A DNA stretch of 64,000 nt from Nannocystis radixulma (lineage in GTDB: Bacteria; Myxococcota_A; Polyangia; Nannocystales; Nannocystaceae), in contig NZ_JAQNDN010000024.1 of the NCBI RefSeq assembly GCF_028369095.1, positions 565,253 through 629,252 on the forward strand, given 5' to 3'. The translations under genes were made by a program, and so were the position numbers. Positions 1 through 64,000 of this stretch are shown here, piece by piece; position 1 is the first letter of the stretch; each line of letters begins with the position of its first letter. The notes beneath the pieces were generated by a model that had not been told where the DNA came from, made no database searches, and was given only the letters and a program-made list of their open reading frames with translations.

Positions 1-759
1 CTGGTGTTCGCGGCCACGGCCGGGGCGGTGGCCCTCGGCGGCGTGCTGGCGGTCAACACCATCTATTTCTTCTGGCAATCGTGGCACTACACCCGCCAGA
101 GCTACGGGATCGCCCGCGCCTACCACCGCAGCGCCGGCGTCGACCCGGCCGGCGATCGCCTCAGCGACGTGGTGGTATTCGCGTGGCCGCTGTGGGGCCT
201 GCTGCACCGCGCGCACCAGGGACCGGCGCTGTTCTACGGCGGGCCGCTGTGGATGCCGCCGGTACCGAAGCTGCTGGTGACGGCCGCCGGGGTGGTGGCC
301 CTCGCGGCGCTGGCCGCGTGGACGCTGCGTCACCTGCGGTCGCTGCGATCGGGCCGACCGCGCAGCGCCGGGCAGGCGCTGTTCGTGCTGTCGCACGTGG
401 TGATCACGGCGGTCAGCTACATCGCGATCCCGGAGATCACGCTCGGCTGGCTGTTCATCAACATCTGGCACAACGCGCAGTACCTGCTGTTCGTGTGGGC
501 GATGAACGTGCGCCGGTTCGAGCGCGGCGTCGATCCGCAGCGGCCGTTCCTGTCGCGCCTGTGCCAGCCGGACCAGGCGTTGCGCTACGCGCTGGTGTGC
601 CTGGCGCTGGGTGCCGGGTTCTACTTCACGCTCGGCCAGGCGACCGGCCGCATGTCGTGGGACGTGCTGCCGTTCGTGCTGGTCTGCCATCAGACGGTGA
701 ACTTCCATCATTACATCGTCGACGCGGTGATCTGGCGCTCGCGCGGGCGTCGGGGCTGA
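1..759 (+). CDS. integral membrane protein, 5'-truncated at window edge (family not recognised)
   Basis: Frame-1 ORF is open from nt 1 to TGA 757-759. Several hydrophobic helix-like segments and normal amino-acid composition, unlike the overlapping Arg-rich ORF 81..986. Confidence 0.55.
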   Translation: MVFAATAGAVALGGVLAVNTIYFFWQSWHYTRQSYGIARAYHRSAGVDPAGDRLSDVVVFAWPLWGLLHRAHQGPALFYGGPLWMPPVPKLLVTAAGVVALAALAAWTLRHLRSLRSGRPRSAGQALFVLSHVVITAVSYIAIPEITLGWLFINIWHNAQYLLFVWAMNVRRFERGVDPQRPFLSRLCQPDQALRYALVCLALGAGFYFTLGQATGRMSWDVLPFVLVCHQTVNFHHYIVDAVIWRSRGRRG

Positions 760-816
760 CGCGGGCCGGCGGTTCGGGCCCACTGGAAGGAGATGTCCCT
801 GCGGACATGTCCTTCG

Positions 817-1467
817 TCACGCCGCGCCGTCGGGGTCGAGCTCGCGGGCGCGCTCCAGGTGCTCGCGGCCCTGGCGGCTGCGCGGTCCGCCGAGCGCGGT
901 GGCCCGCTCGCGGTAAGCGAAGGCGACGAAGCGGCGCAGCTGCGGATCGTCGGGGCGCTCGCGCACCAGCGCCTCGTACACGCTGAAGACGCCGGTCCAC
1001 TCGGCGTCGGGGCACAGCCAGCGACGGACCTCGGCGCAGCCCTCGGCGAGGGTGTACTCGTCGAGCCAGCGATCGTCGCCGTCGCCGGTCGAGCGCACGA
1101 ACAGGTGCGCGTCGACGAGGAACACGGCCAGGCGATCGAGCGCCCAGTGCAGGTTGCGCGCGTCGATGTAGCAGACGTCCGACAGCTGCTCGAGCGACAG
1201 CAGGTCCTGGCCCGGCTCGCCGCGATCGAGCGACCAGCCGTGGGCGTGCTCGTCGCGGTTGATGCGCTGGAACGGCCAGTTCTGGGACGGCAGCGCCTCC
1301 AGCGTGGCGTCGAGCTCGACGGTCGCGCCCGGCCGCACGGGGATCAGCGCCCGGTAATCGTCGAACCAGGGCGCGACCTGCTGGAACCACAGGCGGTAGC
1401 GGCCGTAGAACGCCGGATCGCGGTCGCGGACGAAGCCGCGGACGACGGGGAAGGGCTGCGGGATCAT
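817..1467 (-). CDS. hypothetical protein (~217 aa)
   Basis: C-terminal 217 aa of ORF 817..1959(-) have balanced composition, with ATG at complement 1465-1467. The N-terminal remainder of that ORF is V/S-rich antisense of the neighbouring gene's Thr/Ser linker. Confidence 0.45.
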   Translation of the reverse strand: MIPQPFPVVRGFVRDRDPAFYGRYRLWFQQVAPWFDDYRALIPVRPGATVELDATLEALPSQNWPFQRINRDEHAHGWSLDRGEPGQDLLSLEQLSDVCYIDARNLHWALDRLAVFLVDAHLFVRSTGDGDDRWLDEYTLAEGCAEVRRWLCPDAEWTGVFSVYEALVRERPDDPQLRRFVAFAYRERATALGGPRSRQGREHLERARELDPDGAA

Positions 1468-1555
1468 GCGCACCGGCGCCACGCAGCATCGCACGACACC
1501 GGCGCGTCGACACGTGGCCGTGACAGACGCGCTCGAGGCGTGCGAGGATGCTCGC

Positions 1556-2815
1556 ATGCGCGCGAGCGGGCTGGTACGCGGGGTGTTGTGTGGAGCGCTG
1601 GGGCTGGCGGGTTGCGGCGATCCAGCCCCGGGCGGCGCGACGGGCGAGACGGCGACGGGCACGAGCACGAGCACAGGCACGAGCACGAGCACCGGGACGA
1701 CGACGGACGCGCCGACCACCACGACGCCGACGTCCGGCTCGGGCTCCGGCGGGGAGACGACGTCGACGACCTCGACGTCGGAGGCGGCGACGGCGACCAG
1801 CGAGGCGCTGACGTCGACGACCTCGACGGCGACGAGCTCGACCGCGACGACGTCGACGGACTCGACGACCACCGGCGACACCGACACCGACACGACCGGC
1901 GGCGGATCGCTCGACGACGTGCTGACGCTGCAGCATGTGCAGGTCAAGGGCACGCACAACAGCTACCACCTCGAGCCGCTGATCGCGTTCGACGCCAGCC
2001 ACGAGTACAGCCACGCGCCGCTCGACGTGCAGCTCGACGCGCAGGGCGTGCGGGCGTTCGAGCTCGACGTGCACAGGGGCGTGAGCGAGTTCGAGGTCTA
2101 TCACATCTCGGTGATCGACTCGGTGGCGACCTGTTCGACGCTGTCCGAGTGCCTGGGGGTGATCGGGGGGTGGTCGCTGGCGCACCCGGAGCACGTGCCG
2201 ATCGTGGTGTGGATCGAGATCAAGGACTCGACCGGCGGGCTGCCGATCGGCGCCGGCGACCTCGATGCGATCGACGACGTGATCCGCGAGGCGCTGCCGC
2301 CCGAGCAGCTGTTCACGCCCGACGACCTGCGCGGCGACCACCTGAACGTGCGCGCGGCGCTCGAGGCCGACGGCTGGCCGACGCTGGCGCAGGTGCGCGG
2401 GCAGGTCCTGGTGGTGCTGCTCAACGTCGAGGACGGCCACGCGGAGAACTACACCGACGGGTTCACGCCGCTGGACGGCCGGGCGATGTTCGCCCGCGCG
2501 ACGCCGAACCAGTTCACCGCGGGGTGGGCGGCGATCGCCAAGCTCGGGATCGACGAGACCGAGGCGCTGACGCAGGCGCACGCGGCGAGGATGCTGATCG
2601 CCACCAACGTGTGCGGCGCGGGCGACGACGACGGCGAATGCACGGAGAGGATGGCGGCTGCCAAGGCCGCGGGGATCCACATGCTCAAGGACGACTTCCC
2701 GGCGGCCGTCGACGGGATGACCTACTGGCTCGATTTCCCCGACGGCAACCCGGCCCGCTGCAACCCGGTCACGGCGCCGCCGGAGTGCACGAGCGTCGCC
2801 GTGGAGGACCTGTGA
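1556..2815 (+). CDS. lipoprotein with PLC-like phosphodiesterase (PI-PLC X-like) domain
   Basis: ATG 1556. Signal peptide with lipobox LAGC-GD and a ~110-aa Thr/Ser-rich acidic linker. Catalytic-type motif VKGTHNSYH typical of the PLC-like phosphodiesterase TIM barrel. Confidence 0.7.
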   Translation: MRASGLVRGVLCGALGLAGCGDPAPGGATGETATGTSTSTGTSTSTGTTTDAPTTTTPTSGSGSGGETTSTTSTSEAATATSEALTSTTSTATSSTATTSTDSTTTGDTDTDTTGGGSLDDVLTLQHVQVKGTHNSYHLEPLIAFDASHEYSHAPLDVQLDAQGVRAFELDVHRGVSEFEVYHISVIDSVATCSTLSECLGVIGGWSLAHPEHVPIVVWIEIKDSTGGLPIGAGDLDAIDDVIREALPPEQLFTPDDLRGDHLNVRAALEADGWPTLAQVRGQVLVVLLNVEDGHAENYTDGFTPLDGRAMFARATPNQFTAGWAAIAKLGIDETEALTQAHAARMLIATNVCGAGDDDGECTERMAAAKAAGIHMLKDDFPAAVDGMTYWLDFPDGNPARCNPVTAPPECTSVAVEDL

Positions 2816-2828
2816 CGCGAATTTCCTG

Positions 2829-2886
2829 AAGAGACATGTCCTCAAGAGCATGTCTGATGGAGCATGCTCGGGAGGACATGACGCCA
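2829..2886. repeat. array of 4 CATG-centred units with exact 14-bp spacing (intergenic repeat family, copy 1)
   Basis: CATG at 2835, 2849, 2863, 2877. Units GAGACATGTC / GAGCATGTCT / GGAGCATGCTC / GGACATGAC, each a short palindrome around CATG. Confidence 0.7.
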
Positions 2887-3039
2887 CAGGCCCCGGGGAC
2901 CCGGCGGCAGGACCGCGCTCGCCGGCGACCCGGCGCCCGACCTGTTGGCGGCCGGCGACGTCGACGGCGACGGGCGGGCCGACGTGGTCGCCGGCGCGCC
3001 GGGACAGGCGAGCGTGGCGCTGCTCCGGACAGGTCCGTA
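2882..3039 (+). pseudogene. FG-GAP/VCBS repeat gene remnant (~52 codons, no start)
   Basis: Frame opening at 2882 reads ...ALAGDPAPDLLAAGDVDGDGRADVVAGAPGQASVALLRTGP* (stop TAA 3037-3039), a textbook FG-GAP repeat unit. There is no start codon or upstream coding sequence, and it is bracketed by the two CATG arrays. Confidence 0.35.
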
Positions 3040-3090
3040 AGGCATGTCATGGAGGGCATGCCCGATCGGGCATGTTCTCTGCATCAGGTC
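3039..3090. repeat. array of 3-4 CATG-centred units with 14-bp spacing (copy 2)
   Basis: CATG at 3043, 3057, 3071 (CATC at 3082). Units AAGGCATGTC / AGGGCATGCCC / CGGGCATGTTC. Confidence 0.65.
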
Positions 3091-3189
3091 CTTTGCAATA
3101 GGTGCGAAAGGCCAGGTCCCACAGCGGGCTCGAGGTGCCGAACTCGGCCGCGCTGTCGGGCTCGAGATGTCGAACTCCGGCGTGTGGCC

Positions 3190-4584
3190 TCAGGCCGCGG
3201 GCAGCGCGGCGAGCACCGCGGACGCGAAGCCGTCGAGGTCCCAGGCCGCGCGGTCGTGGGTCATGCCGAGGCGGACGATCACCGCGTCGCGCGACGGCAC
3301 GATGAGGACCGCCTGGCCCTGGAAGCCGGAGGCCTGGTAGGCGTCGGCGGGCACGTGCGGCAGGCGGCGCTTGTTCGGGTCGGCGGGGTCGGGGGCGTTG
3401 GCCCAGAAGTGCGCCGCGTAGTCGCCGGTGCCGGTCTTCGTCGGCGTGCGGCTGTACGCGACCCAGCCCTCCGGGAGGATCCGCGCGCCGTCCCACACGC
3501 CGTCGCGCAGGTACAGCAGGCCGAAGCGGGCCCAGTCGCGCGCGGTCGCGTAGACGAACGAGGAGCCGAGGAAGGTGCCGCTGGCGTCGGTCTCGAACAC
3601 GGCGGAGCGCATGCCGAGCGGCGCGAACAGGGCCTCGTGCGGGAAGCGGTGGTAGGCCGCGAGCTCGGGGAACTGACGGCGCACGATCCAGCTGAGGATG
3701 TTGGTGGTGCCGCTCGAGTAGGAGAACACGGTGTCGGGGTCGTGCGCGAGCGGCCGCGCCAGGGCCACGTCGGCGGCGTCGTCGACCTCGAACAGCATGT
3801 GCGTGGCGTCGGCGAGCGGGCCGTAGCGCTCCTCGAATTCGAGGCCGCTGCTCATCCGCAGCAGCTGGTCGAGGGTGACCGCGCGGCGCGGGTCGTCGGC
3901 CCACGCGGGCACCGGCGCGGGTGCGTCGCGGGTCAGCAGGCCGCGGCCGACGAGGATCCCGACCAGCGCGCTCGTGATGCTCTTCGACATCGACCAGCCG
4001 AGGTGCCGCGTGTCGCGGTCGAAGCCGTCGGCGTAGCGCTCGGCGACGATCGCCCCGCCGAGGACGACGACGACGGCGCGGGTGCGGCGGAGCGAGTCGG
4101 GGTTCGGCTCGGCGAACGCGGCGGCCACGGCAGCGTCGAGCGCGGTCCGGTCCAGCCCGGGCGGATCGGCGGCCAGGCGCTCGCCCTCGCCGGCCGGCCA
4201 CGGGGCGTCGTTCGCGGGTGCGTGCGCCAGCGCGAGGGTCTGGGCCTGCAGAGACTCCGGGGTGACGTCGATCGCCAGGGCGCAGCCGAGGCCGTCGCGG
4301 TACACGGCCGTCCGCGCGGCCAGGCCGAACACGCTGGCGCGGACGCGTCGCTGCTCGCGGTCGACGGTGAACGACACGTACGATTGCGGCGCGAGGTCCT
4401 CGGCGGCGACGGGGTCCGGAGCGCGGCCGGCCACGAACACGGCCGAGCAGGCGTTCTTGGCCACGTAGCCGGTCGCCGTCGGCAAGATCCAGCCGGCGAG
4501 GAAGACGAGCGCGGCCAGCAGCACGACGCCGAGGCCGACGAGGAGCCGGCGGCGCCAGCGAGGAGGAGGGGGCTTGGGAGACAC
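3190..4584 (-). CDS. serine hydrolase / beta-lactamase-family protein (membrane anchored)
   Basis: GTG start at complement 4582-4584. N-terminal TM helix (LLVGLGVVLLAALVFLAGWIL). SxxK active-site motif WSMSKSITS. 464 aa of balanced composition. Confidence 0.8.
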   Translation of the reverse strand: MSPKPPPPRWRRRLLVGLGVVLLAALVFLAGWILPTATGYVAKNACSAVFVAGRAPDPVAAEDLAPQSYVSFTVDREQRRVRASVFGLAARTAVYRDGLGCALAIDVTPESLQAQTLALAHAPANDAPWPAGEGERLAADPPGLDRTALDAAVAAAFAEPNPDSLRRTRAVVVVLGGAIVAERYADGFDRDTRHLGWSMSKSITSALVGILVGRGLLTRDAPAPVPAWADDPRRAVTLDQLLRMSSGLEFEERYGPLADATHMLFEVDDAADVALARPLAHDPDTVFSYSSGTTNILSWIVRRQFPELAAYHRFPHEALFAPLGMRSAVFETDASGTFLGSSFVYATARDWARFGLLYLRDGVWDGARILPEGWVAYSRTPTKTGTGDYAAHFWANAPDPADPNKRRLPHVPADAYQASGFQGQAVLIVPSRDAVIVRLGMTHDRAAWDLDGFASAVLAALPAA

Positions 4585-4899
4585 GCCGGGGCACTATACC
4601 GTCGTCCGCGGCGAGCAGGGCGGCGCGCGGGCGCGCAGGCCGACGCGGTATCCGTCGCGGAGAGGCCAGGCTCCGCCTCGTCGTGGGGGCGACCGCTCGC
4701 TGCAATCGGTGCGAGGAATCGGCCGTGGGCCGACTCCTATGATTCCCGGGCGGGCTGGGTCCCGGCGACCTCGCAATGGGCACACCGCGGATGCCGGAAA
4801 TTCGGACGACCGTCCGGCGGAAAACCAGTGACTTCGGACATCTTCGTACGCGGCGCATCGGCGCGAGTAGGCTGGCGCGGCGTGATAACGTGTGGACCC

Positions 4900-6045
4900 A
4901 TGCGGCTGTTGTCTTGTGCGGGTCCTGTCCTGTCGTGCGCCTCGCTCCTCCTCCTCGCGTGCGGAGACGACGGCGGGAGCACCAATACGGGGGCCACGGG
5001 GGTCACGGGCGCGACCTCGCTCCCGCCGACGGGGACGACCGATCCGTCGACCGGCGGGCCGCCGACGACGGGCGAGCCCCCCGGCGCGACGACCAGCGAC
5101 GACAGCACCGGCGCACCGACGTCGAGCGGCGGGCCGCTGCTCGACGTCGGCACGCCCGACTTCGGCGGCGGCGAGGAGTGCTCGGCCGAGCTGCACACCG
5201 CCTGCGACGCGGTCGACGGCGACCCGCTGCAGGCGATCGGCCTCAACTGCCCGGGCGAGGTCACGGTCACCGGCGGCTTCGACGGCAACCCGGCCGGGCT
5301 GCGGGTCATCTCGCAGTGGGGCGAGGCCGCCACGTTCACGCCGCGCGAGGGCAGCAGCTTCCTGGTGCTCAGCACCGGCGACCTGGCGCAGATGCACGAC
5401 GTGCCGGCCGACGAGGGCGACGTCGCCTATCACTGCAACTCGTGGTTCGAGCCCGGCGACGGCATGGACACCACCAAGTTCCCGCCGCCGATCACCAAGC
5501 AGCCGGTCCAGGGCGATTGCCTGGCCGACCCGTCGCTGGTCGGCACCGGCGACTGCTCGAAGACGATCGAGAACCAGTTCGAGCAGAGCGGCTTCAAGTA
5601 CGACTACCAGGAGCTGCGCTTCAAAGCGACGGTCCCGGAGGGCGCCGAGTCGTTCAGCTTCGACCTGGCGTTCTTCACCAAGGAGTATCCGACGTGGAAG
5701 AACCAGCCGTACAACGACATGTTCATCGGCTGGCTGCAGTCGACCAACTGGACCGGCAACATCTCGTTCGACGATCAGGGCAAGGCGCTGTCGCTCAACG
5801 CGGCGTTCCTCGAGCTGTACGACGACGCCGGCGACCTGCCCGAGTTCGCCGGCACGTGCATGCGCTACAGCGCCGGCACGAAGTGGCTGACGACCACCGC
5901 CGACGTGGTGCCCGGCGAGACCATCGAGCTGGTGCTGGCGATCTTCGACCTCGACGACGTCAACTGGGACAGCTTCGTGCTGGTCGACAACTTCCAGTGG
6001 CACTGCGGCGACGCGGCCGGGCCGGTGACCGAGCCGGTCGGCTGA
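4900..6045 (+). CDS. secreted lipoprotein, unknown function (382 aa)
   Basis: ATG 4900 in frame with ORF 2836..6045. Lipobox LLLLAC-GDD followed by a Thr/Gly/Pro-rich linker. C-terminal ~270 aa are W/Y/F-rich with low Arg content. Confidence 0.7.
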   Translation: MRLLSCAGPVLSCASLLLLACGDDGGSTNTGATGVTGATSLPPTGTTDPSTGGPPTTGEPPGATTSDDSTGAPTSSGGPLLDVGTPDFGGGEECSAELHTACDAVDGDPLQAIGLNCPGEVTVTGGFDGNPAGLRVISQWGEAATFTPREGSSFLVLSTGDLAQMHDVPADEGDVAYHCNSWFEPGDGMDTTKFPPPITKQPVQGDCLADPSLVGTGDCSKTIENQFEQSGFKYDYQELRFKATVPEGAESFSFDLAFFTKEYPTWKNQPYNDMFIGWLQSTNWTGNISFDDQGKALSLNAAFLELYDDAGDLPEFAGTCMRYSAGTKWLTTTADVVPGETIELVLAIFDLDDVNWDSFVLVDNFQWHCGDAAGPVTEPVG

Positions 6046-6058
6046 CACGGAGGGCGGC

Positions 6059-6092
6059 GTGGAGCACATGTCTCTGGAGACATGTGCTCCGT
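6059..6092. terminator. 30-bp near-perfect inverted repeat GGAGCACATGTCTC-TG-GAGACATGTGCTCC between convergent genes (CATG-unit family, copy 3)
   Basis: Seen directly. Two CATG 14 bp apart (6067, 6081). Lies between the stop of the + lipoprotein (6045) and the stop of the - AraC gene (6107). Likely a bidirectional terminator-like hairpin, but no U tract. Confidence 0.4.
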
Positions 6093-6106
6093 GCGCCACG
6101 GGAGGT

Positions 6107-7084
6107 TCACGCGGGCGCGGGCGCGTCGCGGCGGAACTGGCCGGGGGTGACGCCCACGTGGCGCTTGAACGCCTTGCCGAACGCGCCGTCGGTCTCGTAG
6201 CCCACGGCGCGGGCGACGTCGGCCAGCGAGGCGTCGCGGTCGCGCAGCAGGGCCATCGCCCGGTGCATGCGCCAGCGGGTGACGTAGGCCAGCGGGGCGT
6301 CGCCGACCAGCGCCTTGAAGCGCTCGGCGAACACCGAGCGCGACATGCCGGCCAGGCGCGCCAGGCCGGCCAGCGTCCACGGCGCCTGCGGCTTCTCGTG
6401 GACGCGCTGCAGCACCGCGCCGATCCGCGGGTCGACGAGCGCGCGCAGCCAGCCGCTCTCGCCTGACTCCGAGGACATGTGAGCGCGCAGCGCCTGGACG
6501 AACAGCACGTCGGCGAGGCGACTGACGACCGTCTCGTGGCCGGGCTGCTTGGCCTCGATCTCGGCGGCGACGAAGCGCAGGGTCGGCTCCAGCCAGCGCG
6601 GCGAATCGGCCGCGTCGGCCTTGACGTGCAGCAGGGTCGGCAGCTGTCCGGCCAATGGGCTCAAGGCCTCGCCCTCGAACGCGAACGAGCCGGCCACGAT
6701 CGTGACCGGGGCCCCGCCGCCGCCGTAATGCAGGAGGCCGCCGCACTGGAGCGGGACCCGCGTGGCGTACACCTCGGCCACCGGCAGCGCCTTCGTGCCT
6801 CGGCGGTCGCGCAGGCTGAATCGCGTGCCCGCGGGGATGAACACGAAATCGCCGCCGGCCAGCGCCAGCTCGGCGTCGTCGGTCGTCAGCAGGCAGCTGC
6901 CGCGCATGACCGCGTAGAACAGCGGGTGCGGCGAGCCGTCGATGCGCATGCCCCACGGCGCGGTCATCTCGTAGCGGGCGTGCACGCGGCTGTGCAGACG
7001 CACGCCGCGCAGGACGTCGGCGAGTACGTCGATGCCGGGACGACGGCCGGACGCTCGAACCATGAATTCGGATTTCTGGCGCAT
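6107..7084 (-). CDS. AraC-family transcriptional regulator (cupin sensor + HTH)
   Basis: C-terminal AraC HTH signature (...DVARAVGYETDGAFGKAFKRHVGVTPGQFRR) and an N-terminal cupin-like domain. Alternative ATG at 7063. Confidence 0.85.
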   Translation of the reverse strand: MRQKSEFMVRASGRRPGIDVLADVLRGVRLHSRVHARYEMTAPWGMRIDGSPHPLFYAVMRGSCLLTTDDAELALAGGDFVFIPAGTRFSLRDRRGTKALPVAEVYATRVPLQCGGLLHYGGGGAPVTIVAGSFAFEGEALSPLAGQLPTLLHVKADAADSPRWLEPTLRFVAAEIEAKQPGHETVVSRLADVLFVQALRAHMSSESGESGWLRALVDPRIGAVLQRVHEKPQAPWTLAGLARLAGMSRSVFAERFKALVGDAPLAYVTRWRMHRAMALLRDRDASLADVARAVGYETDGAFGKAFKRHVGVTPGQFRRDAPAPA

Positions 7085-7152
7085 GTTCGTCCTGTCGTCC
7101 CGGACTATAGACCACTCGGCGCGCCGGTCGGCGCGCAGGAGACGGGACGAGG

Positions 7153-8136
7153 ATGAGAGCGATCCGGATTCACAGGTTCGGCGGGCCCGAGGAGCTCCGC
7201 TGCGAGGAATTGGCCGTGCCGCAGCCCGGCGAGCACGAGGTCCTGCTGCGGGTGCACGCCGCGGGGCTCAACTACACCGATCTGGGGCAGCGCGCCGGGC
7301 ACATGATGGGCGCGCCGTCGCTGCCGTTCGTGCCGGGGCTGGAGGCGGCGGGCATGATCGAGGCGGTCGGGTCGGAGGTGCGCGGGCTCGCGGCCGGGAC
7401 GCGCGTGGTCGCCATGCTGCCGAATCAGGGCGGCCTCGCCGAGTACGCGGTGGCGCCGGCGTCGATGGTGGTGGCGATCCCCGAGGCGCTGTCGTTCGCG
7501 CAGGCGGTGGCCCTGCCGGCGCAGGGGCCCACGGCCCTGCTCGGGCTGCGGCTCGGCGCCCAGCTGCGCGGCGGCGAGTCGGTGTTCGTGCCCTCGGCGG
7601 CCGGTGGCGTCGGGACGCTGCTGGTGCAGCTGGCGCGTGCGCTCGGGGCCGGCCGGGTGATCGGGGCGGCGAGCCGGGCGGACAAGCGCGCCCTGGTGAC
7701 GCGCCTCGGCGCGGCGGCGACGGTCGACATGGCCGATCCGGCGTGGCCGGCCCAGGTGCGCGAGGCGACGGACGGGCGCGGCGCCGACGTGGTGTTCGTG
7801 GCCGGCGGCGGGGCGATCGCGGCCCGCAGCCTGGAGGCTCTGGCGCCGCGCGGACGTCTGGTGCTGTTCGGCGCCGACTGCATGTTCGACACGGCGTGGA
7901 GCCGCGAGCAGATGACGGGGCTGCTCGCGCAGAACCAGTCGATCGTCGGCTTCGCCACGTTCACCCTGCCGCTCGCGGAGCGACAGGCTGCCCTCGTCGA
8001 GGTGCTCGAATGGGCGGCGTCGGGGCGGATCGAGCCGGTGATCGGGCAGACCTTCGCGCTCGCCGAGGTCGCGCGGGCGCACGAGGCGATGGCGGCGCGG
8101 AGCACCACCGGCAAGGTCGTCGTCCACGTCGCGTGA
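7153..8136 (+). CDS. NADPH:quinone oxidoreductase / zinc-binding alcohol dehydrogenase-family (MDR) protein
   Basis: RBS GACGAGG before ATG 7153. Typical MDR layout with Rossmann motif AAGGVGTLLVQLA. Divergent from the AraC gene, a classic regulator/oxidoreductase pair. Confidence 0.85.
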   Translation: MRAIRIHRFGGPEELRCEELAVPQPGEHEVLLRVHAAGLNYTDLGQRAGHMMGAPSLPFVPGLEAAGMIEAVGSEVRGLAAGTRVVAMLPNQGGLAEYAVAPASMVVAIPEALSFAQAVALPAQGPTALLGLRLGAQLRGGESVFVPSAAGGVGTLLVQLARALGAGRVIGAASRADKRALVTRLGAAATVDMADPAWPAQVREATDGRGADVVFVAGGGAIAARSLEALAPRGRLVLFGADCMFDTAWSREQMTGLLAQNQSIVGFATFTLPLAERQAALVEVLEWAASGRIEPVIGQTFALAEVARAHEAMAARSTTGKVVVHVA

Positions 8137-8170
8137 GTGACCGGTCGAGGCGGCGACGGAGTGGCCATTC

Positions 8171-8222
8171 GGACATGTCTTGAGAATCATGCGCTCGGTA
8201 TTCTTTCGGTCATGTCGGCCCC
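8171..8222. repeat. weaker CATG-unit cluster (copy 4)
   Basis: GGACATGTCTTGAGAATCATGCGCTCGG...GGTCATGTCGGCC. CATG at 8175, 8188, 8211, with less regular spacing. Confidence 0.35.
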
Positions 8223-8336
8223 AGGCGCGAGTTCGCCCCGCGAGCACGCGCGCCGCCCGTGACGGAACGGGGCGTCCCCGGGCACTGCTACGAGAGAACC
8301 ACGAGCCCGGCCGTGGTCGCGGCGGAGGTTTCGACC

Positions 8337-10130
8337 ATGCGTTATAACTGCGCCATGAACTCGACTCCTTGGCTTTTCTCGATGCGTTCCCTCGGCCTGT
8401 GTTCGGCGATCGTCGCGGCTTCCGCGTGCACCGAGCGCCACCCCGGCGAGGAGACCGACGGCGACGACACGACGACGATCACGGACGGCCCCGCGACCGA
8501 CGGTCCGACCACGAACGACCCGCCGACGACCACGAATCCGCCGACCACCACCGATCCGACCGACGGGCCGAGCTCGGACACCGAGGGCGATCCGACCGAC
8601 GGTCCGGAGCCGACGGAGCCCGTGGTGATCGCCTTCAACGCCGACGCGGACATCCTGTTCGTGATCGACAATTCGCTCTCGATGGCCACGCGGCAGGCCA
8701 AGCTGGCGGCGGCCATGGACGGCTTCCTCGACCGGATCGAGGGCCTGAACTACCGCATCGGCATCACCACGACCGACAGCGGCAACCCGCGCTGCGACGA
8801 GATGGTCACCACGCCGGAGCGCGGGAGGCTGCAGCTGACGAGCTGCATCGATCGGGTGGCGCTGGGCGAATTCGAGGTGCTCGGCGAGGACGCGTCGTCG
8901 GCGTGCACCGACCTCTGCGCGCTGACCGACGCCGATCTGCCGATCAAGCCGACCGAGACGCACCTGTCGAACGGCGAGCTCGCGCCGCGCAATTGGGTCG
9001 AGCGGATCAACAGCGTGTCCAACCTGCCCGACGGCGTCGACGCGGTCGACGCGCTGCAGTGCTTCATCCCGCAGGGGGTCGCCGGTTGCGGCATGGAGTC
9101 GCACCTCGAGTCGATGTTCCTCGCGCTGAGCCGGGCGAACGACGGCTCGTCGCCGACCAACCACGGCTTCATGCGCCCGCACGCGAGCCTGTCGGTGATC
9201 GTGGTCAGCGACGAGGCCGACTGCTCGTGGGCCAACGACGAGATCTTCACCACCAACAAGGTGTTCTGGGAGGACCCGGACGCGGCGGCGCCGACGAGCG
9301 CGGCGTGCTGGAACGCGGGGGTGGCGTGCACGGGCGCCGGGCCGACGTTCGAGACCTGCACCTCGGCCAACTTCGGCAGCGACGGCTCGTTCGACGTACC
9401 CGACGAGCAGGCGGTGCTGCAGCCGCTGGCGCGCTACATCGACTTCGTGCAGGCGATCGAGGACGAGAAGAAGGTGTTCGATCCGGACGCGGAGGTGCGG
9501 GTCATGATGCTCGCCGGCGTGCCTGTCGGCTACGAGTCGCACGACGCCGAGATCGTGTACGAGGACGCGCCCGATCCGCAGTTCCAGACCGACTTCGGCA
9601 TCGGCCCCGGCTGCCTCGGGGCCGACGGCCTCACCGCGATCCCGCCGGTGCGCGAGCGCGTGTTCGCCGAGGCGTTCGCGGTCGGCGAGGGCCGCGACCT
9701 GTTCTCGATCTGCGACGACAGCTACGACGCGGCGCTGGCGACCATGGCCGGGAAGATCGCCGGCCAGATCCGGCCGGCCTGCATGCCGAAGTGCGTCGCC
9801 GACGTCGATCCGAACACGCCCGCGCTCGAGGCGAACTGCGAGCTGTTCGAGGTCGATCTGCTGAACGAGACCCGCACCGCGCTCCTGCCGTGCATGGAGG
9901 TCGGCGGCGAGTGGACGGTGCCCGCCGGGTCCACGGCGTGCTTCGTCGAGCTGACCGACGGCAGCGGGGAGACGCCGAGCTCGATCGACAACATGAGCCC
10001 CGAGTGCGTCGCCGAGGGCTTCAACCTCGAGTTCTTCGTCCTCCGCATGGGGGCGCCGAAGTCAGGGTTGTTCGTCGAGGCGACGTGCGAGCTGTCGAAC
10101 AACCCGACCGCCGATTGCCCGCTGCTCTGA
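8337..10130 (+). CDS. von Willebrand factor A (VWA) domain lipoprotein
   Basis: RBS GGAGG 8 nt before ATG 8337 (alternative ATG 8355). Lipobox VAASAC. Thr/Pro/Asp-rich linker. MIDAS motif DxSxS in ADILFVIDNSLSMA. Cys-rich C-terminal region. Confidence 0.7.
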   Translation: MRYNCAMNSTPWLFSMRSLGLCSAIVAASACTERHPGEETDGDDTTTITDGPATDGPTTNDPPTTTNPPTTTDPTDGPSSDTEGDPTDGPEPTEPVVIAFNADADILFVIDNSLSMATRQAKLAAAMDGFLDRIEGLNYRIGITTTDSGNPRCDEMVTTPERGRLQLTSCIDRVALGEFEVLGEDASSACTDLCALTDADLPIKPTETHLSNGELAPRNWVERINSVSNLPDGVDAVDALQCFIPQGVAGCGMESHLESMFLALSRANDGSSPTNHGFMRPHASLSVIVVSDEADCSWANDEIFTTNKVFWEDPDAAAPTSAACWNAGVACTGAGPTFETCTSANFGSDGSFDVPDEQAVLQPLARYIDFVQAIEDEKKVFDPDAEVRVMMLAGVPVGYESHDAEIVYEDAPDPQFQTDFGIGPGCLGADGLTAIPPVRERVFAEAFAVGEGRDLFSICDDSYDAALATMAGKIAGQIRPACMPKCVADVDPNTPALEANCELFEVDLLNETRTALLPCMEVGGEWTVPAGSTACFVELTDGSGETPSSIDNMSPECVAEGFNLEFFVLRMGAPKSGLFVEATCELSNNPTADCPLL

Positions 10131-10206
10131 GGGCCTGATCGCGGCGGCCGACGACGGCGCCGCGTGTGCCACGACGTCGTCGGGCCGCGCAGGTCACCAG
10201 GCGTGG

Positions 10207-10486
10207 CGCCGCCTCTGGTGAATGAGAAGACGTCTGACGCCTGCGAGACGGACGGAGCGGCGTGCGGCCACACGGCCTGACGCCGCCTCTGGTGAATGAG
10301 AGACGTCCGAAGCCCGCGAGACGGACGGGTCGGCGTGCGGCCACACGGCGCAGCGACGCCGCGGATGCGATCGTGGCGCCGGCTGCGGTGAATGAGAGGA
10401 CGTTCGGAGCAGGCGAGACGGATGGCGGCGCACGCGGCCACGCCGGCGGCGGTGCTGCGATTCATCGTGCCTGCGCTGAACTGTGA
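10207..10486 (+). repeat. three imperfect tandem direct repeats (74 bp, 96 bp, ~95 bp) upstream of the radical SAM gene
   Basis: The shared blocks are CGCCGCCTCTGGTGAATGAGARGACGT (10207, 10281; GGTGAATGAGAGG again at 10387), GCGAGACGGAYGG and GCGTGCGGCCACACGGC. Each GGTGAATGAG forms a TGAATG stop/start junction for small overlapping ORFs. Copy 2 carries a 1-nt deletion relative to copy 1. Confidence 0.7.
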
Positions 10487-10635
10487 CGGACGGCGTCGAC
10501 CTCGGCCACTGTCTCGATCAAGACCGCGACCACGGCTTTTATGCGAGCCGCGGGTGCGGTCGTCGGAGGTCGTATGCTGTCTTTTAGGTCATGTGTTGTG
10601 ATTGTCGCGCCGCCCGCCGGCGGAGCGGAGGGGCC

Positions 10636-11685
10636 ATGAGGCTCTCGCTCCCGCGCCCGTCCCTGGCGCAGCTGCGGCGGCTGGTGGCGCGCTCGCCCGC
10701 CGCGGTCGCGCTGGCCAAGCGGATCTACCGCTCGCCGGCGCTGCAGCGCACGCCGCTGTTCCGCCGCTTCATCCGCACCCGCGTGACCGCGGCCGACGCG
10801 GCGGTGCGCGTCGGGGCGCCGCCGCAGCTGTGGATCGAGACGGTGCTGACGTGCAACGCGCGGTGCACGATGTGCGTCCACAGCGAGCGCAAGATGGTCG
10901 GGGTGATGCCGATGGAGCTGTTCCGCCGCCTGGTCGACGAGGCGGCCGAGTGGGGGATCGGGTCGGTGTGCCTCAGCATCTACGGCGAGCCGATGGTCGA
11001 CAGGCGCTGGCTCGAGCGCGTGCAGTACGTGCGCGCGGCCGGCATGACGTACAACTTCTTCTCCAACGCGAGCATGCTGACGCCGGAGCTGGCGGCGGCG
11101 ATGCTCGAGCTCGGCGGCTGGTCGGAGGTCAACTTCAGCGTCAACGGCCTCTCGCAGGCGGTCTACGAGGCCGTGATGCCGCCGCTCGCGCGCGAGCGCG
11201 TGTACGGCAACATCGAGCGGTTCCTCGCGCTGCGCCGGGCCCACCGCGGCGAGGTGCCGCGGGTCACGGTGTCGTGCGTGACCCTGGCCGAGAACGTGCA
11301 CGAGCTGCCCGAGTTCGTGCGCTACTGGCAGCCGCGGGTCGATCGCGTCAGCATCGCCGACCGCACCGACTGGCTCGGCGAGCTCAAGAAGACCGACAGG
11401 GCCGCGCCGGTGCGCGGGCGCCTGCGGGTGATGGACGGCGCGCAGTGGCAGATGCCGTGCCCGGCGCCGTGGCACAAGCTCTACGTGTACGCCGACGGGC
11501 GCGTGGCGCCGTGCTGCGAGGACGCGGCGCTGCGCCAGCTGATCCTCGGCAACGCCAACGACAACACGCTGCGCGAGATCTACCACGGCCCGGCCTACGC
11601 GGCGCTGCGCGAGCAACACCTGAGCGAGCGCCGCAATTCGCACCGGATCTGCGGCGGCTGTCGCGTCAACTGGCCGTGGATCTGA
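10636..11685 (+). CDS. radical SAM enzyme with C-terminal SPASM/twitch-like Cys cluster
   Basis: RBS GGAGCGGAGGGG precedes ATG 10636. CxxxCxxC motif in LTCNARCTMC. C-terminal cysteines CPAPW...APCCED...CGGC. The earlier start 10591 (MCCDC...) is not preferred. Confidence 0.8.
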   Translation: MRLSLPRPSLAQLRRLVARSPAAVALAKRIYRSPALQRTPLFRRFIRTRVTAADAAVRVGAPPQLWIETVLTCNARCTMCVHSERKMVGVMPMELFRRLVDEAAEWGIGSVCLSIYGEPMVDRRWLERVQYVRAAGMTYNFFSNASMLTPELAAAMLELGGWSEVNFSVNGLSQAVYEAVMPPLARERVYGNIERFLALRRAHRGEVPRVTVSCVTLAENVHELPEFVRYWQPRVDRVSIADRTDWLGELKKTDRAAPVRGRLRVMDGAQWQMPCPAPWHKLYVYADGRVAPCCEDAALRQLILGNANDNTLREIYHGPAYAALREQHLSERRNSHRICGGCRVNWPWI

Positions 11686-12957
<1,272 letters not shown>

Positions 12958-13199
12958 TCGTCGCTCACGCCCGCGCCTCGCGGGCCCTCCCGCCGACGAA
13001 GATGCGGGCAGGCAACGCATCAGTCACGTTCGAGTTCTTTGATGATGACATTAGTGGTGATGATGCGAGGCACGATTCGTCGGTAGGGCGGATGGGGCGA
13101 CAACGATGCAGGGGGAGGCGCTGTTCTCCCCGGACGACAGCGGAACGCCCGCGAGACGTGGCTCCCCAGAGCGCTCATCCGTGTCGGTTTTCGGCCCGG

Positions 13200-14741
13200 T
13201 CAACGGCTGGCGTCGCGGACCCACAGGCTCTCGTCGTTCGGGTGACAATCGCGGCTGCGGGTGACCAGGCGGCCGGCGGCGGTCGCAGCGGCCCAGAAAT
13301 CACCACAGAGCGTGCGGGTGACGCGACGCTCCGCGAGGTCGACCTCGATGAGTGCGGTGCCTTCGGCGATGAGCCAGGCCTCCCCGCCGCGGAGCGGGCC
13401 GACGACCGCGGACGAGAACTGCTCGATCGAGAACTCGAGCGACTTGGCGCCCGTGTCGGCGTCGAAGACCCGGATCCACCGCGGACCGGAGTGCATGGAC
13501 GGAGTGGTGATGATCCGTGTGCCGTCGGGAAACACGGCGAATTCGTGCGCGACCGTGTCGATCGCCAGCAGCTCGGCGCCAGTCGCTGGATCGAGCGCCG
13601 TGGGGGCGCCTCCACACGAGCCCCAGACGCGATCGCCCTTCGCGGTCGCGGTCAGCTGGTCGCACGAGCGGGCGATGACGGCCAGTTGGGCGCCCGAGGT
13701 CGCGTCGAGGAAGCATACCGCGCTTTCCTGGTCGCTCTGGGAGGCCGTTGCAGACAATACGAGGACGGTCCCTTCACGGGCGAAAGCCCCGCTGCGCGTC
13801 GGCTCGGAGCCGCTCGGTGATTGACCCGGGCCGCACGCGGGTCGCAGGACGACGTCGCCGCGCGCGGCGTCCAGGACGGCGAAGCCCGCGCGAGCCGCGA
13901 CCAGCACCTTCGAGCCGTCCGGGGAGACGATGAGGTGCGGGGGGTCGGCACCCTCCTGCGCGAATGCTCGGACATGCGTGGTCCACAGCTCGCGGTCAGC
14001 GTCGACGTCGAAGAAGGTGAACCGGCTCCCCTGGGCCGCGGCCAGGCGCGTGCCGTCGTGGGACAGCGCCAGCGCGTCCGGCCGACCCCAGAATCCGCTC
14101 ACGCTGTCGGCCAGACCCGGCAGCGGCGGGCCGTCCAGCCACTGGTCGGCGCCCCCGCGCACGATCAGCGCCGTGCCGATGGCCACGACGACGGCGCCGC
14201 CGAGCAGCCACGCGACGGCGCGCCGGCGGGTGATGGCGCCGGGGCGACCGAGCGCGGTCGTGGCCACGCCATGCGCGCCGAGGACGACGAACGCCGCGAT
14301 CGCGAGCTCGCGCCAGACGCCGAGGAGCGCCTCGATGCTGCGCCCCAGCCAGCCCGCCTCGACCGCGAGGGCCACGATCGCCGTCACGACGGCCAGGGCG
14401 AGGCTCGTCCATCCGGCGAGCCACAAGCCGAACGTGCGCACACCGGCTTCGTGCGCACGGAGGCCGGCGCGCGCGTAGAACACGGCGAGGGTACACAGCA
14501 CGACGACGCCGGGGGCGAGGCCCGCCACGAGCATGAACCACGCCGCGAATGCGATGCCACCGAAGTGACCGTGGGACGCGGAGCCGGGGGACATGCCCAC
14601 GGCCCACAGCACGGCGGCGACCGCCAGCAGCAGCATGAGCGCGCCCATCACCGCCGTCGCCCCTCCGAGCAGCAGCGCCGCCCGCTCGCGGGGCGCTGCC
14701 GGGCCCGCGTCCCGCAGCGCGGCGGTCGTGCTCCTCGGCAT
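13200..14741 (-). CDS. polytopic membrane protein with C-terminal beta-propeller (WD40/PD40-like) domain
   Basis: ATG at complement 14739-14741. About 6 hydrophobic helices, then repeats with SHDGTRL / SPDGSKV / FPDGTRI motifs. Confidence 0.65.
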   Translation of the reverse strand: MPRSTTAALRDAGPAAPRERAALLLGGATAVMGALMLLLAVAAVLWAVGMSPGSASHGHFGGIAFAAWFMLVAGLAPGVVVLCTLAVFYARAGLRAHEAGVRTFGLWLAGWTSLALAVVTAIVALAVEAGWLGRSIEALLGVWRELAIAAFVVLGAHGVATTALGRPGAITRRRAVAWLLGGAVVVAIGTALIVRGGADQWLDGPPLPGLADSVSGFWGRPDALALSHDGTRLAAAQGSRFTFFDVDADRELWTTHVRAFAQEGADPPHLIVSPDGSKVLVAARAGFAVLDAARGDVVLRPACGPGQSPSGSEPTRSGAFAREGTVLVLSATASQSDQESAVCFLDATSGAQLAVIARSCDQLTATAKGDRVWGSCGGAPTALDPATGAELLAIDTVAHEFAVFPDGTRIITTPSMHSGPRWIRVFDADTGAKSLEFSIEQFSSAVVGPLRGGEAWLIAEGTALIEVDLAERRVTRTLCGDFWAAATAAGRLVTRSRDCHPNDESLWVRDASR

Positions 14742-14868
14742 GCGCTCCAGAGGATGGCCGACCCGCCCGCGTCTCGCAAGGACGCACGAGACCCGGGACT
14801 GGAGAGGATGCGGGCGTGCGACGCATAAGTCTCTGTCGAACTCATGCTCCATGCTATAAGTCGACCTG

Positions 14869-15801
14869 ATGCTGCCGGATTTCAACCGCCTGCGGGTGTT
14901 CTTCCACGTCCACGAGGCGCGCAGCGTCAGCGCGGCCGCGGCGGCGCTGCACGTGACGCAGTCGGCGGTGAGCCAGAGCCTGGCCAAGCTCGAGGACGAG
15001 CTGAAGGCGCAGCTGTTCGTCCGCCGCCACCGCGCGATCGTACCGACGGCGGCCGGCGAGGCGCTGTTCGCCGTGGTCGCGCCGTTCGTCGCCGGGTTGC
15101 AGGAGCGGGTCGGCCAGATCCACCGCGCGCGCCACGAGCTGGCCGGCACGCTGCAGATCGGCGCGCCGGTCGAGTTCGGGTCACACCGCCTGCCCGAGGT
15201 GTTGGCCGCGTTCGCACGCGTGCACCCGGGCGTGCGCTTCACGCTGCGCCTTGGCCACCCGGCGGAGATCGTGCCGCTGCTCGAGGAGGGCCGGCTCGAC
15301 CTCGGGTTCGCCGATGTGTTCGAAGGGACAGGTGCGGCCGGGACCCGGCTGGCGGGCTTCGAGGTCGCGCCGGTGATGGAGGAGGCGCTGCTGCTGATCG
15401 CCGCGCCGAGCGTCGAGGCCGAACTGCTGCAGGGCAGCCGCGCGTTCGCCCGCCTGGCCGCGGCCCGCTTCGTCGACTATCACGCGAGCGCGCCGGCGGT
15501 GCGCGGGTGGTTCCGCCACCACTTCGGGCGCGTACCGACGCGGCTCGAGCCTGCCCTGGCGGTCGAGAGCGTGCAGGCCGTGATCGCGGCGACCAGCGCC
15601 GGGATGGGCCTCGGCGTGGTTCCGGCCCACACGGTGGCGCGCGCGCTGGCCAGCGACGAGCTGGTGGCGATCACGACGCGCCGGCGAGCGCTGACCAACC
15701 GGATCTCGCTGGTGCGCCTGCTCGACCGCGTGCCGAGCCGGCTCGAGCGTTCGTTCGTGGCGTTCGTGACGCAGGCGCTCGGCAAGCGCGCGGTTGGGTG
15801 A
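14869..15801 (+). CDS. LysR-family transcriptional regulator
   Basis: N-terminal HTH (SVSAAAAALHVTQSAVSQSLAKLE) plus a LysR substrate-binding domain. Divergent from the 13200..14741 gene. Confidence 0.85.
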   Translation: MLPDFNRLRVFFHVHEARSVSAAAAALHVTQSAVSQSLAKLEDELKAQLFVRRHRAIVPTAAGEALFAVVAPFVAGLQERVGQIHRARHELAGTLQIGAPVEFGSHRLPEVLAAFARVHPGVRFTLRLGHPAEIVPLLEEGRLDLGFADVFEGTGAAGTRLAGFEVAPVMEEALLLIAAPSVEAELLQGSRAFARLAAARFVDYHASAPAVRGWFRHHFGRVPTRLEPALAVESVQAVIAATSAGMGLGVVPAHTVARALASDELVAITTRRRALTNRISLVRLLDRVPSRLERSFVAFVTQALGKRAVG

Positions 15802-15830
15802 GCGGCGGCGGATCCCGCTACGATGGGCGC

Positions 15831-16178
15831 ATGTCGACGGACGCGAACGCCACCATCGAGGTTCTGGGCTTGCAACGAGTCGTTGGGCCGCAGTGGGCTC
15901 AGATCAACCTCGACCGGGACTACGCTCTCTTCGATCTGCTGAGCGGCGCCCGCTCCGACGATCCCGGCCATGCGTTGATTCCCCCGCGCTCGGTCGACGG
16001 TGCGGACGCCTGGACCGGCGCGACCTGGCTGTGGGCAGCGGAGCTCGACGCGGTCTGCAAGGCCTATCAGGAGCGCGAAGGTCAGCCTGCGACGGAACTC
16101 GAAGCGATCGCTGCTGCGATGCACCGATTGAACGGGAACGCTTCACAACGCACACGCTGCGTGTTCCGGTTCTTCTAG
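15831..16178 (+). CDS. hypothetical protein (115 aa)
   Basis: ATG 15831 in frame to TAG 16176-16178. Low Arg content and balanced composition (MSTDANATIEVLGLQ...). No recognisable motif. Confidence 0.35.
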   Translation: MSTDANATIEVLGLQRVVGPQWAQINLDRDYALFDLLSGARSDDPGHALIPPRSVDGADAWTGATWLWAAELDAVCKAYQEREGQPATELEAIAAAMHRLNGNASQRTRCVFRFF

Positions 16179-16462
16179 CGCAGGGCAGGTGCGTGCTGGT
16201 TCGAGGTGAGCGTGTCGGTCCCGACCTTCATGCTTCCGGCGTATGAGGCGCCGCGCAAAACAACTGCTGGCGAGGTGAGCGAGCGGGCGATCCGCTGCTG
16301 ATGCGTTCGTGCTCCGGGGACGAGGACGTGGCGGCGGCCGCGAATGTGGCCCGGCGCGGAAGGGCGGGAAGGGCGCCTCGGGTGTCGCTCGCGCGCGAAC
16401 TCGGTGGCTGCCTTCGTGGCCGGCTGCTGGTCGGGGCCGCCGTCTTTGTCAGACTGCCGGCC

Positions 16463-17512
16463 ATGGACGTGCGCCTCGATGCGATACGGCCCCGCTCGCT
16501 GCTGCGTGAGCTCGAGAGCCCAGCACGGACCCGACCCGACGTCATTCGTCTCGATCTGTCCGCGCTCCACGACATCGACAGCACCGGCGTGGCCGCGCTC
16601 CGCGCTGCATCCCGCAGGCTGAGCCGCTCCGGCATCGTCGTCGAGCTGCACGGCGCATCGCCCGAGGTCGCGCGCGTGCTCGCCGATACGCCCGAGCCCA
16701 ATCGACCGGAGCTCCCGCGCGAGCCGGGTGTGCTCGAGCGCGTCGGCAGATTCACGATCGCGGCGTGGCACGGCCTCGTCACGCTGGCCGACATGACCAT
16801 CGAGGCGATGCAGGGCGCCGTCGGTGCCGTGGTGGGCAGGCGCACCTTCTCGTGGCGCGACGTCGCCGCGCAGGTGGAGCTCATGGGGGCCGACGCGCTC
16901 CCCATCGCCGCCGCGATGAGCTTCTTGCTCGGGCTGGTGCTGGACTTCCAGACCTGGGTGCAGATGCACTACTACGGCACCGAGTCGGTCGTGCTCGAGT
17001 TCGTCGGCATCGGCATGGCCCGCGGGTTCGCGCCGTTCATCGTGGCGATCCTCCTGGCGAGTCGCACTGCCCCGGCCATCGCCGCGGAGCTGTCGACGAT
17101 GGAGATGCGCCAGGAGAACGACGTGCTGCGGGTGATGGGGATCTCGCCTGTCCGGCATCTGGTGGTCCCGCGCCTGTTCGCGATCACGCTCGTCACCCCG
17201 GCCCTGTCGCTGATCGCGACGACCAGCGGCATCCTCGGCGGCTTGCTGGTGACGGTGTGGCGGGACCCGCACTGGATGGCGGCGCTCGAGACGATGCTGA
17301 GAGAGATGACGCTCGCCGACCTGTGGCTCGGGACGGTCAAGTCCGTGCTGTTCGGGTGGGTGATCGGGCTCGCCAGCGCCTTCACCGGGCTCCACAGCGG
17401 GTATGGAGCGCTCAGCATCGGGATCGCGGCCACGCGGGCCGCGGTCGCCAGCATCTTCTTCGTCATGATCGTCGACAGCATCGTGACCACCCTATGGACG
17501 CTCGCGCAATGA
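16463..17512 (+). CDS. MlaE/YrbE-family ABC permease with N-terminal STAS domain
   Basis: ATG 16463. STAS-like segment (VIRLDLSALHDIDSTGVAALRAA) followed by MlaE-like TM helices. Its stop overlaps the next start (ATGA at 17509-17512). The true start could lie upstream, as far as 16301. Confidence 0.75.
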   Translation: MDVRLDAIRPRSLLRELESPARTRPDVIRLDLSALHDIDSTGVAALRAASRRLSRSGIVVELHGASPEVARVLADTPEPNRPELPREPGVLERVGRFTIAAWHGLVTLADMTIEAMQGAVGAVVGRRTFSWRDVAAQVELMGADALPIAAAMSFLLGLVLDFQTWVQMHYYGTESVVLEFVGIGMARGFAPFIVAILLASRTAPAIAAELSTMEMRQENDVLRVMGISPVRHLVVPRLFAITLVTPALSLIATTSGILGGLLVTVWRDPHWMAALETMLREMTLADLWLGTVKSVLFGWVIGLASAFTGLHSGYGALSIGIAATRAAVASIFFVMIVDSIVTTLWTLAQ

Positions 17513-18273
17513 CGGCGTCGGGACTCGTGGAGCTGCGCGAATTGGCCGTCGGATACGCGGAGGCGCCGGTCTTGACCGGGATCGACCTCCGCATCGACGC
17601 GGGCGAGATCGTCAGCATCATCGGCGCCTCGGGCAGCGGCAAGTCCACGCTGCTCCGCGCGATGGTGGGACTGCTCGAGCCCGCCGCGGGGGCGGTGTAC
17701 CTGTTCGGGCAGGACCTCTACGCGACGCGCCCTCGCTCGCGCGGGCGCGTGCTGTCGCGCGTGGGGGTGCTGTTCCAGAACGACGCCCTGTTCAGCTCGA
17801 TGTCCGTGCTCGACAACGTCATGTTTCCCGGCCGCAAGCTGACCGACCTGCCCGACGACGTGATCCACGAGCTGGCGCTCATCGAGCTCGCACGGCTCGG
17901 GGTGGACGAGCTGGCCGAACGAATGCCGCAGGCGATCTCGGGCGGACAGGCCAAGCGGGTCGCGCTGGCTCGCGCCAACGTCCTCGCGCCCGAGCTCATC
18001 TTCTGCGACGAACCAACGGCCAGCCTCGACCCGATCAACGCCGAGGTCCTGGGTCGCGAGCTGACGCGCTTGCGCGACGCCCAGGGCTCCACGGTGGTGC
18101 TGGTCACCCACGACATGCAGGTGGTCAGGTCGCTCTCCGATCGCACGGTCGTCATCGCCGCCGGAGGCATCTGCGCCGCCGGTGCGCCGGCGATGCTCGA
18201 GGGCAGCGACAACCCCCACGTGCAGGCGTTATTCCGCCTCGATCCGGTCCGACAGGCCCCAGGAGGGGAATAG
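17509..18273 (+). CDS. ABC transporter ATP-binding protein (MlaF-like)
   Basis: Walker A GASGSGKST, ABC signature ISGGQAKR, Walker B LIFCDEP. Confidence 0.85.
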   Translation: MTASGLVELRELAVGYAEAPVLTGIDLRIDAGEIVSIIGASGSGKSTLLRAMVGLLEPAAGAVYLFGQDLYATRPRSRGRVLSRVGVLFQNDALFSSMSVLDNVMFPGRKLTDLPDDVIHELALIELARLGVDELAERMPQAISGGQAKRVALARANVLAPELIFCDEPTASLDPINAEVLGRELTRLRDAQGSTVVLVTHDMQVVRSLSDRTVVIAAGGICAAGAPAMLEGSDNPHVQALFRLDPVRQAPGGE

Positions 18274-18277
18274 AACG

Positions 18278-19201
18278 ATGGCCAAGATCCGCACTCAAGC
18301 CGTCAAGCTCGGGATCTTCGTGGTCAGCGTCGTCACGATCCTGGTGCTGGCGCTGGTGCTCGTGGGCGGGCTGCGCCTGGGGAGGCCGGCCGACACGTAT
18401 CACATCGTCACCAGCGGCGGGGTCCTGGGCCTCGATCTCGAATCCTCCGTCACGATGCGCGGGGTCAAGATCGGCAGAGTGGCCGCGATCGAGCTCGATC
18501 GCAGCGATTTCGGCCGTGTGACGATCGACCTGAAGATCGACCCCAGTATCGCCATCCCTGGGCCCTCCAGGGCCTACTTTCAACGGGTCGGGGTCACCGG
18601 CCAGCGCGGGATCGACATCACGGGGGGGACGCTCGCCGACGGCCGGCTGGCCCCCGGAAGCACCATCCCTCGCGGAGAGACGCCGCTCGAGCTCCTCGAG
18701 GCGCGCGCGAGCGGACTCGGCGAGGAGCTGACGACCCTCGTCGCCGATGCGACGGAGACCGTCCGGGGCGCGAAGGAGGTGATCGCAGCCGTCGATCCGG
18801 CGCAGGTCGCGTCGATCGTCGAGGCCGTCGACCCGAAGCGGGTGGCGGCGCTCCTCGTGCATGGCGAGCGCACGGCGAGGACGCTCGCGTCGACCAGCAA
18901 GCAGCTCCAGCGGGCGCTGAACGAGGGACGCGCCCACCTCGGCGATCTGGCCGACGATGTCGATGCCTTCGCGGCGCGAGCCTCGACAGTGCTCGAGCAC
19001 GCCGATGGCGCCTCGCTTGAGCTCTCGCGCCTGCTCGTGGGGGCCACCACGATCTTGAACGCCAACGAGGACGATCTGCGCGCGGCGATCGGCAACATCC
19101 GGCGGGTGTCGCAGGACGCCCGGGCGCTCGTTCGAGCGTTGAGGACGCGGCCGAGCCTGCTGCTGCGCTCGGCCCCGCCCAAGGATCGCACGCTGCCATG
19201 A
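18278..19201 (+). CDS. MCE/MlaD-family substrate-binding protein
   Basis: RBS AGGAGGGG before ATG 18278. N-terminal TM anchor followed by an MCE domain (VTMRGVKIGRVAAIELD). Confidence 0.8.
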   Translation: MAKIRTQAVKLGIFVVSVVTILVLALVLVGGLRLGRPADTYHIVTSGGVLGLDLESSVTMRGVKIGRVAAIELDRSDFGRVTIDLKIDPSIAIPGPSRAYFQRVGVTGQRGIDITGGTLADGRLAPGSTIPRGETPLELLEARASGLGEELTTLVADATETVRGAKEVIAAVDPAQVASIVEAVDPKRVAALLVHGERTARTLASTSKQLQRALNEGRAHLGDLADDVDAFAARASTVLEHADGASLELSRLLVGATTILNANEDDLRAAIGNIRRVSQDARALVRALRTRPSLLLRSAPPKDRTLP

Positions 19202-19860
19202 GGCCCGGCATCTGGGCGGCGATGGTCGCCGCCATCCTCGCGTGTGCGCCCACGGTCCCGACCACCCATCTCTATCGGGTGCAGTTGCCGACCACGTCCG
19301 GCGTCGAGCCGTCGCCGTGCGAACCGGAGATGCGCGGGAGTCTGCTGGTGCGAGACATGCGGGTGGCCGGGGCGTACGACGATGCTCGTATGATGTATCG
19401 CGAGTCCGAGTATCAGCTCCAACGCTACGAGTATCATGAGTGGGTCGTTTCCCCCGGGGGGTTGGTGAGCGACGCGCTCCGCGACGGCTATGCGGCCAGC
19501 GGCTGGTTCGCGCGGGTGGAACGGGAGTACGACGCTTCGATCGACGCCGAGCTGCACGGTCGCGTGCTGGCCATCGAGGAGGTCGACCTCACCGAGACGC
19601 AGTGGATCGCCCACCTGCGACTCGAGCTCGAGCTGCTCGACGCGCGGACCAGCGAGCGGCTGTGGTCCCACGAATACGACCTGACGCGGCCGCTGGAGAA
19701 ACGCGGCCCCGTGGGCCTGGCTGCGGCGATCAGCGCGGTGCTGGGCGAGGTGATCGACGCCAGCGCTCCGGCGCTGGCGGCGGCGATCCCGGGGCCCTGC
19801 TCGCACCGGCGCTCGCAGGCGCACGGATCGACGGGAGAGGGCGGCCGACCTCCGAGGTAG
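19198..19860 (+). CDS. ABC-transport auxiliary lipoprotein (PqiC/YmbA-like)
   Basis: ATGA overlap with the mlaD stop. Lipobox ILAC-AP. Size and position are typical for the auxiliary lipoprotein of MCE operons. Confidence 0.6.
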   Translation: MRPGIWAAMVAAILACAPTVPTTHLYRVQLPTTSGVEPSPCEPEMRGSLLVRDMRVAGAYDDARMMYRESEYQLQRYEYHEWVVSPGGLVSDALRDGYAASGWFARVEREYDASIDAELHGRVLAIEEVDLTETQWIAHLRLELELLDARTSERLWSHEYDLTRPLEKRGPVGLAAAISAVLGEVIDASAPALAAAIPGPCSHRRSQAHGSTGEGGRPPR

Positions 19861-20023
19861 ATCCGGAGCGTAGGCCGAGTCGCAATGTGGGGTGGCGATA
19901 CACGTATTTCGCCGAATGTGGGCGGCGGCGGCGGCGCCACGCGTGAAATCGCGTGATGATGAATGATTCATGATGTCTATATAACGATTGACACGAAGCC
20001 GGAACTGCCCGCACCTTGGGGTC

Positions 20024-20797
20024 ATGGATCGTGCCCATGGATGTCCATTGTCGCTCCATTCATTGGTCCTCGCCCTGGTCCTGGTCGGGTGCGGCGACGC
20101 CGACGGCGACGCTCACGCCGGCCCGTGCGCTACCACCATCGCCACCAGCGCGCCGATGGCGTCCAGCTCGGCCGGGGCCGGCGGTGAGTCGGACGACTCG
20201 GGAGGGTCCGCCGATTCGACCACCGAGGCAGCCAGCACCGCTTCGCCGGGGACGACGAGCACCGGCGACGAGTCCTCCGGCGACGCGGACGACACCGAGG
20301 GCGCGGGCGAATCCGGGGCCTCCGAGTCAGGCGAGACCGGCGCTTCGGGTGAGACGACCGACGCGAGCAGCACCGGTGATTCCTGGCCCGGAACGACCGG
20401 CGCGCCGGGCGAGACGGCCGAAGCGAGCAGCACCGGCGGGACCGAGGGCACCGGCGACACGACGGGCGACGGCCAGGCAGGCCCGAGCTTCGCGGCCGAT
20501 GTCTGGCCGCTGCTCGCCGACAATTGCGGCTGCCATCAGGACAACAACGGCGCCGGCAAGCTGCACCTGACGAGCAAGGACGCCTACGACAACCTCGTCG
20601 GCGTGGCCTCCGACCAACTCCCGTCGATGCAGCTCGTCGAGCCGGGCGACGCCAGCAACAGCTATCTGTGGCACAAGATGGACAACACCCACAAATCGGT
20701 CGGCGGCGAGGGCAAGAAGATGCCGCCCGGCGGTCTCCTGGGCCAGTCCGAGCGCGAGATCGTGCAACAGTGGATCGACCAGGGCGCGCAGCCCTGA
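20024..20797 (+). CDS. lipoprotein with acidic low-complexity linker and C-terminal PSCyt1-like domain (atypical CxCH)
   Basis: Lipobox LVGC-GD. About 140 aa of S/G/E/T/D-rich linker. C-terminus VWPLLADNCGCHQDNNGAGKLHLTS...KKMPPGG...EREIVQQWIDQGA resembles the planctomycete cytochrome-c-like (PSCyt1) pattern, but with C-G-C-H rather than CxxCH. Confidence 0.6.
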   Translation: MDRAHGCPLSLHSLVLALVLVGCGDADGDAHAGPCATTIATSAPMASSSAGAGGESDDSGGSADSTTEAASTASPGTTSTGDESSGDADDTEGAGESGASESGETGASGETTDASSTGDSWPGTTGAPGETAEASSTGGTEGTGDTTGDGQAGPSFAADVWPLLADNCGCHQDNNGAGKLHLTSKDAYDNLVGVASDQLPSMQLVEPGDASNSYLWHKMDNTHKSVGGEGKKMPPGGLLGQSEREIVQQWIDQGAQP

Positions 20798-20915
20798 GGC
20801 CACGCCGGGCGCGGACGACTCGAGGGCGGCGCCGTCGAGCTCGATACAATGGCCTTTATTGGGGCGCCTGCGCTGCGTGCAATCGTGAACTCTGGCAGCC
20901 GTGAAGAGCAAGATA

Positions 20916-20937
20916 CAGCCGGCCGGCTGCCGGCCGT
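20916..20937. terminator. GC-rich palindrome CAGCCGGCCGGCTGCCGGCCG (hairpin, no U tract)
   Basis: Seen directly, downstream of the 20024..20797 gene. Confidence 0.25.
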
Positions 20938-21069
20938 GTACGACCGCTTCGGGCCGTGCGCTCGCGCCGGAGCGGTCACGGGTCGCGGGCCGTCATGAAC
21001 ATGGCCCGAGCACGAGCCAGCGTCCCACGGCGCGCTGGCGGCGCTCCGCGCCTCGCGTACGCTCGAGTC

Positions 21070-21483
21070 ATGCCTGTTCGCCTCGTCGCCCCCGTGCTCC
21101 TCGTGCTCCTCGGCTGCAGCGAACACGACCGACGTTGTGCGCACGCACGGGATGTCATGCTGACGCTATGGGAGCCCTCGCTGAAGGATGCGCTGCCCGG
21201 GCAGGATGAGGCCGCGCTGCGCCGGATGCTCGCACGCGCCGGCGATCGTTTCATGGCCCAGTGCCGCTCACTGCCGCCCGAGAGCCAGGCCTGCATCGAC
21301 CGCATCGACGAGCTGGGTACCATCGAACACGAGCGCCGCGCGGCCGTCGAGCGCTGCCCGAGACAGACAGACGGCCGGACCGAACCGGTATGCGTCCAGG
21401 CTGCGCGCGACTGGGCGGACCAGCGAACCGCCGACTGCCAGCTCGCGCTCGGGGCGATGTTCACGACAGTCCTCGAGCCGTGA
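21070..21483 (+). CDS. small lipoprotein (137 aa), unknown function
   Basis: ATG 21070. Signal and lipobox VLLVLLGC-SEHD. Six cysteines in the mature part. Confidence 0.5.
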   Translation: MPVRLVAPVLLVLLGCSEHDRRCAHARDVMLTLWEPSLKDALPGQDEAALRRMLARAGDRFMAQCRSLPPESQACIDRIDELGTIEHERRAAVERCPRQTDGRTEPVCVQAARDWADQRTADCQLALGAMFTTVLEP

Positions 21484-21680
21484 CTGACGAAACGCGGCTG
21501 GCGAATCGAACCGATGCTCGAGCTCGGCCGGCTCGCACGACGGCCTGATGCGCGTCAATTCAGCGTGGACGGGCTTGCTTGCTCGTCGAGCATCGCGCGG
21601 AATAATTGCCGCGCTTGCAGGGCCGGCGCTGTCGTCGCGGCGAGGTCGTCCGGGCGGTGTGTCGACAGGAGGGAGACCCC

Positions 21681-22388
21681 ATGCGATCGAGCAGGTTCGA
21701 CACAGGTCGGCGAGACGTGCTCCGGGGCGGTGCCGGCCTCGGGCTGGGGCTGTTGGCCGGGTGCACGAGGGAGCGGGACATGCAGACCGACGAGGACGAC
21801 GAACACGAGGAGGAGGTGACGCCGACCGAGGATCTCATGCGCGAGCACGGCGTGCTCGAGCGCTTGCTGTTGGTCTACGAGGCGGCGCTGGCGCGATTCG
21901 CGGCGCGCGACGCGGCCCCGCTCGCCACCCTCGTACCGGCGACGGACTTGATGCGCCGGTTCGTCGAGGACTACCACGAGAAGCTCGAGGAGCAGTTCCT
22001 GTTCCCGCGCCTCGAGGAGGCGGGCGAACATAGCGATCTGGTGGCGACGTTGCGCCGGCAGCACCAGCGCGGACGGGAGCTGACCGACACGATCCATAAG
22101 GCGAGCGCGGGCCCGTCCCTGGACGCGCTGGCAGCGGAAGGCCCGCTCCAGGTCGCGTTGCGTGGCTATATCCGCATGATGCGACCGCACGCGGCCCGCG
22201 AGGACACCGTCGTCTTTCCGGCCTTTCGCGCGCTCGTCCGCGGGCCGGCGTTCGTCGAGCTCGGCGAACAATTCGAGGAGAAGGAGCACGCGCTGTTCGG
22301 CGAGGGCGGCTTTCAGACGCTCGTCGCCGAGGTCGGCGAGCTGGAGAAGGCGCTCGAGATCCACGACCTCGAGCGGTTCACGCCGTGA
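21681..22388 (+). CDS. hemerythrin-like (HHE cation-binding) protein with Tat signal and lipobox
   Basis: RBS GGAGGGAG before ATG 21681. Twin-arginine motif SRFDTGRRDVLRGGAGLGLGLLAGC. Repeated H/E-rich helices (DLMREHGVLERLL...HEKLEEQFLFPRLEE...HQRGREL). Confidence 0.7.
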   Translation: MRSSRFDTGRRDVLRGGAGLGLGLLAGCTRERDMQTDEDDEHEEEVTPTEDLMREHGVLERLLLVYEAALARFAARDAAPLATLVPATDLMRRFVEDYHEKLEEQFLFPRLEEAGEHSDLVATLRRQHQRGRELTDTIHKASAGPSLDALAAEGPLQVALRGYIRMMRPHAAREDTVVFPAFRALVRGPAFVELGEQFEEKEHALFGEGGFQTLVAEVGELEKALEIHDLERFTP

Positions 22389-22434
22389 GCTTCGAGCTCA
22401 TCGTCGCCGGCGTGGCCGTCCTCGCCGGCGGTCA

Positions 22435-22554
22435 TCACGCCGGGTCGGTCGCGTCGCGGAACTCCTCGAAGGTCAACTCGTCGTCCGTGGCCTCGTCCGC
22501 CGGCTCGCACGCGGGCACCATGGCGGCGATGAGGCCGATCTTCACCAACTGCAT
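22435..22554 (-). CDS. possible very small lipoprotein (39 aa)
   Basis: MQLVKIGLIAAMVPAC-EPADEATDDELTFEEFRDATDPA. Preceded by an AT-richer stretch 22555-22600. Weak call. Confidence 0.25.
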   Translation of the reverse strand: MQLVKIGLIAAMVPACEPADEATDDELTFEEFRDATDPA

Positions 22555-22712
22555 CGAATGAATCCAACGATTAAGCATCGACATTGAACAACTGCCGGCT
22601 GTCGCGCGACGCTCGCGCTCGCAGCCGCGTCGACGCCAAGCGCGGAGGCAGCGGCCCGTCAAGGTGGCGAGGGATCTACTCCGCGATCCGAGGAGCGGTT
22701 ACCATCTCCGCG

Positions 22713-23276
22713 ATGCGCGCGTGGACCGACCTGGAGCCGTTGCGACACGGGGATCCGCGGCAGCGACGGGCAGTGGCGGTGCTGGAGGATCTGGCGATCT
22801 TCGAGCGCCTGGCGGCGTTTCATCCCGCGCTCGCGGGCACGTTGCCGCTGCCGATCCACACCGAGGCGAGCGACCTCGACGTGCTGTGCGAGGTGCACGA
22901 TCCCGACGCGTTCGTGCGCGCGTGCGAGGTGTACGCGGCGCTGCCCGGGTTCACGCTGCAGCACGTGGCGGTGCGCGGTGTGCCCTCGACGGTCGTGAAC
23001 TTCTGCGCGGGCGAGTTCGCGGTCGAGCTGTTCGGGCAGCCGCAGCCGGTGGCGGCGCAGCACGGGTGGCGCCACTTGCAGGTCGAGGCGCGCGTGCTGG
23101 CGCTGGCGGGCGTGCCGGCGATCGCCGCGATCACGCAGTACAAGCGCGAGGGCCTGAAGACCGAGCCGGCGTTCGCGCGCTGGCTCGGGCTGCAGGGCGA
23201 CGATCCGTACCTCGCCGTGCTCGCGCTCGCGGATGCGAGCGACGAGGAGCTGCGCGCGCTAATGGCTCGCCGCTGA
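22713..23276 (+). CDS. nucleotidyltransferase-fold-like hypothetical protein (DUF4269-like)
   Basis: ATG 22713. Motif PIHTEASDLDVLCEV resembles the [GS]x9-DxD minimal NTase motif. The family assignment is tentative. Confidence 0.45.
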   Translation: MRAWTDLEPLRHGDPRQRRAVAVLEDLAIFERLAAFHPALAGTLPLPIHTEASDLDVLCEVHDPDAFVRACEVYAALPGFTLQHVAVRGVPSTVVNFCAGEFAVELFGQPQPVAAQHGWRHLQVEARVLALAGVPAIAAITQYKREGLKTEPAFARWLGLQGDDPYLAVLALADASDEELRALMARR

Positions 23277-24641
23277 CTTCTCGAACACGACGGCGCCCTC
23301 TTTCACCACCGCGACCACGTTGTGGATGTGATCGATCTGCGACAGGTCGCCGTCGAGCACCACGAAGTCGGCGAGGTAGGCCGGCCGGATCGCGCCGAGG
23401 CGGTCGTCGATGCGCAGCAGCTTGGCGGCGTTGGTGGTGGCGGTGGCGAGCGCCTCCATGGGGGTCATGCCGACGTCGCGGACGAACACGTCGAGCTCGC
23501 GCGTGCTCTGGTCGAAGGCGGTGTAGACGGCGTCGGAGCCCATGACGATCGAGACGCCGGCGGCGTGGGCGGCGCGGGCGGTGGCGACGTTGTCGGCGAT
23601 GAAGGCGTCGAAGGCGGCGCGCTTGTCGGGGCTGAAGCCGAATCGATCGATGTTGTCGCGGTAGTAGTGATTGTGATGGATGGTCGGCACGTAGGCGACG
23701 CCGCGCTCGCGCATCGCCGCGAGTGTCTCGGGGGACAGGTGGCGAGGGTGCTCGACGCTGTCGGCGCCGGCGCGGACGATGTCGTCGGTGACGACGCCGA
23801 GGGTGTCGTGGACGGCGACGGGGATCCCGCGCGCGTGGGCGACGTCGACGGCGGCCTTGATCTCCTCGTACGAGTAGGTGCGCTCGCCGGTGAGGTCGTC
23901 GTCGCTGCCGGTCGACGCCCACAGCTTGACGACGTGCACGCCGGCGTCGATCTCGCGGCGCACGGTGGCGGCGATCTGCTCGGGGCCGTCGGCCTGGCCG
24001 GGCCGGTTCGACTCCTTGGGCGCGAGCCGGGACGACCACACGCCGTCGCCGGCGCCGAAGATCCGCGGGCCGACGAGCTCGCCGGCCTCGATCTTCCGCC
24101 CGGTCTCGAGGTCGAGCATGTTGTCGGAGCCGAGGTCGCGGATGGTGGTGACGCCGAGCGACAGCAGCGTGCGGGCGTTGGCGGCCACCAGCGGCTGCAG
24201 CTGCGCCTTCGACTGGGCGATCTGGAACGGGTCGTGCGGGGCCCGCTCGCCCCACGCGGGGTCCCAGCAGAAGGTGATGTGCGTGTGGGCGTCGATGAGC
24301 CCGGGGATCGCGGTGTAGCGGGTGTAGTCGACGATCTCGGCCCCGGCGGGCAGGGCCTCGCCGGCCGCGAGGACGCCGTGGAAGCGCTTGCCGTCGACGA
24401 CCACGGCGCCGCCCTCGACGACCTGGTGCGGGGCGGTGACGACGCGGGCGAACCGGTAGACGGTGAGGCTGGACGCGGGGCTGTCCGGAGGGACAGGTTT
24501 GTCGGCGGGCGGGTCGTCGGGGCGACAGGCGAGGCCGAGCAGCGTGGCGAGGCCGAGGACGACGGAAGCGCGGGCCCGTCCGCGCGGGTGGGGGCAGTCG
24601 CCGACGATGTCCGAACGTCGCAAGCGACCGCGCGAGACCAT
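23259..24641 (-). CDS. amidohydrolase-family metallo-dependent hydrolase, lipoprotein
   Basis: Lipobox LLGLAC-RPDD. Amidohydrolase His signature GLIDAHTHI, with downstream His and Asp metal ligands (VAVHDT..., MGSDA). Confidence 0.8.
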   Translation of the reverse strand: MVSRGRLRRSDIVGDCPHPRGRARASVVLGLATLLGLACRPDDPPADKPVPPDSPASSLTVYRFARVVTAPHQVVEGGAVVVDGKRFHGVLAAGEALPAGAEIVDYTRYTAIPGLIDAHTHITFCWDPAWGERAPHDPFQIAQSKAQLQPLVAANARTLLSLGVTTIRDLGSDNMLDLETGRKIEAGELVGPRIFGAGDGVWSSRLAPKESNRPGQADGPEQIAATVRREIDAGVHVVKLWASTGSDDDLTGERTYSYEEIKAAVDVAHARGIPVAVHDTLGVVTDDIVRAGADSVEHPRHLSPETLAAMRERGVAYVPTIHHNHYYRDNIDRFGFSPDKRAAFDAFIADNVATARAAHAAGVSIVMGSDAVYTAFDQSTRELDVFVRDVGMTPMEALATATTNAAKLLRIDDRLGAIRPAYLADFVVLDGDLSQIDHIHNVVAVVKEGAVVFEKSAASH

Positions 24642-24754
24642 GCCAGGGCGAGGATGCCGGAGGCGGTGCAGCTTGTCGAGGCGACGTCGCCGCGGCGCGG
24701 CCGCACCTGCGCTGCGGGTCGGGGGTCACAGGTGGCAGGGCGTGGGCCGGGGCA

Positions 24755-27700
24755 TCACTCGCGCGGCGCCGGGAGACGCAGCACGAAGGTCGAGCCGCGG
24801 CCGGGGAAGCTGGCAACGTCGATGTCGCCGCCGAGGAGGCGGGCGAATCGATGGGCGAGTGCGAGGCTCACGCCGCTGCCCTCGTGGGCCCGCGTGGGCG
24901 CGTCGTCGAGCGGCTGGAAGGCGACGAACAGGCGCGGCAGGTCGTCGGCCGCGATGCCGACCCCGGTGTCGGCGACGCGCAGCTCGAGCCACGGCGCGTC
25001 GCCCCGGATCACGGCGGCGAGGCGGACGGCGACGCGGCCGCGCGAGGTGAAGTGCACCGCGTTGTCGACGAGGGTCTGCACGCAGTGGGCGAACATGCCG
25101 GGATCGGTCAGGCAGACGCCGAGCGTCGGGTCGAGGTCGAGGTCGAGCGCGTCGCCGCGCGCGTGCGCCTCGGCCTCGCAGGCGGCCACCGCCTCGCGCA
25201 CGATCGCGGCCGGATCGACGGCGACGCGCGCGGGCTTCACCACGTCGTCGGCCTCGAGCCGCGACAGCTCGAGGATGTTGGTGAGCGTGCGGACCAGGCG
25301 GACGGCGGCGCGGCGGATCCGGTCGGTGTCGGCGTCGATCGCCGCGAGGTCGCCCTCGGCCGCCGACTCGCGGATCAGCTCGGCGTAGCCGATCACGGCG
25401 TTGAGCGGGGTGCGCAGCTCGTGGCTCATGTTGAGCAAGAAGCGGGTCTTGAGCCGGTCGGTGCGCACGGCCGCGTCGCGGGCGCGGGCCAGATCCTCGT
25501 AGAGGCGGGCGTTGTCGATCGAGGTGGCGATCTGGGCGGCGAGGTGGCGCAGCAGCACGAGACGGCCGCTGCCGAAGGTGTGCGGGGCGAGGTCGTTGTC
25601 GAGGTAGAGGACGCCGACGAGCCCGCCGTGGCCGAGGATCGGCGCGCACAGGACCGAGCGCACGCCGGCCAGCGCGGGGTCGCCGGCGAAGTCGTGGTCG
25701 ACGGCGGCGTCGGCGAGGACGACGTCGCGGCGGGTGCGAGCGACGAAGTGGACCAGCGACTGCGGAAGACCTGGCTCTTCGGACATGGCCCGAGATTGCA
25801 AGACGTCGAGCCGGTCGGCGGCGACGTCGGCGGCGGCGGCGATCTGCAGGCCGCCGTCGCCGGCCAGCAGGACGAAGCAGCGGCGGGCGCCGGCGACCTC
25901 GACGACGGTGCGCACGAGGGCGCGCAGCAGCCGCGGGAGCACGAGCTCGCCGGTGATCGCCCGGGTGCTGCGCAGGAGGGCGGCGACGTCGACCGCCTCG
26001 GCGCCGGAGCTGGGCGGACCGGGCGGCGGCGGGGCCACGGGGGCGGGGGCGGCGAGGCCGGGGAACTCGGTCCGCAGGCGGGCGGCGAGGGTGCGGGCGC
26101 CCCAGCGGTCGTAGCCGTCCGCGGCTGCCCCAATGTACATGGTCGCAAGGACATGTAAATCGCGGGTCAGGGCGTGCCGGCCGGCCCGCTCGAGCGCGAG
26201 GGCCTCGATGCGCAGGTGACCGGCGCGGCGGGCCGACTCGACGGCGCGCGGGTAGAGCAGGGCGGCCTGGTCGTGGTCGCCGCGGCAGCGGGCCAGCTCG
26301 GCCTCGGCGAGCAGCAGGCGACCCTCGATGTTTTCCTTGCACAGCTCGGCCCAGCGGCGCAGGTGCCCGAGCCAGGCGAGGGCGCGTCGCTGGGCCTTGG
26401 GGCGCAGCGGCTCGCCGGGACCGGTGAGGGCGAGCAGCCCGAGGGTGATCTGGTCGACGAGCAGGAGGGTGCCCTCGGCGCGAGCCCAGCGCATCCGCTT
26501 CGACAGCGCGCGGGCCTGGTCGTAGGCGCCGTGGTGGTAGAGGAGGGCCAGCTTGACGAGGTGGTAGGCCGAGGAGAGGGCGCGGCTGTGCGGGCCGAGC
26601 TCGTCGACGAGGCTGTCCTCGTCCCAGCCGGGGCTCGAGAGCGAGGTCGGGCCGTCGGTCTCGCCGCGCAGGGCCATGCAGGTGCGCACGAACATGAGGT
26701 GCCAGCTGCGCTGATCGAGGCCGGGCAGGCGCGCGCCGATCGAGCCCATGGCGCGGGCGCTGGCCTGCAGCTGATCGAGGTCGCCGAGGCCGAGCCAGCG
26801 GCCGTACATCGCGCCGGCGGCGATGTAGAGCGCCATCGACGGGTCGCCGATCTGGATCGCGCGATCGATCTCCCGCTCGAGCCGCGGGGCCACGGCGGCC
26901 AGCGGCTCGAGCCAGGCGTCGACGTAGACGCCGCAGTAGTTGGCCAGCTGCGGGCGGATCCGCGGGTCGCCGAAGCGATCGGCGAGGGCGTAGGCGGCGT
27001 CCTGCAGGGCCCGGCCGCCGGCGGGGTCGTTGAACATGTGGACGTGGATGAAGGCGTAGAGGGCGACGGCGATCGCCGACTCGCCGATCACGCCGTGGCG
27101 CAGCGCGAGGACCATCGCGCGCAGGCCGTACACCAGGGCGAGGTCGGGCTGGTGGTAGTAGGCCGAGACGCACATCGTGCACAGGAGCCGCAGGGAGCGG
27201 CGGATCCGGACGTCTTGGGCCTCGGGCAGATCGGCGAGGTCGCGCAGCGGGGCGCGGCCGCGGAGCCAGCGGACGGTCGCCAGCTCGCGCAGGAGGCTCA
27301 GGCGCGAGGCGCTGGCGGGCACGTCCACGCCGAGCAGGGCGAGGCCGGCGCGGCCGGCCGCGAGCGCGGCCTGGACGTTGGCGCGGTCGGTCTCGAGCCC
27401 GACCTTGAGGTCGTGGACGGCGGCGCGGTCGACGTCGTCGCGGGCGCGGGCCAGCAGCGGGGCGAAGCGGGCCTCGGCGGCGTCGGGGTCGCCGGCGAAG
27501 TGCTCGCACTCCATGCAGTCGCGGTGCAGCGCGAAGGCCAGCGGGTAGTGGGTCGACCAGGCGTCGTCGGGCAGGGCGTCGATGCCCTGGCGCAGCAGCT
27601 GCACCGCGGAGGCGAAGGCGGCGGCGCCCCTGGCCTTGCGGCCGGCCGCGAGGTCGAGCTCGGCCAGGCGCAGGCGCTCGTCGGGGTCGGCGAGGCCGGC

Positions 27701-29788
27701 GGCGGCGAGGTTGTAGTGGCCGACGATCTCGAAGAGCATGTCCTCGAGGACAGGTGGTGCGGCGTCGCGGAGCAGGCCGCGGGCCAGCGCGAGGTGGAGG
27801 CGCAGGCGCTCCGCGGGCGCGAGCGCGGCGTAGGCGGCCTGCTGCACGCGGTCGTGGACGAACTCGTAGACGTCGGTGTCGGCGGCGAGCACGAGGTTGC
27901 GCTCGATCGCCTGGGCGAGCGCGGCCTTGACGGCGGCCGGGTCGCGGCCGAGCAGGCCGGCCAGGCGGGCGACGTCGAAGCGGGCGCCGATGCAGGCCGC
28001 GGCCTCGAGCGCGGCGCGGACGTCGGGGTCGAGGGCGGCGAGGCGGCGGGTCATCAGCGCGACGATGTCGTCGCCGGGGGCGGCGCGGGCGGTGCGGGCG
28101 GCGTCCCAGGCCCAGCCCTCGTGCTCGGGCGACCACACGAGCAGGCCCTGGTCGAACAGCCAGCGCAGGTAGGCGCGCACGAACAGCGGGTTGTTGTCGG
28201 TGTTGGCGGCGACGACGGCGGCGAGGGCCTCAGCCTGTCCTTCGGGCCAGGCGAGCGTCTCGCCGATCAGCTGCGCGACGTCGGCGGCGGCGAGCGGGCC
28301 GAGGTGGACCCGCAGGTCGGCCGCGAGCCCGCGCAGGGGGTGGCCGGCGGCCAGCTCGTCGTCGCGGTAGCAGCCGACGAGGAGCAGGTGGTCGAGGCCG
28401 GGCTCGCGCGCGAGCTCGTCGAGCAGGCGGACGCTGGCCGGGTCGGCCCACTGGAGGTCGTCGACGGCGAGCACGAGCGGGGCGTCGGGGCCGGCGAACA
28501 CGCGCACGAGGCGGGTGATGGCGGCGTGGAAGCGGCCGGCGGCCTCGGCGGGCAGGGCCTCGGTCGGGCGCGGGCGGACGCCGGTGACGAGCGCGAGCGC
28601 GGGCAGGACGTCGGCGAGGCCGGCCGCGCTGTCGCCGAGGGCGGCGAGCAGGGCGGTGCGGGTGGCGGCGAGGCGCTCCTCGGGCTCGGCGAGGGCGCGG
28701 CGCAGCAGGCGGTCGAGCGCGGCCAGGAGGCCGGCGTAGGGGATGACCCTTTCGACCTGTTCGAAGCGCCCGGTGACGAAGCGGCCGCCGGCCTCGCGCA
28801 CGGCCCCGGCGAGCGCGCGCAGGATGCTCGACTTGCCCGCGCCCGAGGGGCCGGCCACCAGCGCGAGGGCGCGAGCGCCGGCGCGTACGCCTGTCCAAAC
28901 GGACAGGAGCTCGGCGAGCTCGCGGTCGCGGCCGAACAGGGTCGTCGGCAGCTGCAGGCCCGGCGGGCGGTCGCGCGTGGCCAGCGTGAATTCGGGGACC
29001 TCGCCGCGGGCGAACGCGTCGCGGCAGCGGGCGAGGTCGTGGCGCAGGCCGTCGAGGCTCTGGTAGCGGGCCTCGGGGCTCTTCTCGAGCAGGCGCAGGA
29101 CGATCCGCGACAGCGTGTCCCCGAGGACAGGTTCGAGCGCGGCCGGAGCCGCGGGCACGCGCGCGAGGTGGGCGTGGACCAGCTCGAGCGGGTCGTCGCT
29201 GGCGAACGGCAGGCGCCCGGTGAACAGCTCGTAGAGGGTGACGCCGAGCGCGTAGTAGTCGCTGCGCGGATCGACGTCGCGGCCGGTGCGGCCGGTCGCC
29301 TCGGGCGACATGTACTGCAGCGTGCCCTCGCCGGCCGCGGCGGCGCTGAAGTCGATCAGCTGCACGCGCTCGCCCTCGCCGTGGACGATGATGTTGGCCG
29401 GCTTGATGTCGCGGTGGACCACGCCGGCGGCGTGCACCAGCGCGAGCACGCCGCACGCCGCCAGCGCGAGGTCGAGGCGGGCCACCAGCGAGAGCTCGCG
29501 CCCCTTGCGGTAGCGGTGCAGCGCGAGCCCGCCGATGTCGCGCAGGACCAACACGGGGCAGTGGTCCCAGCGCTCGAGCGCGAGCACCTCGGGCACCGCC
29601 GGCCCGGCGCAGCGGCGCAGCAGCTCGGCCTCCCGCTCGAGCCGCGCCGCGCCGGCGCTGTCGCTGTACTCGCGCCGCAGGGCCTTGAGGATCACGCGCG
29701 CGCCGTCGCGTCGACGGACCCCGCGGAACACCTGCGAGGTCCGACCGTCGTGGAGCTGCTCCGCGATCTCGTAGTCGCCGGCGCTCAT
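24755..29788 (-). CDS. hybrid Ser/Thr protein kinase - AAA/STAND ATPase - TPR - GAF - histidine kinase (1677 aa)
   Basis: N-terminal STK domain (HRDIKPANI catalytic loop). P-loop VAGPSGAGKSSIL. Long helical repeat region. GAF domain. HisKA (MSHELRTPLNAVIGYAELI) and HATPase_c (DTGVGIA...GSGVSLALAHRF...GRGSTFVL). Confidence 0.85.
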   Translation of the reverse strand: MSAGDYEIAEQLHDGRTSQVFRGVRRRDGARVILKALRREYSDSAGAARLEREAELLRRCAGPAVPEVLALERWDHCPVLVLRDIGGLALHRYRKGRELSLVARLDLALAACGVLALVHAAGVVHRDIKPANIIVHGEGERVQLIDFSAAAAGEGTLQYMSPEATGRTGRDVDPRSDYYALGVTLYELFTGRLPFASDDPLELVHAHLARVPAAPAALEPVLGDTLSRIVLRLLEKSPEARYQSLDGLRHDLARCRDAFARGEVPEFTLATRDRPPGLQLPTTLFGRDRELAELLSVWTGVRAGARALALVAGPSGAGKSSILRALAGAVREAGGRFVTGRFEQVERVIPYAGLLAALDRLLRRALAEPEERLAATRTALLAALGDSAAGLADVLPALALVTGVRPRPTEALPAEAAGRFHAAITRLVRVFAGPDAPLVLAVDDLQWADPASVRLLDELAREPGLDHLLLVGCYRDDELAAGHPLRGLAADLRVHLGPLAAADVAQLIGETLAWPEGQAEALAAVVAANTDNNPLFVRAYLRWLFDQGLLVWSPEHEGWAWDAARTARAAPGDDIVALMTRRLAALDPDVRAALEAAACIGARFDVARLAGLLGRDPAAVKAALAQAIERNLVLAADTDVYEFVHDRVQQAAYAALAPAERLRLHLALARGLLRDAAPPVLEDMLFEIVGHYNLAAAGLADPDERLRLAELDLAAGRKARGAAAFASAVQLLRQGIDALPDDAWSTHYPLAFALHRDCMECEHFAGDPDAAEARFAPLLARARDDVDRAAVHDLKVGLETDRANVQAALAAGRAGLALLGVDVPASASRLSLLRELATVRWLRGRAPLRDLADLPEAQDVRIRRSLRLLCTMCVSAYYHQPDLALVYGLRAMVLALRHGVIGESAIAVALYAFIHVHMFNDPAGGRALQDAAYALADRFGDPRIRPQLANYCGVYVDAWLEPLAAVAPRLEREIDRAIQIGDPSMALYIAAGAMYGRWLGLGDLDQLQASARAMGSIGARLPGLDQRSWHLMFVRTCMALRGETDGPTSLSSPGWDEDSLVDELGPHSRALSSAYHLVKLALLYHHGAYDQARALSKRMRWARAEGTLLLVDQITLGLLALTGPGEPLRPKAQRRALAWLGHLRRWAELCKENIEGRLLLAEAELARCRGDHDQAALLYPRAVESARRAGHLRIEALALERAGRHALTRDLHVLATMYIGAAADGYDRWGARTLAARLRTEFPGLAAPAPVAPPPPGPPSSGAEAVDVAALLRSTRAITGELVLPRLLRALVRTVVEVAGARRCFVLLAGDGGLQIAAAADVAADRLDVLQSRAMSEEPGLPQSLVHFVARTRRDVVLADAAVDHDFAGDPALAGVRSVLCAPILGHGGLVGVLYLDNDLAPHTFGSGRLVLLRHLAAQIATSIDNARLYEDLARARDAAVRTDRLKTRFLLNMSHELRTPLNAVIGYAELIRESAAEGDLAAIDADTDRIRRAAVRLVRTLTNILELSRLEADDVVKPARVAVDPAAIVREAVAACEAEAHARGDALDLDLDPTLGVCLTDPGMFAHCVQTLVDNAVHFTSRGRVAVRLAAVIRGDAPWLELRVADTGVGIAADDLPRLFVAFQPLDDAPTRAHEGSGVSLALAHRFARLLGGDIDVASFPGRGSTFVLRLPAPRE

Positions 29789-30083
29789 GCCGGCTCAGTG
29801 TGCCTCGCCGCGACGGCGTTGGGTGAGCGCATGTGGGCGCTCGCTTCCGCGCAGCGGCGGCGGCGGACGGCCCGCATCACCGCTGCGAGATGCCCTCGAC
29901 GCGGCGATCGACGCGAGCTCGACCGCCACGTGCTGAATCTCCCGACGGCGCGACTCGGGGCCCGCGTCGACCGCCGACGGCAGGACTGCCCACAATGCGT
30001 GCGGGACTGGCAGCATTTCCATGGCGGAGCCGCGCGCCCCGCCAGCACCGAGGGCGCGCGACGGCGGCGGCCCCGGGCCCGCG

Positions 30084-31568
30084 TCACATCGGGATGACGC
30101 TCTTCAGCTGGCCGCCCGTCATGTCGGAGTAGACGTAGTGGCTGCCGGGGACGATGACCTGCTGCATGCCCGCGACGTTGTCGGGATCGATCTTCCACGC
30201 CCAGCCGCCCTGATCGACGAGCCACACGTAGTCCTCGATGTCGACGCTGAGGCCGATGGCGGTCGAGCACGGGTTGGTGTTGTGCTGGGCGACGAGGGTG
30301 TTGGTGGTGCGATCGACCTGGGCCAGCGCGCACGGCTGGTTGTTGGCGACCCACGTGAAGTTCTTGTCGGCCGTGACGCCGCGCCAGCAGCCGCCCTCGG
30401 TCCCGGGGATGGCGATGAACTGCATCGTGTCGGGGTCGAAGCGGGTGATCGGGCCGCAGTTGCCGCCGAACCACGGGTCGCCGTCGGGGTCGACGGTGAA
30501 GCCGTACGACTGCACGTTGCCCGGCGGGGTGAAGCGGTCGACGGTGATCGGGTTCACGTCGGTGTTGACGCGCACGAACTCGCCGCGCAGGCTCGAGAAC
30601 CACGGCTTGAAGTCGGGGTCGAGCGCGGCGCCGTAGGGCGCGAAGCCGCTGCCGTTCCAGCCCGGCACGGCGATGGTCTCCTCGACGGTGCCGTTCACGG
30701 CCACGCGCACGAGGTGCACGCTGGTCTGGTCGGCGGCCATGTAGCCGATCCACACCTTCGGATCGACGTAGGCGCAGACGTTGGTGTCCCAGGTGCCCGG
30801 CGTCCAGGTCACGCCGCGCGGGCCGTCGTCCCAGGCGCCGCCGTAGGGCCACTGGATCTGCCAGAGAATGCACTCGTCCTGGCCCCACGGGCGCACGTCG
30901 GCGCTGCTCTGCGAGGTGTCGATCATGCCGTTGCCGTTGGTGTCGACGCAGTCGGCGACGTTGGCGGCGAGCATGGTGCTGCGCCCGGTCTGGCGGTTGT
31001 TGACGACGACGAAGCGGCCGTCGGCGCTGACCGCCGTGCGCGAGGCGCTCTCGCCTCCGGGGCCGATCTTGTAGCGCGCCTCCTCGATCAAGGTCTGGGT
31101 GTTGACCTTGGCGACGTCGTCGAGGTCCTGGCTGGGGATGAAGATGTAGCTCTTCTCCGCCATGCCCGGGTTGCCGGGGTCGCCCGGCTGGCACACGCCG
31201 CCGGTGGTGTTGCCGGTGGTGTCGGTGTTCGTCGTGGTGCCGGTGGTGGTGGTGTCGCTCGTGGTCGTCGTGGTCGTGTCGGTGGTCGGCCCGGCCGTCA
31301 GCGTCGCCGTCGCGTCCGTGGTCGACGTCGTCGGCACGCTCGTGGTCGACATCGTCGCGCTGTTCGACATCGACCCGCCCGAGTCCGTGTCGGTCGCGCT
31401 GTTGCTGGTCGTCGGCGTGGTGGCGGTGCCCGTGAGGGTGGGATCCACGGTCCCCTGGGTCATCGTCCCGGAGTCGGTGTTCGTCGCGTTGCCGGAGTCC
31501 CCGCAACCCGCGAGCCCGACCGCCACCGGGACCGCGAGCCACCAATTGCCTGCAATCTTCAGCGTCAT
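30084..31568 (-). CDS. beta-propeller repeat lipoprotein with Thr/Ser-rich linker
   Basis: ATG at complement 31566-31568. Lipobox VGLAGC-GD. ~120-aa T/S/D linker. W/G/D-rich repeats (DPDGDPWFGGNCGPITRFDPDT...). Confidence 0.65.
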   Translation of the reverse strand: MTLKIAGNWWLAVPVAVGLAGCGDSGNATNTDSGTMTQGTVDPTLTGTATTPTTSNSATDTDSGGSMSNSATMSTTSVPTTSTTDATATLTAGPTTDTTTTTTSDTTTTGTTTNTDTTGNTTGGVCQPGDPGNPGMAEKSYIFIPSQDLDDVAKVNTQTLIEEARYKIGPGGESASRTAVSADGRFVVVNNRQTGRSTMLAANVADCVDTNGNGMIDTSQSSADVRPWGQDECILWQIQWPYGGAWDDGPRGVTWTPGTWDTNVCAYVDPKVWIGYMAADQTSVHLVRVAVNGTVEETIAVPGWNGSGFAPYGAALDPDFKPWFSSLRGEFVRVNTDVNPITVDRFTPPGNVQSYGFTVDPDGDPWFGGNCGPITRFDPDTMQFIAIPGTEGGCWRGVTADKNFTWVANNQPCALAQVDRTTNTLVAQHNTNPCSTAIGLSVDIEDYVWLVDQGGWAWKIDPDNVAGMQQVIVPGSHYVYSDMTGGQLKSVIPM

Positions 31569-32121
31569 GCCGGCGATGATGCGGAAGACCCCGGCGATCC
31601 GGCATCGTGGAACGGGTGGTTTCTCGCGATCGGCGACGAGTGGAACCTCTCGGATCGGGTCGCTGAAGAACCACCCATGGGCGCGGGTTCGCACGGGGGA
31701 AGCCCCTCGCACCGACCGCGGCGACCTGGCCTGCAGCCGACTGTCCTGGATGGAGAGGGACAGGGGCCCGCAGGCCGGCGGTAAACCTGTCTTTTGGGGC
31801 CGGATGCGACGATCGTGTTCCGAAGAGCATCTTCGCCCGCGCGTCCCGGCGGGCCAGGCGCTTCCCGATCGCGGGTGGCACGGTGTCGCAGGACAAGTGA
31901 CCGGCGAGATGCCGGATCGCTCCGGTCGCGGCCCGGGGTCAGGTCGAGCGTGGCGTGCGCGGGTACCCTGGAGCGAGCGCGCGTCGTCGGGCCGCGGGGG
32001 CGAGCAAGCGAGCTGTCCGAGGGGACAGGTCATAGACGGCGTGCGGGGACCGAGTCGCCGGCGTGCGGTCCTGTGTCGGCCGAGCGGCGTGCCGCGAGGC
32101 AATGATGATACGTGACCTCGA

Positions 32122-32158
32122 GGACAGGGAATGTGCACCGCGTATGCACAAGCTGTCC
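32122..32158. promoter_or_regulatory. nested inverted repeats GGACAG-[GGAA-TGTGCA-CCGCGTA-TGCACA-AG]-CTGTCC
   Basis: Seen directly in the 677-bp non-coding region 31569..32245. A second IR, CTGTCC-GAGG-GGACAG, is at 32013..32028. Confidence 0.3.
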
Positions 32159-32245
32159 CGTAGGACATGCGGACACCCCGGGCGGCAAGAGGCCGCGCCG
32201 GGGGGACGGTGCGAGGCACCGGGGCTCACGCCAGCCGTGCGAGCG

Positions 32246-32488
32246 TCAGATGGCGTCGCCGGCGACGTAGCAGAGCTGCTCGGCGTCGTCGTAGACGATC
32301 TCGGCGGCCGCGGGCGCCTCGTCCTCGGCGCAGGTCGGGGTGCAGCGGTCGCACAGCGACGGCGGGAAGTCCTGCTGGCAGATCGGGGCGCTGCAGCAGA
32401 TGTTCGCCTGGGCGGTGCGCGCCCCGAAGGCGATGGCGCCGAACGAGAGAGCGATGGCGATGACGGAGAACGAACGAATGGAACGCAT
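32246..32488 (-). CDS. small secreted cysteine-rich protein (80 aa; 8 Cys in 52-aa mature part)
   Basis: Strong RBS AAGGAGATATCC-ATG. Signal peptide ending AQA. Mature peptide NICCSAPICQQDFPPSLCDRCTPTCAEDE...LCYVAGDAI. Confidence 0.6.
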   Translation of the reverse strand: MRSIRSFSVIAIALSFGAIAFGARTAQANICCSAPICQQDFPPSLCDRCTPTCAEDEAPAAAEIVYDDAEQLCYVAGDAI

Positions 32489-32624
32489 GGATATCTCCTT
32501 GACTCGACGTATCGGTGTTGCACACGGCGCTCGGCCGTGAGGGGTAGGGTTCGAATCGGGCGCCGGAATCAGCGCCCTTGCCGGGACAGTGAGGCCCGCT
32601 CCGCGATCAATTGCGCCGAGTCGA

Positions 32625-32658
32625 AAAATCGTGAAACGTCACGTGAACGCGTGAATGA
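32625..32658. promoter_or_regulatory. CGTGAA x3 direct repeats around a CACGTG palindrome, in the divergent promoter region
   Basis: aatCGTGAAacgtCACGTGAAcgCGTGAAtgacgg, in an AT-richer patch between the Cys-rich peptide gene (-) and the S8 protease gene (+). Confidence 0.25.
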
Positions 32659-33096
32659 CGGGGAAATAACCGCGCTCCGGGCCCGCCCGACGTGCGAATT
32701 GGTCTGCCGACCCCCGCCGTATTTGCCCACTTCGCGCTCGGATGAGCGGACTGTTCGCAGCCGGCCGGTCGACCCAGCGATTGCCCGCGGGTTCCTCGTC
32801 GCCGTGCTCGTCGCATCGGGGAGCGGACGGAGGACGACACGGTCTGCCGAGCCGCGCATTCGACCGGCTGATGCGCCAGCGAATGGGCGACGCGGCGGTC
32901 GGGCGCGCGTCCGCGGCGAGGCTGACACGAGCGTCCGGGAGGTCGTCGGCGGCGTGCGCTGAGGGAGCGTCGCGGCCGGCTGCGGACGAATCCGTCGCGT
33001 CGAGGGCCGAGACATGCCTCACCCGCTCGCGCAGGCGACGGGCCGCGCCGACGCGGCGCCGCGGCGATACTGCGACCTCGAGGGAGAGGAGCGACC

Positions 33097-34953
33097 GTGC
33101 TGCAGTTCGCCGCGCTAGCCATCGTCACCGGCCTGGTGGAGCCGCCGACGTGGGTGTTCTTCACCGACAAGAAGATCGAGGCGGCCGACCTCGACGCGGC
33201 CCTCGTGCAGCAGGAGCGTGAGCTCGCGCCGCGAGCCGTGCGCCGGCGCGTGCGGGTCCGCGGCGACCGCGGGGTCGACCTCCGCGATGTGCCACCGGCG
33301 TCCGCCTACGTGCAATCGATCGCGGCCACCGGCGCGCAGATCCGTGCGACCTCGCGCTGGCTCAATGCGGTGAGCGTCGAGGCCGATGCCGCCCAGCGGG
33401 CCGCGATCGCCAGCCTGCCGTTCGTCGCGCGCGTGCGGCCGGTGGCGCGGACGCGGCGCCATGAACATCGCCCGCTGGGGACCGACGAATCGACGCCCGC
33501 GCGCGCGAAGGGCCTGTCGTGGCCGCAGTTGTCGGCGCTGCACGTCCCGGACCTGCACGCGTGCGGCCTCACGGGCGCCGGCGTGGTCATCGGCGTGCAG
33601 GACACGGGGTTCTTGCTCGAGCACCAGGCGTTCGCCGGGCTGCAGGTGATCGCAAGCCGCGACTTCATCCAAAACGACGACGTCGTGGCCGACCAGGAGG
33701 GCGACACGCCGGGGCAGCACTATCACGGCACCGGCGTATTGTCGCTGATCGTCGGTAGCGACGGCGAGGTCTTCTCCGGCGTGGCGCCCGGCGTCTCGGT
33801 GCTGCTGGCCAAGACCGAGCAGATCGACGTCGAGGAGCCGTACGAGGAGGATTACTACGTCGCCGGTCTCGAGTGGATCGAGGGCATGGGCGCCGACATC
33901 TTCACCGCCTCGCTCGGGTACTCGGATTGGTACGAGCAGTCGCAGCTCGACGGCAAGACGGCGGTCGTGTCGCAGGCCGCCGCGGTGGCGCTCGCCAACG
34001 GGCTCATCATGTTCTCCGCCATGGGCAACGAGGGGCCCGATCCGACGACCCTGGACGCGCCCGCCGACGTCGACGGCGTCATCGCCGTCGGGGCGACCGA
34101 CTTCGACGGCGTGGTCACATCATTCTCCTCGCGCGGGCCGACGGCCGACGAGCGGATCAAGCCCGATGTGGTGGCCCCCGGCCAGGACGTGTGGATGGTG
34201 CGGACCGGCACCCTCGTGGCGTACGAGATGGCGCAGGGCACCAGCCTGTCGACGCCGCTGGCGGCCGGCATCGGCGCGCTGCTGCTCGAAGCCTACCCCG
34301 ACCTCGATCCCGCCGGCATGCTGGCGCTGCTGCGCGCGACCGCGACGCACTCCGACGCGCCCGACAACGACGGCGGCTGGGGCATGATCGACGGCCTCGC
34401 GGCGGCAGGGCTGTACTGCACGTGCGACGACGCCGACGGCGACGGGCACTTCGCGGCCACCTGCGGCGGCGACGACTGCGACGACGCCGATCCGGCGAGC
34501 CACCCCGGCGCGACGGAGGTCTGCGACGGGCGCGACAACGACTGCGACGGCGACCTGCCCGCGGAGGAGGTCGACGGCGACGACGACGGCGTCCGCCTGT
34601 GCGCGGGGGATTGCGACGACGCCGACCCGGCGCGCTGGCCGGGCGCGATCGAGATCGCCGACGATTGCATCGACAACAACTGCGACGGCGAGGGCGACCC
34701 CGCGTGTGCGCCGACCACCGGCGAGGGCAGCGGCACCGGCGAGACCGGCGAGGCGCCGACGACGTCGGCGACCGATCCCACGAGCACGAGCGACGGCGCG
34801 ACCTCGACGGGCGCGAGCACGGGCGACGGCGCGACCGGCGGTTCACCGGCGACCGGCGACGACGGCTGCGGCTGCGCGGCGCGGGACGGCAGGACGTCGG
34901 CCTGGTTGCTGCTGATGCTCGCAGCCTTGCCGCGACGACGCCGGCGCCGCTGA
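33097..34953 (+). CDS. subtilisin-like serine protease (S8) with putative metal-binding Cys repeats and MYXO-CTERM sorting tail
   Basis: RBS GGAGAGGAG before GTG 33097. Catalytic triad contexts VIGVQDTG / HGTGVLS / GTSLSTPLAAG. Repeated CxDxDxDGDG modules. C-terminal GCGC + hydrophobic stretch + RRRRRR. Confidence 0.85.
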   Translation: MLQFAALAIVTGLVEPPTWVFFTDKKIEAADLDAALVQQERELAPRAVRRRVRVRGDRGVDLRDVPPASAYVQSIAATGAQIRATSRWLNAVSVEADAAQRAAIASLPFVARVRPVARTRRHEHRPLGTDESTPARAKGLSWPQLSALHVPDLHACGLTGAGVVIGVQDTGFLLEHQAFAGLQVIASRDFIQNDDVVADQEGDTPGQHYHGTGVLSLIVGSDGEVFSGVAPGVSVLLAKTEQIDVEEPYEEDYYVAGLEWIEGMGADIFTASLGYSDWYEQSQLDGKTAVVSQAAAVALANGLIMFSAMGNEGPDPTTLDAPADVDGVIAVGATDFDGVVTSFSSRGPTADERIKPDVVAPGQDVWMVRTGTLVAYEMAQGTSLSTPLAAGIGALLLEAYPDLDPAGMLALLRATATHSDAPDNDGGWGMIDGLAAAGLYCTCDDADGDGHFAATCGGDDCDDADPASHPGATEVCDGRDNDCDGDLPAEEVDGDDDGVRLCAGDCDDADPARWPGAIEIADDCIDNNCDGEGDPACAPTTGEGSGTGETGEAPTTSATDPTSTSDGATSTGASTGDGATGGSPATGDDGCGCAARDGRTSAWLLLMLAALPRRRRRR

Positions 34954-35201
34954 GGTTTCGTTTCCTCGACCGGCGAAGGTGAGCGCCCGCGCGGGCTCGC
35001 TTCTCCTGAGATCCTAGCGAGCATGCGGCGCGCCCTCTCGTGCGCATGAGCCGCCGTGCGGTCACGCGGGTGAGCGCGGCGAGGCGATCGTCGAGGATTC
35101 GCTGGCGATCGAGGTCGCGGTGTCCGAGCCGCACCAGGGGTGGTAAAGAGTGCCCCGCCGATCATCTGCGGGACGAGCGAGGCACCCTCGACCGCCGCAC
35201 G

Positions 35202-35630
35202 ATGAGGTTTTTTTCAAGAGAGGTCCTCGTGTCCCTTCGTCTTGCACTGTCCCTCGCGCTGCTCCTGTCCGCATGCCGCGGCGGATCGACCCCGAGCACC
35301 GAATCCCCGACCACGCCCTCGGCCGAGCCCGCGGCGACCGACGGGCTGCCGCCCCTGGAGTCCGCGGGCCGGCGCTACGCCGGAGCGCCCGTCGGCGGAC
35401 GTGGCGGCAACTACGAGCTCTCGCTGTGCCCCGACGGCTCGTACCAGTATCGCTTGCTCGACGCGACGGAGGGCGGTCACTGGGTGCGCGAAGGGGACGC
35501 GCTGGTGCTCACCGGCGACGGCGGCTCGACCAGTCGCATCACGTTCAGCGCCGACGAGCGCCTCATCGCCAGCGGCGGCGGCTCCGACGACATGAAGTTC
35601 GAGGGCGTCCCCGAATGCAAGGGCCCGTGA
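35202..35630 (+). CDS. small lipoprotein (142 aa)
   Basis: ATG 35202. Lipobox LLSAC-RGG. Confidence 0.55.
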   Translation: MRFFSREVLVSLRLALSLALLLSACRGGSTPSTESPTTPSAEPAATDGLPPLESAGRRYAGAPVGGRGGNYELSLCPDGSYQYRLLDATEGGHWVREGDALVLTGDGGSTSRITFSADERLIASGGGSDDMKFEGVPECKGP

Positions 35631-35664
35631 GCGGCGACGGGCCGGTGTTGCCGCGCCTGTCTCC

Positions 35665-35712
35665 ACGGGCATGTTCCATGAGACAGACCATATGTCTCAT
35701 GGGACATCGGGT
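35665..35712. repeat. CATG-unit cluster with inverted repeat CATGAGACA-N7-TGTCTCATG (copy 5)
   Basis: CATG/TATG at 35670, 35677, 35691, 35698, CATC at 35705, with 7- and 14-nt spacing. Sits between the stops of the 35202..35630 (+) and 35697..38804 (-) genes. Confidence 0.5.
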
Positions 35713-38700
35713 GACAGACGGCGACCGCGGCGCATGAGCATGCCGTCGCCGGCGAGGCCGACGAGATCGGGCGCACCGTCGCCGTCGACGTCGGGGTAGG
35801 CGACGGCAGTGAGCGGGGCCTCTGCGAGCTGGATCCGCGCGGGCGGGCCGTGACCGAGCAGCCACGCGAAGGTCGCCTGCTTTTCGACGACCGTCAGGTC
35901 GTAGCGCTCGTCGCCGTCGACATCGGCCACCCGCAGCAGCGTCGCTGCCTCCTCGGTCACGAGGGCGACGCGTCGCTCGGGGTCGCCGGCCTCGTGGCGG
36001 TAGATGGTGGCCCCGTCCTGCGTCACGAGCTCGACGCGGTGGTCGGGGCCGAGCTTGCCGAACGCGGCCATCCGGCCGGGCAGGTCCACGACGCTCCATG
36101 CGCTCGGACCGTCGTTGCGCAGCAGGACCGGAGGGTTCTCCAGGAGCGTGATGACGGCATCGAGGTCGCCGTCGTCGTCGACGTCGCCGAGCTGGAACGA
36201 CTCCGCGAAGTCGCGGCGCGGCACGTCGGCGAGCGATTGCCATGGTTCGAAGGTGAACGGCTCGGCGGTGCCGCGGGCCACGTCGAGCTTGACGACATGC
36301 AACATGTGGAGGGCGAGGATGTCGAGGTGGCCGTCGCCGTCGACGTCGGCGACGGCGAGGTGCGAGATCCCCTGGGTCGTGAGTCGGTCGACGACGAGCG
36401 GCTGCTCCGTGAGCTGCGGGCCGATACGGAAGGCCTCGACGAAGTCGCTGAAGTTGACCGTGAGCACCTCGGAGAAGCCGTCGCCGTCGAAGTCGCCCGT
36501 GGCGAGAGCGGGGCTCCACCCCACGAACGTGACGCCGTCGGTGCGGACGAGCGGGTCGGTCTCGCTGCCCCAGCTCCAGACGACGCCGCCATCGCTGCGG
36601 ACGACGACGTCGTCGCGCCCATCGCCGTCGAGGTCGGCGTCGAGCAGCTCGAGGCCGGGTCCGTGCAAGGCGAACCACTCGGCATTCAAGCCCGGTCGCA
36701 TGAATTCGCGGACGATGTGGCTGGCGACCCACTGGGGTGCCACCTCGGCGAGGTCGAACTGAGCGTCCGGGCGCGACGCGAGAGCCAACGCGAGGCCGCC
36801 CGGGAGCGTGGTTTCGACGCGCTCGGCCGCCAAGGTCCCGTCGCCGAGGCCGCGCTGGTACGCGATAATGGGGTAGTCGAACATCACTGCGTCGAGCAGC
36901 TCGTCGCCGTCGAGGTCGTGCAGATGGGACGGGGCCGCCTGCTCCTCGAAGGTCGTCACCGGGGCGCCGTCGGCGAGACCGTCCATGCGCCAGCGGATGT
37001 TGTCGTCGCCGAAGAACACCTCGGGGTCGCCGTCGCCGTCGAGGTCGGCCGCGGTGAGCCTGGCCCTGGGCGCGATCGGGAGGCGGTCAAGGGCCGCGAG
37101 GTCGTGCTCGAAGTCGGGCTCGAATGCGTCGTTGGCGGGCGTCAGATGCGTGAGCACCGGAGCGCCGTCGCGGCGGCCGAGGATGAGCGGTTCGTCGACG
37201 CCGTCGGCGTCGAGGTCGACGGGCGCGAGGGCTTCCACGACCAGGTCCTCGATGGCCGTCGTGACCGTGGCGAGGCCGTCGCCGTCGAAGCGGAGCACCC
37301 GCGCGCCCGGCACCTCGACGTCGTCAAAGTTCGCCTTCGTCGCCAGCACGGCGATCGCCGTTGGTTGACCCGCGCCCGTCCGCAACGGCACCAGCGCCCG
37401 CGCCGGGATGTCCGACACCACCCGCGGTCCGGCGAGGAATTGCCCGTCCTCGCCGGCGATCAGGGCGCGCACGTCGTCGCCGTCGTCGAGGACGATGTCG
37501 TCGCGCCCGTCGCCCGAGACGTCGGCGGTGACCATCGCCGTCGCCGGCGCGTCGAGCTCGTACTGCAGCCCGTGATCGAAGCCGCCGTCGGCGCGGCCGT
37601 GAAACAGGCGGAGGCGGTTTGTGGACGTGGCGGCGAAGTCGAGCAAGTGATCGCTGTCGAGGTCGCCGGTGGCCAGCGATCGCTCGTAGTAGAACTTCAG
37701 CGGCGGGCTGCGCCACACCTCGAGCGGACGGAAGCCGGCGCGCCAGGACAGGCGAGCCAGATAGTGGCGGCTGCCGACGAGCACCTGATCGCCAGGGCCA
37801 GGGCCGACCCAGCGCGTCTCCGGCAGCTCCCGCTCGTTGCGCCCGAGCCAGGCCGCGCCCTTGCCGACCCAGGTGACGAGGGTATCGTCGCGCGGGACGC
37901 TCACGCTCGCCAGGCCGCTCGGCGACGCGGGGCTTGCGACCAGGCCCGCGCTCGGAGCTGCCGCGGGGAGGACGGGCAGCGCGATCGGGCTCGAGAACCG
38001 GCCGTGGCCGTCATTGCGGTGGAACAGCACGCTCTGTTGCAGCGCGTTGCGGGCCACCGCGTCGAGGTCGCCGTCGCCGTCGTGATCGGCGAGCACGAGC
38101 CAGAACTCGCCCTCGGACCCCGGCTGCGCGACGGCGGGCTTCAGCGTCCCGTCGCCCGCGCCGCGCAGCAATTGCAACGCCCCCGCGGCGTCGACGACGA
38201 CCACGTCTGCGTGCGCGTCACCGTCGACGTCGCCGACCTCGAGGTCGATCGGTTGCTCGCCGGCCGGGTACTCGCGCACGGCGCCGTCGCGGGGATCGAC
38301 GACCGCGATCGCCTTCGCGTCGGGGAGCGCGACGAGGAGCTCCGGGGCGCCGTCGCCGGCGAGGTCGGCGCTGTCGAGTCGGACCGGTGGCTGGCTCAGC
38401 GGAATGTCGCGTCGCCGCACGAGCCGGCGGTCGGCGTCCATGGCGAAGATCGCCAGCTGCGGCGGCTTGCTCAGGGCGACCGCGACCTCGCCGGGCAACG
38501 CAGCGAGCGCCATCGGCGGCCCGACGAGCGCGACGCTCGTGCGCCAGGCGCGAAGGTCCGTGCCGTGCGCCAGGGTCAGCTTCCGCCCGTCTGAGAGCAT
38601 GACGGCCTCGTCTTCGCCGTCGCCGTCGAGGTCGACGACGACGGCATCGTCGACCGGCGTCGCAAGCAGGCGAAACTCCGGATCGCCACCGCACCATCCC

Positions 38701-38804
38701 GCCCGCGGATCACACGCTTCGTCGCCGGCGCCGCAGGCGGCCACGAACAGGCCGAGCGGGGCGAGAGCGACGATCCATGAGGCCGAGCGCCGACGGGGCA
38801 TCAT
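35697..38804 (-). CDS. FG-GAP/VCBS repeat (integrin-alpha-like beta-propeller) lipoprotein, 1036 aa
   Basis: ATG at complement 38802-38804. Lipobox LFVAAC-GAGD. More than 10 repeats with DxDGDG cores (DLDGDGEDEAV, DVDGDAHADVVVVD, DLDGDGDPEVFF, DVDDDGDLDAVI). Confidence 0.8.
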   Translation of the reverse strand: MMPRRRSASWIVALAPLGLFVAACGAGDEACDPRAGWCGGDPEFRLLATPVDDAVVVDLDGDGEDEAVMLSDGRKLTLAHGTDLRAWRTSVALVGPPMALAALPGEVAVALSKPPQLAIFAMDADRRLVRRRDIPLSQPPVRLDSADLAGDGAPELLVALPDAKAIAVVDPRDGAVREYPAGEQPIDLEVGDVDGDAHADVVVVDAAGALQLLRGAGDGTLKPAVAQPGSEGEFWLVLADHDGDGDLDAVARNALQQSVLFHRNDGHGRFSSPIALPVLPAAAPSAGLVASPASPSGLASVSVPRDDTLVTWVGKGAAWLGRNERELPETRWVGPGPGDQVLVGSRHYLARLSWRAGFRPLEVWRSPPLKFYYERSLATGDLDSDHLLDFAATSTNRLRLFHGRADGGFDHGLQYELDAPATAMVTADVSGDGRDDIVLDDGDDVRALIAGEDGQFLAGPRVVSDIPARALVPLRTGAGQPTAIAVLATKANFDDVEVPGARVLRFDGDGLATVTTAIEDLVVEALAPVDLDADGVDEPLILGRRDGAPVLTHLTPANDAFEPDFEHDLAALDRLPIAPRARLTAADLDGDGDPEVFFGDDNIRWRMDGLADGAPVTTFEEQAAPSHLHDLDGDELLDAVMFDYPIIAYQRGLGDGTLAAERVETTLPGGLALALASRPDAQFDLAEVAPQWVASHIVREFMRPGLNAEWFALHGPGLELLDADLDGDGRDDVVVRSDGGVVWSWGSETDPLVRTDGVTFVGWSPALATGDFDGDGFSEVLTVNFSDFVEAFRIGPQLTEQPLVVDRLTTQGISHLAVADVDGDGHLDILALHMLHVVKLDVARGTAEPFTFEPWQSLADVPRRDFAESFQLGDVDDDGDLDAVITLLENPPVLLRNDGPSAWSVVDLPGRMAAFGKLGPDHRVELVTQDGATIYRHEAGDPERRVALVTEEAATLLRVADVDGDERYDLTVVEKQATFAWLLGHGPPARIQLAEAPLTAVAYPDVDGDGAPDLVGLAGDGMLMRRGRRLSPDVP

Positions 38805-38911
38805 GCAGCCCGGAGAGGGTGAACGGCCGGACGGCCGCGAGCAAGCGTCGCGCGCAGGCGGGGGCGATCCGCGGCGACGCCGTGGGCCCAGCTCGCGTGC
38901 GATGGTCGCGC

Positions 38912-39955
38912 TCAGCCGACCGGCGGCGGCAGCTCGTCGCAGGACAGCTGGATGAGCGCGAGCGCCTGGTCGAGCGCCTGAGCCAGATCTCCCTGGCAGA
39001 TGTCGCCCATCATGCCGTTGGGGACCAGCGAGGTGAACTCGTGAAGGATCGGGGCCGCGGCGGCGCTGCCGAACGCCGAGTCGCACTCGGCGGCCTGCGG
39101 GCCGGCGATGGTGACGACGACGTAGCGCTCGTCGCCGCCGGCGAAATTGTCGAGCGCCTTCTTGGTGGCCGCGGGCGTGGTGGTGGTGTTGTTCACGTCG
39201 TCGTCCTCGTCGGTGAGGAGGACGATCACGAGCAGCGAGGCGTCGCCGCGGTAAAAGCCGGCGTTGACCTGGCCGGCCTCCGACTTGGCGATGAACATGT
39301 CGATGGCGTCGAGCGGCCGCTCGCGCCCGAGGTCGGTGCAGAAGTTACAGGGGGACTTGGGGTCCGGCGCCAGGCAGCTGAAGGAGCTGGTGACGCTCGC
39401 CCCCGGGCCGTCGATCCACAGCCTGCCGCCGAGGTCGCAGTCGTCGTCGAACAGGTTGTCGCCGTCGAACAGCGCGCCGTCGAGGCCCATGGTCGACTTG
39501 CCGTCCTTGTTGTCGACGATCGAGGAATTGGTGACGCCGAGCCGATAGCCGACGGCCTCCTTGCTCGGGTCCGCGATGTAGCTGTCGAGCACGGCGACGA
39601 AGTTGGGGAAGTTGGCGTCGAGGTTGGCCTTCTCCTCGCTCATCGAGGCCGAGACATCGACGACGAACAGGACGTCGATGAACTCGCAGCCGAGGCCGAC
39701 GGGGCTGCCGAAGTCGCCCTGCGCGCCGAGGTCGAGCTTGAGCGCGTCGCTGTCGTCGCCCTCGCTCGTGCCGTCGGTCCCGGAGCCTGTGGAGGTGGTC
39801 GGCAGCAGGTCGTCGATGCTGGTGATGCCGCTCGCGGCCGGCGCGGTGGTGATCCCCGCGCCGCTGCTCGCGCTGGCTCCGCCGTGATCGTCGCCGCCAC
39901 AGGCGCACACGAGCCACGGGACGAACAGGGCGAGCGAGGGGAGGCGAGGCGACAT
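38912..39955 (-). CDS. VWA-domain lipoprotein (paralogue-like of 8337..10130)
   Basis: Lipobox WLVCAC-GGDD. S/T/G linker. MIDAS DxSxS in IDVLFVVDVSASMSEE. Confidence 0.7.
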   Translation of the reverse strand: MSPRLPSLALFVPWLVCACGGDDHGGASASSGAGITTAPAASGITSIDDLLPTTSTGSGTDGTSEGDDSDALKLDLGAQGDFGSPVGLGCEFIDVLFVVDVSASMSEEKANLDANFPNFVAVLDSYIADPSKEAVGYRLGVTNSSIVDNKDGKSTMGLDGALFDGDNLFDDDCDLGGRLWIDGPGASVTSSFSCLAPDPKSPCNFCTDLGRERPLDAIDMFIAKSEAGQVNAGFYRGDASLLVIVLLTDEDDDVNNTTTTPAATKKALDNFAGGDERYVVVTIAGPQAAECDSAFGSAAAAPILHEFTSLVPNGMMGDICQGDLAQALDQALALIQLSCDELPPPVG

Positions 39956-40045
39956 GCCCTGTTCTTACCGCCGAGTCCGTGGACGGCCATGCTCGCGGCG
40001 TGCCGCGAGTCCCACCGATCACGCCCGGCCTGATATGGTCGCGCG

Positions 40046-41068
40046 ATGCTCTCGCCGTCCACCCAGGGCCACGATCGCCGCCGGCTGCGTGTCGCCGTCC
40101 TGCTCACCCTCGTGATCGGGTGCACGCCGGCAGCCGCGCCCGCGACCGCGCCCGCACCCGCACCCGCGACCACGCCCCCTGCGGCGACCGACACGCCGGC
40201 GGTGGCCGTCACGTTCGACGACCTGATCGTCGGCGGCCGTGATCTCGAGCCGGCCCGCACCGAGGCGATGACGCGCGCGCTGCTCGGTCACCTCCGCGAC
40301 GGCGCGGTGCCGACCGTCGGCTTCGTCAACGCGGCGAAGCTGCAGGACGGACCGGCGAAGACCGAGCGCCTGCGGATCCTCCGGCTGTGGACGGAGGCCG
40401 GGGTGGAGCTCGGCAACCACACGTTCTCCCACCCGTCGCTGCACGCGACGCCGGCGGCGGACTACGAGGCGGACGTGATCCGCGGCGAGCCGGACATCCG
40501 CGAACTCAACGCGTCGCGCGGGCTCGGGCTGCGCTGGTTCCGCCACCCGTACCTGCACACGGGCACGTCGCTCGAGGTCCGCGCGGAGATCGATCGCTTC
40601 CTCGCCGAGCGCGGCTACACGGTCGCGCCGGTGACGATCGACAACTCGGACTGGCTTTACAACTTCGTCTACACCGACGCGAAGTCGCGCGGCGACGGCG
40701 AGACGATGCGCCGCGTCGGCGAGGCGTTCGTGGCGTCGATGGAGGCGGCGCTGACGTTCCACGAGGAGGCGACGGCGGCGCTGTTCGGCCGGCCGATCCG
40801 CCACGTACTGCTGCTCCACGCCAACGAGATCAACGCCGAGTACTTCGACGACGTCGTGGCGATCTACAAGCGCCGCGGTTATCGCTTCATCACCCTCGAC
40901 GAGGCGTTGACCGACCCGGCCTACCGCGAGGCCGACCGCTTCACCGGCGCGTCGGGGGTGTCGTGGCTGTACCGCTGGGACTGGACGCGCGGGCGCAAGC
41001 AGGTCGACTGGCGCGCCGAGCCCGAGCCGCCGGCGTTCGTGCAGGAGCTGTTCGACGCCAGCCAGTGA
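40046..41068 (+). CDS. polysaccharide deacetylase (NodB-homology) family lipoprotein
   Basis: Lipobox LVIGC-TP. NodB motifs VTFDD and NHTFSHP. Confidence 0.8.
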   Translation: MLSPSTQGHDRRRLRVAVLLTLVIGCTPAAAPATAPAPAPATTPPAATDTPAVAVTFDDLIVGGRDLEPARTEAMTRALLGHLRDGAVPTVGFVNAAKLQDGPAKTERLRILRLWTEAGVELGNHTFSHPSLHATPAADYEADVIRGEPDIRELNASRGLGLRWFRHPYLHTGTSLEVRAEIDRFLAERGYTVAPVTIDNSDWLYNFVYTDAKSRGDGETMRRVGEAFVASMEAALTFHEEATAALFGRPIRHVLLLHANEINAEYFDDVVAIYKRRGYRFITLDEALTDPAYREADRFTGASGVSWLYRWDWTRGRKQVDWRAEPEPPAFVQELFDASQ

Positions 41069-41106
41069 GGGCAGGGCGCGGCGCGCTGCCGTGATTGACG
41101 AATGGA

Positions 41107-41190
41107 CGGAAGAGACAGGAATCGAACCTGCTACGGTGTTACCCGCGACGGTTTTCGGGACCGTTTGCCAAACCAAATGGCCGCTCTCCC
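41107..41190 (-). tRNA. tRNA-Ser (anticodon CGA), class II with long variable arm
   Basis: Reverse complement is GGGAGAG...ACGGT-CCCGAAA-ACCGT...GCAGGTTCGATTCCTGT-CTCTTCC-G. 7-bp acceptor stem, TpsiC loop, 17-nt variable arm. C at position 33 is atypical. CCA is not encoded. Confidence 0.7.
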
Positions 41191-41200
41191 AGGAGATGTA

Positions 41201-41284
41201 CGGAGCAGGAGGGATTCGAACCCCCGGAGGCGTGAGCCCCCCGGCTTTCCAGGCCGGTGTCCTGGACCACTGGACGACTGCTCC
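41201..41284 (-). tRNA. tRNA-Ser (anticodon GGA)
   Basis: Reverse complement is GGAGCAG-TC-GTCC-AGTGGTCCA-GGAC-A-CCGGC-CTGGAAA-GCCGG-[GGGGCTCACGCCTCC]-GGGGG-TTCGAAT-CCCTC-CTGCTCC-G. Perfect acceptor stem. Confidence 0.85.
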
Positions 41285-41298
41285 GAATGTGAAGACGA

Positions 41299-41385
41299 CG
41301 GAAGGAGCGCGGATCGAACGCGCGCGGGTTTTCAGGCCCGTCCACGGGTTAGCACCCCGGAGCCTTGCCTCTCGGCCATCCTTCC
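41299..41385 (-). tRNA. tRNA-Ser (anticodon GCT)
   Basis: Reverse complement is GGAAGGA-TG-GCCGAGAGGCAAGGC...GTGCTAA...-[long variable arm]-GCGCG-TTCGATC-CGCGC-TCCTTCC-G. Ser-type D arm. Confidence 0.8.
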
Positions 41386-42218
41386 AGAATCATGGGTGTC
41401 GGGCGGACGCGCGGGCCCGGTCGCAATCGCGGATCGCGATCGCGTGCGCTCGCATCGGCGACGACGACGACCCGCAGGTCACCATCGCCTGGCGTTCGGC
41501 GACGAGGCGACGCAGGTCGCCGTCGCGGCTTACGCCGGCCGAAACGGCCTTCCGGCCGCAGATGCTGGAGCTCACGCCGTCGCAATCGCGTGACGGCGCC
41601 GCGGCGCCCACGCTATCGTGACGACGAACTCGAGCGCCCGAATCCGCTGCGGGATCGAGGACTCAGGGTCCGATCGGAACGACGAGGGAACATGTGGACA
41701 ATCTATCATGGGTGCCGGCGGCCGTCAAGCGCCCGTCGATGAATTATGAAATTATCAAAGCGCGAATGGTGGGTGTCCGCTCGACGCGGGCTGTGATGAT
41801 TCGCCGACGCGCCTCGATAGGCGCGGCAGATGCCCTCGATCGGCGCGCACGATCGCGCCGCGACGTCCGCAGACCGTCGTCGAGTTCGCGCCTCTCCAGA
41901 CCTCGCCGCGGCTCACGTCGCCGGCCCGTCGCCTGCGGACGACGCCGTGATGCCTGGCGTCGTTCGGCCTGCCCGCAGACGCCTGCGTGGAACGCGTCGC
42001 AGCGGCCGATTCGCACCAGCGGTCCCGTTGACGCCGGCTGGCGGCTTGGGGTACGCATGTGCCGCATGGCAGTCCACGGCGGCGACTCGCCCGAGGCCAA
42101 GGCGGGCGACGCCCGCGGCGGCGCGGCGGCTCGCGGCGACGTCGGCTTCGCGGCCACCGTCGACTCCGACACCATCGACACCGTCGACTCCGAGACGGTC
42201 GACGGGCCGAGCGCGGGC

Positions 42219-45200
42219 ATGAGCATCGGCTCGAGCGGGCGGGCCCGCCTGCCCGCGCACCTCGACAGCACCGCCTCGCACGACGCGGCCAACGTGTTCG
42301 TCGCTTCGGCGATGCCGATGAACATCGGCCGCCACGTGCTGGTGCGACCGCTCGGGATGGGCGGCATGGGCCAGGTGTTCGAGGCGCGCGCGCCCGACGG
42401 CACCACGGTGGCGCTGAAGATCATTCGCGGCACCAGCCCCGAGCGGCTGTATCGCTTCAAGCGGGAGTTCCGCTCGCTGTCGGCGGTGGTCCACCCGAAC
42501 ATCGTCGCGCTCTACGACCTCGTCCACGTCGACGACCAGCACGGCGCGGGGCTGGCGTTCTTCACCATGGAGCTGCTCCGCGGCGCGCACTTCGTGAGCG
42601 CGGTGCGCGACGAGCTTCCCGACGGCGAGGGGCTCGACGAGGCCGGGCTGCGGCGATTGCAGGACTGCATGGTCGGCCTGGCCTGCGGGCTGTCGTGCGT
42701 GCACCGCCACGGCCTGGTCCACCGCGACATCAAGCCGTCGAACGTGATGGTCACCGCGTCGGGCCGCGTGGTCGTGCTCGACCTCGGGCTGGTGCGCGAG
42801 AGCCGGGTCGCCTCGTTCGACAACGTCGGCGAGAACGCGGCGCTGCTCGGCACGCCGCTCTACATGGCGCCGGAGCAGATCGTGCGCTCCGACGACGCCG
42901 GCCCGCCCGCCGACTGGTACGCCGTCGGCGAGGTGCTGTGGGAGTGCCTGAGCGGCGAGTCGCGCCACACCGGCCGCCCGCTGGTCGAGGTGTTCGAGCG
43001 CAAATTGATGGAGGTGCCCGAGGCCCCGTCGCGCCGGCGCCCCGGGGTGCCGCAGCACCTCGATCGTCTGTGCATCGACCTGCTGGCGCGCGAGCCGGAG
43101 GATCGCCCGACCGCCGCGGAGGTGCTCACACGCCTGGGCCGCGGCGACCTGGTGGCGATCGAGCTGACGATCCAGGGCCTGCTCGGGCGCGAGCAGGAGG
43201 CCCGGCTGCTGCGCGATCACATCGTCCAGCCCGGCCGCACCAGCGCGGTGTTCGTCAGCGGGCCGTCGGGCTTCGGCAAGACCACGCTGGTCGAGCACGT
43301 CCTCGACGTCGCCCGCCGCGAGGACGGCATCGTCGCGTTCTCCGGCAGCTGCTCGGAGCGCGAGTCGATCCCGTTCAAGGCCCTCGACTCGGCGATCGAC
43401 GCCCTCGGCCTGTACCTGTGCAGCAGCGACGCCGGCGACGCGACCGCGATCGGCCGGCGCGAGGATCTGGCGGCCCTGGCCCGGCTGTTCCCGGTGCTGC
43501 GCACGGTGCCGGCGATCCGCGCGATCGACGACGCGCGCCTCGACGGCTGCGACCCGATCGAGATCCGCCGCCGCGCCGCCGACTCGCTGGCCGAGCTGCT
43601 CACGCGCATCGCGATCCGCCGCCAGGTGGTGCTCGCGCTCGACGACCTGCAATGGGCCGACCTCGACAGCGTGCTCCTGCTCGAGTCGGTGCTGCTGCGC
43701 AAACACCCGCCGCCGGTCGCGCTGCTCGGCAGCCACCGCGAGGGCACCGAGGCCACGCGCGCCCCGCTGGCGCACCTGTGGGGCAGCCTCGAGGCCAGCG
43801 AGCAGGTGGCGCTGCGCCGCGTGGTGGTCGGGCCGCTGTCGGAGGAGCAATCGATCGCCCTCGCGGCGCGCCTGCTCGGCGGTCCCGTCGACGATCCGGT
43901 GGCCGCACGCGTCGCTCGTGAGGCCCGCGGCAGCCCGTTCTTCATCGGCGAGCTGGTCCGCTACGCGCTGGCCCACGGCGGCCTCGACGACGCCGGTCTC
44001 AGCCTCGACGGCCTGCTACGCACGCACCTGCAGCGCCTGCCGCCGTCGGCCAAGCGATTGGTCGAGGTGCTCGCGGTGGCCGGTGGCCGGCTGCCGCGCA
44101 CGCTCGCGGTCGACATCGTCACCGCCGCCGCCGGGCCGGTCGATCGCGGCACCCTGGCCCGACTGCGCGCCGAGCACCTGATTCGGATCGCCGATTCGTC
44201 GCAGGACGACGTGCTCGAGACCTACCACGATCGCGTGCGCGAGGCCGCGGCGCAGGAGGCCGCCGAATCGCACGGGTCCGAGCTCGCGGCGATCCACCGG
44301 GCGATCGGCGAGGCGCTGCTGCGCTCCGGCTCGGCCGACACCGCCACGCTGGCGCATCACTTCCGCGCCGCCAACGACACCGAGCGGGCCACGCGGTTCA
44401 CCCTCGCCGCCGCCGAGGACGCCGCGCGCGCGCTGGCCTTCGATCAGGCCGCCGAGCTGTTCCGGGCCACGCTGTCGATCGGGGGCATCGACGCGGCCGC
44501 GGCCACGCACACACGCGCGCGCCTGGCCGAGGCGCTGGCCAACGCCGGCCGCCTGCACGCCGCGGCCCGCGTCTACACCGACGCCGCGCACGCGGGCGAC
44601 GGGGCCGCCAGCGAGGCGCAGCGGACCGAGTGGTTGCGCCTGGCGGCCGCGCACTTCCTGTCGACGGGGCATCACGACGAGGGCAGGGCGGTGCTCGAGG
44701 AGCTGCTGCCGCGCGTCGGTCTGTCGCTGACCCGCGGCACTGCATCGACCATCGTCGCGCTGCTCGGGCAGCGCGCCCTGCTGGCCGCGCGCAAGCTCGA
44801 GCTGCCGTCGGCCGGCGCCAATCAGTTGTCCGAGCGCGACGCCCAGCGGCTCGACGTCTGCTGGACGGTCACGCGCGGGCTCATCTACAGCGACGGCATC
44901 GCCTCGGCGCTGTTCCACGCGCGTCACCTGCGGCTGGCGCTGAACAGCGGCGATCCGCTGCGGGCCGCGCGGGCGATCGGCTACGAGGCCTACGTGCGCG
45001 CGCTGATGGAGGGCGGCACCGCCGACGCCCAGGCGACCGCGATCTTCGACAGCCTCGAGGCCTCGGCCGACGTCCAGTCGAGCCCCTACGTCCGCGGAAT
45101 GTTGGCACAGTACCGCGCGGGCGCGCACCAGATGCTGTGTCGATTCGAGCAGGCGCTCGTCGACTACGAGCGGGGCATCGCCATCTTGCGCGAGCAGTGC

Positions 45201-45995
45201 ACCGGGGTGATGGACGAGATCGCCCAGATGGACGCCCACCGCATGACGGTGCTGATGTACCTCGGCCGGATCGGCGAGCTGTCCGACGTCGGCTTCCGCC
45301 TGCTCCGCGAGTGCGCCGAGCGGCCCAATCCGTACGTCGAGGGCTTCGCGCGCGGGGTGCTCGGCAATTACGTGTACCTCGCCCAGGACCAGGTCGACGC
45401 CGCCACCGAGCAGCTCGAGCACTACCGGCGCCACGCGCCCAAGCGGTTCGAGGCGCACTTCTTCAACTGCGCGTCGAAGCAGACCGAGCTGCTGCGCTAC
45501 CGCGGCGACGCCGAGGGCGCGTGGAAGCAGAACGAGATCGATTCGCCGCTGGTCGAGAAGCTGCTGTTCTTCCGCGTGCCGTTCGTCAAGGCCGAGTTCC
45601 ACCGCTCGCGCGCCGCCAATGCGCTGGCTCTGGCGGCGCAGACGAGCGACCCGGCGCCCCTCCTCAAGATCGCGCGCGCGGCCGCCAGGCACAACTTCCG
45701 CGTGCCGCTGCCGATGTCCGACGCCTACGGCCACCTCACGCTCGCCAGCGTCGCCGCGCTCGAGGGCAAGACCGAGCTCGCGGTGTCGGAGCTGCGCCGC
45801 ACGGTCGCCATCTTCGAGCGCCTCTCGATGGGCACCGATCTGGCGGCCTCGCGCCGGCGCCTGGCCGCGCTCGTCGGCGGCGACGAGGGCCGCGCGCACC
45901 AGCAGAAGGCGGACGCGTGGATGAGCGAGAGCCGGATCGCGCGCCCCGATCGCTTCACCGACATGGTCGCGCCGGGCTTCGTCCGGCGCACATAG
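42219..45995 (+). CDS. Ser/Thr protein kinase fused to AAA/STAND-type ATPase and TPR-like helical domain (~1258 aa)
   Basis: ATG 42219 (alternative 42312). Kinase motifs GMGGMGQVF, VALK, HRDIKPSNV, DLG, APE. P-loop VFVSGPSGFGKTTLV. Long Ala/Leu-rich helical C-terminus. Confidence 0.8.
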   Translation: MSIGSSGRARLPAHLDSTASHDAANVFVASAMPMNIGRHVLVRPLGMGGMGQVFEARAPDGTTVALKIIRGTSPERLYRFKREFRSLSAVVHPNIVALYDLVHVDDQHGAGLAFFTMELLRGAHFVSAVRDELPDGEGLDEAGLRRLQDCMVGLACGLSCVHRHGLVHRDIKPSNVMVTASGRVVVLDLGLVRESRVASFDNVGENAALLGTPLYMAPEQIVRSDDAGPPADWYAVGEVLWECLSGESRHTGRPLVEVFERKLMEVPEAPSRRRPGVPQHLDRLCIDLLAREPEDRPTAAEVLTRLGRGDLVAIELTIQGLLGREQEARLLRDHIVQPGRTSAVFVSGPSGFGKTTLVEHVLDVARREDGIVAFSGSCSERESIPFKALDSAIDALGLYLCSSDAGDATAIGRREDLAALARLFPVLRTVPAIRAIDDARLDGCDPIEIRRRAADSLAELLTRIAIRRQVVLALDDLQWADLDSVLLLESVLLRKHPPPVALLGSHREGTEATRAPLAHLWGSLEASEQVALRRVVVGPLSEEQSIALAARLLGGPVDDPVAARVAREARGSPFFIGELVRYALAHGGLDDAGLSLDGLLRTHLQRLPPSAKRLVEVLAVAGGRLPRTLAVDIVTAAAGPVDRGTLARLRAEHLIRIADSSQDDVLETYHDRVREAAAQEAAESHGSELAAIHRAIGEALLRSGSADTATLAHHFRAANDTERATRFTLAAAEDAARALAFDQAAELFRATLSIGGIDAAAATHTRARLAEALANAGRLHAAARVYTDAAHAGDGAASEAQRTEWLRLAAAHFLSTGHHDEGRAVLEELLPRVGLSLTRGTASTIVALLGQRALLAARKLELPSAGANQLSERDAQRLDVCWTVTRGLIYSDGIASALFHARHLRLALNSGDPLRAARAIGYEAYVRALMEGGTADAQATAIFDSLEASADVQSSPYVRGMLAQYRAGAHQMLCRFEQALVDYERGIAILREQCTGVMDEIAQMDAHRMTVLMYLGRIGELSDVGFRLLRECAERPNPYVEGFARGVLGNYVYLAQDQVDAATEQLEHYRRHAPKRFEAHFFNCASKQTELLRYRGDAEGAWKQNEIDSPLVEKLLFFRVPFVKAEFHRSRAANALALAAQTSDPAPLLKIARAAARHNFRVPLPMSDAYGHLTLASVAALEGKTELAVSELRRTVAIFERLSMGTDLAASRRRLAALVGGDEGRAHQQKADAWMSESRIARPDRFTDMVAPGFVRRT

Positions 45996-46026
45996 CCGAG
46001 CACCCCCGACAACCAGGAGCAGCGTG

Positions 46027-49000
46027 ATGAAGGACCTCAGCCGAGCCCGTGAATTAGCCATTGCCCTGTCTCAGTCCCCCGGCACCACCGATCCGGAGTC
46101 GCGCGCCGCGGCGCTCACCAGCGAGCTGGCGCTGCAGTTCGGCCACACCGACGCGAACGGCAAGTCGCTCGGCGGTTATCAAGCGCAGGGCACCCTCGAC
46201 GCGCGCGTCGCGGTGCTCGTATTGCCGGCGGAGACGGTGCGGCAGCTGCTGCCGGCCGGGCTCGAGCTGGCGCCGCAGCCGGTGGTGCCGTCGGGCTGGC
46301 ACCCGGTCTATCTGTTCTTCTCGCACGAGATCTTCCGCGCGTGGTTCGGCACCATGGATTACGAGGAGCTGCTGATCGGCGTCCCGTGGGTGCAGATCAG
46401 CGATCCGAAGGCCGCCTATCCCGGTCCCTTCATCTACATGCCGCGGCTCTACCTCAACGAGCTGCTGCCGTGCGAGCTCGGCGTGCACATGTACGGGTGG
46501 GAGAAGCAGATGGGGACGCTCAACGTCGTCGGCGACGGCTCCCCGAAGGTGCAGTTCACCGTCACGCCCAAGGGCGGCAGCACGCCGGCGGTGACCGGCG
46601 AGTTCACCGAGGTCCCGGGCGTCGGGCCCAAGTCGTCGGCCGACGTGCGCAACTTCCTGATCGTCCGCCAGCTGTTCGAGCAGCCGACGATCTCGCAGGC
46701 GCTTCACATCATCGATCCCAATTCGTTCAACTCGCCGCACGCCGGGCCGTTCCTGGCCGCCAACAACATCCTCCAGGCCGACGACCCGAGTGCCACGATT
46801 CAGCCGCTCGCCGCGACGATTACCATCGGCGCCTCGCTGACCCCGCCGGGCCTCCCGCCGGGCACCTACCGCGTGCCGAGCCTGATCGACGCGGAGCTGG
46901 GCGCGTTCCGGATCCGCTGCCCGCAGGCCATCTCGCTGCCCGGCTCGTGCGCCAAGGCCGACTATCCGCGGCCCCCAGCGACGCGCAAGCTCAGGGTGGC
47001 GGTGCTCGGCGGCGGGCCGGCAGCCTGCACGACTGCGCTGTATCTGGCGCGCCAGACCGACCGCTACGAGGTGTCGCTCTACACCACAGGCTATCGGCTG
47101 GGCGGCAAGTGCCAGTCGTGGCGCAACCCCGACAAGGCCTGGCGCGTCGAGGAGCACGGCCTGCACGCGCTCCTCGGCTTCTATCACAACGCCTTCACCA
47201 CGGTGCAGGACGCCTACCACGACGGCTTCGCCACGCCCGAGATCGGCGACGCGCTGTATCAGCGCGCCTTCTACCAGGAGAAGTACAACGGGCTGATGGT
47301 GCATCACAACGGCGAATGGTCGTACTGCCCGCTGCCGAGCCTGTCGACCGCGGCGTCGTCGACGTCGACCGGGGGCAGCACCGGCGCGCACGCGCTGCTG
47401 GGCGCGGTCGAGGCGCTGGTGCGGCGCACGCTCGATCACTTCAAGGCCATGTCCGACGCCCACGCCGGGCTCGCCGACGCGCTCGAGGCGCACACCTCGG
47501 TGCTGCACCGGCTGCGCAGCGCCATCGTCGGCCTCGTCACGAGCGCGGCGGAGAAGCTGATCGAGACCGGGTTCGGCGGGCTCGACACGGCGATCGGCGG
47601 CGAGGTAGCGAAGATGCGCGACGCCCTGGCCGACCGCGTGCGCGCCGACACCTCGCTGTCGACGTATTTGTGGTTCCTGTGGACCGGCGCCGACACGATG
47701 CTCACCATCTTCATCGGCCTGCTCAAGCACCCGGTCAGCAACCTGTCCGAGCTCGACGCCTACGATTTCCGCGAGTGGCTCAAGGCCAACGGCCTGCACG
47801 AGGCCGCCGGCGAATCGTGGGAGGTCATCAATCAGGTCTACGAGACCCTGTTCGCCCACCAGAACGCCGACCCGCACAAGGACGCCTGCACGCTGCTCGA
47901 CACCGACGTCCGCCCGGCCCATCTGGCGGCCGGCGTGGCCACGCGGTGGTTCCTGCTCGAGAGCCTCGGCTACCACGGCGCTCCGGCCTACCGCTTCGAG
48001 TACAGCTGCGCCCAGACGATGATGACGCCGCTCTACCTGGCGCTCAAGCGGCTCGGCGCCGAGGTCAACTTCTTCCACACCGTCACCGGCCTCGAGCTCG
48101 ACGGCAGCGGCGAGCAGCGCCGGCTCGTGCGCGTGCACCTGCAACGACAGGCCGAGGTCAAGGGCGGCCCGGGCGCCTATTCACCGCTCGTCACGCCCGA
48201 CCTCGCCAACAACCCGCCCGAATTGCACGACTGGCCGCTCGACCCGCACTGGGATCAATTGGTCGACGGCGACTGGTTCAAGGCCCACAACATCGATTTC
48301 CTCAACGCCTGGCGCACCGCCGAGAACACCAGGGCCAAGCCGGTGGTGCTCGAGCACGACAAGGACTTCGATCTCGTGGTGCTCGGCGTCGCGCTCGGCG
48401 CGCTGCCGCTCATCGACTCGCCGCTGACCCAGCCCGCGCGGCCCGACGCCGATCCCCGGTGGAAGCGGATGATCGACGGAATCGCGCTGACGCAGACGCT
48501 GTCGTTCCAGCTGTGGCTGAAGCCGAACGCGGGCGCGCTGTTCAGCGGGGCGCAGCGCGGCCTCTTGACCTGCTACGCCCAGCCCGAGCCGAGCTACGGC
48601 GATTTCACGCCGCTGCTCGCCTACGAGGAGTGGCAGACGGTCAAGCCGCACCTGCTCTCGTACTTCACCGGCGCGTCGGTGGCCGGCCACCCGCCGCTGC
48701 CGCCGGCCTGCGGGCCCGACTATCCCGAGCGGATCCAGGCCCAGTGGGAGGCCAAGGTCCAGCAGTGGCTCGGCGACAACTACCTCGCGTTCTACGACGG
48801 CACGGGCACGCCGCGCAGCTTCGCCGGCTTCCTCGACGCTCTCGTGGTCGAAGGCGAGCCGCTCGAGGGTCCGGCGCGGCTGGCCTGGCAGCATTTGATC
48901 GCCGACGTCCAGCCGTCGAACCTCTACGTGTTGAGCCAGCCCGGCTCGACTGCGCTCCGGCTCGGACAGGCCGAGTCGGGGGTGCGCGGCCTCCTGCTGT

Positions 49001-49122
49001 GCGGCGACTGGACCCGCACCGATCTCAATTGCGGCTGCGTCGAGGCCGCCACCACCTCGGGCATGCTGGCGGCACGTGCGATCAGCACGGAACCGCGCAC
49101 CGTCTGGCGGCCGGGGTTCTGA
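46027..49122 (+). CDS. large FAD/NAD(P)-binding amine-oxidase/desaturase-like oxidoreductase with ~330-aa N-terminal domain of unknown function
   Basis: RBS AGGAGC before ATG 46027. Dinucleotide-binding motif LRVAVLGGGPAACTTALYL at about residue 335. C-terminal GDWTRTDLNCGCVEAATTSGMLAARAI is an amine-oxidase-like end motif. Confidence 0.7.
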   Translation: MKDLSRARELAIALSQSPGTTDPESRAAALTSELALQFGHTDANGKSLGGYQAQGTLDARVAVLVLPAETVRQLLPAGLELAPQPVVPSGWHPVYLFFSHEIFRAWFGTMDYEELLIGVPWVQISDPKAAYPGPFIYMPRLYLNELLPCELGVHMYGWEKQMGTLNVVGDGSPKVQFTVTPKGGSTPAVTGEFTEVPGVGPKSSADVRNFLIVRQLFEQPTISQALHIIDPNSFNSPHAGPFLAANNILQADDPSATIQPLAATITIGASLTPPGLPPGTYRVPSLIDAELGAFRIRCPQAISLPGSCAKADYPRPPATRKLRVAVLGGGPAACTTALYLARQTDRYEVSLYTTGYRLGGKCQSWRNPDKAWRVEEHGLHALLGFYHNAFTTVQDAYHDGFATPEIGDALYQRAFYQEKYNGLMVHHNGEWSYCPLPSLSTAASSTSTGGSTGAHALLGAVEALVRRTLDHFKAMSDAHAGLADALEAHTSVLHRLRSAIVGLVTSAAEKLIETGFGGLDTAIGGEVAKMRDALADRVRADTSLSTYLWFLWTGADTMLTIFIGLLKHPVSNLSELDAYDFREWLKANGLHEAAGESWEVINQVYETLFAHQNADPHKDACTLLDTDVRPAHLAAGVATRWFLLESLGYHGAPAYRFEYSCAQTMMTPLYLALKRLGAEVNFFHTVTGLELDGSGEQRRLVRVHLQRQAEVKGGPGAYSPLVTPDLANNPPELHDWPLDPHWDQLVDGDWFKAHNIDFLNAWRTAENTRAKPVVLEHDKDFDLVVLGVALGALPLIDSPLTQPARPDADPRWKRMIDGIALTQTLSFQLWLKPNAGALFSGAQRGLLTCYAQPEPSYGDFTPLLAYEEWQTVKPHLLSYFTGASVAGHPPLPPACGPDYPERIQAQWEAKVQQWLGDNYLAFYDGTGTPRSFAGFLDALVVEGEPLEGPARLAWQHLIADVQPSNLYVLSQPGSTALRLGQAESGVRGLLLCGDWTRTDLNCGCVEAATTSGMLAARAISTEPRTVWRPGF

Positions 49123-49144
49123 GGCGATCGCAGGAGACAATGTC

Positions 49145-51151
49145 ATGACCGACGATCGCACCAGCAACGAAATCGAATCTGCCGACGCCACCGTCGCGGC
49201 GACCCGCGCCACCCCCCAGACCAATTGGTCGGACACCGTCACGTTCACGCCGGCGACCTACGCCGAGCCGCGCTGCCTCACCGAGCTGCGCGAGGTCGTG
49301 CGCCTGGCCCACGCCGCGCGCCGGCAGGTCCGCCCCCGCGGCAGCGGCCATTCGTGGAACGATGCGATCGTCACCGCCGATTGCTCGGTCAACACCAGCA
49401 AGCTGACCCCCGCCAACAAGCACGCGTGCGTGTGCAATACGCTCGGCACGGCCGCTCGCAATTGCATGGAGGTCACCGACGAGCTCGTGACCGGCGTCGA
49501 CGGCCGCAAGTACCACCGGATCGGGGTGCCGGCCGGGATGTGCCAGGGCGACTTCGCCAACCTGGCCCAGCGCCTCGGCGCGCCGCTGCCGACCCAGGGC
49601 CCGGCGCCCGACATCACGCTGAGCGGCTTCGTCGCCAACGGCTGCCACGGCACCGGCTGGTCGGAGCCGACGATCGCCGAATTGGTGTACGGCCTCGACC
49701 TGGTGGCGCCTGACGGCCGCGTGCTGTCGTTCACCGCCGACTCGATCCCGCCCGGCTTCGAGAGCCTCGGGCTCGGCGCGGCCGAGCTGATGAACGTGGT
49801 GCGGGTGAGTCAGGGCGCGCTCGGGGTGCTGGCGCGGATCGTGTTCCAGCTGCCGGCCGAGCCGTTCAACCTGCGGGTCACCAATCAGTTCGTGCCGGTC
49901 ACCGACGTGTTCGACCGCGCCGATCCGTCGAAGCTGCAGCGGCTGATCGAGGGCCACGATTACGTCGAGATCTTCTGGTTCCCCTACAACAACTACAAGA
50001 TGCACTGGCTCACCCCGGTGCCCGCCGGGCCGGAGAAGGACACGCTGTGGGTGATGGCCTTCGATCGCACCAGCGATCCGGTCAGCGCCGACGCCGGCTT
50101 CGTCGAGCTGTGGAACGACGTGTTCGGGGTGCTGGCGCTGGCGGGCGGGGCCATCGGCCCGCTCGTCGACGCCCACCCGAAGGTCGTGCCGGCGATGTCG
50201 AGCTTCGCGCTGAAGACGATGAAGTGGAAGAACCACTTCAGCGACCCGGTCGTGCTCACCCCGCCCGACGCGTTTCTTTATCAGAAGCACTACTTCCGCA
50301 ACTTCCTCGACCTCGAGTTCACGATGCCGATGCAGGGCGACCAGGGCTTCGCCGACATCGTCGCCGCGTTCTACCAGTTGGTCGACCGCATGGAGGCGTG
50401 GCGCAGCGGCAGCGAGGGGAACATGCCGTACCCGATCAACCTCAACGCTCACGCCCGCTTCGTCCGCAACAGCCAGGCGACGCTGTCGCCCGCCTACGCG
50501 GCAGCGGGCTCGTCGCAGCACACCTGCTACTTCGAGTACCTGAGCTATTCGCACGGCTCGCTCACCAAAACGTACGACGCCTTCAACGGCGAGTTCTACA
50601 GCGAGGCGCACGGGCTCGGGTGGAAGAAGTGGGGCGGCCTGCCCAATTGGGGCAAGGACCTCGGCAGCGTGCCGGGCATCGACGAGTACGTACACGCGAT
50701 CCTGGCCGCGAAGCCAGGCGCCGCGCCGAGCCGGCTCGAGCAATTCCTGGCGGTGCGCGACCGCATCGACCCCGACGGCGCGACGTTCACCAACGCGTAC
50801 CTGCGCGGCTTCTTCCTCGGCCGCGCGACGTCGCACGTGCTGCGCGGCGCGCCTGCCTCGAGCTACCCGGAGATGCCCGCCCAGCCGGCCCGCCGCAGCT
50901 TCTCGCTGGCGAACGTGAGCCACACGAGCCCGAACGAGCCGATGCGGGCCCAGGGCATGGAGCTGTACCACGACCTCGCCGCCGGCGCGGCGTTCCTCGT
51001 CAACGAGCACGGCGAGGTCAACCTGCTGGCGCTCGAGCACGACCCGGCGACCGGGACGCTGCATTACACGGTGGCCGCGCCGTCGCGCCACCTCGGGTTC
51101 GAGGAGATCCTCGATCGCGTGGCGCTGTTCCACGGGCGACCGGCGGCGTGA
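49145..51151 (+). CDS. FAD-linked oxidase, VAO/ALO family (putative covalent-FAD His)
   Basis: RBS AGGAGA before ATG 49145. RPRGSGHSWN (GxGHS flavinylation-type motif). C-terminal ALO-like segment with PNWGK. Confidence 0.8.
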   Translation: MTDDRTSNEIESADATVAATRATPQTNWSDTVTFTPATYAEPRCLTELREVVRLAHAARRQVRPRGSGHSWNDAIVTADCSVNTSKLTPANKHACVCNTLGTAARNCMEVTDELVTGVDGRKYHRIGVPAGMCQGDFANLAQRLGAPLPTQGPAPDITLSGFVANGCHGTGWSEPTIAELVYGLDLVAPDGRVLSFTADSIPPGFESLGLGAAELMNVVRVSQGALGVLARIVFQLPAEPFNLRVTNQFVPVTDVFDRADPSKLQRLIEGHDYVEIFWFPYNNYKMHWLTPVPAGPEKDTLWVMAFDRTSDPVSADAGFVELWNDVFGVLALAGGAIGPLVDAHPKVVPAMSSFALKTMKWKNHFSDPVVLTPPDAFLYQKHYFRNFLDLEFTMPMQGDQGFADIVAAFYQLVDRMEAWRSGSEGNMPYPINLNAHARFVRNSQATLSPAYAAAGSSQHTCYFEYLSYSHGSLTKTYDAFNGEFYSEAHGLGWKKWGGLPNWGKDLGSVPGIDEYVHAILAAKPGAAPSRLEQFLAVRDRIDPDGATFTNAYLRGFFLGRATSHVLRGAPASSYPEMPAQPARRSFSLANVSHTSPNEPMRAQGMELYHDLAAGAAFLVNEHGEVNLLALEHDPATGTLHYTVAAPSRHLGFEEILDRVALFHGRPAA

Positions 51152-51364
51152 CGCGAGCACCGGCGCGCGCGGCGATGCTGGCGCGCGCCGGTGTGGTGAT
51201 TGGATGCATCGCCGTCCGCGTCGACAATGATGTCCTATGATCATAGCGGTGACGGGTCCGTGGACGGCCGGTGCGCATCGGCGCGCGCAGGACTCGCCAG
51301 CGCCGTGGCCGCCGGGGCTCGACCGCACGAATCGTCGGCCGCCTCCGCGCGTTCGCCTCACGGC

Positions 51365-51667
51365 ATGCCTCCCGTCCGGCCCGCGCTCCTCCTCGCCCTC
51401 GTCCTCGCGGCCTGTGCCCATCGCGGCGCCTCTCCGGAGGTCCAGGACGCGCCGGACCCCCCGGCGACGACGCTGGAGACCCGCGAGGACGCGGCCGAGC
51501 CCGCAGCGCCTGCCCCCACGAAGGCGGGCGCGACCGCGCAGGTGATCACGTTCAGCGGCGACGACGCCGACCCCGAGCCGCCGACGCAGATCCGCAGCCC
51601 GCCGAAGCGGCCGCCGATCCCGAGCTTCCAGCTGTTCGGCACGCGGCCCAGCGACGGGCCGCAGTGA
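51365..51667 (+). CDS. small Pro-rich lipoprotein (100 aa)
   Basis: ATG 51365. Lipobox LVLAAC-AHRG. Confidence 0.4.
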   Translation: MPPVRPALLLALVLAACAHRGASPEVQDAPDPPATTLETREDAAEPAAPAPTKAGATAQVITFSGDDADPEPPTQIRSPPKRPPIPSFQLFGTRPSDGPQ

Positions 51668-51909
51668 ATGGCCGCGGAGCACGAGCTCCGGACGAACCTC
51701 GCCATTCGTCCGCGCACGCGCCGGCGGATTCAAAGAGACATGTCAGAACAATGGCAAGCGTTCTGTCTACCGCGTCGTGACGGCCTCGGCCTCGCTCCGG
51801 ACCGGTCGCGCGAGGCCGAGGCGTCACCGGCGAGGAGCGCCCGAGTCGTGCGCGCGTCGGGGATGCGCGCGCGGCTGTCTCGCGTGAGCGCCCACGGCGA
51901 GCGCCCGGC

Positions 51910-53208
51910 TCACTTCAGCAGGAAGGCGACGAGCGCCGAGCCGGCCGACGGGAAACCGGTCAGGAGCACCGGGCCGCTGTCGAGGCGCACGGCCGCGCCT
52001 GCCACGATCGGCGAGGGGAGCTCGGGGCCGGGGGTGAGGGTGTTGGTCGTCGGCTCGTAGAATTGCGTGAGCGTGAACGGGTCCTCCCGCGAGCCGGGCG
52101 CGCCGACGATCCACACCCGGCCGTCGGCGAGCAGGACGCCGTGCGGTGTCTTGTCGAAGCGGACGGCCGGGTCCGCCAGCGTCTGCAGCGGGATCATCGT
52201 CTCCGTCTCGACGTCGAAGCGGACCAGCCACGGGCCGGGGTCGGAGGAGTGGCCGCCGTGGCCGAGCAACAGGATGTCCCCGTCGGGCAGGGGCAGGGCC
52301 TGGCGGTCGAAGCTGCTCTGGTCGGCGGCGTCGTCGGTGATCTGGCGGCTCGTGCCGGCGTCGAGGTCGGCGATCTCGGGCCCCTTGGGGAAGTAGGTCG
52401 CGTCCGAGCCGTTGGAAGCGATGCCGCCGAACAGGAGGACCTCGCCGCCCGGGAGCCGGGCGGCCGCGAACAGCGGGGCAAAGTAGTGGCTGAAGTAGCC
52501 GAACTCCGTCTCGACCGGGAGCGGCGTCGTGACACCCGTGGCCGGGTTGAACCGCTCGGCGAGCGGGCTGTCGTCGCCGAGCGCGACGATCGTCCCGCCG
52601 GGCTCGACGATCGTCTTCCCTGCGATGCGTCCGACCGTCAGCGACCCGACGACCGCGACCGTCGCGCCATCGGCGGCGATGTGCTCGATCTCGAAGACGT
52701 CGACATCCGTGAAGTCGGTCGAGCTGCTCCCACCGAGCACGAGCACGCCGCCGTCCGGTGCGGGGGCGCTGTTGTGATAGGAGCGCGGGTGGAGCAGCGC
52801 GGGCCCGGGCGCGAAGCCGCCGTCGACCGTGAACACCTCCGTCGCCGGGACCTGTTCGAAGCTCTTGTTCTCTCCCTTGCCGTGGACGATGTTGCCGCCG
52901 ATCAAGAGCGCGCGCCCGCCGGGCAGCGTCCCCAGCGTAAACCCGAAAAAGCGCGGCGAGGGGGCGGCGAGCGCGACGACCTCGTCCATGTAGACGTAGG
53001 GCTCGTCGATCCCCGCGGTCGTGGTCGCCTCCGTGGGCGTGCCGGTCGTCGCGCTGGTGGTCGTCTCAGTGGTCCCCTCGACGTCGTCGGTCGTCGCACC
53101 GTCGCCGGTCGCCGGCTCGGTGTCGGCCCCCTTCGGCCCGCAGGCCAGAGACAGCAGCAAGACGGTGCAGCCCAGGTGAGTGCGAGCGAAGCAGACGTTC
53201 GAAGCCAT
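51910..53208 (-). CDS. beta-propeller (Kelch/galactose-oxidase-like) repeat lipoprotein
   Basis: Lipobox LLSLAC-GPKG. T/E/G linker. Repeated GG...LLLGG / VLVLGG / VLLFGG blade motifs. Confidence 0.6.
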   Translation of the reverse strand: MASNVCFARTHLGCTVLLLSLACGPKGADTEPATGDGATTDDVEGTTETTTSATTGTPTEATTTAGIDEPYVYMDEVVALAAPSPRFFGFTLGTLPGGRALLIGGNIVHGKGENKSFEQVPATEVFTVDGGFAPGPALLHPRSYHNSAPAPDGGVLVLGGSSSTDFTDVDVFEIEHIAADGATVAVVGSLTVGRIAGKTIVEPGGTIVALGDDSPLAERFNPATGVTTPLPVETEFGYFSHYFAPLFAAARLPGGEVLLFGGIASNGSDATYFPKGPEIADLDAGTSRQITDDAADQSSFDRQALPLPDGDILLLGHGGHSSDPGPWLVRFDVETETMIPLQTLADPAVRFDKTPHGVLLADGRVWIVGAPGSREDPFTLTQFYEPTTNTLTPGPELPSPIVAGAAVRLDSGPVLLTGFPSAGSALVAFLLK

Positions 53209-53405
53209 CCGGAGAGCCTAGCACGGCACACCGCGGGTCGGCGGCGCATACGGGACCGGGCTCGTTGACGGCGCCGTCGCAGTCCTCGTCGACAGCGCGC
53301 GCGACCCATCGTCGAGGCGCCGTCTCGACCGACCCGCACGCTCCGCGATCGTGCGCGCGAGCGACGGTCCCCTTGTCCTCACCGAGACCCTGGCGCTCTT
53401 TGAGG

Positions 53406-54737
53406 CTACGGGACGGCGATGACGCGGACGATGCCGGTGGGCAAGCCACCCTGATCTCCCCAGCCGGCGACCACCGGGGCGCCGGAGGGCAGGACGGCGA
53501 GGTCTTCCCAGCGCCAGGCGGTGTCGACAACGGCCCACATGAACGCGCCACCGGCGGCGTCGAGGGCGTACAGCAGCGAGCTGATCGAGCTCTGCGACTG
53601 CGCCTGGGTGGCGAAGTACAGCATGCCGGTCGGCGAAAGCGCGAGGCCGCCGGCGCTGTCCGAGGCCGAGGCGCCGGCGATCGCGTCGAGCTCGGTGCGC
53701 CACAGTTCGTCGCCCTCGGGGCTCAACTTCGCGACCCACAAGCGCAGCGTCTCGCCGTCGTCGGCACTGCCGGCGACGTGGACGTCACCGGACGGATCGG
53801 CGGCGACGTGCAGCCACACGGTCGGCTGCGGGCGCTTCCACAGCAACTGGCCGGACGGGTCGATCTTCCACACCGCGCCGTCGCCGTTGCCATTGCCGAG
53901 GGCCCCCACGCCGGCGATGAAGGTGTTGCCGGCCGCGTCGACGGCGAGCGTGAAGCCGGCGGCGTCCGGCTGCTGCCAGGTCCACTGCACGTTCCCGGCA
54001 GCGTCGAGGCGTCGCACCCAGGCGGAGGAGGTGCCGGCCTCGCCGCCGACGTACCACGACGCGGACGGCCCGAGCGCGACGCCCTGAGCGCGCGTGTAGT
54101 CGCCGAGGACCCACGAGGCGGCGTCGATCGGCGCGGCGAATTCGTCGACGCGCGCGACCCATGCATCGCCGGAGATGTCGTCGTAAGTGTCGCCGCCCGC
54201 GGCGTGGAGCACCCCGTCGGCGCCGACGGCGAGCGCCTGCACGGAGACGCCGATCGCCGGCTCGTCGGGGACGAGGGTCCAGACTTCTTCAGTCGTGTCG
54301 GTCAGCCGTGCGAGCCACGGCTCGATCGTCGGTGACACCTGCGAACCACCGACGGCGATCCAGCCGGCCGGCGCGACCGCGACCGCGCGAGGCATCACGC
54401 CCGGGAACAGCTGCTCGAGCCCACCGGTCGGCACGGTGCAGTCGGGCTCGCAGCCGTCGCCGGGGTCGAGGTTGCCGTCGTCGCAGGCCTCGTCGGGGTC
54501 GAGGTTGCCGTCGCCGCACGCCGGCGCGGGCGCGCCGGTCGTGACGGTCGGAGGTTCGGTGCAATCGTCGCAGGCGCCGGTCGTCGGGTCAGCCGTGCTC
54601 GTCGGGTCGGCCGAGGTCGCCGGTGTGTTCGTGGCGGCGACGGTGCTGCTCCCGCCGTCGCTGTCGTCGCCGGACGGGGTGGGACCACACGCGCCGATGA
54701 GCAGCGCGAGGCACAGGGACGAGCTCGGGGATCGCAT
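53406..54737 (-). CDS. lipoprotein with Myxococcus-type cysteine-rich repeats and beta-propeller domain
   Basis: ATG at complement 54735-54737. Lipobox LLIGAC-GP. Two CGDGNLDPDEACDDGN / DPGDGCEPDC repeats. W-rich propeller blades. Confidence 0.7.
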   Translation of the reverse strand: MRSPSSSLCLALLIGACGPTPSGDDSDGGSSTVAATNTPATSADPTSTADPTTGACDDCTEPPTVTTGAPAPACGDGNLDPDEACDDGNLDPGDGCEPDCTVPTGGLEQLFPGVMPRAVAVAPAGWIAVGGSQVSPTIEPWLARLTDTTEEVWTLVPDEPAIGVSVQALAVGADGVLHAAGGDTYDDISGDAWVARVDEFAAPIDAASWVLGDYTRAQGVALGPSASWYVGGEAGTSSAWVRRLDAAGNVQWTWQQPDAAGFTLAVDAAGNTFIAGVGALGNGNGDGAVWKIDPSGQLLWKRPQPTVWLHVAADPSGDVHVAGSADDGETLRLWVAKLSPEGDELWRTELDAIAGASASDSAGGLALSPTGMLYFATQAQSQSSISSLLYALDAAGGAFMWAVVDTAWRWEDLAVLPSGAPVVAGWGDQGGLPTGIVRVIAVP

Positions 54738-55035
54738 GCGAGGATGGTAGCCCGTAGCGAACCGCGTCATCCACGGACGTCCGACGCCGGCGAGGTCGCG
54801 CGCGGCGTCACGGGCGGTAGAAGTCGATGCGTAAACTGTTGCCATCAGGCCCCCGCGCGGCTGCCGCCCTCGAGTGCCGGGTTGGCCCCGGCGGCCTCGT
54901 TGGAAAGCGTCACGACCGCGCATTCGAGCGTCACCTGAGCCGCATCGTTGTAATCTGAGCCGGCTCTCCCGTCACGACGCCGTTCGTCGAACAGATACGA
55001 ACAATGTCCTTCGGGACATATGACCTGGAGTGCGC

Positions 55036-55848
55036 TCAGTCGACGGTGAGCGTCGCGGGGTCGAAGTGGCGGCCCATGATCGCCTCCCCCTGCATGTCGC
55101 AAGCACGGCCGCGTGCGGTCACCCGCTTGCCATCGAGCTCGCGGTACACGCCGCGCGCCCCGTAGTTCAGGATCCAGCGCTCGCCGTCGCCGGCGACCAG
55201 GCGCGCACCGTCGATGCCCTTGCCAAACGGTTCTACGACGAGCACGCCCTTCAATTCGACGATGTCCCCGTGCGGCAGGCACTCCGAACCGCCCTCGTAG
55301 CTGCCGGAGACGTCGTGGCTCGCCGCAATTGCCGACGGAGCGTTCGCTGAGGTCGGGCCGGTGAGCGTGAACGCGGGCCCGGTGAAGCGCTGCGTACCGT
55401 CGCAGCTCGTCAGGACGAAGCGGTGTGTGCCGGCTGCATAGGGGTTCTTCTTGCAATCGGTCGCCTCGGGGCATTGCCCGGAGCACAGCCATCCGCTCCA
55501 CGCAGGCGGTCGCAACCGTGCTCCCGGCTCGATCCGTACGCACCGCGGAGCGGGCCGTCCGCACGCCTCGATGAGCTCCACGGGCGACTCGGGGCCCGCG
55601 GCCCAGGCGCCCGAGTTCATCGACTCGATCGCCACCGTCGACAGGAGTTCGATCGGGGCGCTGCCGATGTTCGTCACCTCGAAGGCTCCCGGCGGCTCGA
55701 GGTTGGTCAAGGTGACGCCGGCGGACTCCACGGCGCCGGACACCGGCTGCCGGGAAGTTGCAGGCGTGGCGTGCGGGCAGGCCGTGATGATGGCCGCGGC
55801 GACGAGCACGAAGGCGGTGGTGGTGAGCTGCGGACGACGGATGTCCAT
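55036..55848 (-). CDS. lipoprotein, unknown function (270 aa)
   Basis: ATG at complement 55846-55848. Lipobox AAIITAC-PHA. The ORF-track start at 55929 is TTG. Confidence 0.55.
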   Translation of the reverse strand: MDIRRPQLTTTAFVLVAAAIITACPHATPATSRQPVSGAVESAGVTLTNLEPPGAFEVTNIGSAPIELLSTVAIESMNSGAWAAGPESPVELIEACGRPAPRCVRIEPGARLRPPAWSGWLCSGQCPEATDCKKNPYAAGTHRFVLTSCDGTQRFTGPAFTLTGPTSANAPSAIAASHDVSGSYEGGSECLPHGDIVELKGVLVVEPFGKGIDGARLVAGDGERWILNYGARGVYRELDGKRVTARGRACDMQGEAIMGRHFDPATLTVD

Positions 55849-56266
55849 GGTGAGCAGCACTGGAAACGCTACCGCGAGGCTCACCATTTCAGGACCATCA
55901 GCACCGGGCGATGCCGCCCCTCGACGCAATACTCACGGACAGTGCCTGGGGTCCCGCCACGAAGGTCGTTGACGGCCTCGTCACTCGGGCATCGCTCGGC
56001 GCGATGCCGGCCGCCGGACCGAGCCGCGCCCGGCCCATCGACGAGGTCAGCGGTGCGCTCCAGGACCCCGTCGGCGTCTCGTCGCTACATCCTCGCTGGG
56101 ACTGTCACGGCGGTCGGCGGCATGGTCCGCGCGTGCGTCGATGCGGCGGGCCCATTGATAGGACGCGCCAATGCATGGACCGTGACGAAAATCGCGCGCC
56201 GCCTGCCGATGGTGATGGCCTCGCCTGCTGTCCCGAACTGCCGCCGCTCCGGTATGGTGAGGCGAC

Positions 56267-57925
56267 ATGTCCTTCGGCCGCCTCGTCCCTGTCCTCCTCG
56301 TGCTCGCCGCGTGCAACTCGCCCACCGCGAGCGACTCCGACAGCGACACTTCCGGCGACACACCGGACACGACGACGACGACCGCGACGTCGACGACCAC
56401 GGGCGAGCCGCCGGAGCCGACCACCAGCAGCACGACGGGCGACGACAGCACGAGCACGAGCACGACCGAGCCGCTGCCGGAGCCGCTGGCGCCGCTGCCG
56501 GGGCCGGTGCCGCTGACCGACGAGGAGCTGCGCACGCCGACGCACCCGGTCGACGAGGACAAGCTGCTCGACCTGCGGGTGCCCGCCGACGTCGAGAAGG
56601 CGCTGGCCGAGGGCTACGGCGACGTGGAGCTCGGTCCGGGCGAGCCGGTGCTGCCGCGCACGCTCGACGACCAGGAGCCGCCGGCGCCCGGGCCGGCGCC
56701 GAAGCTGCTCACGCGCTTCGTCCACCTCGCCGACACGCAGCTGGCCGACGACGAATCGCCGGCGCGGCTGGCCGCGTTCGACGAGGTGTCCGGCGGCGCG
56801 TTCCGCCCGCAGGAGGGCCACGTGTGCCACATGCTCAACGCCGGGGTGCGCACGATCAACGCGCTGCACGTCGATACGCCGCTCGACTTCGTGCTGCTCG
56901 GCGGCGACAACACCGACAACGCCCAGAGCAACGAGCTCGAGTGGTTCATGGGGATCTTGAACGGCGCGCCGGTGGTCGAGTGCGACTCGGCGATCGACGA
57001 CGACCCCGTACCGGGGCCCGACAACGACCAGAAGGACCGCTTCGCGCCGGTCGGCCTCGACGTGCCGTGGCGGTGGGTGACCGGTAACCACGACATCCTC
57101 CGCCAGGGCACGTTCGCGATCCTCGACTTCAGCGAGCCGATCGAGGGCGAGTCGGTCGGCGGCACCCGCGACTACGGCCAGCCGGGCGCGCCGATCGTCA
57201 AGGGCACGGTCCCGGCCGACCCGGCGCGGGCGTTCCTCGAGGAGCCGGACCAGGTCGCGCTGGTGGCCGGGGACGACGACGGCCACGGGATCACCGCGGC
57301 GGCCGTCGAGCTCGGGCGCGCGTTCTACACCTTCGACGTCGAGGGCACGCCGCTGCGGATCTTCGTCCTCAGCACCGCGACGATCACCGGCGCGAGCCTC
57401 GGCCTGATCCGCCCCGTCGATTTGGAAAACATCATCGGCCCGACGCTCGACCAGGCGGTGGCCGACGGCAAGTGGGTCATCGTGACGTCGCACCACCGCT
57501 CGGGCAGCCTGAGCAACGGCCAGGAGTTCGGGATCGGCACCAAGTTCGACGACGCGCTGACCACCGAGCAGTGGCGCGAGTTCCTCGGCGGCTACGACAA
57601 CGTGATCATGCACCTCGCCGCGCACACCCACCGCCTGATGGCCGAGCCGATGCTGCCCGCCGGCGGCCACCCGTACTGGGAGATGGTGACGCCGTCGCTC
57701 AACGACTTCCCGTCGCAGATGCGCGTGATCGAGGTGTGGGACCAGGACAACGGTTCGCTGACGATCAAGGCCCGCGCGTTCGACCTCGTCACCGACGGCG
57801 ACCCGATCGCCGAGCACGGCCGCACCCTCGCCGTCGCCGACTTCACGACGGGCTGGGAGAACGACGGCCGCGGCACCGGGCCCGACCAGCGCAACGTCGA
57901 GCTGTGGATCCCCACGCCGGACTGA
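56267..57925 (+). CDS. calcineurin-like metallophosphoesterase lipoprotein
   Basis: Lipobox LVLAAC-NSP. T/S/D linker. Motifs LLGGDNTDN and VTGNHD. Confidence 0.8.
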   Translation: MSFGRLVPVLLVLAACNSPTASDSDSDTSGDTPDTTTTTATSTTTGEPPEPTTSSTTGDDSTSTSTTEPLPEPLAPLPGPVPLTDEELRTPTHPVDEDKLLDLRVPADVEKALAEGYGDVELGPGEPVLPRTLDDQEPPAPGPAPKLLTRFVHLADTQLADDESPARLAAFDEVSGGAFRPQEGHVCHMLNAGVRTINALHVDTPLDFVLLGGDNTDNAQSNELEWFMGILNGAPVVECDSAIDDDPVPGPDNDQKDRFAPVGLDVPWRWVTGNHDILRQGTFAILDFSEPIEGESVGGTRDYGQPGAPIVKGTVPADPARAFLEEPDQVALVAGDDDGHGITAAAVELGRAFYTFDVEGTPLRIFVLSTATITGASLGLIRPVDLENIIGPTLDQAVADGKWVIVTSHHRSGSLSNGQEFGIGTKFDDALTTEQWREFLGGYDNVIMHLAAHTHRLMAEPMLPAGGHPYWEMVTPSLNDFPSQMRVIEVWDQDNGSLTIKARAFDLVTDGDPIAEHGRTLAVADFTTGWENDGRGTGPDQRNVELWIPTPD

Positions 57926-57990
57926 GTATGTCCAGGACGACATGCTCGTGAGAACATGTCCGTAAGGGCATGTCTTGAAGATGACCTCAC
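57923..57990. repeat. array of 4-5 CATG-centred units at 14-bp spacing (copy 6)
   Basis: TATG 57927, then CATG 57941, 57955, 57969 (then ATG 57981). Units GAGTATGTCC / CGACATGCTC / AGAACATGTCC / AGGGCATGTCT. Immediately after the stop of the phosphoesterase gene. Confidence 0.65.
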
Positions 57991-58613
57991 CGAGGCGCGC
58001 GATGCCCGCGCCTGCCGGGCCGCTCGCACAATTTTTCGCCAGCGGGCAATTGAACCGCGAGCGCCGATCACTGAATTGGTCACGGGACCGCTCGTCGCTG
58101 CCCGAGCGGCGCAGTGGTCCCGGCCAATTCTCCCGCGGACTGTCGCGCCGGCCCCGCTCATTCGCCGGACCGGGATGTTGCGACCGCAGAAAGGCCATAC
58201 AGCGCGAACCTGCCGCGAATGCGGCCCGGTCACCGGCCCGCGGGCCGCGTGCATTCACCGCGGCGAACTCGAGTTCTGGAGACGCGACCGACCGGGCGAA
58301 GCCGCCCGGCGGCCGGGCAGGGGACCGTGATTGCGCGGCAGGGCGTCATGCGGACGCCATGCCTCAAATGTGGTGAGAAGACCCTGGCGCGAATCGCGGG
58401 GGCCGCGATTGTCGCTCGTCGCCGCGGCCCCGGCGAATGCTCGTGCCCGCGGATCTGCCGCAGACGTCCAGTCTGCGCGCAGGCGTCGGTGATGCGCTCG
58501 GAACCGGCCTGCGCCGAAAGCGGCGTCTGGGCGAAAATCGCCGGTGAGACAGCGGCGAGAGATTGTTCGCAGGGGAGACCCGGCTCGTTGTATGGTGCTC
58601 GCCGAGGAGGACG

Positions 58614-60842
58614 ATGAGTCACCTGTCGACGCTGAAGGCGCTCCTGGGCAACCATCCGCTGTTTACGCTGACGACGGCAGGCAAGGAGCTCCGCGTCGTC
58701 CGGTTCACCGCCACGGAGGGATTGTCGAGCCTGTTCGAGGTCAGCGTCGAGCTGGCAGGACCCGAGGTCGACCTCGCCGGGGCGATCGACGCGCCGATGA
58801 CCCTGGAGATCGCCGGCATCGACACCCCGCGCTATCTCTCGGGCATCTGCGCCTCGTTCGACTACGTCGGCCACACCCGCGAGCTGCAGCTGTACGAGGC
58901 GCTGATCGTGCCGGCGCTGTGGCGCCTGCAGTTCCGCCGCAACAGCCGGATCTTCCAGGACATGACCACCCCGGACATCGCCCGCAAGGTCCTGAAGGAC
59001 GCCGGGATCGAGAGCGACGGGTTCCGCTTCAGCCTCATCGAGACGTACGCGCCCCGCAACTACTGCGTGCAATACCAGGAGGACGACCTGACGTTCCTGT
59101 GCCGATTGCTCGAGGAGGACGGGATCTTCTTCTTCTTCGAGCACGCCAAGGACGCGCACACCCTCGTGTTCGCCGACCACGCGGGCGCGCACCCGCCGAT
59201 CCCCGGTGACCCGAGCGTGTGGTTCCGGCCGCCCGACGGCGAGGTCAGCCAGCAGGAGGCGATCCACAGCTTTCGCTTCGGCGAGCGGATCCGTCCGGGG
59301 GCGGTCACGCTGCGCGACTACAACCTTCACAAGCCGAGCGAGCCCATGGAGGTGCGCAAGCTCGGCAAGCGCCACACCGACCTCGAGGTCTATACATACC
59401 CTGGCGAATATCAGGACCCGGGCCGGGCCGGGCCGCACCAGGGGCAGACGCTGGCCAAGCTGCGGCTGGAGGCCCACGAGGCTCACCGCCGGGTCGGCTC
59501 GGCCACCAGCGATTCGCCGCGCCTCACCCCCGGCCACACGCTGTCGCTGGTCGGCCACCCGCGCGTGGAGCTCGACGCGTCGTACCGGATCTTGCAGGTC
59601 AAGCACACGGGGCAGCAGCCGCAGGTGCTCGAGCAGGACGCGTCCGGCGCGTTCCACTACGAGAACAGCTTCACCGTCACCGAGCTCGACGCGCCGTTCC
59701 GGCCGGCGCAGTCGACCCCGCGCCCGGTGATGCGCGGGCTGCAGACCGCGACGGTGGTCGGCCCCGAGGGCGAGGACGTGTACACCGACGAGCACGGGCG
59801 CGTGAAGGTGCAGTTCCACTGGGACCGCGACGAGCCGTTCAACGAGACCAGTTCGTGCTGGGTCCGCGTCAGCCAGATGTGGGCGGGCAACGGCTGGGGC
59901 GCGATGTTCATCCCGCGGATCGGTCACGAGGTGCTGATCGACTTCATCGAGGGCGACCCCGACCGGCCGGTGATCACCGGGCGCGTCTACACCGGCCAGA
60001 ACCTGCCGCCGTACCCGCTGCCCGAGGACAAGACGAAATCGACGATCAAGTCGGAGTCGTCGCGCGGCGGCGGCGGCTTCAACGAACTGCGCTTCGAGGA
60101 CAACAAGGGCTCCGAGCAGGTCTTCATCCACGCCCAGCGCGACCTCGACGAGGTGGTGCTCAACAATCACACCGAGGACGTCGGCTGCGACGAGACGATC
60201 ACGATCGGCAGCAATCAGTCCACCACCGTCGGCGCCGACCGGACGATGCACGTCAAGGGCAACTTCACCGAGACCATCGACGGAACCGAGACGCGCACGG
60301 TCACCGGCGCGGTCGAGGAGACGTTCTCGGCCAGCGAGACGCGCAACATCTCCAGCGACCAGAGCGAGACGATCGGCGGCAGCGTCACGCGCACGATCAC
60401 CGGCAGCGTGACCGAGTCGGTCACCGGCTCGCTGTCGCAGACGATCACGGGCGGGGTCACGGTCACCACGCCGTCGACCTACGACGTGACGGCGGTCGGC
60501 GGCGTGACGATGACCGCGACCGGCGGGATCAAGATGATCGCGCCGGCCGGCTTCACCGTCATCGCGCCCGGCGGGACCAAGACCATCGATCAGGACTTCT
60601 GGAAGTTCGGCGGCGGCCAGGGCGACGCGTTCGCGTGGGCGCTCGGGATCACGGGGATCAAGCTCGAGATGATCGGGATCTCGATGGCGCACACGAACAT
60701 CAAGCTCGAGCACGTCGGCATGGCCATCGAGTACAAGACCGCCTCGTTCTCGCACGACGGCGCCGAGGTCAAGTCCGTCGGCGCGGCCCTGATGCAGGGC
60801 TACGCCAGCCTGCACACCTTCGGCCTCCTGTCGATTCTGTAG
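58614..60842 (+). CDS. vgrG: type VI secretion system spike protein VgrG
   Basis: RBS GGAGGA before ATG 58614. gp27/gp5-like regions. Signature RVSQMWAGNGWGAMFIPRIGHEVLIDFIEGDPDRPVITGRVY. C-terminal beta-helix repeats (TITIGSNQSTTVGADRTMHVKGNFTETIDG...). Confidence 0.9.
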   Translation: MSHLSTLKALLGNHPLFTLTTAGKELRVVRFTATEGLSSLFEVSVELAGPEVDLAGAIDAPMTLEIAGIDTPRYLSGICASFDYVGHTRELQLYEALIVPALWRLQFRRNSRIFQDMTTPDIARKVLKDAGIESDGFRFSLIETYAPRNYCVQYQEDDLTFLCRLLEEDGIFFFFEHAKDAHTLVFADHAGAHPPIPGDPSVWFRPPDGEVSQQEAIHSFRFGERIRPGAVTLRDYNLHKPSEPMEVRKLGKRHTDLEVYTYPGEYQDPGRAGPHQGQTLAKLRLEAHEAHRRVGSATSDSPRLTPGHTLSLVGHPRVELDASYRILQVKHTGQQPQVLEQDASGAFHYENSFTVTELDAPFRPAQSTPRPVMRGLQTATVVGPEGEDVYTDEHGRVKVQFHWDRDEPFNETSSCWVRVSQMWAGNGWGAMFIPRIGHEVLIDFIEGDPDRPVITGRVYTGQNLPPYPLPEDKTKSTIKSESSRGGGGFNELRFEDNKGSEQVFIHAQRDLDEVVLNNHTEDVGCDETITIGSNQSTTVGADRTMHVKGNFTETIDGTETRTVTGAVEETFSASETRNISSDQSETIGGSVTRTITGSVTESVTGSLSQTITGGVTVTTPSTYDVTAVGGVTMTATGGIKMIAPAGFTVIAPGGTKTIDQDFWKFGGGQGDAFAWALGITGIKLEMIGISMAHTNIKLEHVGMAIEYKTASFSHDGAEVKSVGAALMQGYASLHTFGLLSIL

Positions 60843-60845
60843 CCC

Positions 60846-63569
60846 ATGCGCGTCGTCAAGCCCGGCAAACTCGGCGTGCTCACCCGCTGCTACGAGCACG
60901 AGCGGCGCTACTACATGGGCGTGTCGGTGCTGGCGTTCATCCCGCTCGGGCTGGAGGCGCCGGCGCCGATCCTGCTGAGCGAGGTCGACATGTGGAAGTT
61001 CGCCGCCAAGCAGCTCGGCGGCGGGTCCCTCGACGTCGGGATCCCCAAGTGCCGCGGCGAGTACCTGGTGATCGGCAAGGCGTACGCGCCCGGCGGCGCG
61101 GCCCAGCCGAGGTTCTCGGCCTCGGCGCAGGTCGGCGCGCTGAAGAAAACCGTCGAGGTGTTCGGCGATCGCAGCTGGCGCGGCTCGACCATGACGTCGC
61201 CGGCCCCGATCAGCGAGATGCCGCTCGACTGGACCCGCGCCTTCGGCGGTCCCGAATTCCCGCACAACCCGCTCGGCAAGGGCCACGCCGAGGTCGAGGC
61301 CGGCGGGGCGAAGGTGCGGCCGCTGCCGAACCTCGAGTCGCCGCTGCAGCGGATCGGTTCGCCGCGCGACCGACCCGAGCCGGTCGGCTTCGGACCGATC
61401 GACATCACCTGGCCGCAGCGGGCCGCGCTGGCCGGCACCTACGATCAGGACTGGCTCGAGAACCTCATGCCGGGCTTCGCCCGCGACATCGACTGGGGCC
61501 TTCACAACATCGCCGCGCGCGATCAGCAGGTCGAGGGCTTCTGGACCGGCCGAGAGGCGTATCGCTTCGACCACATGCACCCCGGCCGGGTCATCGCCGG
61601 CGCGCTGCCGAAGCTCCGCGCTCGCGCGTTCATCAGCCGCTCGCACGCGCCCGGCGAGCCGCGGGCGAGCTTCGCGGCGGTGAAGAAGGCGGCGAGGCAG
61701 GCGCCCGCGGCGATCGACGAGGTCGAGCTGGCGCTGCAGACCTTGTGGTTCTTCCCCGAGGCCGAGCGAGCGGTGCTCGTGTGGCAGGGTCAGGTGCACG
61801 TGGCCGAGGAGGACGGCGCCGACGTCGTGCACTTGCTGGTCGCGGGCGAGCACGAGGGGCGCGCCAAGCCGCTCGAGCACTACGTGACCACGCTCGCCGC
61901 CCGCCTCGATCCGGAGTGGGGCACGCTCGCGGCGCTGATGGACGGCGAGCTGCTGCCCGAAGATCTGGCGCTGCTGCCTGACCAGCCACCCGACGAGGAC
62001 GAACAGCTCAGCCAGGTCGAGGGCCTGACCCAGCAGAACCTGCACCGACGCATGGTCGCCGAGTCGCAGAAGGCGCGCGACATCGTCGCCAGCTACGGCC
62101 TCGATCCCGACGTGCACGGCCCCGAGATCCCGCCGCCGCAGCCGCCGCCGCCGAAGCTGCACGAGCTGCCGGACCTCATCGCCAGGATCCAGGCCGACTG
62201 CAAGAAGAAGCAGGCCGAGTACGAGGCCACCTACGCGGCCAAGCTGGCCGAGGCCGAGCGGGACGCCGACGCGGCCAACATCCCGGGCTTCGACGGCAAA
62301 TCACTGCGCGCGGAGATCGACGCCAAGCAGGTCGGGCCGCCGACGTTCACCGCCGCGGCGACGCACGCGGCGCTGGTGGCGATCGCCGTCGACTGCCGGA
62401 GCCGCGACACCATCGTCGACGAGATCGAGGACATGATCGTCGACAAGGCCCTCTACGCGCAGTGGCAGGAGACCGAGCACAACATGCGCGAGAGCTACCG
62501 GCTGGCCGCCCATGTTCAGCACCCGGCCCCGGCGATGACGCCGGAGTGGCGCGAGCCGACCCGCGAACGGCTGCGCCTGGCGCTGGAGCAGAAGGAGGAC
62601 CTCTCGACCCTCAACTTCACCGGCGCCGACCTGGCAGGCATGGACCTGCGCGGCGCCGACCTGACGGGCGGGCTTTTCGAGAGCGCGAACCTCACAGGCG
62701 CCGATTTGCGTGATTGCAAACTGAACCGCGTGGTCCTGGCCCACGCCGATCTGACCGACACGCGCCTCGACGGCGCCTGTCTGCAGCGCGTGAACCTCGG
62801 CAAGGCCAGGCTGACGCGCACCGTGCTCGCCGACGCCGACCTGCGCGACGCCATCCTGACCGAGGCCCGATTCGACGGCGCCGACCTGCAGCGCGCCTGC
62901 GCCACCGGGGCGACGTGGATGGGCGCGTACCTGTGCGAGGTCGACGCGCGCGGCATGGTGGGCGAAAAGCTCAACTTCCTCGAGATGACGATCGTCAGCG
63001 TCGATTTCGGCGGGGCCCGGCTGGCCGGCTCGGCCTTCATCAAGCTGCGGCTGCGCGGGGCCCGGTTCGGCCAGGCGGGGCTCCAGTCGTGCACGTTCCT
63101 CGAGTGCGACGCCGAGGGCGTCGATTTCGCCGGCGCGAACCTCGAGCAGTCGCGCTTCGTCGGCGGCTGCGCCCTCGACCGGGCCGACTTCGGCGGCGCG
63201 ACGCTGAAGCGCGCCAACCTGCGTGGCACCTCGCTCGCGGCGGCCAACCTGCGCAAGGCGCTGCTCGACGGCGCCGACCTCAGCGAGTGCGACCTGGCCG
63301 GGGCGCGGCTGTACCAGGCGAGCGCCCGCGAGGCTCGCTTCGAGGTCGCCGACCTGCGCGGGGCCGAGCTGCTGGCGACCAACCTCATGGGCGCGAGCCT
63401 GGCCCGTGCGGCCCTCTACGGCGCCGATCTGCGCGGCGCCAACCTGCACGGCGCCGACATGGCCCGCGTGCGCACCGATGACAAGCTGCGGCTCGACCAG
63501 GCGTTGATGACGAAGGTCCGCGTGCACCCGAAGCACGTCGAGCAGCCCCGGGAGGAGCGCCGCCGATGA
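60846..63569 (+). CDS. DUF2169-domain protein fused to pentapeptide repeats (T6SS VgrG-associated adaptor-type)
   Basis: Starts 4 nt after the vgrG stop. N-terminal ~300 aa fit the DUF2169 pattern (position and size). C-terminal ~350 aa are A(D/N)LxG pentapeptide repeats. Confidence 0.75.
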   Translation: MRVVKPGKLGVLTRCYEHERRYYMGVSVLAFIPLGLEAPAPILLSEVDMWKFAAKQLGGGSLDVGIPKCRGEYLVIGKAYAPGGAAQPRFSASAQVGALKKTVEVFGDRSWRGSTMTSPAPISEMPLDWTRAFGGPEFPHNPLGKGHAEVEAGGAKVRPLPNLESPLQRIGSPRDRPEPVGFGPIDITWPQRAALAGTYDQDWLENLMPGFARDIDWGLHNIAARDQQVEGFWTGREAYRFDHMHPGRVIAGALPKLRARAFISRSHAPGEPRASFAAVKKAARQAPAAIDEVELALQTLWFFPEAERAVLVWQGQVHVAEEDGADVVHLLVAGEHEGRAKPLEHYVTTLAARLDPEWGTLAALMDGELLPEDLALLPDQPPDEDEQLSQVEGLTQQNLHRRMVAESQKARDIVASYGLDPDVHGPEIPPPQPPPPKLHELPDLIARIQADCKKKQAEYEATYAAKLAEAERDADAANIPGFDGKSLRAEIDAKQVGPPTFTAAATHAALVAIAVDCRSRDTIVDEIEDMIVDKALYAQWQETEHNMRESYRLAAHVQHPAPAMTPEWREPTRERLRLALEQKEDLSTLNFTGADLAGMDLRGADLTGGLFESANLTGADLRDCKLNRVVLAHADLTDTRLDGACLQRVNLGKARLTRTVLADADLRDAILTEARFDGADLQRACATGATWMGAYLCEVDARGMVGEKLNFLEMTIVSVDFGGARLAGSAFIKLRLRGARFGQAGLQSCTFLECDAEGVDFAGANLEQSRFVGGCALDRADFGGATLKRANLRGTSLAAANLRKALLDGADLSECDLAGARLYQASAREARFEVADLRGAELLATNLMGASLARAALYGADLRGANLHGADMARVRTDDKLRLDQALMTKVRVHPKHVEQPREERRR

Positions 63570-64000
63570 CGTCGCTGCGCATGGACGACCCGACGCAGTG
63601 GCGGCCGCCGGCCGATGCCGACGAGCTGGCGCGGCAGGTGCACGAGGGTCGCGAGCTGCGGAAGCTCGATCTGTCGCAGCGAGACCTGCGCGGGGTCAAG
63701 CTCGGCGGGGCGATCTTCCACGAGGTCGATTTCTCCGGCAGCACGCTCGACGGGGCCGACCTGCGCGAGGCGTGCCTGACCGAGTGTCGTCTCGACGGCG
63801 CCAGCCTCGTCGGCGCCAACCTGCATCAGGCGGTGCTGAGCAAATGCAGCCTCGTCGGCGCCAGCTTGCGCGGGGCGACGCTGACCGGCGCCAAGGTGCA
63901 CGAGCTGGTGGCGACGGAGATCGATCTGGGCGACGCCGACCTGCGGGTGTCGTCATTCGTCAAGTGTCGGCTCGACCGGGCGCGCCTCGGCGGGGCGAAG
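63566..64000 (+). CDS. pentapeptide-repeat protein, 3'-truncated by window end
   Basis: ATGA overlap with the previous stop. MTSLRMDDPTQW... followed by GADLREACLTECRLDGASLVGANL... repeats. No stop codon before nt 64000. Confidence 0.7.
   Translation, partial: MTSLRMDDPTQWRPPADADELARQVHEGRELRKLDLSQRDLRGVKLGGAIFHEVDFSGSTLDGADLREACLTECRLDGASLVGANLHQAVLSKCSLVGASLRGATLTGAKVHELVATEIDLGDADLRVSSFVKCRLDRARLGGAK

What the first reader, a model, noticed from the sequence alone, without database searches (positions are those of the whole stretch)
2829..3090. Recurrent intergenic element: arrays of CATG-centred palindromic units at exact 14-bp spacing
Two arrays (2829-2886 and 3039-3090) each carry 3-4 units of consensus about AGRG-CATG-TCY with CATG exactly 14 bp apart. 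Related arrays recur at 6059-6092, 8171-8222, 35665-35712 and 57923-57990, with weaker copies at 14840-14860, 16225-16250, 41688-41712, 51733-51760 and 54995-55025. All copies are intergenic and mostly sit just past gene 3' ends. That is at least 6-8 copies in 64 kb, so this is a dispersed repeat family. A 14-bp period is 1.33 helical turns. Together with the dyad symmetry of each unit (GAGCATGCTC, GACATGTC), that points to tandem binding of a dimeric protein, or a REP/REPIN-like element family with GGAG-prefixed units. I do not recognise this as a described myxobacterial repeat.
Basis: seen in the sequence. Interest (0 to 1): 0.75.

Follow-up and report, generated by a model that had tools for sequence, protein, structure and literature searches.

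The report
Phased palindrome arrays ending Nannocystis genes
Short arrays of a 14-base self-complementary unit (GGRCATGYCC plus 4 free bases) sit just after stop codons at the ends of transcription units throughout the genus Nannocystis. They look like an undescribed, sequence-coded gene-end signal, but that function has not been tested.

Summary
CATG pairs exactly 14 bp apart occur 10 times in the window (0.4 expected) and triples 4 times (about 0 expected). The unit is nnGGRCATGYCCnn, equivalently TGYCC-N4-GGRCA joined head to tail. The window has six intergenic arrays: 787, 2830, 3038, 6062, 8169 and 57922.

A scan of 185,579 species genomes found non-trivial matches only in Nannocystis, at roughly 1000-2000 arrays per genome. 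Of 96 arrays, 58 lie between convergent genes, 36 directly follow the upstream gene's stop (median about 10 nt) and 2 lie in divergent gaps.

The phase is strict (spacing 14 bp: 232 cases; 13 bp: 1; 15 bp: 0). Between orthologous arrays CATG changed at 1 of 96 positions against 29 of 96 in spacers, with no indels. There is no master copy, no U tract, no Rfam match and no transposase nearby.

Arrays fold into strong hairpins. The transcribed strand is slightly favoured (G.U 185 against A.C 123).

Best reading: a bidirectional 3'-end hairpin element, acting as terminator or RNA 3' stabiliser, read by an unknown sequence-specific factor. A DNA-bound protein array remains a serious rival. It is REP/BIME- and TRIT-like in role but fails REPIN membership. 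No description was found in the literature.

The parts
787..814 (.). 2-unit array (AAGGAGATGTCCCT GCGGACATGTCCTT) filling the convergent gap between the stops at 759 (+) and 817 (-). The first unit has GATG instead of CATG.
   Evidence: PWM chain; 13-bp inverted repeat with 1 mismatch, hairpin in the fold; conserved in Nannocystis sp. SCPEA4
2830..2885 (.). 4-unit array starting 14 nt after the stop of the PI-PLC gene (2815). It folds as one nested hairpin (units 1:4 and 2:3).
   Evidence: fold -35.1 kcal/mol, z -4.0; 28-nt inverted arms; absent in N. punicea, where the next gene overlaps the stop
2886..3040 (+). Decayed ORF remnant (FG-GAP-like ...GDVDGDGRADVVAGAP...LLRTGP*) between the two arrays. 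Its TAA stop at 3038-3040 abuts array 2.
   Evidence: read from the sequence; no Pfam hit for the frame tried; N. punicea has two intact genes here
3038..3093 (.). Array of 3 CATG units plus a fourth CAGG unit (CATG in SCPEA4). Units 2 and 3 form a 13-bp stem with 2 G.U pairs on the + strand.
6062..6089 (.). 2-unit array forming a perfect 13-nt inverted repeat (GAGCACATGTCTC / GAGACATGTGCTC) in the convergent gap 6045 (+) / 6107 (-).
   Evidence: fold -34.2 kcal/mol, z -5.5; in SCPEA4 two A-to-G changes turn A-U pairs into G.U pairs on the + strand; no array in N. punicea at this junction
8169..8196 (.). 2-unit array 32 nt after the stop of the Zn-dehydrogenase gene (8136). It is the weakest member and its fold is no better than shuffles.
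   Evidence: (z +1.0)
57922..57977 (.). 4-unit array (one TATG unit plus 3 CATG units) overlapping the TGA stop (57923-57925) of the metallophosphoesterase gene. It folds as two adjacent hairpins.
   Evidence: fold -29.9 kcal/mol, z -3.7
55003..55020 (-). Isolated single unit in the other phase, ATGTCC-TTCG-GGACAT, 17 nt past the stop of the minus-strand gene 55036-55860.
35658..35710 (.). Irregular relative: two TGYCY-N4-RGRCA units 35 bp apart plus a CATGAGACA/TGTCTCATG hairpin, in the convergent gap 35630 (+) / 35697 (-).

Best explanation
The arrays are a genus-wide (Nannocystis) end-of-transcription-unit element. The module is a 14-nt self-complementary unit, nnGGRCATGYCCnn. Read in the other phase it is TGYCC-N4-GGRCA repeated head to tail, so CATG is the junction between modules. 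Two to seven units stand directly behind stop codons, and they often fill the whole gap between convergent genes.

Proposed mechanism (inferred). When transcribed from either strand, neighbouring units pair into hairpins with 10-13-bp stems and 4-nt loops, or into one long nested hairpin. These hairpins stop RNA polymerase, or block 3'-to-5' exonucleases, and so define and protect the mRNA 3' end. Because the units are symmetric, one array can serve both genes of a convergent pair. A hairpin alone does not need an invariant CATG or an exact 14-nt phase. I therefore infer an additional genus-specific reader, probably a dimeric protein that recognises the symmetric stem.

Shown: the family, its phase, its position, purifying selection on CATG and on the phase, and the folding potential. 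Inferred: termination or stabilisation, and the existence of a reader.
For: Position. Of 96 arrays in Nannocystis loci, 58 are in convergent gaps, which hold only 15% of intergenic bases. Another 36 are in tandem gaps, next to the upstream gene's stop (median about 10 nt) and typically hundreds of bases from the next start. Only 2 are in divergent gaps, and one of those looks like a gene mis-call. Arrays are absent at an operon-internal junction in N. punicea and present there in the window lineage after loss of the downstream genes. One array starts 7 nt after a tRNA-Ala gene.

Abundance. There are 109 non-seed arrays in 584 kb, and arrays at about 5 of 9 transcription-unit ends in an unselected 21-kb N. 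punicea locus.

Folding. Window arrays fold at -30 to -35 kcal/mol with z from -2.3 to -5.5. Real arrays fold slightly better than arrays built from random units (p = 0.003).

Strand signal. In tandem contexts the sense strand is more stable than the antisense strand (25 against 15 arrays, p = 0.027). Mismatched pairs are G.U 185 against A.C 123 on the sense strand (p = 0.0005).

Niche. Canonical hairpin-plus-U terminators are at chance level across the window. Other 3' ends carry unique GC-rich hairpins without a U tract.

Selection. In orthologous units CATG changed at 1 of 96 positions, GGR/YCC at 23 of 144 and spacers at 29 of 96. Arrays show no gaps against 5.1% gap positions in other intergenic DNA. 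Spacing counts are 14 bp = 232, 13 bp = 1 and 15 bp = 0.

Precedent. TRIT is a genus-restricted, sequence-conserved, palindromic, bidirectional motif at Mycobacterium gene termini. [quoted passage not shown]
Against: There is no transcript data, so termination or stabilisation is untested. No U tract follows the arrays; from my own recollection of in-vitro work on mycobacterial RNA polymerase (not looked up here), intrinsic termination there still needs a U tract.

The TRIT precedent is weak as proof of function: predicted TRITs overlap only 2-4% of mapped termination sites in M. tuberculosis (bioRxiv 10.1101/2022.06.01.494293).

RNA hairpins do not require an exact 4-nt linker between hairpins, yet every junction is 14 nt. 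That fits reading on duplex DNA better. Partner-specific complementarity is small: 4.44 matches of 10 between adjacent units against 4.12 for random pairs. Most of the pairing potential therefore comes from the palindromic consensus, not from covariation.

The unit profile is otherwise symmetric with respect to the direction of transcription. The G.U excess could reflect a mild G+T skew rather than selection on RNA. The 8169 array does not fold better than shuffles.
Confidence: 0.5

Rival explanations
1. The arrays are read on duplex DNA. A dimeric sequence-specific protein binds each 14-bp palindrome (half-sites TGYCC / GGRCA, or the decamer GGRCATGYCC). It polymerises along the phased array at the ends of transcription units. 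There it could act as a transcription roadblock or insulator, a supercoil-domain barrier, or a preferred topoisomerase site, as DNA gyrase is said to use E. coli BIME-2 clusters.
For: The 14-bp phase is exact at every junction, including those that would be linkers between hairpins. No indels occur between orthologous arrays, although other intergenic DNA has 5% gap positions. CATG is nearly invariant and the flanks are moderately conserved, without partner covariation. The unit statistics are symmetric relative to transcription. Array ends are half-sites (CCTGYCC ... GGRCAGG), as expected if TGYCC-N4-GGRCA is the bound unit. Spacers are A+T-enriched. Convergent gaps, where positive supercoils accumulate (general knowledge), are the preferred location.
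Against: No candidate protein was identified. The G.U over A.C excess and the greater stability of the sense strand point to the transcript. The tight coupling to stop codons (0-30 nt) and the unique hairpins at other 3' ends are more easily explained at the RNA level. No general DNA-bound end-of-gene factor is known to me in bacteria (my own knowledge, not searched).
Confidence: 0.27
2. The arrays are REP/REPIN-type non-autonomous mobile DNA, spread by a RAYT-like (Y1/HUH) transposase. Their position at 3' ends only reflects where insertions are tolerated.
For: They are extragenic, palindromic, high-copy, clustered and at 3' ends, like REP/BIME. Presence and absence differ between species at orthologous junctions. 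The 28-bp hairpin at 6062 is flanked by CGTG on both sides, which could be a target duplication.
Against: There is no master sequence or population of near-identical copies. Units from different arrays share only the 10-bp degenerate consensus. There is no GTAG/CTAC foot. Arrays shared by related species keep their position and unit number and evolve under purifying selection, not as recent insertions.
Confidence: 0.1
3. The arrays have no function of their own. They are a by-product of replication slippage or template switching on a short 3' hairpin (TGTCC-N4-GGACA), which multiplies in 14-bp steps and automatically creates CATG at each junction.
For: CATG is exactly the junction of head-to-tail TG...CA modules. 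Isolated single modules exist at 3' ends. There is a slight excess of near-identical adjacent units: 8 or more of 10 identical in 6% of pairs against 1.8% for random pairs. The unit patterns of L090 and L095 could reflect gain and loss of whole units.
Against: Units within an array are not homogenised. Orthologous arrays at 85-96% flank identity keep the same number of units and an intact CATG while their spacers diverge by 30%. That indicates purifying selection rather than rapid turnover. It would also not explain why a quarter to a half of transcription-unit ends across a genus carry the same motif.
Confidence: 0.08
4. The arrays are clusters of CATG methylation sites that work as an epigenetic mark or switch.
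For: CATG is the only invariant part. From general knowledge, CATG is the target of known methyltransferases.
Against: Conservation extends to GGR/YCC and to the phase. CATG is not avoided genome-wide: 217 observed against about 162 expected. Location at 3' ends, not promoters. No methyltransferase evidence was sought or found.
Confidence: 0.03

Closest known systems
REP / BIME elements of enterobacteria and pseudomonads (including REPINs with RAYT transposases)
   Same: Extragenic, palindromic and present in hundreds or more copies per genome. Concentrated at gene 3' ends and between convergent genes. They occur in tandem clusters of variable unit number and can form RNA hairpins. For REP these hairpins are reported to stabilise upstream mRNA, and BIME-2 clusters are reported to bind gyrase (from memory, not checked here).
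   Different: The unit is only 14 bp and is itself symmetric, so there is no alternating orientation. The phase is strictly 14 bp with free 4-nt spacers. There is no GTAG/CTAC foot, no master sequence and no RAYT nearby. The distribution is restricted to one myxobacterial genus.
TRIT (Tuberculosis Rho-independent terminator) motif of Mycobacterium (PMC3152330)
   Same: A genus-restricted motif conserved in both sequence and structure. It is palindromic and therefore bidirectional, and tightly associated with gene termini. It accounts for a large share of structured 3' ends in a high-GC genome that is poor in canonical terminators. [quoted passage not shown]
   Different: Unrelated sequence. 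TRIT is a single longer hairpin, not a phased array. It has 147 copies per genome against an estimated 1000 or more here. TRITs lie around position -8 relative to the stop codon, whereas these arrays lie about 0-30 nt after it. Later Term-seq found little overlap between TRITs and mapped termination sites (bioRxiv 10.1101/2022.06.01.494293).
Intrinsic (Rho-independent) terminators, including bidirectional ones between convergent genes
   Same: A stable hairpin just downstream of the stop codon. Symmetric, so usable from both strands.
   Different: No U tract or A tract. The sequence itself, not only the structure, is conserved. The architecture is a multi-unit phased array.
Cooperative operator arrays of palindromic boxes (for example MetJ met-boxes, 8-bp units in 2-5 tandem copies)
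   Same: Tandem, directly abutting palindromic units in variable number, with exact phase and a conserved centre. This describes how phased arrays are read, and is recalled from general knowledge.
   Different: Those operators lie in promoters of one regulon. These arrays lie at 3' ends of functionally unrelated genes.
Paired DNA uptake sequences (Neisseria DUS, Haemophilus USS) that form terminator-like inverted repeats
   Same: A short, lineage-specific, very abundant motif that often occurs as inverted pairs behind genes (from memory).
   Different: DUS/USS are asymmetric words that also occur inside genes, with no fixed 14-bp phase. There is no evidence here for a link to DNA uptake.

Membership tests
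REP/REPIN-RAYT system | Extragenic, high-copy, imperfect palindromes | tested here: met
   Arrays are intergenic. 109 non-seed arrays in 584 kb. The units are palindromic.
REP/REPIN-RAYT system | A population of near-identical copies around a master sequence of 20 nt or more | tested here: not met
   Random unit pairs match at 4.1 of 10 non-core positions, which is the level of the consensus only. TRF and the repeat finder see no long shared copy.
REP/REPIN-RAYT system | Conserved GTAG/CTAC tetranucleotide at the foot of the hairpin | tested here: not met
   Flank profiles show only CCTGYCC / GGRCAGG half-units at the array ends.
REP/REPIN-RAYT system | A cognate Y1 (HUH) transposase gene flanked by the repeats | tested here: inconclusive
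Complete genomes could not be searched.
Intrinsic terminator | GC-rich hairpin shortly after the stop codon | tested here: met
   Folds of -30 to -35 kcal/mol, z down to -5.5. Median distance to the stop about 10 nt.
Intrinsic terminator | U tract immediately 3' of the hairpin | tested here: not met
   The 40 nt downstream have 14% T in the sense orientation and no T runs. The consensus scan finds none at arrays.
Intrinsic terminator | RNA 3' ends map to the element | not testable with these tools
Simple tandem repeat / VNTR | Head-to-tail copies of one unit with high mutual identity | tested here: not met
   TRF reports no period-14 array at any of the sites. Adjacent units share 4.4 of 10 variable positions. 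All non-Nannocystis matches of the genome scan are plain repeats of one unit, apart from one isolated match in an Ilumatobacteraceae MAG (L152), and look quite different.
Transcription-factor operator array (MetJ-like) | Located in promoter or 5' regions of regulated genes | tested here: not met
   2 of 96 arrays are in divergent gaps, and one of these is probably a gene mis-call. The flanking genes are functionally unrelated.
Known RNA families (Rfam 15) | Match to a curated covariance model | tested here: not met
   Only two tRNA matches in the whole window at gathering threshold.
TRIT | Shared sequence/structure model; restricted to Mycobacterium | not tested
   The TRIT model was not available to run. 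The logo is described in PMC3152330. The two consensus sequences were not compared here, so the resemblance is functional and positional only.

The most novel reading that the evidence does not exclude
Nannocystis marks a quarter to a half of its transcription-unit ends with a sequence-coded, strictly phased array of decamer palindromes. A dedicated, still unknown factor reads the array, either on duplex DNA or on the symmetric double-stranded RNA stem. This would be a protein-dependent, sequence-specific, bidirectional termination or insulation system, unlike both Rho-dependent and hairpin-plus-U termination.
Probability: 0.3. Interest if true: 0.85.

Novelty: new variant of a known kind. Interest (0 to 1): 0.68.

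Why it matters
How very GC-rich bacteria with few hairpin-plus-U terminators end their transcripts is still unsettled. Here a whole genus carries, at a large share of its gene ends, a short motif with an exact 14-bp phase. The motif is under purifying selection, including selection against indels, which a plain hairpin does not explain.

There are practical uses as well. The motif is a ready marker for the ends of transcription units when annotating Nannocystis genomes and their many biosynthetic gene clusters. It is also a candidate compact bidirectional terminator or insulator part for engineering myxobacteria.

Tried and rejected
1. Hairpin covariation between adjacent units. I first thought units were reverse complements of each other, from L081 and window 6062. 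Statistics over 405 adjacent pairs show only a small excess over random pairs (4.44 against 4.12 of 10), so the striking examples were partly cherry-picked. Most pairing comes from the palindromic consensus.
2. Intra-unit palindrome covariation: none (3.98 against 4.12).
3. Tetraloop preference in spacers (UUCG, GNRA): the spacers are diverse with no clear preference, only A+T enrichment.
4. U tract or other flank signal in the sense orientation: none.
5. Even-number preference for units: not evident, and the counts are biased by how the arrays were found.
6. Viral contigs: 79 matches of 4 x CATG. The 15 with the most divergent units were inspected and none resembles the Nannocystis unit; the rest have highly similar units.
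7. Exact-protein look-up of the window's metallophosphoesterase gene: not on record.
8. First pattern for the genome scan was rejected by the tool for having too few specified bases.
9. Y1 transposase search in the held loci: nothing.
10. Arrays as the autoregulatory site of a binder gene, via the two 'divergent' cases. One is probably a missed gene's 3' end and the other is a different palindrome.
11. Intragenic TGTCC-N4-GGACAGG hits in two large genes. They encode no shared peptide and are not conserved in the N. pusilla orthologue, so they are not treated as members.
12. An off-by-one error in one orthologue alignment was corrected.

Full report

Yes. The window is 71.7% G+C and contains 217 CATG. 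Pairs of CATG exactly 14 bp apart occur 10 times and triples 4 times. Shuffling within 60-300-bp blocks gives 0.4 pairs and 0-0.01 triples. No other spacing between 4 and 60 bp exceeds 3, except 28 bp (6) and 42 bp (3), which are multiples of 14. No other 4-bp palindrome shows such a peak. The stricter pattern RRCATGYY-N6-RRCATGYY has 6 matches against 0.01 expected.

A weight matrix built from the units finds chains at 14-bp spacing at 787-814, 2830-2885, 3038-3093, 6062-6089, 8169-8196 and 57936-57977, plus one chance-like pair inside a gene. That is 7 chains against 0.03 in shuffles, and 0-1 chains at the other spacings tried from 8 to 30 bp, except 28 bp, which has 5.

The two arrays of the finding are exactly as described. 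Most of its "weaker copies" are not arrays (14840, 16225, 41688; 51733 is a single unit). 35665 is an irregular relative and 54995 is one isolated unit. TRF does not report a period-14 repeat at any of the sites because the units are too different from one another.

**2. What the unit is**

From 525 units the consensus is n n G G R C A T G Y C C n n. G at -3/-2 and C at +2/+3 reach about 70%. Position -1 is A 50% and G 42%. The four spacer positions are free but A+T-enriched, at 51% against a 28% background.

The unit just outside a perfect chain keeps only its inner half, CCTG-YCC on the left. Inspection of individual arrays shows GGR-CAGG on the right. So the natural module can equally be written TGYCC-N4-GGRCA repeated head to tail, with CATG as the junction.

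Isolated single modules exist. One is window 55005, ATGTCC-TTCG-GGACAT, 17 nt after a stop codon. TGYCC-N4-GGRCA has 10 matches in the window against 0.24 expected.

**3. Where else it occurs**

About 70 of these are from Nannocystis: N. exedens DSM 71, N. pusilla Na p29, N. punicea FL3, N. bainbridge BB15-2, Nannocystis sp. RBIL2 and one Nannocystis MAG. Every other match is a plain tandem repeat of one identical 7- or 14-bp unit, apart from one isolated match in an Ilumatobacteraceae MAG. Viral contigs gave only unrelated repeats among those inspected.

The window itself is closest to Nannocystis sp. SCPEA4, at 96% nucleotide identity over 13 kb.

Syntenic or homologous loci from four other Nannocystaceae have no CATG pair at 14 bp in 15-21 kb each. 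One of these is Enhygromyxa salina. Three Nannocystis loci of 13-21 kb have 7-15 such pairs each. One of the array-free relatives carries a single TGTCCCTGCGGACA in a convergent gap.

In the 584 kb of fetched Nannocystis loci there are 109 arrays besides those that triggered the scan. That suggests on the order of 1000-2000 arrays per 11-13-Mb genome. This is extrapolated from regions that may be enriched. The window's own density, 6 arrays in 64 kb, would give about 1100.

**4. Anatomy and constraints**

*Phase.* Consecutive RRCATGYY motifs are 14 bp apart 232 times, 28 bp 34 times, 42 bp 14 times and 13 bp once. They are never 12, 15 or 16 bp apart.

*Position.* Genes were called by GC3. Of 96 arrays with at least 3 units, 58 lie between convergent genes, and such gaps hold only 15% of intergenic bases. 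Another 36 lie between co-directional genes, next to the upstream stop (median about 10 nt) and typically hundreds of bases from the next start. Only 2 lie in divergent gaps, and one of those is probably a missed gene's 3' end.

The genes next to the window arrays are functionally unrelated: a PI-PLC, a beta-lactamase-family protein, an AraC regulator, a Zn-dehydrogenase and a metallophosphoesterase. In N. punicea the PI-PLC gene is followed by an overlapping downstream gene and has no array. In the window lineage the downstream genes have decayed to a 150-bp remnant, and an array follows the PI-PLC stop and another follows the remnant's stop. One array starts 7 nt after a tRNA-Ala gene.

*No master copy.* Units from different arrays match only at the level of the consensus (4.1 of 10 variable positions). 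Adjacent units are barely more alike than that.

*Selection.* All five arrays in the first 8.2 kb of the window are retained in SCPEA4. They show 6.7% mismatches and no gaps, whereas other intergenic DNA shows 7.7% mismatches and 5.1% gap positions. Over 24 orthologous units from three species pairs, CATG changed at 1 of 96 positions, GGR/YCC at 23 of 144 and spacers at 29 of 96. CATG against spacer gives p = 6e-9. Two of the three pairs were found through intact CATG in both species, which inflates this contrast. The window-SCPEA4 pair alone gives 1 of 56 against 14 of 140.

**5. RNA or DNA?**

Because the consensus is self-complementary, any two units can pair. Window arrays fold at -30 to -35 kcal/mol, with z from -2.3 to -5.5. 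The exception is the weak 8169 array (z +1.0). Some fold as hairpins of adjacent units with the 4-nt spacer as loop (6062, 787, 57922). The 2830 array folds as one nested hairpin.

Partner-specific complementarity is real but small. Adjacent units match at 4.44 of 10 positions against 4.12 for random pairs, and units three apart at 4.41, while units two apart show none. Real arrays fold better than arrays assembled from random units (mean z -0.36, p = 0.003).

Two tests use arrays whose transcribed strand is unambiguous. The sense strand folds 2.8 kcal/mol better than the antisense strand (25 against 15 arrays, p = 0.027). Among non-Watson-Crick unit-unit pairs, G.U outnumbers A.C 185 to 123 (p = 0.0005 by pairs, p = 0.025 by arrays). 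In SCPEA4 the 6062 hairpin has two A-to-G changes that turn A-U pairs into G.U pairs on the + strand. These results favour selection on the transcript, but a mild G+T skew could imitate them.

Other findings point away from a plain hairpin. The unit profile is otherwise symmetric with respect to transcription, and no U tract follows. The exact 14-nt phase holds at every junction, including junctions that would be linkers between hairpins, which fits a phased reader on duplex DNA.

Canonical terminators are at chance level across the window: 19 found against about 14 expected, mostly inside genes. Several 3' ends without arrays carry unique long GC-rich hairpins without a U tract. So 3' hairpins appear to be a general feature of this genome, and the arrays are their recurrent, sequence-coded form.

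**6. Most likely mechanism**

I commit to a bidirectional 3'-end element that works through hairpins in the transcript, as a terminator, as a barrier to 3' exonucleases, or both. I add an unknown sequence-specific reader to account for the invariant CATG and the phase. Confidence is about 0.5.

The main rival, at about 0.27, is that the same arrays are read on DNA by a dimeric protein that coats them at gene ends as a roadblock, insulator or topological site. REPIN-like mobility (0.1), a slippage by-product (0.08) and a methylation cluster (0.03) are less likely, for the reasons given under the rivals.

**7. Comparison with known systems**

In position, palindromy, copy number and clustering the arrays resemble REP/BIME. 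They fail the defining REPIN tests: no master sequence, no GTAG foot and no RAYT found.

The closest precedent in role is TRIT of Mycobacterium. It is a genus-restricted, sequence-conserved, palindromic motif at gene termini, for which a factor binding double-stranded RNA was proposed (PMC3152330). Later Term-seq found little overlap between TRITs and mapped termination sites (bioRxiv 10.1101/2022.06.01.494293). This is a caution that position and structure do not prove termination.

There is no Rfam match. Four literature searches on Nannocystis or myxobacterial repeats, palindromes and REP/RAYT found no description.

**8. Verdict**

The feature is real and strongly non-random. It is genus-wide, under purifying selection and apparently undescribed. 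I classify it as a new variant of a known kind: palindromic repeats at gene 3' ends. Its unusual properties are the exact 14-bp phase, the absence of a master copy and the very high share of transcription-unit ends that carry it. Function and reader remain inferred. Interest 0.68.

Noticed in passing
window 23724, 24482, 27739, 28892, 29116 (inside minus-strand genes 23259-24623 and 24755-29788): Five isolated TGTCY-N4-GGACAGG(T) palindromes lie inside two adjacent large coding genes, four of them exact TGYCC-N4-GGRCA matches. Window-wide that pattern has 10 hits against 0.24 expected. They encode different peptides. The two that could be compared are not conserved in the N. pusilla orthologue, so they may be chance or codon effects, but the local excess is unexplained.
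   Followed up: partly
window 2886-3040: A decayed ORF remnant with an FG-GAP-like C-terminus (GDVDGDGRADVV...) sits between the two arrays. N. punicea has two intact small genes at this position. The window lineage thus lost genes here while keeping or gaining arrays after each remaining stop codon.
   Followed up: partly
L188 7177-7190 (GCA_044228605.1, array-free relative): A single TGTCCCTGCGGACA sits in a convergent gene gap. It is the same 14-mer as window 794-807, including the spacer. It may be an ancestral single-unit form of the element outside Nannocystis.
   Followed up: partly
L150 6601-6698 and tRNA-Ala 6706-6786 (-): A 6-7-unit array begins 7 nt after the 3' end of a tRNA-Ala gene. 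The element therefore also follows untranslated genes.
   Followed up: no
window 10131-10210, 51152-51230, 32170-32245: The 3' ends of genes without arrays carry unique long GC-rich hairpins without a U tract, for example -47 and -51 kcal/mol over 80 nt.
   Followed up: partly
window 10200-10349: A 73-bp unit repeated twice (89% match) in the 505-bp gap after the gene ending at 10130.
   Followed up: no
window 41103-41386 (-): A cluster of tRNA-Ser genes. ARAGORN, run from a script, calls three, whereas Rfam at gathering threshold lists two.
   Followed up: no
window 58614-60842 and L186 20037-21161: A VgrG-type (type VI secretion spike) gene lies downstream of the 57922 array. In N. punicea a VgrG-like gene also lies near the syntenic block.
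   Followed up: no
L128 3033-3074: This is the only array-like hit in a true divergent gap. It is really a different imperfect palindrome (AACAACATG...CATGTGTTGTT) and may be an ordinary operator.
   Followed up: partly
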